A stretch of 64,000 nucleotides of DNA from Balanoglossus misakiensis (Eukaryota > Animalia > Hemichordata): assembly GCA_040954595.2 (NCBI GenBank), contig CM082592.2, positions 1,736,001 to 1,800,000 on the forward strand, written 5' to 3'. The position numbers and the translations under genes were made by a program. A model generated the notes under the pieces. It was not told the origin of the DNA, did no database searches, and saw nothing but the letters and a program-made list of their open reading frames with translations. Each line of letters opens with the position of its first letter. Position 1 is the stretch's first letter. Shown here in pieces: positions 1-64,000 of the stretch.

Positions 1-575
1 ATTCGTGGTGAGATATGTATTGAGTTGAACGGCAACGATCTTCTCGAGGAACTTTAAGAGAAATGGCAGGTTACAAACTGGTCGATAGTTTTTAAGTATG
101 TTATTATCCAGGGTGGTCTTTTTGATTAGTGGTGTAACAACTGCATGTTTGAAGGATTGTGGAACGTCACCGGATTGTAGAGATATATTTATTGTATTGG
201 TCATGAATGGTAGCAGCACATCCAGGCTCTCTTTAAGTAGTGAAGTTGGAATCGGGTCAAGGCAGCAGGATTTCGTTGGAGACTTTGTGATGATGTGAAG
301 TACTTGTTGACTATCAACTGGCTGAAAAGTATTCAGAGTAGCACCGCTGTGCGCTTCTAAGTTGTTGAATTTGGTGGATATTTTGCTATTGTCCAAGGTG
401 ATACGAATGTCGTCAATTTTCTGAATAAAATACTGGTTGAACCGATCTAAAAGTTCTGTAGTTGACGTATGATTTGGAAGCTGTCTTGGGTTGCTGAACA
501 ATGTTGAAATTGTCCGGATTAAAGATTTCTGATCTTTGGCATTTTCCTCTATAAGATTGGTGTAGTAGTTGCACT
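1..575 (-). mobile_element. CR1/L2-group LINE ORF2 fragment (region N-terminal to and entering the RT), runs off the window edge
   Basis: Minus-strand translation reads KSCCLDPIPTSLLKESLDVLLPFMTNTINISLQSGDVPQSFKHAVVTPLIKK...NYRPVCNLPFL, the typical start of a non-LTR RT. Confidence 0.85.
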
Positions 576-722
576 TGGTCTTCCCCCACCACCGTACAAA
601 CGCCGCCGCCGTGCAGTCATTTGTGACTCTTCTTCCTCATCAGAAAATTCCCAGGAATGATCAGACTTTGAGACTCTTTTTGAACTTTGAAATGAATTGG
701 CCTCTGATTTCATACCGATTTT

Positions 723-1682
723 AATAATAATAATAATTTTATTCCACTTGCACTACAGGCCTCTAGCCCAATGTACTGGAATATTTTAAATACATTTCAG
801 GAAAAAAATAAAATGTTACAGAACACAGTGACCTTGAGAGTGTTAAGATTTGCAGGGGTTTCTTTTACAGTGAAAACAAGAACCAGCACTTTCCCGGAAG
901 TCAGTTCGCCAACTCCTTCCTTTTGTTAAAGGCATAAAATAAGTAAAGGCTTAGCTTTCTTAGGATATTCGGATTTTGTGTTGACATAATTTGCATAAAT
1001 TTATCAATAGAAGGGTTGGTAAGAAATTGAGCAGGTAAGTATTTTACCCTGATGGTATCGTATAACTTACATTGTAATAAAAAGTGGTATTCATTTTCTA
1101 TGTACCCATCGTTACAAATACACAACCTGTCTTCACGTGGGGTGTTATTTCGTCTACCTTGTTCAATATGAAGTGGATGGTTAGATAACCGAAAAGAAGT
1201 TAAGGTAGCTCTAAAAATAGGCTTCAGGGTGGTGAGGAGGTATGGTTCTATCAATAGAGTAGATTTAAAAAGTCTATATGATTGCAGCCTGTTGTAAGTA
1301 CCAATTTCCACGTTCCAGTCTTGCAGTTCTATGTCTGTACAACGCTGTCTAAATTCCGAAAGGAATTTTGTCTCGTTACCCACTCCCTGATTATACCATG
1401 CCTCCGCAAACCCATATGAGAACAGGAGAGATCTCACAGCTTTTGCCCAACATTCACAATTTCTTTCAGCCAGTTTACATTGCTCTTGGTACGCATGAAA
1501 AATATATCTATTAGTAACAGCGTTTGTTAAACGTAACCAGAACTTTATCATTTTTGGAAGTCTTAGCGTTCTCATGCTAAATCTTCCCAACTCCCCTCTT
1601 ACTGCAATATTGACAACTGGACCATGTTGGTGTAAGAGAAACTTACAACCTTTAAATGAATTCTTTCAAGATCAGGCGCTTG
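723..1682 (-). mobile_element. 5'-truncated non-LTR retrotransposon (ORF2 C-terminus with Cys/His finger, 3' UTR, (TAT)n tail)
   Basis: ORF 901-1590 has HPLHIEQGR...RLCIC...IENEYHFLLQC. AATAAA and an (ATT)n tail lie at about 723-742. A 13-bp TSD TCATACCGATTTT occurs at 710-722 and 1683-1695. Confidence 0.88.
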
Positions 1683-2042
1683 TCATACCGATTTTGAATC
1701 CCATCGTAATGTTCATGACGTTCACTTGATTTTTGCATGATAGAGAGCGGTTGACCTCCTTGAACAATTTACTATTTAAAACATCTTTGACTTACCGATG
1801 TTGTCGTTTCCTACCCTTATTTAACATCTTTACAGTTATCCTCATATTTTTATATCACCGCAACGCTACACTTAAAAATGGCGCGTCATGTCAACATCAT
1901 CAGTCATGAATGAAGCCGATTTACAATGTTAATAAAATATCAATGCGCTAAGCGGAATAAAATAATTCATTAAAATTAAAATGTTCTCGCTTTAATTTTT
2001 TATTTTTCTTGTAAATTCCGAAGTTTGAGCATATGATAAATC

Positions 2043-2197
2043 GGTTATCGCCCCATATCACCTGTTGTTGGGCCATATTTGCCGCTCGTGTGGGTTGTGA
2101 GCTGCGTCACACTCCTCTTCGACTCGTGTGATGCGGCTCACAACCCACACGAGCGGTAAATATGGCCCAACACAAGAGGTGATATGGGGCGATAACC
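2043..2197. repeat. Long imperfect palindrome (hairpin element)
   Basis: GGTTATCGCCCCATATCACC... pairs with ...GGTGATATGGGGCGATAACC, arms about 70 bp. Confidence 0.85.
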
Positions 2198-2282
2198 TCA
2201 TATTATTTAACTATTTCCCCTATCCCTGTGATTAGAATATCATATTTTTCTGTGACCCTGACCAAAATATCTACAATTATAT

Positions 2283-2828
2283 TACATGTATATCATGCTA
2301 CCGTCCGCAATTCTGATTGGACGAGAGCTCAATCTAGCGATGCTAAAATAGTCATATAGCACTGCTGGCAGTGCTAAAACGGGCCCCTGAACTAGCATGC
2401 GGCAGCACAAATGTGCGGTTAAACCACAGTCGCGCGTGTTTCAACCAACTAAATAAAACAAAAATACTGTTGAATAAACGGACGTTTTATTTTGGAACTG
2501 CTCTGTGGAAATATTTGTAACTTTGCCACGCGCGATGCCCGTCTTGTCACTTTTTGTAGTCTGCTTCATGTTTAATGCTCGATCCCGGCCGCTCGTGTTT
2601 ACATTCATCGTCGCCATGTTGGTTCACGATCGTAATTTCTCTTTCTGACGCCGTTTTGGTAAGAAAATTACACTGATATGCCACAAAAACAATTGTTGAT
2701 ATAATATAATAGCACTCGATTTGGGTACAAATCGCTCCATATAGCACTCGCCTGACGGCTCGTGCTTTATGTCTCGAATTGTACCCAAATCTCGCGTATA
2801 CCCACCTACGGCGAGGGTTATTGCTTAA
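2283..2828 (+). mobile_element. Non-autonomous hairpin-ended repeat (Crypton-like), copy 1
   Basis: Clearly homologous to about 19607-20153 and partly to about 39255-39560 and about 44200-44320 (reverse). CTGATTGG near one end, hairpin plus TTAA at the other. The Crypton label is inference. Confidence 0.65.
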
Positions 2829-4314
2829 GTAACTTACTTAGATAGTATGATCAATAAGGGCAGACAGCTTCTTCAGTCTGCCCAGTTTACATATGTTACC
2901 ACACGTATATAAATAAAATAATGTTTTTATATTTTTGGTTAAAAATGTTCAATTAATTACTTTTCAATTTTTCATACGAAATCCTGAATTTTGGTACTAT
3001 GTATTTTCAAATTTAATCACTCAATGTGGAAAGGTCCATCACCTCTAGCTCTGAAATATGTTGACTTTAAAATATATTCTCTTATATATTTCCAACTCAC
3101 GATAATGTTGTTGCCGTTAAATGTGGCAAAAATATCTTTGTTTTAGAAACGCCAGAAAAGTGAAGTCATCTGTATTCCATTGTGAATTTCCTGCCATTTT
3201 CAAAAATGTGCAAGTCATGTTACAAAGTACAGAGAAAACATTAAATTACATGTGTCCCGTTCATTGGTTGACATCGAATTGTTTTATCAAGATTGTAAAA
3301 ATAAATTATTTCCATGTCAAATGTGTTTGTGGGTGTGCACATTAGTGTGGTGCCACATTATATGACTCATTTTTGCATACAAGTATTACTGCAGTCATAT
3401 TTGAGTGGGATACCCACCTGTTTTTTTGTTTGTTTTTTTAATTTATAAATGCATTCATAGGTGATGTATGATCTCACCTACATGAATTAAATCATTTGAA
3501 ATTTACAGTTTATGTGCCTTTAAACACATAATTTTGTTTACGTACACTTGTTCAATTACCAGTGTTTTTTTAAGTTTTTATAAGTCTCAGTCTACATGTT
3601 CAGAAGTAGTATATTTGCATGAAACTTATTAAACATTTTTCCTTAGAGGCGGATCAATAATATATAGATAATATAGATTGACAGTGATGTACTTTTTGAG
3701 TTGAGTTTCCCATGGATTTAACGACAGATTTTATCATTTTCATTATATTATGCAAAAAATTAACTTTCATTGATCAGTCTCATAAGTTTGTGCATGATGC
3801 ATGCCATATTGAAGAAGTTTAAAGCATTTTAAGCATTTAATGAAACTTCAATGTTATTGATATCATTATATTACCCTGGAGACCGAAAGCTTGTAGTGAA
3901 TTTGACTCTGTGTGTTCAAAATTATTACTGTGTATAACCATTGATAGATTTATGTTTTTAGCTATTTATCAAATGTGCAAATACAGTTGTGAAATTGCTG
4001 CCTTCTCTTTCCAGGAAAATACAATGTCTATCATTTGTTGTTAATATTTTCTGTTAGATATCAGCTTCAAATGGAGTTCAAAATTTTAAATATCGTAATC
4101 ATTTCTGAACATAAATTCCCAGGCATCTCCATACATCTGAATGGTATTACTTAAATTCTTGAAGTAATTTTAATATTTCGAAAATAAAACTTTAGAAAAA
4201 ATGTGCAGAGTTCACTTTAGATGTTTTTGGAGAGATTTCTGGAAGTTTTGTACAGATGAGATTTATCTGTTCTTCTTGGGAAAACTAATGATTTTCAAAA
4301 CTTTGCCTTGTAGC

Positions 4315-6100
4315 ATGTCAAAGGCACAACAACAGTGTGTGGAGTTGGCACTGCTTGGTCGCAATATCTTCATCACTACTCCCAAAAATTGTACAGATTG
4401 TGTGTCCTACTGATGCAGCTTGCAGCATACATGATGATCTGCCAGAAAAGTCCAAAACTATTCACAGTGTTTTTTTATTGGGCTGGCTGACCATGCAATT
4501 CAAGACATTCTCAAAAATGCAAAGGAGAATGTTGCGACACAGTTGAGAGAAGTTGATGTACTCATAATTGATGAATTTTATGGAAAGTGCTCGTCTGTTA
4601 AGTGTCATTGCTATATTAAGTAAAGTGTGCAGAGAAGGCAAGCAATCATTGGTGGTATCCAAGTGATTGCAATTGGAGACTTCCATCAATTACCACCAGT
4701 ACCAAGCCACGTGGATGATGGAGAATACCCATTCCAGTCCCCATTGTGGGAAAAAAACCTTCAGACACAACATTGTCCTCAAAACTATCTATTGTGATGA
4801 TGAGGTCATTTTAGTGTGACCTTTACTGGCTAGTAAGATTTCTTTTGTTTAGGGTGACCAGGTGTTGATGAATATTCATTTGATTGACATGTATAAATAC
4901 ACATGCTACCATGTGGTCAGGTTGCTATTTTTTCGGTGGCTAGTAAGATTTCTTTTGTTTAGGGTGACCAGGTGTTGATGAATATTCATTTGATTGACAT
5001 GTATAAATACACATGCTACCATGTGGTCAGGTTGCTATTTTTTCGCTGGACACTGTGCCGGTAACTTCAGTGCTGGGGACTCCATGCTGCTGTTTGGGAC
5101 CTTTCGCAGGCCGTTTTGTTTGACGTCAAGGACTTCAGAAGTTGTGAGTGCATGCACACCACTTGGACCTAAACCAGACTTTCCTGCTGTTTTGTTTGAC
5201 TTCGAGTACACACCACTCGGACCGAAACCAGACTTTCCTGTACGTCGGAAGTCTTTGACTTTACTGCATATTTGCTGCTCGTGTGCTTCACGACTGGAGT
5301 CCTAGCTGAGTATACGGAGTGCTGTGTGTGTTGCTCAGTTTGGTTCGCATTCATTGTTTTATGACCTGTGAATCCCTTTTTTGCCTGCAACTTAATTTTG
5401 TTAGTATAGCGAATAGCCATTAAAGAATTTTTATAAAAGGAAAACCACTGACTTCGCCCTTTCTGTCATAACACTATAGACAGCAACACAATCAGCAAAA
5501 ATTCCTCCAAGCTTTGAATGGTGTCCGCCTCGGCCAATGCAGTCCTCGTACATTGGATTTCCTCAACACATTGAAGCGGCCTCTGCTGAACCCAGAAAAC
5601 CAAACCCACAACTACTTTCATAATGCAGATGTGAACCTCCACAACATGTGTCAGCTTGATAAGTTAACAGGACAATGCCATGTTTTCCAGGCAGTTGATA
5701 AAGGGGACGTGCATGAAATGGACAGGCGTGCCATTGCACCAAACAAGCTCTTACTAAAGGTTGGCGCTCTTGTGATGTTGGTATACATTCTCAGTGACAG
5801 CCTTCACAATGGGAGCACTGGCATTTTCAAAGGAATAGATGAAATTGGAAATCCTGTTGTAGCCTTTGAGGATAGCCTGATATAGGTGTCTGTGCGTCGT
5901 CAAACGTGGACTTTTAAAACGACCAGGGAGTTGGGATTGGAAGGCGCTGTCAAATCCTTTTGAAGCTGTGCTGGGCAATGATAGCACATAAATGTCAGGG
6001 ACAAACGATCAAGAATGTTGCCATACACGCAGGCAACGAATTTGTTCTAGGGCAATTGTATGTATCACTTTCAAGGGCAAAATCATAAGATACAGTTCTG
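4315..6100 (+). pseudogene. Decayed Pif1-family (SF1B) DNA helicase, probably transposon-borne
   Basis: Motifs in order across shifting frames: QQQCVELALLGRNIFIT, KTIHSVF, VDVLIIDE, GGIQVIAIGDFHQLPPV, LYRQQ, LKVGALVML...LHNGSTG, LKLCWAMIAHKCQGQT, GQLYVSLSRAKS. Many frameshifts and stops. Confidence 0.85.
4793..5473 (+). mobile_element. Solo-LTR-like TG...CA insertion in the Pif1 pseudogene, with an internal 110-bp tandem duplication
   Basis: Termini TGTGATGA/TCATAACA; flanks ATAT/CTAT; removal restores LKTLYRQQ; duplication at 4827-4936 and 4937-5045; ATTAAA near the 3' end. Confidence 0.6.
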
Positions 6101-8164
6101 TAGTTTGGTTTTACCCCACAGAGGATGCTTCCAGTCAACAGTCTAGTATCTTCTTTCTATGAAATACTATGCATTTGGGGTCAAGAAACGCCAGAAGATA
6201 TTACCTGTTGCAGCAAAGACGAAGAGTGTGACATGGTATGCAGTGAAGTTATCAAGATGATAAGAAATGATGATGGAGAGGCATATGTACAGTCAACATA
6301 TGACACGGGTGATAGTGACAAGACTACCATAGATTTGAGGGACTTTTATGGATAAAAGCCACAGAGAGCTAGAAGAACTCCCACATGACTTCAGTAAAGA
6401 CACATTCCTACATGAACTTAAAGATGTTTCTCCATTTGCTGAAGTGGAAGATTCACTGTCCGGGCGTTTGAACTGTCTGATTGACAAATTAGAAGATATG
6501 CCAGAGCTGTTTATTTTATTTCTAAAGATACAATGGCTGAAGATCTTTTGTACTACAAAGAAAGGAATTGAAGAAAATGAAGAAGTAAAGCTTATACTAG
6601 CAGATTTCAAGAACATGCATGGCTGGCTTACTGCACGATATCTGCAACGAACACAGCTTATCGAAGAGGGTGCATCCCTTTTTGGTATCCCTATCACCAG
6701 TATGAAAGATGAACACTTCACCTTACTAACTAACATTGTAGATTAATGATCTGCAGATGCACTTTCTTATTTCCCGTGCAGAAAAAAGAAGTCTTGAGGC
6801 GACGCAAAATATCGTACATATAGAAGAAATCGGGGGTGATGGCAGAGGAAAAAAATGCTACTTGGTTGGGTGGACGCTTCGTAAAGAAGCGGAAAGCATT
6901 TTCAAAATACATAAAACACTATCTGTACTCTACTGATAAGAAAGTCCATAAACGGTTGAAATTGGAGTAGCAGACAAAGAATCTCTGGACTTTCTTACAG
7001 TTCCAGATACACTGATACACAGCTGTGTACTAATATTACCAAGTTTTTTTACATGCTGGTGTAAAATTGTGTTTTTTCCGACATCATCGACATTTGGTTG
7101 GAAATGTAAATACGTAAAAAAAATCAGAAAATTTTAGATTTTCTCACAATTGGGAAACTTTTGAAACATACATACATGTAAATGAAATATGTAATTTTAT
7201 CGATTACGTTAATCTTTCATCCTAGAAAGTTAGATGTTAATTTCTTTACATGTTAATCATGTGCGTTATATATAACCGAAAATAATAGTATTTTTATCTT
7301 TTCACAGTGTGTCGTAAACTGGAATTGTTCATAAATAACTGTAAAAGTACAATTCGGGAAATATGATGGTAAAAGAGAAGGTTTCGCGGTTTGTAGAATA
7401 TTAATCTGTGTAAACGGACGAATGAAATGTATCATCCGGTTGTTTAGCGGCAAACCATGTCGCCAGCTGTCCATGTCGAATACAACATTCGGTACCCGAT
7501 CAAAATCAAACGGTCGCCAGTCCTAGCTGAAGTATGATTTAGGTCAAAATAACGTCAGATAGCAAAATATATTTATTCGAAATAGATTAGACTTTTACTT
7601 GGCCGTCATTAGCCATAGGTTCTTTGGGTTTGGATTAGTTCAATAAAATGTTAAAGTTTCAGAATTTGTCACGTAACAAAATTTGCTGTTCGTTCTTTTT
7701 TTTTCTCAAAAGAGTAGTCATGATACATACTCTGCAGCATATTCTAGTGTATATAATTAAAATACGAAACCTCTGTCAGAATATATCCAGTATAGAACAT
7801 TTGCTGTCTTACCCTGCTGTGCGAACATTGGGTTTGTTTAGACCAATTCCCCTCCAAGAGTGAAGCCCATAGACTCCAACAGATGTGATAGTAATCGCGA
7901 TTCTAATGATATGTTTCAAACTCGTTCTCTGGAAGAACATCATTTTCCTGACGGTATGTCCTTTGAGCTTTGTACACAGCATCACCATTCACACAGCCTT
8001 GTCAGACACGTTTTAAGGGAAAGTTCGATTGTCAAAGGGGAGATAGTTCAAGCGCACAGAATAAAAATCGCACGTGAAAAAAATGTCACGCCCCTCGGCT
8101 GCAATTCTGATATACCAATATTTTAAAAATATTTTACCCAAATAGTTGACAATGCTGTTTTACC

Positions 8165-8440
8165 CATTTAATGTGGGAGGGGGACACCCCCTCTCACACC
8201 CACCCCCTTCATTCATCAACACCTTTCAATCATTGAATAGTTTATCTAACGTCCCAGGTTAGGGGACTTGCTCCCCCAATGCTAACTTTGAGCGGCGAAG
8301 GTTAAATTTACCCTCCCCAACATACAGGTAGTTGAGTTAATTTGCTTTTTGGTTCATTAAAATGCACCTTTGAGCTCTGTATTTTATAAAATTTTCTAAC
8401 TTGGGAGGGGGACACCCCCTCCCAAACCCACCCCCTTCAC
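8165..8440 (-). repeat. Fragment matching the interior of the MITE at 42105-42906
   Basis: Reverse complement of about 42440-42710 (GGGAGGGGGACACCCC motifs, CATTCATCAACACCTTTCAATCATTGA). Confidence 0.75.
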
Positions 8441-8549
8441 TTCTCGGTTTACAATGTCTGCCAACACAGAATACCCCACTTATGAGGGAAGACATCAGTT
8501 TCAAATTCTTTTCATGGGAGCGCTGTTTAGTGGTCTACAATTTTCTCTA

Positions 8550-8713
8550 CACACGTGAAGCCCTGGCTGCCAAAAGAAAGCAATTGAAAGCTGGAGGGAA
8601 GGGTAATCTGTCCAAAAAATCAAATGCCATCACAGAAGACCATGAAGCGACGCTGATTAAAGCCGGACAGCTCGGCACCCATACACCCAACGCAATCCTT
8701 AACACGATCTGGC
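8550..8713 (+). pseudogene. Crypton-type tyrosine recombinase (DUF3504 region) fragment
   Basis: REALAAKRKQLKAGGKGNLSKKSNAITEDHEATLIKAGQLGTHTPNAILNTIW matches the Crypton/ZMYM/KIAA1958-type segment; cut by the TTAA MITE. Confidence 0.75.
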
Positions 8714-8717
8714 TTAA

Positions 8718-9512
8718 GATGGGTCCCTGGGATCTTTTTGCTCGTTGCTATGGGCCTTTATAGGACACTACACTCAATTTTGATCGAAACCGTTATGAAC
8801 GTCCGACAAGGGGCTTGTAACTAGTTAAAAATACGCACGATTGTGTGCACACCCCCTGTCTGAGTATGTTTACGGCAGCTACCGCCCGTCCATAGGCCGC
8901 CACGCCAATACGGCAAAGCAGTGGTCAGCGATAGCGTGCGCGTCCTGTAACCACAGTAACTGGATCGAACGCTAAAAATCCAATGTTTTGTACACAGAGA
9001 TTTTGTACCGTTCACGAAAATCCCTAAGGCTTTTTTCACAGGCGACGTAGGCCAGCCAAATTTGACCTGCTTGTTGAGAACGCACTTCCGCATAGTGTGA
9101 CGGATCGTTTTTTCGGTTTTCGTCGTGCTAAGAAGCGATACCAGTGGAAGAGTGCGTCCAAAAACACCCAAAATCGAAGACTTTTTCAGGTATGGTACGG
9201 GTATGCTGAAATCGTAGGATACAACGATAATATTCGAAAACAAAATCCGTCACGATCTTCCCTGGTTCAAGCAACTAATGAATACGTATCAAGTTCGTTT
9301 TTGAGGTCACGGAATAAAAAGCCTTAGGCTTTTGAAATTTGACCTAACTAATTTGCATATCAATGGCGTCAGGGGGCGCGCGCTCACAATCGTGCGTATT
9401 TTTAACTAGTTACCAGCCCCTTGTTAGACTCTGAAAACGGCTTAGTCCAAATCGGGGTGTAATGTCCTATAAAGGCCCATAGCAACGGGCAAAAAGATCC
9501 CAGGGACCCATC
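8718..9512. mobile_element. Non-autonomous Kolobok-like TIR element (795 bp)
   Basis: TTAA TSD at 8714-8717 and 9513-9516; GA...TC termini; long TIR GATGGGTCCCTGGGATCTTTTTGC...; second copy at 27925. Confidence 0.88.
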
Positions 9513-9519
9513 TTAATAA

Positions 9520-9583
9520 CGGTTGTATCCTGCTGTACTTTCGCTCGCAGCGCTCGCGAAAGTACGGCCGCAGGATACAACCG
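9520..9583. repeat. Short palindrome with TC/TC internal mismatch
   Basis: CGGTTGTATCCTGC..TACTTTCGC TC GCAGCGC TC GCGAAAGTA..GCAGGATACAACCG. Confidence 0.7.
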
Positions 9584-10952
9584 CATCACTCATGAAAATA
9601 ACATATGGACGGCACAGCTCGAGGGCTGAGGTCATGGAGTTGTCATATTTAACAGCATGTTTAAACCTCCAAAGTTTACGCGATTTGTGCATTTATGTAT
9701 TATGGAGGAGGTCTTGCTATGGTAAGGACATTTTGAACTATTCTAAGTATGTTAGTTATGATCTCAGACTTACCCCAAATCAGCAATTATCCCCCTATGC
9801 CTTAACATAGCAAAAAAAGAATCACATTTACGTAGATTGGTTTGTACCAATTCCCTTAAATTTTATGGGTGCGAATTTTGGTTCTTCAATACGTTATTAA
9901 GTATAAGTTGCTCTGTTCACAAAATAAAAACAAATAAAAAATATTCTGGCGAGTGACGTTGTCCGACTTTGAGCTGATAATGCTTCTGAATAAATATACT
10001 GCAAATGTTGCCTCGAAAATATGCGAAGAGAAATTCAGTGTTTATGGCATATGCGGAAACTCGGTAGCTTGTAGTATGATTAGCAACTGATAAGACAGGG
10101 CACAGGGGTTGTCTGTTGGATAATAAATGGACAAGATTGTTCAGCAAGTAATGTTCACTGAAAAAATGTAGATCGGAACTTCGTCGTTATACGTATTGTT
10201 AGCAACGGCCGGTGTAGACTGAGTGAAAGATTCTGTCTTGTGCGGCAGGGCACTCCGACCTGGAAAGGGTCTTACGCGACCAGCCGGAGCGCCCTCACAG
10301 GACTGAATTTTTCAGTCTCACACCCAGTTTAGAACAATGATATAGGTCTAGTGTGGGACCCCTCGGTTTCAACATCTATAGTTTCAAACAACGTAATATC
10401 AGCGATAGTGGTAATTTTTACTCGCAGGCCAGAGTGTTTCTGAGCACAAAAATCTGCAGGTATAGACGCAAAAGTCAAAATATAAAAAAGCCGCACGCAA
10501 GTTTTAGAAAAAGTGGAACAGCGAAAGCCAGTGGAACCTTTTGAGTGACCTTTGAATAGGTAAGACAATTTTCTGCCCATTTTATTTTCTTCTTAACAGG
10601 GAAGAAATGACCGATGACGCAGGAGAAATTGCCACTACTAAGGGGATAACCACTCGCTTTCTGGGATGGATTGAGGATATTTGGAAGAAAAGTGTTGGCA
10701 GATGGTGCCGAGGAAAAAACTCCAATGCAGTGCAATGAAGGAAAAAAGTGGTTTGGACATGGAAGAAATTTGTGTGCTGCTGTTTGCTACCCGAGTTGAT
10801 AAACCGCGATTGTAGAGCGTGCTTTGGAAAGAAATAATCATATAATAGCTTATGCCAAGAAAGGCGAGATGCACTTATCCTGACTGTGAAAGCACAAGCG
10901 AATTTTTCAATCTATCAACAATCCTTAAACACAACGTATTTTTAACTCGTAA

Positions 10953-11102
<150 letters not shown>

Positions 11103-12139
11103 TGAAAACATCATGGTCTTTTTTTCGTGCTATTTTTTGTTGTGTTCGCTCGCGACGAAATGTCAAAAACAAATAGTGTTTTCTGTCTGTAGTTCATCTA
11201 CGGAGCGCCAAGTGTTTCAAAATTATTTATCATTATTTTATAGAAAATTGATGACTTTTAACAAAAGAAAATCTAAAGAACACAAAAAAAAATGATTGGT
11301 GTTTCCAAAAACGAGTGGAAAAAGTAATCCGTTGTGGAGTCAAAAACAAACAAAAAAAAACAAACACACAGAGATAAAAATCTCACATTTTGTCAAAAAC
11401 CCCATCAAGCTTACCAAAAAGACGTTCACAAGGCAGTTGCACAAAAAAATCACTCATTTGTCACAAAAAACGACGCGCACATTTTTCACGAAAAACGCAC
11501 ACTTTACCCCCACAAAAATACACACACATTATTAACAAGAACACTCTTTGTACTAAGAAGAGAGGCTACAACTTGATAAAATGCACACCCCCAGAACAAA
11601 CAAAACCGGCAAACATAGAAAATACGAACATGTTAGCCATAAGAAAACGGAGATATTTGTCACCGAAAAAAACGCGCGCATGTCACCACAAAACTAACGG
11701 GCCACTTAAATACGCAGAGTCACTGAGGTTGCAAAAATAAGCACATTTTTAATCCCCCCGAAAAAAAACCGGCAATTCGAAAAAAAAAAAAACGCAGAGC
11801 AATTTGCAAAAAAAAAAAATAGGAACATTTGTCACCCTCCGTAAACAGGCAATTTGAAAAAAACGCAGAGCAATTTGAAAAAAATGGGGACATTTGTCAG
11901 TCCCGGAAAACAGGCAATTTGAAAAAAACACGATATAAAATTTGGAAAAAAATATAGAGGCACCTTTGTCACCCAAAATATTCAGGGCGATCCAAGTTTT
12001 AAAAAATGGTATATTTGTCATCCAAAAAAATAAAACAAGCGTGTTAAAAAAAACGAAGGGCATAACCGTCTCCAATTTCCCAACTTCCCGCAAGCAAAAC
12101 ACGTCTCAGGTTTCCTTTGGCCCGCCTCTGCTGACGTTA

Positions 12140-12766
12140 CTACGGAGTCGGTTCGTCCTCTGTCTGTAGCATACGGACGATATGTCCAAGCTTAGGATTC
12201 CCACCACTTGAACGTTTCTTCACCAATTCCTTTCGGCGCTTTGTTGCCCTAGCTTCCGCCCTATGGGTCTTCTCATCATCTGACCCCTCCGCCAGCTCAT
12301 GGGTTTCGTATTCATCAACCAATAACCATCGTTGGTCAGACTTGTCGGCCATCCTAATTAGCTTTTGGCGATGAGCTAAAAGATCGTAACCTTTAACAAT
12401 ACAGTCCTTTGCCGAAGAAATCTCCTTGGAAATAGGCTGAGAAATGGAAGCTAGTTGAGTGCGGTCCTCGTCCAATTGGTCAATAACCTGTTGGTTGAAA
12501 CGAAACTGCATCTCGTGGCCCTTCTTCTTGAAGACTGGTCTGACGCTGTACTTCAGTTCTTTCATGGCAGAGATTTGGCTCTGAGTGAACTCACGTTGAC
12601 TTGCCTGAAAACCTTGCTCCAAGCCCCGAAACCGACTTGTCATTAACTGTTCAAGGTTGGAAAGGAGTTTGTCACTGCTTTTACTGACAGCTTCGTGGAC
12701 CTGTCCCTGTATCATGGTTTGGAGTGCATGCATTTCCACAGGAACGGCGGACTGAGGTTGAGACAT
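12140..12766 (-). mobile_element. Gag-like ORF1 fragment of a DIRS-order (tyrosine recombinase) retrotransposon
   Basis: FKKKGHEMQFRFN...RQKLIRMADKS...WLLVDEYETHELAEGSDDEK motif; upstream TATATAA (about 12841-12847) and CCAAT; no downstream RT. Confidence 0.72.
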
Positions 12767-13189
12767 TGAGGAAAAACTAGTGAGCTAGTGGACGGCACTG
12801 AAAGCGACCGCTAGAATGACTAACACCTGAAAACCCCTGCTTATATACAGCAAGCTGAAACACCAAGCGCACATACAACACGACTCCCTATTGGCCAAGA
12901 AACAATTCGCACCTGTTTTTGCATAAGACAATCACAGTCCCAATTTTGTCTACTGACTCATAAAATGTTAAAGTATCAAATAGACAAAGTCAATTCACCA
13001 GAAACAAACTAACGTTGCAATAAATTAAATACAAATTTCTACAAAATTATACTACATCAAATTATCCCCAAATTAGCTTGTATTAATTTAATCTGATACG
13101 TCTACAAAATACCTTGCTCGATAATGCTTGACTACATAGAAACGACATGTAACAAGGTTGGCTGTTTTACTATTTAACAAAACGCGCAT

Positions 13190-13425
13190 ACCTTGCGAAA
13201 TTCTGCTTACTTTTTGTTGCTGTTCATCAGATGTGCGTTTGTAATGTCGGACGGCTTCACTTCGGTATCAAGTCTTTTCGCAGATGAGTTGCTCACCAAT
13301 ATTGCCATCATACAGACGCGTTGTTGCTGTGGCTCACAGAGAGTGGTTCGTTCAAAAGCCACGCAGGGATGCCATCATTCAATACACGGACGGGCAGTAG
13401 TACCATGTACAACATTGTGGCCCAG
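13190..13425 (-). pseudogene. Crypton-type tyrosine recombinase catalytic C-terminus, decayed
   Basis: Minus frame reads TNHSL*ATATTRLYDGNIGEQLICEKT*YRSEAVRHYKRTSDEQQQKVS, corresponding to HSLR...TGHRS...Y. Confidence 0.8.
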
Positions 13426-15737
13426 TTTTTGCTATACCAACGTGTAGCCGCTTGTTTTCGAAGAGGATGTAGATAGTAACTTCAGATCGATTTCATGGAC
13501 ATTTGAGGAAAAATAACTAAAACGTGACACTTAGGCCTACTGAATTAGGACTGGAATATTTTCTCGTAAACTTACTACGTGCACGCAAAACCTCAATAGC
13601 TGTAACCCCTCCCCACATACACTACGTAACACACCTGTAAAGTTTAATTTGATGCAAATTGAAGTTTGAAATTAGCATATCATTGCGACACGTACATGTA
13701 AGCATGAATATTTAGAGTAACACCTGTAAAGCATGGGCAATATTGTAAGGCCCAGCAGGGCGGTCTGGAACTACCTGCCCACGACATGATTCAATCATGG
13801 AAGAGGGGTGGCCAACCAAATTTTTCAGTTAGCAATGAAGAAAAAAAGCCTCCTTTGATAAAATATTGTTCGTTCGTTTTACTGAATCGTTGTGTAAAAC
13901 GGTGTCTTAATGATACACAAAGCTCCAATGGTGACCAAGTCTGTGGGGGATCGTGGTTTAAGTCAAAGAACCACCCCCCCCCCCCCTTCGGTGGTTCTTG
14001 CTTTCCAATCGCCTCGGGCCTGCGGCCCTCGGCGATTAGATTCAAGTTGATGTATTCTCTTTTGTTCACATGGCCAGTCAACGATATATCCACGAGAGAA
14101 ATAATGCCGATCAAAAGTCGGTGACCCCACCTGAATATTTCAAGCTTCGAATTGCTGCTGATGTTACATTTGAGAGTACGAAAACAGCGCCCAAAAGTCG
14201 CCAAATTCCTGATATAGTTGGTGCGGTTCAGAACATTCCGCCCAATGACCTTTGGAATTGTAAACCCAGTAGTACCCACTTTAATGAGCTGAATGACCTT
14301 CAGCTCAACACAGCCCATGCTTGTTGTACACAGAATAAATACATTGTATAAGCTAACAGTTTGGTATAATTTTCGATCAAATGCTCCCAGCCTTGTGGCA
14401 TCGTCTACTAATTGGTGTAACCAAGGCCATGGAATATCGTTTTAGCTCTGTGAGCTAAAATGAAGTCAATGAACTTAAATGTAAAAATGAAACGTATAGC
14501 TTACAGAAATGGGGCATTTCATTAGACTTTCCCTTAATTTTCGAGGAATGATTTTACAAATGATCGACCGATCTCTATTTTGCCATTTTTCGGCTAGATC
14601 TTTGAGGGACTTGTTCACAAAGTCATTGATCATCATCTTGGGTGTTCCGTACATGACTCTCAGCACTTGTGTTTACCTCGCAGGTCATCAGTCACTAAAA
14701 TTGCCTCATACTCCAATTTTCTCACCGGGATTGTTTCTTCAGGTGCTCAAGTTGACAGCGTTGACATTGTTTCTCTAAAGCCTTTGACTCTGTTAACCAC
14801 AAACTTCGTGTTTATCAAGTCCAATTTTATTGGTTAACGATGACTTTGTTTTACTAGATCAACAGTTAAATAATATCGAATGTCCTAGTTACCTGTGTAT
14901 GGTCGTCTGGAGCTAACCAGGTATACACACAAGTCGCGTGGATAATTAGTCCTTTTGGCGGAAACTGTACCAAGGCAAGGACATGGTCACACGACAGGTT
15001 ACGGCGTAAGACCATGGGCTAATTTCTGCATGCCATTAGCTGGTCGGTTAACCTTCAACCCGAATTCGTCAGATATAACTGAATGACAGAATTGATGGCA
15101 TGAACATCATACCCGCAGATCATTCCGTGCCACTTCCCGCGAAATGATATCTTAACATGCTGCGATAGACTCGCAAAGTTTTGGAGGTGATTTACCATAC
15201 CCGATTCTAGTCAGTTCGAGCCCTCATAGGGGATATTACCAGTCGTCAGTGTTAAAAAGATGGGTAGAAGTGGAAGACACAGCTGTTTCCAAAACATTCC
15301 AACATTCAGAGATGAAGTGATGGTCGTCTTATGGTAAATGGCTATCCATAACAAACAGTCAGTCATACGCCAATGACTAATGATCGGATAATAGATCTCT
15401 TTTCTACAAGTCGTAGATTTCAACTTACTAACTAAAACTGCAACGTCACATGGATTGTGTTGAGAGGGTAATATAAGTTGACGCATTGAACCCTGCCCCG
15501 GGAGCTTAACAAGATACCATTGTTACAATACAGAATTTAAAAAAAAAACTGAAAAGGGGCAATAAGTTATGGAATGTCTTGTCAGAAGTATTTTGGAATA
15601 ATATTCGATTTCCACACGAGAAAAATTTAACGACAAAATTGAACAGGTTCAAAATAATGTTTTAAACTTTCTTTGTTTAAAGGAAGGATGGGAGTATAAT
15701 GCGGATTATTCTGTATGTTTTAATATTGACTCAATAT

Positions 15738-15897
<160 letters not shown>

Positions 15898-17703
15898 AAA
15901 ATATTGAGCTCTTCTGATCTGTGTGGACGTGCACTTTGTTCTTCGCTGGGGCCTCACACACGCAGTTATGTTTAAACAGTTGTTTACGTATTTTATAGTG
16001 ACTGTGATGGTAAGCAGATTGAACCATGTTAGAAATGTTCTGAAGACATTAATAACGAACAGTGGTCAATTAGTTTGATGTCGCCCGTTACGGCACTTCT
16101 CCAGTTCAAACCATCGCTCATGCCGTGGAGTGACAACATGAACAAGGTGCCCACTTTTATCGAGGACGACTTTGATTCACCAGGGCAACAGTATCGAATG
16201 CCCCAGTTATATACATGTGTACATTCGCATGTGGTAAGCATGTTTGGCACGTACACAAGTAGGTAGCCTTGATAAGGAGTTATTTGGGCGGAAACTGTGT
16301 CATGGATCTCGGTCATACGGAGGTTATGGGCGTGTGACCGAGATCTCACTTCTGGGCGATCGGCAAAAGTTCAACCCAAAACGGAGAAGAGTGTAGTCTG
16401 AATGTGGCGATTCGTCTATCTAATGGAATGAAAGAAGTGGTGTAATCATTGAATGATTCGCCTCGTTGAAAACAGTAAAAGTTACCTGCAAATGTTAGTT
16501 CAGAAAAAAACAGACTTTTGTTGAGTGAGAAATTGAGGAGAATATGAAAGTGATGTACACATTTGATATTAGAAACGGCTTTAGATTATAAGTATATACA
16601 ATGTAGATAGTGAAATTGGTTTACTACATCTGAATCTTTGAATGACGCGAACATCTTTTCTGCCTTTATAATAAGAAGGCTACGTTCCGAGTGACAAATT
16701 AACTGTAGGATACATCGCGTATTGGAGCAGTGGCGGACAGTGATTTCCAAGTTATGGAATCAGGCAGTACACGTACTATAGTCTAAGTAAGTTGAGACTT
16801 TGCAATTGTTTAGATTTTGGCAATCTGATAACATAGAAATATACTACAACTGCACATCGTTTCGCACATCAATGGACTCATCGCCAGTTGACCCATACAA
16901 CCCTGGAGCTCCAGGGACCTCAAGTCCCAAATTCACGCCCACATTTTCAACTCATGACCTCAAATTGTTGACTAAATGTAGTGTCAGCACATTTCAAAGT
17001 CACATTTTAACACACCAACTCACTGTACACAACTCGCCGATAATTATTTTCAAAAAACCTACTAGTCGATTTCGCAACTCGCAAAGTAGAATTATAAAAT
17101 GTATACTAACAATCATCGACTTTTAAATCAGTATTTCAACACTCACATCCACAATTGAAACTCTCGAAGCCACATTCGCGTTAATGATACAGAACGGCCA
17201 GCTACGCCACCTCTTTTTGTCTAGAATGGCAACTATATGTAACATCTTGCCTTTTTAGTATTTTTATTTTATGTATCGAATGCATTTTTTATTTAAGGTA
17301 AGTATTCCATGACTACGCATCTGTGCCGATCATGTCACTGGCCGTTGACAAAGGCAAGTTACAATTTGCATACAATAATATTGATTGTTCGCACGTGGAC
17401 GGTGTTGAAAAGATAAGCTGCACGCATTTCACCCCTGCCTAAGGGTGTCCAACAAGAAACCAAGCTTGATACACCCAATAAAAATATTGAAAACTAGCCA
17501 AAGGTCACATATACCTTTATGCAATCATTGGCTCCACAATCATTTCGATAAATGTCCAGTCCGTGCTCGTCCTGGTCATAACTTTTGTATATTTCTTAGT
17601 TTGGGTCATGCAAACTTGACAGTCCCAAATCAACATATCTTTTGATATATTGCATCCGGCCAGATTCTATTGGATACATTGAAGTAGTTCAAGACGAAGT
17701 TAT

Positions 17704-17745
17704 CCAATCACGTCAGTTGAGTAGTCAGTGGTGTGCATATATATA
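17704..17745 (+). promoter_or_regulatory. Candidate core promoter of the peptide precursor gene
   Basis: CCAAT (17704), CRE-like TCACGTCA (17708-17715) and TATATATA (17738-17745), about 65 bp upstream of ATG 17809. Confidence 0.55.
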
Positions 17746-17808
17746 CATGTAGGACAGACCACTGCTTAGTGGACAATAGCTCGCCAACGGATCTGTTTGC
17801 ATCTCGTC

Positions 17809-18523
17809 ATGATGAAACGCACTGTCTTGTTGACGCTCACCTTCCTGTCTCTGGTTGTGTTGTCTCAGACTGAAGACAGTCTTCAAGAATCGCCGGAAAT
17901 GCGTAAAAGCTACCTGCACAAGTTCGTTGAGAAAAATCAGGTAATGTAACTTTCTTGAGTAAGTTCATTGACCACGAAGCTAGTCGTTTCAGCACGTGCT
18001 GCTAACGTGGATTGTTTAAAATATGTTTGTTCATTGGTAATGTGCATATAAAACCGAAATGAGTAATATCGTATTCATTGAGAGATTTAGGAAAGAATAA
18101 TAATGGCATTTTTACAAAAATATATTTCTATCCTAAGTTTGATCTATGGAATAAAAACAGGAAAAGTTTAGTTTGTCATATTGTCATTTTACAACAGAAA
18201 ATCAACTTTTCGTGAATCCAAGGATGACGTCCTCTACAGCAGCGTTTTGATATTTGATTTTTTTTCTCGGTTTGGAAAGTTTGGGAGTTCATATCCAATG
18301 GTGTCATACTTATGCACTAATGTACTAAAATAACTTATATGAACCTTACATGTATGCATACATGTACACAAGCATACATACATACATACATACATACATA
18401 CATACATACATACATACATACATACATACATACATACATACATACATACATACATACATACATACATACATACATACATACATACATACATACATACATA
18501 CATACATACATACACACACACAC

Positions 18524-18555
<32 letters not shown>

Positions 18556-21500
18556 GCGCACGCACGCACACACACACATACACACACATGTACACAGACA
18601 GTTTGATTGATTGATGAATGGATATTTTATTCATGTCCCCGTTTCATATTTCAGGCAAGAAACCAACGCGATTTGTGTAAGTAATAAGTTGCGACTTCCT
18701 TGGGTACATTATTATTAATTTAGAGGTTATAAACGGCTAGCGAGGGTATTTGGTTGCGGATATAAGACCTCTCAGGTGAAAATTAGCATATTTGGCTGGA
18801 AATAATCACCGAGCGAAGCGAGGTGATTATTTCACCCAAATATGCTAATTTTCACCTGAGAGGTCTTATATCCGTACCAAATACCCGAGCGCACCGTTTA
18901 TAACCTCATTATAATATGATTTTGCTTGATAAAGATAAACAATTTCATTTTTTCAAGTCCGTTGTTTGGTTGGGGATAAATCGTGCTAGTTCTAGGGCCT
19001 CGTCGCGCACTGTTCCAGAACACGCAAGCTGAGCTCGTGCAAACGTGTTCTAGAATTTCTAAAGTCACGCGATTTTATGCCACTGCCAATACAATTCATA
19101 AAGTGCGTTCTATTCAGGCGCGTTCTCTTCTACATGTTCTATTTCGGTTACTTTTTTAAAAACTATTCACTGTTCAGGGTCCAGGTACTAGGTCTTCTTG
19201 TCGAGAATATAAACCCCGGCTCAAGCCAATCAGCGAGCTGGATTCACGCCAAGCATATTATAATAATTATTAAACCTCATGCAGAATTATGTAACCATAA
19301 AGGCTAGAACTCACTTATAGTATAGGATGGACAGTGATACAATTTGACTGGATAGACTATTATGTGTCTTCTATATGCCATGTTGCCTTTCTATTTATTT
19401 ACGCGCTCAGAAGACGTCACGAATCAGCTAGCTCATAAAACTGGCGATCTCTGACTTCGTCTTAGGCATTGTCAGTATTGTCATAGACCACCACAATCTG
19501 TGGCAGTTTGCGTCCAAAAGATATACCTATATTGTAAATCAACAAAATCCATCCCTATATGTATAACTTTGAGGGAACTTGCAACAATCGTTTGGTGAAT
19601 ATCAATTATATCATATCATGCTACCGTCCGCGATTCTGATTGGACGAGAGCGATGGTTAAATACTGTTTTACCACGGCTAGCGGTGGTAAAACGGGCCCC
19701 TGAACTAGCATGCAGCACGGAAAATGTGCGGTTAAACCACAGTCGTGAGGGATTAAACCAATAAATAACATAAAAAACACTTGAATTTACAGATGTTTTA
19801 TTTTGGAACTGCTCTGCTCTGAATATTTTGCACTTTTGTCACTTTTTGTCGTGTGCTTCATGTTAAATGCTCGATCCCGGGCCGCTCGTGTTTACATTCA
19901 TCGTCGCCATGTTGGTTTACGATCGTTACTTCTTTTTCTGACGCTGTTTCGTTGAGAAAATGACACTGGTATGCCACAAAATCAATTGTTGATATAATAT
20001 AATAGCCATAACCCCCGCCTAAGTCGGGTATACACTCGATTTTTGGTACAATTCGCTCCATATACATGTAGCACTCGACTGACGGCTCGTGCTATATGTC
20101 TCGATTGTACCCAAATCTCGTGTATACCCGCTGCGGCGGGGGTTATTGCTTAAATACATGTAACCTCACAATATGCCACGTTTTTGTCTTAACAAGCCTG
20201 TAATTGCGCTCTTTGCGCTAGTACTTGCACCCACGACGAGGCCCAAATATGCTGTATACTTGATCCAGAAAATCCCTGTTGTACAACAAAATAAGAAGCA
20301 AGAAAACTTGTCATCTATGTGCAGTTACTGGTGAGTCCAATTTACTGGTGATTACTAGTAATTCTTATAACTGGCCTGTATTGCCACCTGCGTGACGTAG
20401 AACAGGTCAAATAAAAATCCGAATTCAAACCTTTTCTACGTCATCAACCGGAAATATTTTCGCTGATTCGCCCATTACTGTGGAAATAAAATTTTAGCGC
20501 ATGTACCGGTATAGATGTACAGAAATAAAAAATGACGTCACGGTTCCACGATTATCTCGCGTAAAATCAACACGAGAAAGGTAGGATTTGGAAAGAGGAC
20601 AGTCGACGCTACGAGTGGGTGAGCTTGCAGCTGTAGGCCAGTCGCAGTAAAATCGGTACTCAGAGAATAACATTTGTGCAAGGTCCCAGGATAAGATTTT
20701 GTCGCCACGATCATTTGTATTTCTGCGGGAAATGACACCGAACGACTGCATACTGCACTGCATAATTTAACGTCGCCGACGCCGCAACTGCAACAGTTCC
20801 TTGGACTTATTTTTAAAACCCTGTCACATTAATAGTTTTGGAATACATGCCACTGCAACTTGGTTTTTATTTTTTAACTTTTACGCGAAGTACTTCATTT
20901 TCCAAATAAAAATGCAACTGAACTGGCGGCATGACTTCCCGGGCGAACTGGACTCAACAGGACGACTTGCTGGGACGTTGTGTTGAGTGTTGACACAGCG
21001 CGAGACAATGATTGGCAGGCCACATTCTTGTCAACGTGACTAACTCCGCGATTGTGATCGGTAGACAAGACGCAAAGGGATAAACCGTTGATTTTATGAA
21101 TGAACAGCGATCCCTATTTGCATATCTCATGAAGGAAAGCTGTCTGGGCTAGATCCTTGCAGACGAAAAAAAATAATCCCGCTAAGTTAAACACGAGGCT
21201 GGTCGACTATTTTAGCAAGATACTGAAATAATGTAGTTCTGCCCCTTCTAACGAAAAATAAGTAGACTGTTCATGACATTGATAAATATATAACCCCATG
21301 ATATCTTTCTTTATTTAACGTCATTGTAGACTCGTGGTTTTCGCGGAGGTGTACAACTCGCCTACGGCTCTACGGCAAACAAACCGTCTCTACCTTTAAT
21401 AATATTTCAAAGTTACTTTGATACAATATGTATTGGTTGGCAGGGTCTCCCTGAAGAGAAGGGAAAAGTGTGGGGTTTCTTGTAATTTCTACATTTTTTC

Positions 21501-21714
21501 AAGAATATAGGCCTATTTTATTTCTGTGAAAATCATCAAGACACAAAAGTATATCATCAAGACACACAGATATGAACACCTTGCCAATAACCATAGTACA
21601 TTTAATAAACATCAAGTTTTCATTTGTAACTTTCTCGCAGGTGAACAATGGCCCCGAGGACGTTTACCAAAAGAAGAAATGAATACTTGCAAAGGAAAAA
21701 GATTACATACATAG
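17809..21714 (+). CDS. Secreted peptide/neuropeptide precursor, 75 aa; exons 17809-17940, 18655-18676, 21641-21714
   Basis: GT-AG joins with phases 0 and 1 give [75 protein letters not shown]. Signal peptide, RNQR site, two Cys, GKR; AATAAA at 21798-21803. Confidence 0.72.
18372..18590. repeat. (TACA)n followed by (CA)n/(CG)n microsatellite
   Basis: Directly visible; lies in intron 1 of the peptide gene. Confidence 0.97.
18723..19265 (-). mobile_element. Hairpin-ended non-autonomous element with a 185-bp palindrome at 18723-18907
   Basis: GAGGTTATAAACGG...CCGTTTATAACCTC arms, centre CCGAGCGAAGCGAGG, CCAATCAG near the other end; related remnant at about 49900-50005. Confidence 0.7.
19607..20153 (+). 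mobile_element. Non-autonomous hairpin-ended repeat (Crypton-like), copy 2
   Basis: Homologous to 2283-2828, with a complete terminal palindrome at about 20004-20150 ending in TTAA. Confidence 0.7.
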
Positions 21715-23418
21715 ATTCTACGTACTGTTAAAGATTGGACATTTTAAAAGAAGGAATTTGACGTCGCTTTATACATATACGTACGCTTTATATTTTGAAT
21801 AAATGAATATGTACGTGTGACGTTTCCTTGCATTTTGTTGTTTTATTTGAACATATTTCTCGAACACATTCCTTTGAAGAATATGAAAGAGGAGACTTGC
21901 CCTGTATTACATCTTCATATTTCATATTTTCGAGATTTTCTTTAACATTCCCAAACAACGGGCGCCAGACCAGTTACAAACTTATGCAGCACAATTTCAG
22001 AAGATTTGTCATCTATAAGACATACGATGTGTCAGCCATGAAATTGAATAATCATATCTGCTTAGCAGTAATGGCCATAGTGTACTTATAATCAATTGCC
22101 AAGAAAACAATTTATGATTTTAAGCTTTCTGTATAAAACTTCGTTTTCTGTTTCTTTGTCTTGTTACTGAGCATAATAACCACTCTGTAATATAATTTGA
22201 GAAGGATCTTTATGAATCACTAAAAAAACACTAAAAACTCCATGTTTTCTTCCCGGAATGTGCACTGCTTTTGCCTAGCAATATTATTTATATAGTGGCC
22301 TGTATCTCTCTAACCTCCAGCAGACCTCCATAATCATGTGGTTCTGTACGATGTACAGGTCACTGTGTGTGCTAAACTGAAAGATTTAGTCGTTTTCCGG
22401 CAATGCCATGGTCCCTTCTGGAAAGGGTATTTGGGAGTGAGCCGGAGCGCCCGCACAGGACTCAATCTTTCAGTCTGTGTGTGTACGTGCGAAAGTTCGG
22501 AAGGTGCAATGGGCACTGTCAGGTATTGAAAACACGGTTTTCTGTACAGTGCAGTGGTGCGCGAGTATCACTTATGCCATCATGCAAGCAAGTGCCTTTC
22601 TTGCCAGTGTTTCAGGCGCACATAAAAAATCATACTTCTGCATTGCAAATATTTCTGTGCTGTCACTGGTGGCGCCCTACACTACCTAAGGGTTTTCGCG
22701 GGCACGACTTTTTGGAACGAGACCGTTGGAAGTTTGGTCAAACGCTCGCGATTGTCATCTACTTTACAGAGAATTATGGTACAAATAACGACTACAACAA
22801 CGTTGTACGTTTGTAGCCATTCTGGCATTTAATTCTTACACACATTAAATCTACACGGCTTGAAAGTATTTCTAAAAATCTGCATGTAGCCGCAATGACA
22901 AGCTCTATAAATGACAAGCATTGTGTCAGCCGGACGGAAATACAATGGACGTATTTCACTGGAAATGAATTTGATAAGAATGTTGCGTGCATGAATATTC
23001 TCCAGTATGATATTTGGATTTTTTTCTAAAGATTGAACATCTTAATGCTTGTAATATATATATACGATTGTGATTATGACGTAATCCCTTTGAACACCAC
23101 AGTGTGACAGCAACATTTTTACACCCATTCTCGGGAATTGGGAATAATTGTCCATTTGTCTTTATGCCTGAAGAAACACTCGAGAAATAATGTGGAAAAA
23201 GGAGGGTTTATTTTTGAAAGACGTACTATCACTTTGAATGGGTTAAAACGCCTGGAAGCATACAACCACAATCAATGGTTGATAACGACCATCAGTAAGT
23301 TAATTTAATTGGGCCACTCATAAGTTTGAAAGATCCCATTCCCCCTAGACTGTAATAATTAAACGGGTAGAAATGACTGGATGATCTTTTGAAGAAAAAA
23401 AATACTTTATCGGCGGAC

Positions 23419-23468
<50 letters not shown>

Positions 23469-23475
23469 GGGTGAT

Positions 23476-25294
23476 TCAAAAACGATAATGTGGAAAGACA
23501 ACTGCCATGATTGCAGCACAGATCAGTTCAAATGTCAATGGCAATAGGTACATTCCATCGTTGCATAGATCCGTATCACAGCACTCCTGGCATCCTGTAA
23601 GTTGTGTACCTAATATAACAATAGGAACTCATTAAAGTTTATGCTTGTGTTCGTGCGCGTGCGTGCGTATGTATGTATGTATGTATGTATGTATGTATGT
23701 ATGTATGTATGTATGTATGTATGTATGTATGTATGTATGTATGTATGTATGTATGTATGTATGTATGTATGTATGTATGTATGTATGTATGTATGTATGT
23801 ATGTATGTATGTATGTATGTATGTATGTACGTACGTACGTACGTACGTTCGGACGGACGGATGGATGGATGGATGGATCCCACGGAAAAGGAAAACATTG
23901 TACCAAGAGAGACCACGGGCGACACCATGTAGAGTTCAAGTGACTTGCCTTTATTGCTTTATGAGGCGTAGACCAGACACGGTCCAGCCCCGCCCAGACT
24001 AAGTGACCACTTATTTCTGCATACATGGTGTAATTTTTTTCTTGAAAACACTCTCCTTTTATACGAAATGTATCTGTGTGTAATGTATGTATGTAAGTAT
24101 ATGCATATGCAGTACGTGTGTTGCTGTATATGTGCGCACTAATAGTAAATACAGGAACATAATCAAAGAGCGCGAAATCGCTGTAGGCCTACACTTACCG
24201 TTTAGATCACGATTTTGACAAGTGTTGATGCACTCCGATGCATTAAAACACGATCGAATGAAAGAGAACTTTTCCCCAGCAGTTGATGTGCTCAAGACCT
24301 ACACAGACACAATCAAACAGGTAACACACGCATTTTCAAGAAAGTATATCAAGCAGGTAGTCCAGATGTTCGAGATGTGCAACGTTTCTTCACCATAGTG
24401 CATTAAGTAAATTGGCTTCAAACGCTGACATTGCCATGTGTTTGGCATGTAGTTATTAATTACATTCAAATCAGTGGAGTACACCGTACCAAGATGCACG
24501 AAAGCCGAACATATCATGGGGAAAAGATGACCTACTTGTCCTTCCTAACCGATTTATAATTATTTAGATAGACGACTTTGACTTTGATAAGACAAACTGA
24601 AAAAAACGCGTTTTATACTTACAGAGCATCTGGCGTCACTTTGTGTGCATTCTATTTCATTTCCAGGCTGGGCGTAATTATCCTCGCACTCAACTGCATT
24701 TGGTCCAAAATCGGCGCAAACATAACAGCGTAATGACGTTGAAGATCCAACAATCGCGGCTTCATCGAAGAAAAAAACACAAAAATACACAGCGGGTCAT
24801 TCAGTGATGCTTTGGTAGACTACTACGGGCGTATATATTGTTTGTACCTGCGCAGAGTGATTTATAAGTTATCTTATCTACAAATTTGAACGGCACATTT
24901 TTCGCTGTCAAAATGTGGTGCATTTTTATACAATTTCTACTGTTTTTATTACATAGTTCTAGACCAAGTGAACATAATTTACCATAGTCTGCAAATCTTG
25001 ATAAAGATGTTAGAAAAAGAATATGGTAAAAAGTTGTAAGGTTAATTTTGTGAAAAATGACAAGTTAACTTGGTTAAGTGGACACACTTATTTTTGAACT
25101 TACGATTTTAGTAATTATAAAGACACTGGTCTCTCGTGGTCATGGACCTTCCCATATAGTACAAATGAAATAGTATTTGAAAACTAAAAATGTTGTTCTA
25201 TAGGATTGACCGCGAATGCAGAACCGCTCAATGTACCACCAATATTGTGCTCACCTATTATGAACAAAATTACTGTGCACCCAAAACAAGACAT
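23476..25294 (-). CDS. GPI-anchored Ly6/uPAR three-finger (quiver/sleepless-like) protein, 131 aa; exons 25294-25255, 24759-24623, 24298-24199, 23594-23476
   Basis: Canonical splice sites with phases 1,0,1 give MSCFGCTVILFIIAAIVGSSTSLRCYVCADFGPNAVECEDNYAQPGNEIECTQSDARCSVLSTSTAGEKFSFIRSCFNASECINTCQNRDLNGCQECCDTDLCNDGMYLLPLTFELICAAIMAVVFPHYRF*. It has LxCYxC, CCxxDxCN and a hydrophobic tail. Confidence 0.92.
23665..23878. repeat. (TATG)n microsatellite grading into (TACG)n/(GATG)n
   Basis: Directly visible; lies in the last intron of the Ly6 gene. Confidence 0.97.
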
Positions 25295-27924
25295 AGTCGT
25301 TCACTTTTTCTGTGAAGTTGTCGTCGTGATATGGTCTTTTCCCGGCTCTGCAACGGGAGAAGAAACATTAGATTAAGCTTTGGCATCCTAAACACCAATC
25401 ATAACGAGGCTGAACTATCTTCATATATAATATCATCAGTTTGAATGTATTCGTGGTCCACATTGATATTGTCCTCAGCGGGTGGTGGATTTATTCGTTG
25501 TCACTTTCCACTAGATTCTGTCAAGTTTCATGAAATTAAGTTCAGTCTTTTCCGAAATATTACCGATACAAACCAACTTATATACGTAGTGCCTGAACTG
25601 AACTACATCACTGTACTTTCTGCATTGTACTGTACAGTACTGTGCTGTACTGTGCTGCACTGCACTGTACTGTACTAATTGGCCGTCATGGCTTAACTTC
25701 AATTAATGCTATCACCCTAATGTACATGTGACTAGCAGGCGTGTCGAAGTCTTCGAATGCTTGCTGTGATTGGCTATATGTAATCTTCCTATGGTAACGG
25801 TGGCTACATTTGCATGGGTAGCCGCAAGGAGGTACGCCTCCAGTATCTGAGGCCGGTACGCCAACTACAGAATTAGTGTCTGTCCCTCGACGTCGCTATG
25901 TTGAACAAGCGTCCCCCGCCGTCACTTGACAACGACCTTTGAAGAGTGTTTGACTTGGACTCATAAAGGCGGTAAAAAAATGTTGGCGTCATAATGATAA
26001 CAGATAACGCTGTTTGCGCCAGTCCTTGGGACGACTTAGGACTCGTTGCATACACTGTCGAGGAATAAACTGCCGCTAAAAATGCCTATTCAATGATAGT
26101 GTACACCGCACGTAGAAAAGAATTGCACTTGTACGACTGTCATTGTTTCTGAAAATCTGTCCCCGAGGCGCGTCCTACATGTTAGGACATTTCTTCAAGT
26201 TGAAGGGCGCGAAACATACCATTGGTCACACGGTTTATATCGCGGACTTGTCTGAACGCATGTCTCTGTGTTAGGAATTTGTCATTATCGTAAAAGAAAT
26301 GAGAGAATCTAAAACAGAAGCGAAGGCTACCCTTAGCTATCACAGTGCTAATCTTTAATACACTTTTATCAGATTTATTGTATCAATTGCATCGCCGATA
26401 ACAGGTGGTACAGTCACCCCAAGAGCGCCCTGCGCCACAAATCATGGGCGTATGCGATAGCCACGAATCACGCCCCAGTCAAACAGCGACTGGAATGTTT
26501 CAACGTTACCTGGCAATGGCAACCGCGGTATGAAATCGTCATTGCAGTTTGCTGTGTTATTCTATCGCTCCCGCCTTCTTATAGACATTCACAGAACCCT
26601 CCTCAGTTCAAAAAATCAATACAAATGTTTCTGGCCTTAGCTTTTACCAAAAACTCGGGCGACTATACTAAATCCTCTGTTTAATTCGTTCAGTGTCAAT
26701 CTACTAACGATACATACAGGGATCGCACGCCTTTACAAAGTTATCTTCCTCAGGAGTATTTTAGTTTTATATGCAACCCGTTAAGTCAAATTCTGCCTTG
26801 TCAGAGACAGAGTATCTTCTATTTTTAGAAAATTGATACGCAATATCACGAGTTTCTATTAGTCTAAAGTATGAACCACTGGCGCCCGGAGACAACTGTG
26901 GCAATTGCATCATGATATAGTACACGAAATACATGTAAATGTAAGTGACTATTGAAATGTCTGAAGGAAGTCAAAAGTAGCATTACAGTAAGAGAATAGG
27001 GTTGTAGCAAGTATAGGGTCAGTGGTATACAATGTATTGCTCTTGGTCTGTTTCTAATCAGTGTGGTAACGTGCATGTACATTATTGACGCAAAGAGATA
27101 TAAACGCAAAACCTTACTCGACCAGTCAATAGTCGTTCAAAGATTTAAGGAGGCATTAGTTTGGGAAACTCCGTCTGACGTCCAGAAGTTGCTTTTACTC
27201 AGACATTGTATAGTTCTCTAGACATGTCGTAAGCATTGGACACAGATGAACTGCACGAGTTGTTCGCCGGGTAGGTTGTGCGATGGACGTGTGAATATTA
27301 GAATGAACCCACCTTGTATTAATCACATACAATTATTAACTGAACTCATAGTTCCATTTCTTTAGGAAAGAACAAATACACATTTGACAATCTGGAAATA
27401 CAGCTCACCTCAACCGCTGTCGTCGTTCAGAAATCAGTCTGTCTCCTGAGGCGGTCTGTAACCAAGTGGCATAGTTGTGTTAGCAACCACAGTTTATATT
27501 GGAAAGGATGTCATAAAGTTATCAATGTCAGTCAAAGTTGGGCCTGAGAGTGATCGATAGGGTGATAATGTTTCAAAAGTTTGATGTTTACTCTACGCAA
27601 TCAATTCAGCGTATACATACGCTGGTATACTTGAGAGTGTTGGCAAGTCCTTTTGACCCAGATTCACCACTCCGTCCACTGTTTCCCATATTTCAACACA
27701 ACGACCGTTATATTTGGCATACTCAAAGTTCGTTAGTTTTTTTTTCAGTTTTAAAAGTCCAATACATGTAACTTTTTTTTAGTTAGATTTTAATTACTTT
27801 TATGTGTATTGATCGGAGAGTAAGGATTCTCGGGCGACATTTTCAAATACTGTAATTCAGGTATAGGCCTACACATTTTGTAAATGATTAATTAATGATT
27901 TTTTCCAGTAAAAGGCGGTGTTAA

Positions 27925-28588
27925 GATGGGTCCCCCGTATCTTTTTGCCCGTTTCTATGGGCCTTTATAGGACACTACAATCAATTTTGATCGAAACAGT
28001 TATGAACCTCCGACAAGGGGCTTGTAACTAGTTAAAAATAAGCACGATTGTGTGCACACCCCCTGTCCGAGTATGGTTACGGCAGCTACCGCCCGGCCAT
28101 AGGCCGCCACGCTAATACGGCAAAGCAGCTGTCGGCGATAGCGTTCGCGTCCTGTAACCACAGTAACTGGATCGAACGCTAAAATCCAATGTTTTGTACA
28201 CAAAGATTTTGTAACGTTCACAAAAATCCCTAAGGCTTTTTTCATAGGCCACGTACGCCAGTCAAATTTGACTTGTTGACAGAGAACACGCTTCAGCATA
28301 GCGTGAAGGGTCGTTTCAATGGATATCATCGCGCTAAGAAGCGATACCGGTGGAAGAGTGCGTCCAAAAACACCTAAAATCGGTGACTTTTTCAGGTGTG
28401 GTACGGGTATGCTGAAATCATAGGATACAACGATCATATTCGAAAACAAAATCCTTCACGATCTTCTCTGGTTCGAGCAACTAATGAATACGTATCAAGT
28501 TAGTTTTTGAGGTCACGGAATAAAAAGCCTTAGGCATTTGTAATTTGACCAGGCTAATTTGCATATCAATGTCGTCAGGGGGCGCGCG
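27925..28588. mobile_element. Second, right-truncated copy of the Kolobok-like element
   Basis: TTAA at 27921-27924, then sequence colinear with 8718-9382; abuts the LINE. Confidence 0.85.
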
Positions 28589-28589
28589 G

Positions 28590-30365
28590 TCATATCCGAA
28601 CTGGTATGATAATGATTTGATTTGTCTTGAAAAGGGAAAACAAAAAGCTGGAAGGAAATTCAGGAAATCTATGCACCCAGACGACTATAAGTGTTTCGCT
28701 GACTTAAGGTCGTCCTTCAAAAAACTGCGTAATTCTAAATACAAAGACTACATTTCTGAAATTGAGCACTCAGTTACCCAAAATCCCAAGCGTTTCTGGA
28801 GTTTTGCAAAATCAAAATATAAATGTGCAACTGTTCCTCAGAGCATCATTCACGATAATGTACACGTCACAAAATCTCAAGATATAGCAGATGTTTTCAA
28901 CAATTAATATTTAATTCTGTTTTCACTGACTCCGAAATACTGGATTTACCTTCTATCACTGATGTTAACAACAGTTCACTGTGTCACATTTCAATTCAAG
29001 TTGATGCTGTTGAAGCAATACTCAAAGATATCGATCCGCGTAAAGCTAGTGGATCCGACAATATCTCAGGTATTGTCCTGAAAAATTGCTGCAGAGAATA
29101 ATCTGTTCCCCTTTCTGTCATTTTCCAGATGAGCATCAACTGGGGAACCTTTTCTAGCAAGTTTTAACACGCTAATGTCATACCTGTTTTCAAGGGAGGC
29201 AATACACAACTGGTCAATAATTATCGCCCAATTTCACTTTTGCCACTTATGGGGAAAGTTTTTGAACGTTTACTTCACAATAATGTGTACCCTTTTGTTG
29301 AAAGTTATTTAACTGAATTTCAACACGTTTTTGTTAAGGGTGGTTCAACTGCACCTAATCTAGTTTCATATGTTGACTTTCTTTCTCTAAGTCTCTTGAT
29401 TCCAAGAAGCAAGTCAACACCATATATATTGACTTTGCTAAGGCCTTTGACACTGTCAACCACAAGCTGCTTTGCCACAAACTTAGTTCATCTGGTCTTT
29501 GTGGTCCACTTCTAAAACGTTTTACTTCATATCTAACAGACAGATATCAAAGTGTTATTATTCATGATAAATCATCATTTAGCACCCATGTCCCTTCAGG
29601 AGTGCCTCAGGGTTCAATTTTAGGACCCTTGCTTTTTGTTGTGGACATTAATGACCTACCAAATGTCCTCCTCTACAGCCAGAGCAGTGTGTATGCTGAT
29701 GACTCTAAATACTTTCGCAAAATTGACTCCAGAGGCGATAGCAGTTTGTTACATGGGGATTTGTTGAGGGTTGCTAATTGGTGTAATTTGTGGGAGCTCA
29801 ACCTAAATGTTCTCAAATGCAATGTAATTTCCTTCACCATTAAGAGAAATTTTATCGCGTACGATTATTCTATCAATGGTTGTGAGTGTCTGAGATCAGA
29901 GACTTGGGTATTATCTTAGTTTCTGATCTATCATTCAAGAGGCATATTGAAGAAATGTGTAAACGAGCTCTCAAAATGCTTGGATTGATAATGAGTGCCT
30001 GTAATACTTTTTCTTCGCCGAAAGCTTCGGCATCTTTGTATATATATATATTTAGTTAGAAGCAGACTAGAGTACTGCTCTGTGGTCTGGTCTCCAACCT
30101 GTCAGTATTTGAGTGACCGTGTAGAGAAAGTTCATAAAAGGTTCTTGAAGTTAATGTGCCTGAAGTTTATTGGTTATTACAATAGTGATTATTATCAGTC
30201 CTGCATGCATTTTATGCATATTTACTGTTTCAGGGAGATTTTCTTCTCCCTACCTTTTATATCAAGTGCCACTTTATGTAACCGCCAGACGCCTCAAGGC
30301 CTCGTCATTCTTTCAAATTCCACGTTACAGGCTGAATCTCAGAAAATTTTCTTTTATCCCAAGGT
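28590..30365 (+). mobile_element. Decayed CR1-group LINE ORF2 (reverse transcriptase)
   Basis: NPKRFWSFAK, NYRPISLL, DFAKAFDTVNH, SGVPQGSILGPLLF, YADDSK and LEYCSVVWSP, with frameshifts. Confidence 0.92.
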
Positions 30366-30521
30366 CAATTACGTGAACAATAGACTCTGTTTATTGGTAT
30401 TTTATGCGGGTACGAGGCTGGGTCCTGGTACGAGGCTGTGTCACTTGACCAGCATCTTCTCATAGCTGTTGTCGCCGAGAAACCCACCTTGCCGCCAGTG
30501 TGTGTTTGTAAAAATTTCACC

Positions 30522-31520
30522 ATGGTAGAAAGCGGTCATAATTACTCATTTGTTGAGTGGTGTGAAACGAAACATCTGTCAAAGGACACGATCGACAAGT
30601 TGACTACAGAACAAATCACCTCGACGGAAATCTTGACAACCATACAAGAACAGGACATTGTTGACCTCGAACTGCCCCTTGGCCGACGGAGTCTACTAAG
30701 ACGGGTAATACGAGATATGTCCGATAACCCGACCAGAGTAAAGCGACAAGAACCAAACGGCGGCGGGAAGGAGGAGGTGACATCGCCGGTGACGACCAAG
30801 TCCCTTGCCAAAGACAAAATCCTCAACGAATTGATGGAGTCTTTAGGGAACGACGCACTGAAAGATGTGTTGGAAAGTGGCGCCAAAACAAGTCCCGCGC
30901 ACCCTGAACACGCTAAAGGTGAGAGAAAGCCGCTTCTTATCCCCGACTTCATCACGTATGGCAAAGGCGTTATTGAACCATGCGATGAAACAGAACTAGT
31001 GAGTGATGGAAATACCAAACTTGTGGTGCGCACCACGAAATCACGCCCCAAGCCAGAACAAATATCCCTCGCCCAGTGGGTCTCGGCAAACGCACGTATC
31101 ATGAAAAAGGGAATCGAAGCAGGTGATACGTCAAGCGAGGAAATCATGGGTTACCTGAACCACACCATTAACATCGGGGACTATGCCCAGACCTTCACGG
31201 TGCCCTCAGTGATGACATACGATAATGAATATCGTAAGAAGCAGGCATCAACAAAATCCAAGTGGGGTGGAGTGGATTTGCACCTTTCCCTGTATTACTT
31301 GGATAGACGTCAGCCACCCTTACAGACGGGTAAACGCCAACAACTGAGACCACGCCAACAGGATCGCAGCGGCAAAGAAATATGCTACGACTACCAAAAG
31401 GCAGCAGGTTGCCAACGAACCTCATGTCGGTTCGCACACATTTGCATTGAAAAAGGATGTGGCAAAGACCACCCACAGTTCCAACATGGCGACCCACACT
31501 TGAATTCTACACAACCATAG
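30522..31520 (+). CDS. Gag-like ORF1 of the DIRS/Ngaro element, with N-terminal SAM-like domain and C-terminal Cys/His fingers
   Basis: Open 332 aa from ATG 30522; QDIVDLELPLGRRSLLRR; YDNEYRKKQA; CYDYQKAAGCQRTSCRFAHIC...C...H. Confidence 0.85.
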   Translation: MVESGHNYSFVEWCETKHLSKDTIDKLTTEQITSTEILTTIQEQDIVDLELPLGRRSLLRRVIRDMSDNPTRVKRQEPNGGGKEEVTSPVTTKSLAKDKILNELMESLGNDALKDVLESGAKTSPAHPEHAKGERKPLLIPDFITYGKGVIEPCDETELVSDGNTKLVVRTTKSRPKPEQISLAQWVSANARIMKKGIEAGDTSSEEIMGYLNHTINIGDYAQTFTVPSVMTYDNEYRKKQASTKSKWGGVDLHLSLYYLDRRQPPLQTGKRQQLRPRQQDRSGKEICYDYQKAAGCQRTSCRFAHICIEKGCGKDHPQFQHGDPHLNSTQP

Positions 31521-31556
31521 GATGAGGACTCTAGCCCACTGACTACATGTTATGAT

Positions 31557-32625
31557 GTGTGGGAGCGGGAACTTTCTGCAGATTCGGATAGAGACTTTAT
31601 TTTACACGGATTGCGCTATGGGTTTGATATTATTGACCCAGGTAGCCCCCTGACACCAATCGATCAGACTAACTATCAGTCCGTCACTTCAAGTAAACTC
31701 AGGAGTGCAGTAGAAAGATGGTTGCGTGAGGAAATCACAAAAGGCAACTATGTTGTCACACCTCGCAAGCCGATGTTGATCAGTAGTCTTGGCGCCATCG
31801 AAAAATCAGAACCAGGCAAAATCAGACTCATTCATGATTGCAGCAGGCCAATTGGCAAAGGCTTGAACTCAAAGGCCACAACAGAGTCCTTCAAATATGA
31901 ATCAATCGACTCGGCAGTCAAACTGTGCAAGAAGAATTCATACATGGCAAAAATTGACTTGAAATCGGCTTACAGACATGTACCAATCAGCAAAGACTCT
32001 CAAAGGGCTACAGGGTTAAAATATCAGTTTGCGGGCGATGGAACATGGACATACATGGTCGACACCAGACTGCCGTTTGGAGCAGCAAAAAGTTTTTCAA
32101 TAGAATTGCCCAGAGTGTGGTTCGTATGATGCACAGACGAGGCTACAAAGCAACTATTGTATACTTAGATGACTTCCTGATCATAGCAGATTGTGAAGCT
32201 GTGTGTGAACAGGCTTTCCAGACACTACTGCAGCTGTTGCGGGAACTGGGTTTTGCAGTGAATCAGCAGAAGGTTGTGGCTCCCACACAACGTTTAACAT
32301 TTTTGGGAATTCAGATAGACAGCGCCAAACAAACCCTTGCGTTAGATGACAAAAAACTTGCAGACCTGAAGCTATGTCTTTCCATGTGGGATGGAAAGAA
32401 GCGTGCAACTAAGCGTGAATTGCAGCAACTTATTGGCAAACTTAGTTGGGCGGCCAAAGTTGTACGCGGCGGGCGTACATTTTTACGCAGATTGATTGAC
32501 TTGATGGCCGCGGTGCGTCAACAGCACCACCATGTGCGGCTCAACCAACAGGCGAAAGCGGACATCAGATGGTGGAATGACCCGTGCAAAGTGTTTATGG
32601 TACGGCGTTTTTCATCGAAAAGCAT
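31557..32625 (+). pseudogene. DIRS/Ngaro reverse transcriptase (frameshifted, interrupted)
   Basis: KIRLIHDCS, KIDLKSAYRHV, RLPFG, YLDDFL, TFLGIQID, LIGKLSWA. Confidence 0.92.
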
Positions 32626-33836
32626 TACCCTAGGAGATAGGTGCCGTTAATCAGAATTTTTGGTGAGGAAGGTTTGAGAAGTCCATTCTATGTAAAAAAT
32701 GGTGCTGATTCCAAAAAAGTCAGTCTTATTGACCCCACTCAAGACAAAATTGCCATTTTGGCCATTTTTAACCCAAAAATGGTCTTTTTTAGAAAACACT
32801 AAAAACACACTGTTTACGTCACATTCTGAGATCTGATGACATATGATATGCTTATTCTATGTAAAATTTGGTGAATATTACGAAAAAAGTAGTCTGATTG
32901 ACCCCAAACAACACAAAATTGCCTTTTTGACCATTTTTTGCCCCCAAAACGTCATTTTTAGAAAAAATTTAAAACACACGGTTTTCTTCATAATGATTAA
33001 TCTGGTGATATATGGAAAGTCAATTCTATGTTAAAAGTGATGACTTAAAAAAAATAAAGCAGTCTTTTTGACCTCAATCAATACAAAAATGCCATTTTTG
33101 GCCACTTTTTGAGGTCAAAAAAGGTCATTTTTACAAAAAAACTAAAAATAAATTGTGTTCTTCATATTCAGAGATCATTGGATATATGAAATGTCCATTA
33201 TATGTAAAAAATGGTGCTTATTCCAGAAATAGCAGTCTTATTGACCCTACTCAAGAAAAAATGCCATTTTTGCCACTTTTTGCGCAAAAACGTCATTTTT
33301 AGAAAACACTCAAAATTTATATATTTTCTTCAATTTCGGAGCTCTTGTAGAGTTCACACGGATATAGAGTAGCGTTGTAGAGTTGACACGGACACACGGT
33401 TACGGTATGCAATTGTACTGCTATACTTTTATTACGTAACATTCAAATACACACCAAAAGCAGATACACACAATGGCCTCAAGAGGGCGTCCTAACACGG
33501 TGTACTTTTAGACAATGGTAAGTATTTAGCATGGACACTACATCCCTTTCCACCTGAAATGATATGAGCATGTATTGAAGCCAAGTTTCAACTTGTCACA
33601 AATTTGTTGGAGAGGTAATAAATATAGAGTCTCAATGTCAGTGTCCTTTACTTCTCATCTGTTTGATTCCGCATCGCTACAAGTGTTCTGTTGTCAGAAT
33701 TGCTTAGAATTGTTTACATACAAACAAACATCAAAATATATCATTCACACAATCATAACATTCAAACTACCTTGAGGGGAGAGGTTTCCAACACATTCAC
33801 CCTCACAGGTGGATCCTCAGCATCCACCTTCCCTAA

Positions 33837-35210
33837 CTATGTCACATAGTCTTTCAAGTATGCTGGCCGTTTCCGTTCACGGGTTGGATATCTTCGTCCT
33901 GGTGTTACTGTAGTAGTTTCAGTCACAGGGGCTTCTGTGGAAGCATCTGTAGAGACATCAACTTCTTTCACTGCAATGTCAACATCTGATTCTTCATCCA
34001 GGTCAGGTTGAACTGGCTGACTGTCGAGGACTTTGAAATATGATGAATTTCGTGTTACCTCATGATTTCCTCGTTTCACAGTTACCATGCTGCCTTTCTT
34101 CGATGAAACTTGGTATGGTTCAGTTATGTATGGAGACGTTTTCTTTGGTATGTATCCCTCACGCTTGACAAGCACGACGTCTCCAATTTTGACAGGGTGT
34201 TTTCGAATGCTTTCATGCTTGTCTGCGTACAACTTCATCTTTGATTTCTGTTTCTTGTCACGTGCGCGTACTCTCTTGTCAGCTTGCTGTGGAACTATTT
34301 CAGGAAGACGTGTTCTCAATGGTCGACCAAACATAAGTGTAGCTGGTGGTTCACCAGTGGATGAGTGTGGTGTTGCTCTGTAGTTTCTGAGAAAACGATA
34401 AACTTCCTGTTTCCAAGCTTTACCTTCTGTGTGTGATGTTCTGTAGACTTTCTTGATGGTCTTCATTAGGCGTTCAACTTCGCCATTGGCTCGTGGCCAT
34501 CTTGGTGTCACTTTACGGTGTTTAAAGCCTAGATATTTTGCAAACGCTTCAAATTCTTGTCCATTGAACGGTGGTCCGTTATCCGATCGCACAATCTTCG
34601 GTACACCAAATGCTGAAAATATACGATCTAACTTCGGAATTACTGCTTTCGCAGCTGTTGATGTGACAATATCGACTTCTGGAAATCGACTATAATCATC
34701 GGTGACAACAAGCAGGTATCCTCCAGTTCCTAGATCTGAAAAGTCAACACTGACCTCCAACCATGGTCCATCAGGCAACTTCGGCATTCGCAGTGGTTCA
34801 CGACTGTTGTCTATTGTTGTTGCTTGACAGGGAATACATGACTTGACTGTCTTTTCAACCATCACATCTATGTTTGGAAACCAAACCTTTTCGCGAAGTA
34901 GCTGCTTAGTCTTCACGATTCCTTGGTGACCTTCATGTGCAATGTCAATTATTCTCTGTTGCAATCTATCTGGTATTACAATTCGGTTACCACGAAGTAC
35001 TAGATCACCAGATTTCGTTACGCTGAGTTCACCGCGTACTTGGAACAGGCTTTTCATTGTTGCTTCAATTTTAGTGCATTTTGTCTTGGTTAGTTTCGTA
35101 TGCCAATTGTCATTTCTCATGGCCTGGATAGACAATTGTAGGGCTTCATCGCTCAGTGTGGCTTGCTGTATTTCATCTATCAGAACCGTTTTAGGAACTG
35201 AGTGTTCCAT
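33837..35210 (-). CDS. Gypsy integrase (HHCC + DDE)
   Basis: AHEGHQG...CIPC, VSVDF, RSDNGPPF, ANGEVER. Confidence 0.93.
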   Translation of the reverse strand: MEHSVPKTVLIDEIQQATLSDEALQLSIQAMRNDNWHTKLTKTKCTKIEATMKSLFQVRGELSVTKSGDLVLRGNRIVIPDRLQQRIIDIAHEGHQGIVKTKQLLREKVWFPNIDVMVEKTVKSCIPCQATTIDNSREPLRMPKLPDGPWLEVSVDFSDLGTGGYLLVVTDDYSRFPEVDIVTSTAAKAVIPKLDRIFSAFGVPKIVRSDNGPPFNGQEFEAFAKYLGFKHRKVTPRWPRANGEVERLMKTIKKVYRTSHTEGKAWKQEVYRFLRNYRATPHSSTGEPPATLMFGRPLRTRLPEIVPQQADKRVRARDKKQKSKMKLYADKHESIRKHPVKIGDVVLVKREGYIPKKTSPYITEPYQVSSKKGSMVTVKRGNHEVTRNSSYFKVLDSQPVQPDLDEESDVDIAVKEVDVSTDASTEAPVTETTTVTPGRRYPTRERKRPAYLKDYVT

Positions 35211-35244
35211 GATGAAATTGATATGTTCTTCAGCAATCTTTTCC

Positions 35245-36530
35245 TCACGACTTAAAGCTTGATGGTTTGGTTGACGGTAGTGGATGACGGGACATGTAAT
35301 CAGCTGGATTCAGCTTACCTTCTATATACGTCACATCAAAGTTGTATTCTTGTAGTTTTAACACCCATCTCTCTATGCGAGTTGGTGGTTTGGCAGTTGG
35401 TTTGTTGAATAATGGTACCAGGGGTTTATGATCTGTAACCACTATGAAATCGGTTCCATACAAGTAGAGATGGAAATGCAATATGGCCCAAGTTACAGCT
35501 AGTGCTTCTCTCTCCGTCTGAGAGTACTTCTGTTCCACCGGAGTGAGGGATCTGCTTGCAAGCGCTATGATAGAAATTCCCTTTTCACCATCTGGCTGTG
35601 CAAGAATAGCTCCAAGGCCAACAGGACTGGCGTCAACAAGAACTTCAGTCTTCTTCTTTGGATCATAGTAAGCGAGAGTACAATCTGCAGCTATTTTCTC
35701 TTTAATCAAATCCAAAGCTACCTGTTGTGCATCTCCCCATTCCCATACTGATGACTCTTTCGTTAGATCTCTGAGTGGTTCAGATATTGTGGCTAGATCT
35801 GGTACAAACCTGCTGTAATAGTTCTGCATGCCCAGGACACATTCTGTGGTGGTGGCGTCTCTTTGATTGCTGAAACCTTCTTCGGATCTGGCGAAATACC
35901 ATTACGACTAAATACACAACCGAAGAACTCGACTTCATTCTTTTTGAACTTGCATTTCCCTTTGTTAAGAGTTAGATTCTTCTCACGTACACGTTGTAAG
36001 CAGGCGTCAACTCGTTGATCATGATTTTCATCTGTGTTTAACACACCATCAAGTCCTTCCAACGTAGTACGTATGTAGTTTTGAAACAGCTCAGCTGCCG
36101 AACAAACTCCGAAATTGAGACGTTTATAACGGAACAAACCGATATGAGTCGAGAAGACTGTGAGATGTCGTGATTCAGGAGCAAGTTCTATTTGATGATA
36201 TCCGGCATTCAAGTCTAGTTTAGTAAAGACTGTAGAACCATTCAGATCTGCAATGACATCATCTAGAGTCGGAGTGATATGTCTTTCTCTTTGTATTGCT
36301 TTGTTGGCTCCACGCATATCCACACAGACTCTCACGGCATCGGGATTCTTGGGTTTCTTTACAACATGAATCGGCGAAATCCATGGTGTAGGTTCATCAC
36401 CAACCTTTTCTATGATGTCCAAATCAAGTAGTTTCTGTATTTCTTTCTCAGTCTTCTTTCTCACATGGAAGGGTATGCGTCGATGTGGTTGCATAACAGG
36501 TTTAACAGACTTATCTTCATGCAAATGCAT
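35245..36530 (-). pseudogene. Gypsy RT and RNase H, with frameshifts and a catalytic deletion
   Basis: VRVCVDMR, KLDLNAGYHQ, RLNFG; the xxDD motif is missing (GVLN-TDENHD); VDASPVGLG, YSQTEREALA, TDHKPL. Confidence 0.92.
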
Positions 36531-37792
36531 TGTACTCCCTTCAGTTTACCAATACCATGAAACAGGTCATCATATTTGTCAAACCAGTAATTTGCATTGG
36601 CTGGACATACCGAATTGATCTCATCTGACAGTCTCACCATGTTGAGCTTCTTGGCAATATCGTAGCAAATAAGTGTATCTCCATTTCGTTCAGTTACTAT
36701 GAACTTGGCAGGACAGGACTGAGATCCATATGATACGTCAGCAAAAATCACGCCTTTGATTGGTAAAGGTGTGTCAGTACCATATGCATATAGGTGGGTC
36801 TTGTGAGCTGAATTCAATTTCGGTTTCTTCTTTAAACAACTGTAAGTTGAATAACTCATGGCATTTATGGTAGCACCAGTGTCTATGAGGACTGGGAGCG
36901 ACGTGTTGTTTAACTCAACAGTTACAATTGGTCTCCCTTCTTCTTGTGTCAATTGTGGATTCACACTAAACACATATTCTTCATCTGAACTATCTTCTTC
37001 ATGATATATGGCTTTAACCTTCGTTTTATTGGGTGTTTTATTCATTCTTGCTCTGCAACACTTGGCAAAGTGGTTCAGCTTTTTGCAGTAGTTGCACACT
37101 TTCCCTTTTGCAGGACACTCTTTTTCGTGTGGGTACTTTCCTCTACAGTTGTAGCATTTATTATTTCGTTTGAATGTTTGTGGTCGATTTGGTTTATATT
37201 TGCTGGGGTGGGGATTACGTTGCTGTTGTCTGACGGCATTAACACTTGTAGTTTCAATTGCTTTTTCCATACTCAAGGCTTGTGATTCTGAGATTTCTAA
37301 AGATCTTGCTATATCAAGCAGACCTGTTAATGTCAATTCCTCACGTAGGGCACGACGTCTTACTCGTGTTGATAAACATCCACGAATAATCTGTGACTTT
37401 ACTTCTTGATCTTTGTCATGAAACTCACACGTTGCAGCTAATTGTTGCAGCCTGGTGCTATACTCATCAACACTTTCGCCTTTGTTTTGCATTGTGTCTC
37501 GAAATACAAAACGTTCATACTCCATTTTACGTTTTGGAGCGAAGTATGACTGCAGTTTATCATGTGCGTCTTTGTAAGTTACGCCTGTGTCCGTCAGCGT
37601 TTCAAAAATATCCATCACATCATCCCCAGCATAATGTAATAACAGAGCTCGTTGTTGTTTATCATCAGTTATATTGAATGCCACAAACATATTCTCTATC
37701 TTCTTGACGTATTTCTCCCATCTTGGACCAACCGAACTAGTTTCGGAATGTACTAAGAAATTCGGAATTGACGGCAAATTCAAGGAAGCCAT
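36461..37792 (-). CDS. Gypsy gag (two CCHC-type knuckles) plus aspartic protease
   Basis: CYNCRGKYPHEKEC, CNYCKKLNHFAKCC, LIDTGA. Confidence 0.92.
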   Translation of the reverse strand: MASLNLPSIPNFLVHSETSSVGPRWEKYVKKIENMFVAFNITDDKQQRALLLHYAGDDVMDIFETLTDTGVTYKDAHDKLQSYFAPKRKMEYERFVFRDTMQNKGESVDEYSTRLQQLAATCEFHDKDQEVKSQIIRGCLSTRVRRRALREELTLTGLLDIARSLEISESQALSMEKAIETTSVNAVRQQQRNPHPSKYKPNRPQTFKRNNKCYNCRGKYPHEKECPAKGKVCNYCKKLNHFAKCCRARMNKTPNKTKVKAIYHEEDSSDEEYVFSVNPQLTQEEGRPIVTVELNNTSLPVLIDTGATINAMSYSTYSCLKKKPKLNSAHKTHLYAYGTDTPLPIKGVIFADVSYGSQSCPAKFIVTERNGDTLICYDIAKKLNMVRLSDEINSVCPANANYWFDKYDDLFHGIGKLKGVQCICMKISLLNLLCNHIDAYPSM

Positions 37793-40700
37793 TTTCGGAA
37801 TCTGCTGACACGTTGCGGGCTAATTACCATACCTCGTGCAGCCCCCGCTGAGTTTCTGCTCACCTGAGAAACTTTCTCTTGAATATTCGTTGCTTCTGGT
37901 TTTGGCTCCTACCCCCATGCAGTTTACCCGGCCGCACACGTTGAGTTACTTCAAATCCTCGCCGCCAATGTAGAGTTCACACGGATATAGAGTAGCGTTG
38001 TAGAGTTGACACGGACACACGGTTACGGTATGCAATTGTACTGCTATACTTTTATTACGTAACATTAAAATACACACCAAAAGCAGATACACACAATGGC
38101 CTCAAGAGGGCGTCCTAACACGGTGTACTTTTAGACAATGGTAAGTATTTAGCATGGACACTACAGCTCTGATAATGTATTATATGCCCACCCTATGTAA
38201 AATTTGGTGATTATTCCAAAAACGCAGATTTATTGACCCAACCTAATGCAAAAATGCCCTTTTGGAAAGTTTTTGCCCAAAAAGGCCATTTTTAGAAAAA
38301 AAATTAAAAACAAACTTTTCTTCATAAAGCTCAGAGATCATGTGATATATGAAATGTTCATCCTATGTAAAAAATGGTGCTGATTCCAGAAATAGCAGTC
38401 TTATTGATCCTACTCAAGAAAAAATGCCATTTTTGCCTCTTTTTGCCCCAAAAACGTCATTTTCAGAAAACACTCAAAATTTATATATTTTCTTCACTTT
38501 CGGAGATCTGATAATGTATTATATGCCCACTATATGTGAACAATTTCCAACAAAGCAGTTTTATTGATGCCACTCAAGATAAAAGTGCCTTTTTGGCAAG
38601 TTTTTGCCCAAAACGTGTCATTTCTAGAAAATACGAAAAATATGCCATTTTCTTCCCATTGGTGATCTAATGATAAATAAAAGTAGGGACATTTAAAAAA
38701 ACCCACTCTTACTGACCCCACAGAGGGAAAAAATACAATTTTGGCCTCTTTGCTCAAAAAGGTAACTGTTAGAAAAAATAAATACAAACTTATTCCTTCA
38801 TATTCAGAGCCCTTGTGATGTATGTAAATTCGTTTTTTTTTGTGTTTTTTTGTGTGTGCAAAAAATATGCTGATACCAGCACAACGGTCTTATTGAGACA
38901 CCCCGCTCAGTACAAAATTGCCATTTAGCCATCTTTTGGTCAACAATAGGCATTTTCAGAAAACAAATATAATTGATGTTTTTGCCTTTTGTGTTCTGAC
39001 GTTGTATATACATTTTTAAAACGCCATAACCATATAATATCAATTAAATTGATGATATTGAAAGACAGGGTTGCCACAATTTGGCACATTTAGCCCAAAA
39101 CTGAACTCAACAATAAGATGATCCATGTATACGCACTGTCTACTATAAGTCGATTATGCGTGGTGTGAAATATTTAGGTTCAGATATGCCAACTCGGGAG
39201 AGATTGTTGAAATTTATTCTCTTCAATCTGAATACAAAATCAGAAATTATATTATAATTTATATCATGATACCTCCGTCTTACTGATTGGACAGGAGTGC
39301 AACCGATGCTAGAATACTCAATAGAGCACTGCTAAAACTGGCCCCTGAACTAGCACGCAGCAGGGAAAATGTGGGCTTAAACCAAATAAACATAATAAAA
39401 ACACTTAAATTCCTTGACGTTTTAATTTGGAACTGCTGTATAGGAATATTTGGGCAATGTGCAATGCCTTTCTTTTGTCATCTGTATCATGTTTAGAGCT
39501 TGGTCCCGGGCGGCGTGTTTACATTCATCGACGCGAGTTTTGTTCAATTCGTAACTTCTTTTCCTCTCGATGCTGTTCCATCATCATTATGAGTTCAACT
39601 TGGGCTCATTTTGCAAAAACTCCAAATACAAACATTTTTTCGGTACAAAATGGCTAAAAGGATAACTTTTTCTTGAGTAGATCTATTTTTGGCTACAAAT
39701 AGCCAAAAAGGCAATTTGGACTAGAGTGGGGCCAACCAGACTGCCGTTTTTGGAATAGTCACCAAATTTTACACAGAATGGACTTTTCATACATGATCAG
39801 ATCTCTGAATATGAAGAAAACAATTTGTCTTTAGTTTGTTTGTTTTTAATGAACATTTTTGACCAAAAAATTAGCCGAAATTACAAATTTCAATTGAATA
39901 GGGTAAGTAAGACTTCCGTTTTTGGAACAGTAACCACGTTACAATATAGAATGGGCTTTTATTTATAATAAGATCACCGAAAGTGAAGAAAAGAGAATGC
40001 TATTAATATATTCTTAAAAATGACAATTTTGTGCAAAACTTAGCCAAAAAGGTGATTTCATCATGGTTGAGGTCATTAAGACTACATTTTTGGAAACAAC
40101 ACCTATTTTACAATAAATGTACTTTTCACACATCATAGAATCTACAAATAAGAATCAAACAGTTAGTTTTTAATAATTTCGAAAAGTGGCTTTTTGGGCA
40201 AAAACTTGTCAAAAAAGCACTGTTTTCTTGAGTGGCGCCAGAAATTTTTTTTTTGATTTTTTCACATAGAGTGGGTATATAATACATCATCATCTCCGAA
40301 AGTGAAGAAAATATAAAAGTTTTGGGTGTTTTCTAGAAATGACACTTTTTGGGCAAAAACTTGCCAAAAAGGCACTTTTATCTTGAGTGGCATCAATAAA
40401 ACTGCTTTTTTGGAAATTTTTCACATATAGTGGGCATATAATACATTATCAGATCTCCGAAAGTGAAGAAAATATATCAATTTTGAGTGTTTTCTGAAAA
40501 TGACGTTTTTGGGGCAAAAAGTGGCAAAATGGCATTATTTCTTGAGTAGGATCAATAAGACTGCTATTTCTGGAATCAGCAGCATTTTTTACATAGGATG
40601 AACATTTCATATATCACATGATCTCTGAGCTTTATGAAGAAAAGTTTGTTTTTAAATTTTTTTCTAAAAATGGCCTTTTTGGGCAAAAACTTTCCAAAAG

Positions 40701-41419
40701 GGCATTTTTGCATTAGGTTGGGTCCAGAAATCTGCTTTTTTGGAATAATCACCACATTTTACATAGGGTGGGCATATAATACATTATCAGAGCTGAGTAG
40801 GGTCAATAAGACTGCTATTTCTGGAATCAGCACCGTTTTTTACATAGAATGGACATTTCATATATCCAATGATCTCTGAATATGAAGAACACAATTTGTT
40901 TTTAGTTTTTTGTAAAAATGACCTTTTTTGACCTCAAAAAGTGGCCAAAAATGGCATTTTTGTATTGATTGAGGTCAAAAAGACTGCTTTATTTTTTAAA
41001 GTCACCACTTTTAACACAGAATTGACTTTCCATATATCACCAGATCAATCATTATGAAGAAAACCGTGTGTTTTAAATTTTTTCTAAAAATGACGTTTTT
41101 TGGGCATAAAATGGTCAAAAAGGCAATTTTGTGTTGTTTTGGGTCAATCGGACTACTTTTTTCATAATATTCACCAAATTTTACATAGAATAAGCCTATG
41201 ATATGTCATCAGATCTCAGAATGTGACGGAAACAGTGTGTTTTTAGTGTTTTCTAAAAAAGACCATTTTTGGGTTAAAAATGGCCAAAATGGCAATTTTG
41301 TCTTGAGTGGGGTCATTAAGACTGATTTTTTTGGAATCAGCACCATTTTTTACATGGAATGGACTTCTCAAACCTTCCTCACCAAAAATTCTGATTAACG
41401 GCACCTAGCTCCTGGACTA

Positions 41420-41958
41420 ATCTGTTGCCCATGCAGGAATTTTCTACTGATGCGTGTGTTACAAGCGGCGGTGGTTACTTTGGAAAAGACTGATTTTACA
41501 CCAATTGGCAGGCAGATTTTCCGGAATTTGCAGACTGTCATATCACATTAAAGGAACTCTTTGCTGTCTTCATTGCTTGCAAGCGCTGGCATCCATTTTG
41601 GAAAAACAAACATGTGATCGTGTATACAGACAACATGGCCACTATGTACATGATCAATTCTGGCACTAGCCATAATAAGTTGGCTATGACATGGTTACGT
41701 ACTTTATTTTGGCTGTCGGCAACCTCAAATTTTTATATAACCGCACGTTATATACCATCAGGTCAGAATCTGGCTGACCCTTTGTCAAGACTTCATGAGA
41801 TAAAGCATTATTTCAAAGCAATGGCATTTTTAAAATCCAATGCAATGGCAGGTACTCAAGTGGGTGATTGGTACCCTGGTAATATGACCTATGAATCTTA
41901 CCGATTGCTCTTACAGGGCCTTTGCAGGACCAAATGGACGTACTGGACCAAGAGATGA
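41420..41958 (+). pseudogene. DIRS/Ngaro RNase H
   Basis: FSTDAC...HITLKELFAV...VYTDN...YIPSGQNLADPLSR. Confidence 0.9.
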
Positions 41959-42104
41959 CGGCTTACAAATGGTCAGCCTATGCCGAATCAACAAAGAAAG
42001 CATATAAGACTCACCGTGATACCTTCCTGCGTTTTTGCCTTTATTTTGAGTTAAGACCTGTGCCAGCAGACACTCTAACAATCTGCAGGTATGCAGCCTT
42101 TTTA

Positions 42105-42906
42105 GGCTGCATTCACAAACACCTCTGGAGGGGGGGGCGGGAGAATTCAATTTTTTTTACCGTTAATTTTCACATGCCCCCCTCAACAACCCGAAATATT
42201 TTCAAATACCCCCCTTCCGAACTGCTAAAATTTTCAAATCCCCCCCCCCCATTTTCTTTCACACAGCAAAACACATCACCTATCTATCTAATATCTTGTA
42301 AAAAAGAAAAACAGCGCTCCCATGAAAATAATTTGAAATTGATGTTTCCTCTCATCAGTGGGTTTAAAACTGAACATTGTTTTTATTTTTTATGTATTTT
42401 GTATTCTGTGTTGGGAGACATTGTAAACCGAGAATGGAAGGGGGTGGGTTTGGGAGGGGGTGTCCCCCTCCCACGTAAGAAAATTTTATAAAATACAGAG
42501 CTCAAAGCTGCATTTTAATGAACCCAAAAGCAAATTAACTCAACGACCAGTATGTTGGGGAGGACAAATTTAACCGTCGGCGCTCAAAGTTATCATGGGG
42601 TGGGGGCAAGTCCCCTGACCTGGGACACTAGATAAACCAGTCAATGATTGAAAGGTGTTGATGAATGGAGGGGGTGGGTGTGGGAGGGGGTGTCCCCCTC
42701 CCACATTAGAAAATTTTGTAAAATAAAGGGCGCGAAACTGCATTTTTGTGGACTAAAAATAAATATTTAGTCGTCAAAGTTTTCAAGTCCCCCCCTTTCA
42801 GTCCCTAAATTATTTCAAATCCCCCCCCTTACATACCCTCAATTTTTTCAAATCCCCCCCCTCAATTCTCCTGCCCCCCCCTCCAGAGGTGTTTGTGAAT
42901 GCAGCC
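42105..42906. mobile_element. PIF/Harbinger-type MITE (802 bp)
   Basis: TTA TSD (42102-42104, 42907-42909); TIR GGCTGCATTCACAAACACCTCTGGAGGGGG. Confidence 0.9.
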
Positions 42907-43312
42907 TTAGCCAGAACACTTAAACCTTCTACACAACCAAAGTTTAACATGTGTGTAGCTGTCATGCAGCATGTATGTAACAGCCATGCAGAATATCAAT
43001 GTAACTAGAAAGTAGCCGCAGTATGTAACATGGCAGTTGCAACTGACATGTAGCATGCCTGCAGCAGCTATGCTACACTGATGTTCTACATGCCTGTAGC
43101 ATGCCTGCAGCAGCTATGCTACACTGATGTTCTACATGCCTGTAGCAGCTATGCTACATGCATGTTCTACATGCCTGTAGCATTACTGTCTGGTAAATTA
43201 CTTTCCTTGGGTAATAGTGATTGCTGATTTAGTATGTGTACATGAGTGAACTGTCATGTAATATTAAGGTAAAGTCTATTACACAACTTAGGTGAATGTT
43301 CTGGTGGTTTTA

Positions 43313-46296
43313 TAGTCAAGTAGAACCACAACATAACCGTGAAGTACAGTACAAATGCAATTTTTTTGCTGAAAATGATAGTTGGAGGGATACTGATAAG
43401 GAATCAGGTTGATGCCACTTTGGCACCCTTGCGCATTTTTTTTAATAAACGTTTTAAGCCACGCCCACTTTTAATGCAATAATTACCAAAGACACATGCA
43501 TTGCAGTAACGTACATGCCATATTAGGTGTCAAACTGAAGCTTATGTCATGTAAAAAGCAAAATTAAACATATTAAATGGTATTTTAAAACCCTAGATGG
43601 ACAATTTCAAGGTCAAACGTTCAAATTGACCACGCCCATTTGACCTTGATATTATGAGAGAAGATAATTATACCATGTTTGGTATCAAACTGAAGCTAAT
43701 GTCAAGTATGAAGCAAATATAAGCATGATAACGAGCATAACATTTTTTCAAAATCCCAGATAGTCAATTTCAAGGTCAAACGTTAAAAATATTTTGAGAT
43801 TTTATGATGTATGAAAAGTCCATTTATGGAAAAATTGGTGTTGATTCCAGAAAAAAGCAGTCTTATTAATCTCAATAAAGATGGAAATAGTTTTTGTCCA
43901 AAAAGGGTCATTTTTAGAAAATACTAAAACATGCCATTTCTTTTAAACTAAAGACAAATTGTTTTCTTCATATTTAGAGATCTGATTATGTAAGAAAAGT
44001 TCATTTTATATAAAAATTTGGTGACTATTCCAAAAACGGTTGATCCCACTCTAGTCAAAATTGCCTTTTTGGCCATTTATGGCCTAAATAGACCGACTCA
44101 AGACAAATTTATCATTTTAAACATTTTCTAGAGAAAAGAATGTTTGCATTTGGAGTTAGCCCAAATTGAACTCATATTGATGATGAACCAGCGTCAAGAG
44201 GAAAAGAAGTAACAAATCTAGTTCAGGGGCAGTTTTAGCCGTGCTCTATTGAGTATTTAGCATCGTTGGATTGCACTTCTGTCCAATCAGAATGACGGAG
44301 GTATCATGATATAATATAATTTCTGTTTTTGTATTTAGATTGAAAAGGATAAATGTCAACAATTTCTCCGGAGCTGGTATATCTCTACATAAACATTTCA
44401 TACCACGTATAATCGACTTATAGTAGATAGTGTGTATGCATGGATGGTCGCGTTTATTGTTGAGTTCCATTTTAGGTTAAATGTGCCAAATTGTGGCAAC
44501 TCTGTCTTTCAATATCATCAATTCAACTGATATCATATGGTTATGACCTTTAAATAAGCAAATACAACATCAGAACTCAAAAGGCAAAACATATATTTTA
44601 TTTTGTTTTTCTGAAAAAGACAATTGTTGACCAAAAGACGGCAATTTTGTATTTAGTGGCGTGTCTCAATAAGACTTGTGTTGGTATCAGCATATTTTTT
44701 GCAAAAAATGGACTTTCCATTCATCATTAAACATTTAAATACGAAGAAAACAGTTTGTTTTCATTTGTTCTTGAAATAGCACTTTTTGACAAAAAAAAGA
44801 CAAAATGACAATTTTGTAAGATGAAAAGAATGGTCCCTTTCAACAAAAATGGACTTTCCATACTTCATAAGATCTCTGAATATCAAAAAATAAGTTTTTT
44901 TTTTATTTTTTCTAACAGTAATTACCTTTTAAGCAAAGTGAACAAAATAAGAATAAAGTGAACAGTAAGAGTGCTTTTTTTGGAAAAGTCACTACTTCAT
45001 ACATCATCAAATCCAATTATAGAGAAAAAAAGTTTGTTTTTAATTGTTTTCTAAAAATGACCTTTTTCGGCAAAAAGCAGCAAAAATGGCAATGTTATCT
45101 TGAGTGGGGTCAATAAGACTGACTTTTTTGGAATCAGCACCATTTGTTACATAGAATGGACTTCTCAAACCTTCCTTACCAACAATTCATATTAAAGGCA
45201 CCTATCTCCTAGGTAACTTGTCATCATAGTTACTAGTTGGTAAGGGCACTTGGAAGTATGATGTAATGATGATGTAATTGATTACCATATCATTTTTGTA
45301 ATAACTTTCTGTTGATACCAAACACATCACAGTTTTCTTCAGTACAATTGCACAGAGACGTGTTTTTCAAAACCTCACATTTATAGGTAAACAGAACACC
45401 ATTTTCATAAGGGTATTTTGACTTATGACGTCACTATGATGTCATGATTTGTCATATCACTTTTATTTTGTAATTAATGGAAAGCTTGTTTATTAAGCTT
45501 TCTTTTGATATCAAATACATCCCAGTTGTTTTAGGTATACGTTCAGAGAGACAGTCTTTTACAAGACTAATATATCCCCCTTACGTCAATTCATATGCAT
45601 TTTAGGGTTTTCTACATAAATTACCCAATATAATTTGGAAGCCAATAACTCGAAAACGCCCCGGTGCCCAGTTTTGGATACAAATTAGCGATTCTAAAGT
45701 GAGTGCAAAGCCAAAGACGCAGTAATAATCTCTTTGACCTTTTGTGAACTATGGCCAAGGAAATAACATTGCTATAAAATGAAAGCTGCCCCCCCCCCCA
45801 ACCCGGCAAGATATGGCCCTTATTACCATGGCAATTAAATTTTGGTGTTAAAACATTTCATGTGCTCTTTTTAATACTCATTTTTGTTTTCTCCATCGTG
45901 TGTGCTTCATTTTGATAACAAACATGATATGTTTTTCTTCTTTAATTATGTTTCAGTTTAGGGGTGTGGCCAGTTTTATGTTAATATGCCCTTATATGAC
46001 CTTGACATTGACCGTATAACCTTATAATGTTCATATTTACTTTTCACATGGCATTAGCTTTAGTTTGATACCAAACAAGACATTATTTATATGAATTGCA
46101 TTTTTGGCTTTGTAATTATAAGATTTAAAATGTGGGCGTGGCTTAAAACGTTAATTAAAAAAAATGCTCAAGGGTGCCAAGGTGGCATCAACCTGATTCC
46201 GAGTCAGTACCCCCTCAACTATCATTTTCTGCAAAAAATCGCATTTGTACCGTACTTCACGGTTATGCCAATTTTGGGGTCAGTTCTACTTGACTA
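43313..46296. mobile_element. Non-autonomous Academ-like TIR element containing part of the 32626 family (about 43800-45214)
   Basis: TAGTCAAGTAGAAC...GTTCTACTTGACTA termini, 3-bp TTA TSD, TIRs of a few hundred bp. Confidence 0.82.
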
Positions 46297-49200
46297 TTAT
46301 TCCATAATATGTATATACATATTACACAAGTTTATAAAAATACACACTTTAAAAGTTACTGGCACACTCACCCGATAAAAAATCTATTTAGTCTGTAAAA
46401 ATTATACAGACTTTCATGGGTAAATTCATCTTTTCTAACACGACAGGTAGTATATTCACAACAGTGAACAAATGAAACTAAACTATTGACTTGATTTGAG
46501 GAAATTAAATGAGTGTTGTTTGTGAAGCGGAAAATTTCACAATTAAACTTGTCATATCGTGCAGGTTGGCAGGGTGACAACCTCTGCAAAATACAGAGGT
46601 CCAGTTTCTTCTCACCACCGGTAATTCTGACACATGTGGTTAATCTTCCATAGGACTGAAACAGATAAAAAAATATTAAGTAGGTGATCAAAATATTTGT
46701 CTTTATGGTACAAATCCTCAAAACAACACAGTGCGGATAAAACAGATGGGTAGTGTAATGTCCTTATTCAAATTACAACCAAACTAATAAAAAGTTAATT
46801 TCTTCTAAACATGAAGAAAATGGAGAGAGAATAAGCGATATGGTCATATACAAGGTTCTGAAAATGTACCGGTCCAAATACTACAAGAATAGTATTTATT
46901 ATATTTTATCATACATGCAAAGCCTGTATTTGGCAGTTGGTTATTATGAAAATCTAGCAAAGCATGCACTCAGACACTGCTGCACATCACCCTTCACTAC
47001 TCTGCTGTCTTTGTGCATACTTTACTGTGTTTTGTTAGAACTAAACCTCATACAGTGTGACTAACATACGTTTTTTCCACTTGAATTTGTGAATCTCAGG
47101 AATGAACCAACATTGACTAAACCATTTTCAGCTTGTACTGACTTGAATTCCACAATGTCATCTTCAGGCGTGACGGAAACATTGTGCGCAGCCAAGACTC
47201 TGAAATATGAGTGAAAATCTTTAATTTTGCTCCTGATATTAACATCACTATCTTATTCTACTCTTCAAATCGGGTTGTAACGTACATGCATAGTATTTAC
47301 TTTGTCAACATATGCTCTACAGACATCATTGTTATTGTTGATAATTGAAATTTAGTCCAGATTAAATTTCTCCTTTCAAATGCATGGTATGAGAAAGAAT
47401 ATATTTTACCTTGTAATGTCCGATGTGGGGTTGTCTCCATTGGTCTTATTGCTGGTGCATTTGACCTATACAAGCAATGAAATGAAAAAAGTTATGAAAA
47501 TCTTTGTAAATCACATCCTTGGAAAAACACACACACACAGAACAAACCTCCAACGCTCCAAGTACCTTTCGCAAACTGCCTCCCATGACCTTTTCTTTGT
47601 TCTGTTGTCCATTTAGAAATTTCTGAACCTCAGGTCTGTTGTTCATTCTCTTCACGGCATCACCACAGCATCTGTGATTTAAACAATAATTTAGATGCCA
47701 TTATTTTTAAAAGTCCTTAATTTACAGTATCCCACCTGAAAAGCATTAATTAAAGTCCAATGAAATTAACCGTTGGCACTATATTCCAAAAGTTACAAAC
47801 TAAAACGAGTCTACACAGTTGCACTCTCACTGAAGTTTATATATACTGGGGTAAGCATACTTCATTAGATTACCTGTGTTAGTTTTAACCAGTTCAATAG
47901 TAAAGTGGTAATCCACTTAAAATATGACCGCCTGGTGTGTGGTTAAAATTTAAGTGAAGTATGTTTAATTTCTTCCTGTGAAAATAACTAAATATTCATC
48001 GGTATAATAGTTTGTAATGTACCTGTAGTCCACACATGTACCTTCTTTCCAAAACCCCCCATTCAGAATGAAGCGCATTTGCTGAAGTTTACCAAAGTTC
48101 AGTGCTAGGTCCCTTGATGGGTTATGGTGATTGGTGAACAGGTATTGCAGTCGTACTTGACCCATTAATGACTCACATCTACATTATAGTAAAGCAGAAA
48201 GATTGAAGAGAGTGTGACTGGAAATAACATAGTGTGCAAGTAAAGTTATCCATATTCTTGCAGATATTTTTGGCAATACTGTAAATTTACTTTGTAAGCT
48301 ATGTTTTAAATGTGTGCAAAAAGCATGAGCTATTTGTTTCTCCAAAAATTTTGGGATTGCAACATATGTTGCCTCTAGAAAAAAACTGCTATTTCTCCTT
48401 TCCTTTCACTCTTGAATCTATGGTTAGCCTAACCTTTCTGTATCAAAGCAACCACAGGGTCCATAGTCAGCAATGTCATCTACCAAGTGGAGTAGCATGT
48501 GGATCTTTGGTTTCCGTAATGATGCAGGAAAGAGGGTCTTGATGTTGTTTATTAGTTTGTCTATCATTCCTTTCATTCGTGAGATATTTGCCTCATCCAC
48601 TTGCACGTAGTCCTGGTGAACCAGTACAAAGACCTAGAAAAATATTAATATATTAAGTGATACTGTCGTAGTGAAGACATGATCCAGAATTTTTCGCCGA
48701 TGGAATATATTTTCACTCTGTGCCCCAGAACTATTTTTGAGAACGCACTAAATCATCACTCTGCATGAACACTACGGTAGAGCATTCAGTGTTATGGGGA
48801 ACCAACTCAACAGAGCATCGTAAAATATCGAAACCAGATCCATTTTTGTTGGGGTATTGAAATGCGAGCCAGACTATATTTCACACAGACTCTCGGGGGT
48901 AATAAACGGCTGCTATGGCCCTCATGGCCAGGCAATAGGTGTTCAATAATGTAGGGATTGTCTTACCTCACCAATTAGATGCCATAGCTTCAAATACTGG
49001 CTGGGTATGATTCCAGCCAGTATGAACATCGCCACCTGGGCCCATAATTTAAACTCTCTGCCAGCAAATGACTGATATTTACTGGCAAATGTGTGATGTA
49101 ATGTCCTTTAAATGGGGACCAGTCCCAGGCCTGGGAAGAGAAGCAGCATGATCAATTCTCATTGATTTTAGTTCAAGCAGATATGCACAAATATAACACC

Positions 49201-50513
49201 ACTGAAAACTATGTACCAGGTATGTCAGTCATGGATATAAATAGCTTGGTCACCTCTAAATTGGGAAAACAGAAATACAAAGTGTGAGAAATACATGTAA
49301 TACAACCTTGAATACAAAACTTACCTTTAACTTGTGTTCAACTTGTACTTTGTCGCCAGGGGTCATAACATCAAAGGTTAGCTTAGTAAATATTTTTACT
49401 ATGCCTAATTCGATGTTATAAAGTCTTTCATATGCAATCGATCTGAAACATCATTGCAAGGCAAATTTAATTAAACATTTCTCTAGGCATTTCATGTCAA
49501 TTCTTCTAATATCAAATGATGTCAGACGCGCTCAGGCACAGTTACGTTGGCATTCAAATTTCCAGCTGTCGAGCAAAAATGTGGTGCAGACAAAAACATA
49601 GTTATAAACCTCACTTGCCTGCCATTGTCAAAGGACTGTAACTCCATTAATGGATTCTCAGATTCATTTACTCCATACTTAGTTCTTAGTTGTTTCTTTT
49701 CACTGTTGAAAAAAATAAATAAAAATGCAAATAAAATGTTTTGATCATCGATCTTTTCTGCTGAAAGAAAAGGTCAGGTACTTTAAAATTTATTTTATTT
49801 TCTTGTCCTGTAGGCATGAATCAAAGCAACACAGTGTCACAACATACAGGTTTCACATTGTTGATACCAAATCCCAAAAGCAACATTTATATCACAAAAG
49901 AAAATTGGGAATAACAGAACAAGTTTCTCTCGGTGATTTATTCTCGCCAAATATGCTAATATCTGCAATCAAATACCCTCGTTTCCCGTTTATAACCTCT
50001 AAATAATATGTAGATTTCAAACTCACCTCACATTACCGGCAGCTTCGATATCATGTATGCATGCCTTTGTGTTACTTTTATTCCGTGTCATTCCTTGTAT
50101 ACATGGACCATGTCTAGAAGCCTAGTTTAAAGACAAATACATAAAGGTGTGTCAAATCTAACCAATGATCACAAACATACCCATTCACTGATGCAAATTA
50201 AAGCAAATATACCTACGTATCATATAAATTACATACAGTTTTCTGAGGTCACCCCTAAGATTATACACATCAAATTTTACAGCAATATGACAAGCAGTTT
50301 CATAAATTTCTATCCAAAAAAAATCATTAAAGGTAGAAAATTCCAGTTATCTTCCCAACATATCCTCGCGTTTTGATTTTATCAGTTTTCATTGTTACTT
50401 ACTGTGCATCGCTGACAGAATTTGATAGATGATGCCCCAGTATGGTTTACAGCTTCAGATTGCCTTACATTGTCAGCCTTTACAAGGAGTATGGCAAGCC
50501 TCAGGGGTCTTAA

Positions 50514-51115
50514 AGCCCCAGTATTTCTCGTAGGGGCAAAATTTTGTTTGAAACGGCATCTATAATTTCTAAAAGTAGATGATAATTGATTCTGAATCGA
50601 ACAGTCATCATCCCCAGCTCTGCTCATAAACTCATACAATTTACAATACAACGAGTGAAGAATGATTTTCTGTCCGGACAGAAAGTCACGCGAGTCAGGC
50701 TCCTGTTGACACACGTGACTAGTGCGCATGCGCACTCCAATGTGAATCTATGCGGAAGAGGTTTGGTCGCCCCAAATCAAGCGACTCAGCGAAGAAATGC
50801 GCACTAATTCGGCGAAATTTTGGGAAGATAACTTTATGGGAGAAATCAGTCGATGGAACCAGATCAAATCCGAAAATGGTCTGACCATCAAATGTCAAAG
50901 TGGCACGTTTGCTGATCGACATGTGCAACATGTCCGTTGTAAACAAACCCGCGCATCATTTCAAGTGTTACGGGCAATATTTACAGCTTGCACGTAGCTA
51001 CATTTGCCCAAACCTTTCTTCTGTCTTCATTATGTAGTATTCCATGATGAATGTACGGGAAAAACGGGCATTTTTCGATGATGAAAAATGGATACACACG
51101 AGAAATACTGGGGCT
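50514..51115. mobile_element. Kolobok-like MITE (602 bp) inside the IS3EU-like left TIR
   Basis: TTAA TSD; TIR AGCCCCAGTATTTCTCGT; the empty TTAA site is visible in the opposite arm at 53235-53238. Confidence 0.88.
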
Positions 51116-51126
51116 TTAAGTATAGC

Positions 51127-51435
51127 AATAGTAGTATATAATGTTGAAGTAGTACGATTATATTTTGATTCGTTAATATATTATAAATAAATAGTAGTAT
51201 ATAATGTTGAAGTAGTACGATTATATTTTGATTCGTTAATATATTATAAATAAATAGTAGTATATAATGTTGAAGTAGTACGATTATATTTTGATTCGTT
51301 AATATATTATAAATAAATAGTAGTATATAATGTTGAAGTAGTACGATTATATTTTGATTCGTTAATATATTATAAATAAATAGTAGTATATAATGTTGAA
51401 GTAGTACGATTATATTTTGATTCATTAATATATTA
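51127..51435 (+). repeat. 63-bp minisatellite, about 5 units
   Basis: Unit AATAGTAGTATATAATGTTGAAGTAGTACGATTATATTTTGATTCGTTAATATATTATAAATA. Confidence 0.95.
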
Positions 51436-52364
51436 AGATACTTTGCAAGTATTATTATTATTTACTTGTTTACAACCTTCACTTCCACCTCACCAGAGGG
51501 CGCACAATTTTTGCTGTCGGCCATTTTCCGTGTTTTCCGTTTGTTTTGTGCGTCTCAGTCGCAGTCGAATGAGATGGACATCGAGGCAATATTGCAGGAG
51601 ATAAATTTGGCAATGAGCGGGTTGAAGCTGCCACCGCTCTTTCCATGACGGAAGGGGAAATAAAGAGATTGGGAGTTACAAGAGCAGGTGATCGAGTGCG
51701 ACTCCGAGACCTTTGCAAGGAAGCAACTCAGCCGTCACCGGCCTAGCTCTGCGTACAGGTCTGTGTGTTCCCGGCGTTACACAGCCTCCACCACAGCCTT
51801 GTCCCCCTCCCACACCGACCCCCGTCACTTTTCTTGTTTTACCGATTCCTGCAACTATTGTATTGACTTGTCATTTTAATTTGTTCATAGATTTCTTTAT
51901 TGCAATGATATACTATCATATACTTCAATAATACTTTAAGAAATTTATAATTGAGGTGTGAGGAGCCTCATTCCCTTTATTGCATACAGTGTACATAGGA
52001 TCAGGACGGCGAATGTTTTGGGCGTGGGGGGGGGTCATCATATTTTTGGGTCTGTCAAAGGGGGGGCATCATTTTTTGGTCCTGGGTGAAGGGGGGGGGG
52101 GGTCGGCCTGATTTTGAGAACCGATGACACAAACTTGCCGCCCCCCCCCCCCTGCCGTAAAATCTGAACGGTCCCTTAGGGGGCAGAAGTAGACAGGGAA
52201 AGGATTTTGCTTCGATAAAATCGAATTTCGGCCGAAAAAGCTGCAGTCCGGATCCGGACCGCAGAAGCACCAGTTTTTTCCATGGCGCCTTGCAGGGCTG
52301 TGGTGGAGGCCATGTAACGCCGGGAACACACAGACCTGTACGAAGAGCTAGGCCGGTGACGGCT

Positions 52365-52427
52365 TAGCTCTGCGTGGCAGGGCTGTGTTGTTACGCCGTA
52401 ACAACACAGCCCTGCCACGCAGAGCTA
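52365..52427. mobile_element. 63-bp perfect-hairpin mini-transposon
   Basis: 31-bp perfect arms plus 1 nt; TAG...CTA termini; 9-bp TSD GTGACGGCT. Confidence 0.88.
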
Positions 52428-52727
52428 GTGACGGCTGAGTTGCTTCCTTGCAAAGGTCTCGGAGTCGCACTCGATCACCTGCTCTTGTAACTCCCAATCT
52501 CTTTATTTCCCCTTCCGTCATGGAAAGAACGGTGGCAGCTTCAACCCGCTCATTGTCAAATTTATCTCCTGCAATATTGCCTCGATGTCCATCTCATTCG
52601 ACTGCGACTGAGACGCACAAAACAAACGGAAAACACGGGAAATGTCCGACAGCAAAAATTGTGCGCCCTCTGGTGAGGTGGAAGTGAAGGTTGTAAACAA
52701 GTAAATAATAATAATACTTGCAAAGTA

Positions 52728-53228
52728 TCTTAATATATTAACGAATCAAAATATAATCGTACTACTTCAACATTATATACTACTATTTATTTATAATATA
52801 TTAACGAATCAAAATATAATCGTACTACTTCAACATTATATACTACTATTTATTTATAATATATTAACGAATCAAAATATAATCGTACTACTTCAACATT
52901 ATATACTACTATTTATTTATAATATATTAACGATTCAAAATATAATCGTACTACTTCAACATTATATACTACTATTTATTTATAATATATTAACGAATCA
53001 AAATATAATCGTACTACTTCAACATTATATACTACTATTTATTTATAATATATTAACGAATCAAAATATAATCGTACTACTTCAACATTATATACTACTA
53101 TTTATTTATAATATATTAACGAATCAAAATATAATCGTACTACTTCAACATTATATACTACTATTTATTATAATATATTAACGAATCAAAATATAATCGT
53201 ACTACTTCAACATTATATACTACTATTG
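52728..53228 (-). repeat. 63-bp minisatellite, about 8 units, inverted relative to 51127-51435
   Basis: Reverse complement of the same unit. Confidence 0.95.
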
Positions 53229-54690
53229 CTATACTTAAGACCCCTGAGGCTTGCCATAAAGGAGTACCGGTGAAACCACTATAACTTCAGTATTTAGATG
53301 GGCATGATACATAACTACGCCTTCATTCTCTAGAATATTCAGTTCTGTAACTATAGGCCTGGTCAATTCCATCGCATTAACTACAGTGGATCCATTGATG
53401 AATGAAATGTTGTCTAGTTTGTTATTTTCCTCCTTTGGAAGACCGCCTAGTAACAGACACCAAACGCTTAGAGGGCTCCACTTCCTAGTACCGGTACTGC
53501 CTACATCATCAGAAAATAGAATGACTGGGACTGTCATCACCTTCTTACCAAGGTTTTCTGCTACTTTCTTCACTGGGTGACCGTCAACTACTTCTTTTGT
53601 AAACTGGAAAAAATGTGAAAAGTTTAACAATCAGTGTTTTTTTTTTTTAGTGTCAAGCGAGATCACATGCATGTTACCACAAAGGTTTAGGAGATCCTTG
53701 ATTATTTCTGGATAAGGGTAAAATGCTTCAATGTGTTCTGTGGCCCATTTCATTTAACTGTTCATTGGCTCATTCTTAATGTGACTATAAAGTAACAAAA
53801 TGAAGTAGATATACTAGCAATAACCCGGGAGGGTGTGTGTACGACGAGATATTGCACAATTCACAATCCATATATGCACCCGGCTGGCTACAGATCATGC
53901 ATATATGTTGTCAATTGTGCTATATCTCATGGTATACCTACTATTGGTGAGGGTTATTGATTAATTATAGCAAAGTCTGCACTGTACTACCTCACTGGAA
54001 AGTCGTCTCAATCCAGCATCTGTTAGCTTCCAACCTACAGTTTTATGGTCCAACCTGCCTGTGAATGGGCCTCTCAACCTGTCACTCGTTGCTGTAACTA
54101 CTTTGTCCGTGTGACAAACTTTGTCACCAGAAAGTGTGCAAACTATCAACTTGACAAGTACATCTGGTTGAGAATTACCACATTCTGTTTGTGTTCCCTA
54201 AAATAAGTAAAAAAAGCAATGTGTAAAATACTAACACCTTGTATGTTACAGGCGCAATCATTTTTGTGAAGCACTATTGTTGTTCAATACGGAACTATTT
54301 CAACAAAAAAAGAACTCACCTCTACATATATAGATGACAGATAACCAAGCTGCTGGGAGTCCTCATGATCAAACCACACGAAGTCCTTAATGAAATAAAC
54401 TTCACTGTTGACTTCAACCATAGGTGTGTGGAACCTTTGTTTTAGCCGCCACTTTTTAGCCTCATACATTTCTCTGGAAAACAATTAATCATACAGTTAT
54501 TGTCCAATCAATATTTTGTTAGGCATGGGGAACATTGGTAATGGATTTGGGAACCTCAGTAACATTTCTGCCATCCCAGTAAAATGACCGGGGAACTTCA
54601 GTAAATTCAACGTATAGTTGGGCTCCGTCTTCACATTTGCTGATTCTTTGCGTTTCTCTTTTCTCAGATGTCAACTTTCTGCATCTGAAC

Positions 54691-55387
54691 TAGACTTGCT
54701 CCAAGTCTATGGGCTGTGTAGGGAACGTGTCGGCCCATAGACTTGTATACTTTGCTGCTTTCCGGTTGCTATGAATTATTCATGTTGACGTCATTTATGA
54801 ATATTCATTAGCTAATTTAAATAGTGGGCGGAGTTTCAATGCATTACCTCGAGTACCCGAAAATCATATTTGGGTATCTCATAGCGAAAACGCAAACGGG
54901 TTTACTCATTTTATGTGAAATTCGTTCATCAATTTTTATGGTCTGATGGCTGAAACCAGTTGCAGTGCAGCGACACTGTACGATGTATACGCTCAAATTA
55001 CAGAGTGCGCGTGCCACACAAACAGACGTTGACATCACAGGTCGCGCCGTACTTGACTTACGAACGTGGGTTCTACGCGTTCACGTTATATCACATCTCT
55101 TTATTCTCATTGGCGCACGGGATCGACGCCCCTGTCAATCATTCTCGACTATGTCAACAAACGGCCTGAGCGTTTGTAGATTTTGCAAGGTGTACTAGTC
55201 GCTTGGTCGACGCTACCCGTAACCACAAGCTCAGTCGCAAATTCGAAACTCGCCTCACTACCAAAAACACGCTTAAGGCAAGCATGCATGCAAAAAGTAT
55301 TGAGATTATTTATTACGACAAAAAACCACCGAAAACACAAAAAGTATTGAGATTTAAAAATCACCAAGCGACTAGTGGGCTAGTCTA
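54691..55387. mobile_element. TAG...CTA element with 9-bp TSD (AcademH-like), intronic
   Basis: TSD CATCTGAAC at 54682-54690 and 55388-55396; TAGACT/AGTCTA ends; inner TIR pair TAGTCGCTTGGT at 55196-55374. Confidence 0.75.
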
Positions 55388-57805
55388 CATCTGAACCTAT
55401 GCCATGTTCATAGTGGAGAGCAAGCCACATTCTGAGTATTTTACTTTAAAAAAAAACAAGATCTTCTGTTGTGTAGGTTCAGATGTAGAGCAAGGTGGAA
55501 ATGAACACACAAAATGATTAAAGCAAAAGGACAGATACACTCTACATCTGATTTTAATCAGATTGATATATTGTCTATATCAACGCATTAAATGTAGAAA
55601 CATGCAGTAACTATACATTAACATGTTGCTTGTTGATTTCCTTGGATAGTGTACAAGTTTTGAAGAAATACTAGGTACAGCCAATTTTCTCCGTAAAATA
55701 TCAGTGACTGAGAGTGAGTAAAAGGTTTGCCCCTTCCTGTTAGTAAACTGTAGAATTAAAATGAAATATGTTACACAACGCTTGAAATCAACTAGCATGT
55801 TGTAGTTTCAGACCATTTATAATTCACGCCATTGGATGAATTTATTATCCTATCAGCGATTATGTTATCACTCAAACATAGAGAAAACTATGCATAGCAA
55901 GGACTTTCTCTTGTATATACTTTTTATAAATATTCCTCGTGAGATATTTTAAATATACCTACCAAATTTGGTTCAAACTTCCCTGGGAGCCGAGAAAGAT
56001 ATTCTTTAACCTGATATAATGATGGTGTGGTTGGGTCTCTTTTCCTCAATAAAAACCATATATACTTCAGATTGGTTTCACCCTGTTGAACATCAAAATG
56101 CAAAACAAAAGCTACTGATGAGAAACAGCCGTGGCTTTTTTGTCTTATGATCAATCAACAAATATAGAGTGTATAGTGCCATTGTAACAGAATCTGCACA
56201 AAATTAGCTTCCTCACATAACTGAACTACAAGACTATCATCACCTACCAGTGGCCTGGGTGCACAAAGAAGACAAGCCAACTCTGCATAGTGCTGATTTT
56301 TAAATGGATACCATTCATTATACTCATCATTGCCCAATGCTGTGCATGTTTCACCTTCACATAGGTCTTCAGCTGTATCCTCATAGTCTGTAAGTTATTA
56401 AAATCATTCTAAAAATATTGTATAACACTGCATACACCATCTACTTCTATCTTATACTTGCACACACACACACTTAAAAAACCACTACGGATACTCACAT
56501 TCGTTCCACTGGTTAATTCTGTCTAAATCTGAATCCTCTTGCAAGTCTTGATCAATATCATTTTCACTGCAATGGATCTAGGAAGCAACATCATAATGAC
56601 TTACTAACGGATTTGGATCAAACCATGGAGATAAAAGAGTTAAGTATAAAATGTTACAAAAATGAAAACAAATTACATGTATAAAAGGGCACATATTTTT
56701 GGTACAATCATAACTTCCCAAATAGGATGATTATCTTATCTAGTTGCTCTGATTGCAACATACAAATTGGTAAATCTTAACTGACAATGTCAATCATGAA
56801 CTACTAACATCAAAACCGGTTAAACTATATTAACTAATTTTACATACCAATGAGGAAATTGTAGTGTCATGTGCTGAAACCAATGTTGTTGTGTTAATTG
56901 AGACAGGAGAGGCCTGTGTAACTATGGTACACGTTGTTGATGTGCAAAGCTTCTTTGAAACCTGGAGACAAAAATATAGAATGAGATCAACAACAAAAAT
57001 ACGCATTAAGATATATTAATTTACAAATATCTACATCAGTTAAGTAATATCCATGTCATGTTTTTGCTGGATCTAATCAGACTGTCATGTGGTAAGTATT
57101 AATCTATAAAATTTAAGTTAATTAACTATCCATCATGGGCACAAACTCTATTCAAACTGACCAATTTTTTTTTAGTATCTTATTGCAAAATTACACACCT
57201 GTATCTCTGATGGTTCCGCAACACTTATGTTGTCTCGCTTCCTTGCCAACAACTGATCCTTATACTTGTGATTTTTACTTCGGACATGCTTGTTCATGTA
57301 ACGGGCCGATGCAAATACTTTGCTGCACACTCTACACTCTGGCGGCTGTGACATTGTGGACGCCTTTTTCAAGAATCTGTGACATGGAATTTAGAAATAT
57401 TGTTTAAAACTTTTATTAACGATATTAACAACGACAATCTGATTAAAATAATTTCCATCAAGAGCAGCAGAAAGATCATGTGTTCTATATGGAGCAAAAA
57501 TAGGGGGGAAAACCGAGAAAGTCATCTCGTCAGGCTTGAATGCTTGCGACCTGTACTACTATACGGCACCCCCCCTAAATCTGTCAGACGACCACTCGTT
57601 GGGCAGGTTGAATTATTTACCATCGGTATTTACCCATCGAAGATAAATTAGTATGATCTTGATCTTTGGCTGTCATGCGGGTGTTTACCTACTGATAACT
57701 GTATCTTTACAAAAAAATAATCTTACCTTATAATACGTGTTTACTATCCGACATTCTTCGGGAACATACATTAATACTTACACGGAGCGCAGCGTCCGAC
57801 GTTAA

Positions 57806-57979
57806 AGGTATACGGTCACCTCCAATTTACATATCGCCATATATAGTTGAAATGGCGTATTTGAGTGTTCTATAGAACGCTTTATTTTCGCGTGTGCCAT
57901 CCACTGAAAATCTGTGATTGGTTAGATCTCGATTTACCATGGTAACTGTGGCTAAATTTGTATAGGTGACCGTATACCT
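57806..57979. mobile_element. Kolobok-like MITE (174 bp)
   Basis: TTAA TSD; TIR AGGTATACGGTCACCT. Confidence 0.85.
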
Positions 57980-58403
57980 TTAATACTAATGAGAAAAACT
58001 ATTTCCTTAATGGGAGTCGAATATTCGCTCACACCATTGGTCCAATCCTTTAGAGCGCGCCCCCTACCCACAGATTTAACCAATAGACAAGTCCCTTACT
58101 TCCATCGACGTTCAGTCTCGTGTATAAACAAAACATCAGATGCTGACGATAGTTGAAACCCACATTTTTTCCTGAGTACATATTCTTTTTCAAAGGTATA
58201 AATAAATACACGAACACGAAGAATAGTTAAAACGCGAACATAGCGACGCAAAATCAAAGCTGATGGACGTGTAATAGTCGCCAAAACAGAAAAAGCACCG
58301 AGCTTTAGCCCAGCGCGCGAGCGCGTGAGACGACCGCCCTGGGGGGGGGGGGGGATTTCTCGCTCGCGCACGTACACAACACTCCGTACTGAACCAACTC
58401 ACG

Positions 58404-59253
58404 ATGGCGAGTTCAAGTTCTTTTAGCGCCGCGTCTCCCATTTTTGGACCTTCGGCTCCACTTTTTAAAGAAAGTCAGAGAAAGCGTCAGCTCGACTTCG
58501 ATACAAGTACTGGGATGTCAAAGAAAACCAAAAAAGAAGCACTACAACAAAGAACGAAAGGTAATATTTTTAATTAATGTGCACCGCTGACAGCCGCTAC
58601 TCGGTTCGCGTTAACCGTAGGTGATAAGTTTGATTTGTGTGTTAACTATGAGGTCATCCCCGCCCACTTGTATGTAAATAGGACAGTTGACACCCATTAT
58701 CTGAGGTCAAGATGATTTACGTTGTTTTGCCGAACTCCGCAAATATTATTTGGTTGTATTATCAAAAAACCGTCGTGTAAACATATACGAAATATACGTT
58801 TAAGTTTAGTCCCAAAATTATCAGGAAAATATATCAGTAAAGCAATTATTGGGTTTCATCATTAACTTTCTAACACTTAATAATTGAATCTCAACACAGA
58901 CAATGCTGGTAGACTTAACCACCACAACAAACACCCTGACCCTACAAGTAAACCGACCAGCAGTGGTACCGTACCCACCACCAACAACAACAACAGCAGC
59001 ATCAACAATAACAACAACAACAACAACAACAACAACACAAATAAAATGAATGGAATACTAAAGATCATAAAGAACATCCAATCAAAAATGGACAAAGTCA
59101 TAGAGGAGCAGGAAAAAATAAAGGCGGCTGTTCACAAGCTATCAAAACAACAGAGCCAACATTTTGAAATATCTGTCAGTCTGTATGTCTGTCTGTCTGT
59201 CTGTCTGTCAGTCTGTCTGTCTGTCTGTCTATCTGTCAGTCATTCAGTCTGTA

Positions 59254-59288
<35 letters not shown>

Positions 59289-59894
59289 ATGTATGTATGT
59301 ATGTATGTATGTATGTATGTATGTATGTATGTATGTATGTATGTATGTATGTATGTATGCATCTCTGATTATTTTATTTCTACACATGTTAGATCATGGC
59401 CATTAAAGAAGATAGGCGCCATTACCAAAATATGGACACCCTGACTTTGGCGGAATCAATATGCCATAGAAAATTGACCAATGTCACGCCACGGATCACT
59501 TTCTGTTTGGCACTGATTGTAAGTGTGTTATAATTATCGATTATTTTTAATGTGAGACACACGTAAAAAGAAAAATCACCAAGTATACATTGCTGATGGT
59601 GAAGTTTCATTATCTCTTCACTATTTTAGTTCAATATAGATGTACATGTATGTGATTTTTTTTTCTACTCAATATTCCAAGGTTTATGGCATTCATGTTT
59701 TTCAGTTGCATGGAGTAGAACAAGATTTTTACTTTACAACTACAAACAACAATGTAATTCTTTTCAATTTTCAGCGCAAGTTCATCAGGGACAGAAACCC
59801 TGGCAGAAGGGGGTTTTGGTCGGCGTACCAAGATTGGTACATTGCCTGTGGCGAGAAGCTAAAACACGCGAAGACGAGGAGATATATGCAGTAG
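58404..59894 (+). CDS. Second gene of the EnSpm-like element, 225 aa, unknown function; exons 58404-58560, 58900-59174, 59393-59518, 59775-59894
   Basis: GT-AG sites with consistent phases 1,0,0 and no stops; basic NLS-like patch, poly-Asn, coiled-coil-like LKIIKNIQSKMDKVIEEQEKIKAAVHKL, aromatic C-terminus FWSAYQDWY. Confidence 0.7.
59175..59359. repeat. (GTCT)n(GT)n(ATGT)n microsatellite
   Basis: Directly visible; intronic. Confidence 0.95.
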
Positions 59895-62800
59895 ACAGTG
59901 ACTAAACCTGTCATATGACAGAACTCCATGACCTCTGCGCTGCGCACAATCTGTGCTGTACGGAAGTTGTTTTCACAAGTGATGCAGTGCGTATTCTGTT
60001 GCAGAACTCTCACTAGCTATGCTCCTGAAAGTACAGCAGAACACCCTGCATCACATGTGAAAACAACTTCCGTACAGCACAGATTGTGCGCAGAGGTCAT
60101 GGAGTTCTGTTATTGCTGCATATATTTCCTCGTTTTGGTGGAAATTTAAGTTCCATCATTCAAATAGCCATGTAGTTTTGCAGTTAGATGTTTATTGTTA
60201 TTTAATAGTTCATTTTCTTGGTTTGTTAAATTGTTGTACATTTTATTAAATTTCATTAAAATAATAAACATTTTGAACCTTTTAATGCTAATGCGTCTAT
60301 GCATATGTCAAAAATTCATGCACACACACATTCACATTACATATCAGAGTATGTTATACAATTTAGCAAAGACAATATTGACACAAAAGTGGGGAAAGCT
60401 GCCAATAAAATAAATTATACACACATATTTAGGTGATGTAATGAAGCCCTTGCACTGTTTACTCATGACACACTTTGTATCATACAGCAATGTTCCCGGT
60501 ATAGTACATATAACTGTTACACTCGTGCTACACACATGCTACACCAATGTACCAGCAGGGCTGTAGCAGGCATGCTGGCACAGTAATGTAACAGCCTTGC
60601 TGCTATAATGTTTCTAGTGTGCTACATGCCTGCAGCATAATTGCTGCATGCGTGTAGCACACATGCTCTGACACGCATGTAGCAGTACTGCTACATCACA
60701 TATGTAACACTACTGAGATTACTGACAAGTAACAGGCATGTTACATTGCTGCTACTCGTCAGTTATGCAGCATGGCTGCAGACTTTTAGCTGTGTAGTAT
60801 CCTTAGTTACCTAAATGTTATTCGTATTATGCATGAGGAGGTGGGGCTTCCAAACCCCATGGACAAGAACTGGTTTTTAAATATGGTTAAACGCGGTATT
60901 CAGAGGGCCAAGGGCTGCCCTCCAGCTCAGAAATTACCTATCACACTTGATATTCTGAGGGCCATTCATGCCCAGTTGGACCTGTCCATTCCTATTAACA
61001 TTAATTTTTGGTGCACTTGTATTGTTGCATTTGTTACATTTGCCAGAAAATCAACCCTACTCAACAAATCTGCAGGTCATCATGTGCGTGGGAAATCATT
61101 GTGTAAGGAAGATGTGAGTTTTACCCCAGAAGGTGCTGTACTAACCATCAGGCACTCAAAAACAATTCAGTTTGGCCAACGGGTCCTCCAGATACACATC
61201 CCCAGGGTGCCCGGCTCCACCCTCTGCCCAGTAGCAGCTTTACATGCTATGTTGTCCCACACAAGCTCAGCAAAACCGGGTGATCCCCTTTTCATGTATT
61301 GTACGACTGGTAAAACTTGTGGCCTCCAGTGTCTCACACATGGCAAATTTGTGCAATTACTTAGCCTTGTGCTCGAGCAGGAGGTTATGATCCAAAGCAG
61401 TATTCAGGCCATTCATTTCGGAGGGGTGGGGCATCATTAGCCTTCAGTATTGGAATTCCCCCCTTACTGATCAAACAACAAGGGGATTGGAAGTCAAACG
61501 AGAAGTATATTTTCTTTAGATCCGAGACTAAGCAAAAAATGGTTAGAGCCATGTCAGTTGCCATGTCAATGTAGTTAGTGTGGCTAGACGACGACAAAAA
61601 AAAAAGGGTGGAAAAGTAACTTTTCCGGTGTTGGGGGTTTGGCGGATTAGTGTTGTCAATAAAGATTGACCGTTGACCCCCAACACAGTGTTTGCTGTAG
61701 TTATGTTAGCATAAAATTATGTAATGACATTGCTGTATATATTTTGTTACCTAATACGACATTTTTATTCTTAGTGTAATTTCTCTTTCTCGTTCTGTTT
61801 TTATTCTTTACTATCAACCATGTGATATGGCCATGTGACCCACAGCATTGTCATTTCCAGGTGACGGGCAAGCAATATTTCGGCATCAAGTAAAAGTTTT
61901 TCCGAGTATGTTATTACTTTAGAGCCACCAAACACGTAACATGTATCAGGTATGGTGCCTCATCAGCCTTTTTGTCTGCACCATGTTAGTCCACGTTGCT
62001 GAAGTTGCCCGTCATCTGGAAATTTGAATTCGAATGTAACTGCCGCCTGAGCATGTCTGACGTCATTTGATATCAAAGAATTGTATTTTAACTGGGTTTT
62101 TTTATTGTTGTTTTTTACTATCTGTTTGTGCCTGTTTGTTTGTTTCTGTTATTGCTGAGTTTTTCTTCTTTCTTCTTGAGTTGTTTTTTTTGCCAACGTT
62201 TTTCTCATAAACCCTGCACCTGCGCTTATCAAACTTGGCACGGTGGTTGGTTCCCATGAGTGCTGGTGCACCTGCCCTTTGAATTTGTAATTAGTCACGT
62301 GACTTGGTGGCTATAATCAAGCGAAATTTTCAAATTGACCTATTTTGCACGTTAATGGGGGCATGTACGTTTTTTCACGATTTTTGTAGACCATGTGGCC
62401 AAAATCCCCTGTGCCAAATTTCAAGGTCCTAGGTCACGTCAATTTTGAGAAGATTTTTGTAATATTTTTTGTATTTTTGGTGGGCTGAGAATGAACACTG
62501 GGGCATCTGAGTCTGACCGTCATTCGCTAATGTAGTGGAGGTCTCATTAGCAGGGTACTCACTTTTGGCGGGTTGCAGAAGTCCTTGGAAAATCGGCTGA
62601 AATACGTAGACAGACCATTGATTATTTTCCACGGAATGAATTTTGGGACAACACATTGTCGGAGTTCGGGCTGTGTTAGGGCGTTTTATTGAATTACGCT
62701 GAGTTTGTTAGCTGTTGCCATTCAAATGTGTCTGCGCAGACCTGGCTACACTGGTTAGCGTTGCGGCAGTGGACTTTGACCCTCAGTCGCTAATGTTGTG

Positions 62801-64000
62801 GGAGGTTTCATTAGCATGATAGTCACATGTAGTGGATAGTAGTTCGGGAAATTGGCCGAAATACGTAAGCAGACCAGTGATTTTCTTGCACGAAGGGAGT
62901 ATGGTACCAGCAATAATCAGAGATCAGGCTTTGTTGCCGTTCAAAAGTTCCTACTTCAGTCGTGACGTTGCAACTGGACGTTCAGTGTGGGGGTCGGCCC
63001 GCAGGTGGCCGTGGGGGTTACCAGGTCGCCCGTGATGGCACGCAGCTTCATGCAGCTGTATGGGACCAAAATAATACGCCCGATTCGAGGGTCACCTGTG
63101 ACTCCTGTGTAACTCAATAATTATGTGCATACGTAATTGTGGGGTCAATAAAAGCGATGCTAGCGTGGTATTTGCTGCACATGGATCGATATGAAGTCCG
63201 ATTTTCCCGTCAAGTTGTGGGCGACCTTGCTTAGTGAGCATCCACAGCAGATGCATGCAGCTTTTGCATGGGGGGCATATACGGATGGAACCATAATGAT
63301 ATACCAAAGACGGGGTCACCTGTTGCATCTGCCTAAGTCAATGATTTTGTATATTTAATTGGACACTAACCAACAGGGCGATAGGTGTGGTTTTTGTTCC
63401 ACAGGAACGAATGTAAGTGTCAGTTGGTTTTTTCCAAATGTATAAGGTGATTTGGATGACCTCTGTCGTACAGTGCCATATCTCAGCACGTTGTACAGGT
63501 GCAGCTTTGGTATTTGGAGGGATGAAACTATCATGAAATGCCAAATACAGGGGGATACCTGCGACACCTGCGTGATTCATGTATTACGTGCATACATAAT
63601 GGTAGGCAAAGTGAAAGGGCTGCAAATGTAGGATTTGTTGCACATGACATAAACAGAAATGAAAATTTTTTGTCAAATTTTTGGGTGACCTCAGGTGTCC
63701 ATTGACCTGCTTTCCATATGTTAGCATGCACAGCATATATAGCCAGGTGTTTGGAGGGGTAGGGTAGGACCGTCATGAAACGCTTAATTCCTCGGCCCAC
63801 CTGTAAGTTACTTGCGTAACTCATTATTATGGCCATACCTAATTTGACAAACCCAAAGGGCGAGGATTTTCCGTAGTCTTGAATATGAACCAAATAGGAA
63901 TCCTAATTTTTGGGTACCCTCAGCTGCCCTTTGAAGTACTTACTGAAGTACTTACATAACGTAGAAGTTCACTTTTGGTTGTTGTGTTTGTACTTGTAGG

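What the first reader, a model, noticed from the sequence alone, without database searches (positions are those of the whole stretch)
17809..21714. Hidden 3-exon precursor of a candidate novel cyclic, amidated neuropeptide
Seen: three exons, one only 22 bp, splice in frame to 75 aa with a hydrophobic signal peptide, a spacer, RNQR, then [23 protein letters not shown]. The first Cys codon is built across the last splice junction. TATA, CCAAT and CRE-like motifs lie upstream and AATAAA downstream. Established: R-X-X-R is a furin-type convertase site and G-KR directs C-terminal amidation. Inference: the mature peptide is [22 protein letters not shown]2 with a 17-residue disulfide ring. I do not recognise it as a known family.
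Basis: partly seen in the sequence, partly recalled or inferred. Interest (0 to 1): 0.9.

Follow-up and report, generated by a model that had tools for sequence, protein, structure and literature searches.

The report
Orphan cyclic amidated neuropeptide precursor gene
Among the transposons of an animal genome lie three small exons that join in frame into a 75-residue protein with an export signal, likely the precursor of a 20-residue ring-shaped signalling peptide that matched no known family I could test; its expression and processing are untested.

Summary
Exons 17809-17940, 18655-18676 and 21641-21714 have GT-AG introns and join into 75 codons: signal peptide, acidic spacer, RNQR, a 20-mer with Cys52 and Cys68, then GKR. 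The promoter motifs and AATAAA are in place.

It is unlikely to be chance. This is the window's only such first/last exon pair, and 0 of 40 shuffles gave one, although the criteria were set after seeing the gene. Only 1 of 20 candidate internal exons gives the two-Cys/GKR frame.

No genome, RNA run or homologue was available, so expression, taxon and conservation remain unknown.

The closest families are somatostatin/allatostatin-C and MCH. They share a C-terminal ring and similar intron layout, but their defining motifs are absent here. The protostome single-disulfide 'DREP' families could not be tested.

Verdict: probably a real, unannotated neuropeptide precursor with textbook processing and no assigned family. 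It is worth RNA-seq and peptidomics but is not a new kind of system.

The parts
17669..17715 (+). Proximal promoter motifs: ATTGG (17669), CCAAT (17704), CRE half-site ACGTCA (17710-17715)
   Evidence: Seen in sequence; 1 of 6 TATA+Inr sites has both motif types, 0.08 expected; function inferred
17738..17770 (+). TATA box (17738-17745) and Inr-like TTAGT (17766-17770); predicted start of transcription near 17768, 5' UTR about 41 nt
   Evidence: start site inferred from the 30-nt spacing
17809..17940 (+). Exon 1 coding part: residues 1-44; signal peptide about 1-19, acidic spacer, dibasic RK at 32-33
   Evidence: signal peptide called by a hydropathy rule, not SignalP
17941..18654 (+). Intron 1, phase 0, 714 nt, holding (TACA)n/(CA)n/(GC)n repeats
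18655..18676 (+). 22-nt exon 2: residue 45, the RNQR cleavage site (46-49), residues 50-51 and the first base of Cys52
   Evidence: the only 1 of 20 candidate internal exons giving the two-Cys/GKR frame
18677..21640 (+). Intron 2, phase 1, 2964 nt, splitting the Cys52 codon
18711..18918 (.). Foldback element (probably a MITE) starting 34 nt after the microexon donor; its stem holds the two higher-scoring cryptic donors at 18776 and 18823
   Evidence: Fold -136 kcal/mol, z -22, 0 of 200 shuffles as stable; arms; donors; masking effect inferred
21641..21714 (+). Exon 3 coding part: rest of Cys52, residues 53-75, Cys68 (21688-21690), G-K-R (21694-21702), TAG (21712-21714)
21798..21850 (+). AATAAA (21798-21803), 84 nt after the stop, followed by a U/GU-rich tract

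Best explanation
Three exons at 17809-21714 join in frame into a 75-residue protein with a hydrophobic N-terminus, RNQR, two cysteines and GKR, and this is likely a real single-copy gene for a neuro-endocrine peptide precursor whose predicted product is a 20-residue, disulfide-closed, C-terminally amidated peptide that would likely act on a G-protein-coupled receptor. Shown in the sequence: exon and intron signals, the open frame, the processing motifs, promoter motifs and poly(A) signal. Inferred from established prohormone biology: (1) transcription from the TATA/Inr promoter, perhaps cAMP-responsive through the CRE half-site; (2) inclusion of the 22-nt exon, needed to set the frame and supply both the cleavage site and Cys52; (3) signal removal after about residue 19; (4) a Cys52-Cys68 disulfide; (5) PC1/PC2 or furin-type cuts after R49 (basic residue at P4) and at K71-R72, probably also at R32-K33; (6) carboxypeptidase trimming and PAM amidation from Gly70, giving residues 50-69-NH2 with equal numbers of acidic and basic side chains and a monoisotopic mass of 2429.14; (7) release and receptor binding. 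The family is unassigned; the nearest in design is the somatostatin/allatostatin-C-MCH group.
For: The frame and motifs are exact. The acceptors are the two best in the span and in the top 0.4% of the window. It is the only such first/last exon pair; 0 of 40 shuffles gave one. 1 of 20 internal-exon candidates restores the GKR frame, and that same exon independently carries RxxR and completes a Cys codon; skipping it gives 57 residues with no Cys and no GKR. The full promoter motif set occurs once, 0.08 expected. No second copy lies in the window. The peptide is not cationic, unlike typical antimicrobial peptides. A single C-terminal two-Cys peptide is the layout of SS/ASTC and MCH precursors (PMC7536072 sections 20 and 34; PMC4772807 passages).
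Against: There is no transcript, peptide, conservation or tissue evidence, and no homologue was found. The microexon donor is mediocre (rank 463 of 7860). Two longer exons from the same acceptor outscore it and would truncate the protein at 53 residues, and a 6-nt candidate exon at 20325-20330, if also included, would remove one Cys. The chance criteria were set after seeing the candidate and the splice matrices were approximate. The same design is used by non-neural secreted peptides and venom peptides.
Confidence: 0.7

Rival explanations
1. A special case of the best explanation: the peptide is a divergent member of the somatostatin/allatostatin-C or MCH group and acts on an SSTR- or MCHR-type receptor.
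For: Single C-terminal cyclic peptide. Phase-0 then phase-1 introns, as in echinoderm SS1 genes. 15 residues between the cysteines, within the 12-15 of echinoderm SS2. GR-aliphatic-(x)-P inside the ring, as in SS1 peptides; about 0.8% of ring shuffles have it. MCH genes have three exons, with intron 2 splitting a codon at the start of the mature peptide (residue 4; residue 3 here). Recalled, shown by no call: mammalian MCH has a Gly-Arg-aliphatic motif 6-8 codons after that split codon, the same offset as G58-R59-L60 here, and PMCH's two introns have the same phases.
Against: No FXP and no F/IWK; no Met/Ile after Cys1; no basic residue before Cys2. In the sea-cucumber SS1 gene the phase-1 intron lies in codon 104, ten codons before the first Cys at residue 114 (my count), not in it. 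In MCH the first Cys is three residues after the split codon. An unrelated brittle-star CCHamide-like peptide shares GRLPK too, so such short matches arise easily when many families are compared.
Confidence: 0.2
2. A special case of the best explanation: it belongs to a small peptide family already described that I could not compare, above all the protostome single-disulfide doppelganger-related peptides (triangle, hairpin or tail DREPs).
For: These families have one disulfide, neural expression and a range over molluscs and annelids, for triangle DREPs also arthropods and flatworms (PMC13311285 section 2.6). The taxon of the window is unknown. My searches could not detect a 20-mer at about 50% identity.
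Against: No shared-word hit among 5.8 billion clusters. No matching precursor in the annelid or nemertean/brachiopod/phoronid supplement passages seen, although these papers predate the DREP description.
Confidence: 0.2
3. A real gene for a non-neural secreted peptide (defensive, venom-like or pheromonal) that uses the same signal-spacer-RxxR-peptide-GKR design.
For: Signal, acidic spacer, basic site and amidated disulfide peptide is also the design of many exocrine peptides (established knowledge). The lack of detectable relatives fits fast evolution.
Against: Net side-chain charge is 0; no tandem paralogue in 64 kb; a CRE-like site lies near TATA.
Confidence: 0.1
4. The gene model is wrong or a chance assembly of segments from intronic or intergenic DNA.
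For: No reads and no homologue; the microexon donor is weak; rival donors exist.
Against: 0 of 40 shuffles; top-ranked acceptors; promoter, signal peptide, RxxR, Cys pair, GKR, stop and AATAAA all fall in order.
Confidence: 0.12
5. An invertebrate natriuretic-type peptide acting on a receptor guanylyl cyclase.
For: The 17-residue ring and an Arg at ring position 8 match the natriuretic ring (ring size and consensus recalled; Arg position; Arg falls there in 13% of shuffles).
Against: No Phe after Cys1 and no Pfam match. Natriuretic peptides are described as a vertebrate family (PMC13311285 passage).
Confidence: 0.03

Closest known systems
Echinoderm somatostatin/allatostatin-C-type precursors (SS1, SS2; PMC7536072, PMC8851493)
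   Same: One two-Cys peptide at the precursor's C-terminus; phase-0 intron in the N-terminal half; SS1's second intron is phase 1; SS2-sized ring (15 residues between the cysteines); GR..P inside the ring
   Different: No FXP or F/IWK; phase-1 intron in the Cys codon rather than 10 codons upstream; GKR amidation site; precursor of 75 residues against 102-139 in the examples read
Melanin-concentrating hormone precursors (vertebrate PMCH; echinoderm and hemichordate MCH-type; PMC6901935, PMC4772807)
   Same: Three coding exons in vertebrates, with intron 2 splitting a codon at the start of the C-terminal cyclic peptide; short precursors in echinoderms (88-91 residues)
   Different: Ring of 17 against 10-12; no Met/Ile after Cys1; no basic residue before Cys2; the split codon is the Cys itself
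Echinoderm CCHamide-like 1 / np25 (PMC5627052 supplement)
   Same: Amidated two-Cys peptide; the brittle-star peptide shares GRLPK
   Different: Peptide lies directly after the signal peptide, the ring has 9 residues, and it ends in His-Pro-amide
Protostome DREPs: triangle, hairpin, tail (Koch et al. 2023, seen only as reviewed in PMC13311285)
   Same: Single-disulfide putative neuropeptides from short precursors
   Different: Unknown: sequences not seen
Vertebrate natriuretic peptides
   Same: 17-residue disulfide ring (recalled), Arg at ring position 8
   Different: No Phe at ring position 2, no Pfam match, amidated, not a vertebrate-like genome window

Membership tests
Neuropeptide/peptide-hormone precursor (class) | N-terminal signal peptide | tested here: met
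   Basic n-region and uncharged hydrophobic core by a hydropathy rule; SignalP not available
Neuropeptide/peptide-hormone precursor (class) | Convertase sites flanking the peptide and Gly-basic amidation signal | tested here: met
   R46-x-x-R49, G70-K71-R72, also R32-K33
Neuropeptide/peptide-hormone precursor (class) | Spliced transcript in neurons or endocrine cells; mature peptide detected | not testable with these tools
   No RNA holder listed; no peptidomics
Somatostatin/allatostatin-C | [quoted passage not shown] | tested here: met
Somatostatin/allatostatin-C | Phase-0 intron in the N-terminal part | tested here: met
   After codon 44 here; family feature; phase 0 is common, so weak
Somatostatin/allatostatin-C | FXP (SS1/ASTC) or F/IWK (SS2/SS) core motif | tested here: not met
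   Both absent; definitions
Somatostatin/allatostatin-C | SS1 phase-1 intron at the same position | tested here: not met
   Codon 104 against Cys114 in the sea-cucumber gene; in the Cys codon here; only one SS1 gene checked
Somatostatin/allatostatin-C | Activates an SSTR/ASTC-type receptor | not testable with these tools
   Needs a receptor assay
MCH | Three exons, intron 2 splitting a codon at the start of the mature peptide | tested here: inconclusive
   Residue 3 here against residue 4 in MCH, but different relative to Cys1; invertebrate MCH intron positions not obtained
MCH | Met/Ile after Cys1 and basic residue penultimate to Cys2 | tested here: not met
MCH | Ring of 10 (vertebrate) or 12 (invertebrate) residues | tested here: not met
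   17 here
CCHamide-like 1 / np25 | Peptide directly after the signal peptide, C-terminal His-(Pro)-amide | tested here: not met
Natriuretic peptides | 17-residue ring with conserved Phe2 and Arg8 (consensus recalled) | tested here: not met
   Ring size and Arg present, Phe absent; no Pfam hit
Triangle, hairpin and tail DREPs | Family Cys spacing, motifs and intron positions | not tested
   Only the review summary was read; the primary paper was not opened

The most novel reading that the evidence does not exclude
An undescribed family of cyclic amidated neuropeptides built on the MCH/SS1 gene scaffold (phase-0, then phase-1 intron at the start of the peptide) with a redrawn, larger ring. If the genome is a hemichordate or another non-echinoderm deuterostome, it could be the missing ligand of the SS/ASTC-type receptors for which no precursor had been found (PMC8851493).
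Probability: 0.12. Interest if true: 0.75.

Novelty: new member of a known kind. Interest (0 to 1): 0.45.

Why it matters
Short precursors split by a microexon escape gene callers, so real signalling peptides are missed. This one comes with a testable product (2429.14 Da) and two junctions to check. If it is a new family, it adds a ligand for receptor de-orphanisation. If it is related to somatostatin/allatostatin-C or MCH, it bears on how those cyclic-peptide systems arose; as of 2022 hemichordates and xenacoelomorphs had SS/ASTC-type receptors but no known precursor (PMC8851493). The processing mechanism itself is textbook.

Tried and rejected
No whole genome is held, so there was no paralogue, synteny or receptor search. 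No RNA holder was listed; this is no evidence either way.

Protein searches, each with a single exon and never the spliced protein: no candidate for exon 1 among proteins of 24-77 residues, nor for the 67-residue exon-3 frame among proteins of 36-118 residues. Longer proteins were not searched there. The phmmer search of 1.84 billion representatives gave 2 hits, both long repeat proteins matching partly the intron-derived residues; rejected. Pfam 0 of 2, NCBIfam 0 of 2, PDB 0 and 1 at E 1.2. ESM Atlas: best score 0.80 for exon 1; unnamed clusters at 0.93-0.94 with 77-87 of 256 shared features and mixed taxa for exon 3, no family. A metagenome pattern scan gave 9 loci, 0 of 9 with the Cys..GKR context. 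Earlier scan findings: nothing; one search listed 8 unrelated microbial items.

Literature: a 9-residue motif was in 0 papers; six short motifs were in 4 papers, off-topic by title. Searches listed no paper whose title or abstract start describes this peptide or a hemichordate SS/ASTC precursor. Figures are not searchable. Motif searches of supplements found no matching precursor in the passages shown: ophiuroids, Platynereis (11 files searched, 5 not; 18 of 24 places shown), xenacoelomorphs, crinoids, spiralians (6 passages). Platynereis MNC, crinoid PCNP3 and PCNP19, and starfish Arnp22-25 (descriptions only) were rejected on Cys number, spacing or position.

Taxon: a DIRS-type ORF's 11 relatives are only 32-38% identical, two named from corals, and the cluster look-up gave no names, so the taxon stays open. 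A rival signal-like ORF at 20173 in intron 2 would meet exon 3 in the wrong phase. No fold or complex was predicted, since no single exon holds both cysteines.
Full report
Observation. Intron 1 is phase 0 after codon 44; intron 2 is phase 1 and splits the Cys52 codon. The protein has a basic then hydrophobic N-terminus, an acidic spacer, RK at 32-33, R46-x-x-R49, Cys52, Cys68 and G70-K71-R72. Upstream lie ATTGG, CCAAT, a CRE half-site, TATATA at 17738 and TTAGT with its A 30 nt later; AATAAA follows the stop by 84 nt, then a U/GU-rich tract. An in-frame stop precedes the ATG.

Is it chance? I scored splice sites with approximate generic matrices. The two acceptors rank 19 and 25 of 6678 AG sites and are the two best in the gene span; donor 1 ranks 80 of 7860; donor 2 only 463 of 7860. 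On both strands of the window, 7 ATGs passed a signal-peptide-plus-donor filter; the only 2 with an upstream TATA are this gene's tandem Mets. One terminal exon had Cys followed by G[KR][KR] and a stop: this one. None of 40 dinucleotide shuffles gave such a pair within 5 kb. Of 20 candidate internal exons, only the 22-nt one yields two cysteines and GKR, and it also supplies RxxR; skipping it gives 57 residues without Cys. Against this: two longer exons from the same acceptor score higher but hit a stop at 53 residues, and adding a 6-nt candidate exon would remove a cysteine. The two higher-scoring donors lie inside a 200-nt foldback (z -22), which may mask them; that is an inference. TATA plus Inr alone is at chance level (6 seen, 6.36 expected), but the full motif set occurs once against 0.08 expected. 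All criteria were chosen after seeing the candidate, so these figures overstate the significance. I put the gene model at about 0.88.

Surroundings. The rest of the window is an animal repeat landscape. Of 20 long ORFs scanned, the informative Pfam hits are reverse transcriptase, integrase, gag, RNase H and Pif1 domains. There is one tRNA-Thr(AGT), microsatellites, CpG o/e 0.77 and 13 copies of TACATGTA. I saw no second copy of the gene and no other clear host gene, so there is no synteny to use. A marine invertebrate is my inference; the phylum is not established.

Relatives. No genome is held and no RNA run was listed. Single-exon protein searches found nothing real, and 0 of 9 metagenome pattern hits had the right context. 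These searches need several exact 5-mers or E of 0.001 or better among 1.84 billion proteins, so a divergent 20-residue orthologue would be missed. The blank shows no close annotated relative, not novelty.

Mechanism. By established prohormone biology the protein would enter the ER, lose about 19 residues, form Cys52-Cys68, be cut after R49 (basic P4) and at K71-R72, and be trimmed and amidated from Gly70. The product is residues 50-69-NH2, a 17-residue ring with two N-terminal and one C-terminal flanking residues, balanced charge and 2429.14 Da. R57 and R59 inside the ring lack the upstream basic residue that monobasic cleavage usually needs (rule recalled), so the ring should stay whole. RK at 32-33 could free two spacer peptides. 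Single copy, neutral charge and a CRE-like site favour a neuro-endocrine messenger over a defence peptide. A GPCR target is the default for such peptides and is untested.

Comparison with known families. Somatostatin/allatostatin-C precursors carry one C-terminal two-Cys peptide and a phase-0 intron in the N-terminal half; echinoderm SS1 genes add a phase-1 intron, and SS2 peptides have 12-15 residues between the cysteines (PMC7536072). This gene shares those traits and a GR-L-P stretch like SS1's GR..P (0.8% of ring shuffles). But FXP and F/IWK are absent, and in the one SS1 gene I could check the phase-1 intron sits ten codons before the first Cys (PMC6586643 supplement). MCH genes have three exons with intron 2 splitting residue 4 of the mature peptide (PMC6901935). 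From recall only, MCH's Gly-Arg-aliphatic motif lies at the same offset from that codon as G58-R59-L60 here. Yet the ring size and both diagnostic residues fail, and hemichordates already have an MCH-type precursor. A brittle-star CCHamide-like peptide shares GRLPK but has a different layout, which warns how easily such short matches arise. The natriuretic ring has the same size (recalled) but the conserved Phe is missing. Single-disulfide DREPs of protostomes are a live rival that I could not test (PMC13311285). So the gene works like a neuropeptide precursor of the SS/MCH design but is not shown to be a member of any family.

Papers seen. Passages: PMC4772807, PMC10508912, PMC13330826, PMC12002301, PMC8851493, PMC5860471. 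Passages and named sections: PMC7536072, PMC6901935, PMC13311285 (2.6). Passages and supplements: PMC5627052 (file 4 whole), PMC3890597 (11 files searched, 5 not), PMC9793003 (section 36; file 2, part 2 of 2), PMC6586643 (section 22; spreadsheet rows). Supplement search only: PMC6188537, PMC8557429. Not seen: Koch et al. 2023 (PMC10501145), known only from the review; its sequences and supplements bear directly on novelty. Sequences printed only in figures were invisible to all ten searches.

Verdict. It is probably a real, unannotated precursor of a cyclic amidated peptide, processed by a textbook route. The family is open: roughly 0.2 SS/ASTC-MCH related, 0.2 another described family, and the rest of the neuro-endocrine reading undescribed. 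Novelty: new member of a known kind. Interest 0.45, rising to about 0.75 if it proves to be the missing ligand of orphan SS/ASTC-type receptors.

Noticed in passing
window 18711-18918: Near-perfect 200-nt foldback (-136 kcal/mol, z -22) just after the microexon; it holds two cryptic donors that outscore the real one. One end resembles 49956-50008, so it is probably a MITE.
   Followed up: partly
window 10955-11028: Single tRNA-Thr(AGT), Rfam 71 bits.
   Followed up: no
window 30384-33345, with related pieces at 40794-42000 and 60790-61440: DIRS-like retroelement: gag-like ORF with a CCCH finger, frameshifted RT, RNase H piece; the ORF at 60790 looks recombinase-like by eye (no Pfam hit). Closest database relatives are only 32-38% identical.
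   Followed up: partly
window 33837-37819 (minus strand): Fairly complete but frameshifted Gypsy-type element (gag/PNMA, protease, RT-like, integrase); 33346-33542 and 37969-38165 are 99.5% identical direct repeats, probably recent LTRs.
   Followed up: no
window 51110-51781 and 52389-53244: Two arrays of a 63-nt unit in inverted orientation, 97-100% identical, suggesting a large terminal inverted repeat or a recent inversion.
   Followed up: no
window 32670-33345, 38165-41370, 43790-45210: Dispersed satellite of about 170 nt in both orientations, 65-95% identical.
   Followed up: no
window 5472-5885, 28524-30465, 901-1665: Pif1 helicase fragment (Helitron-like), a decayed LINE RT, and a LINE-tail-like ORF.
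   Followed up: no
window 20173-20330: Signal-peptide-like ORF ending at the strongest donor of the region (20331) inside intron 2; wrong phase for exon 3, no TATA, probably chance.
   Followed up: partly
window 19604-20156 and 2275-2831, 39245-39577: Repeat family shared between intron 2 and two other places (68-78% identity), with an internal inverted repeat.
   Followed up: no
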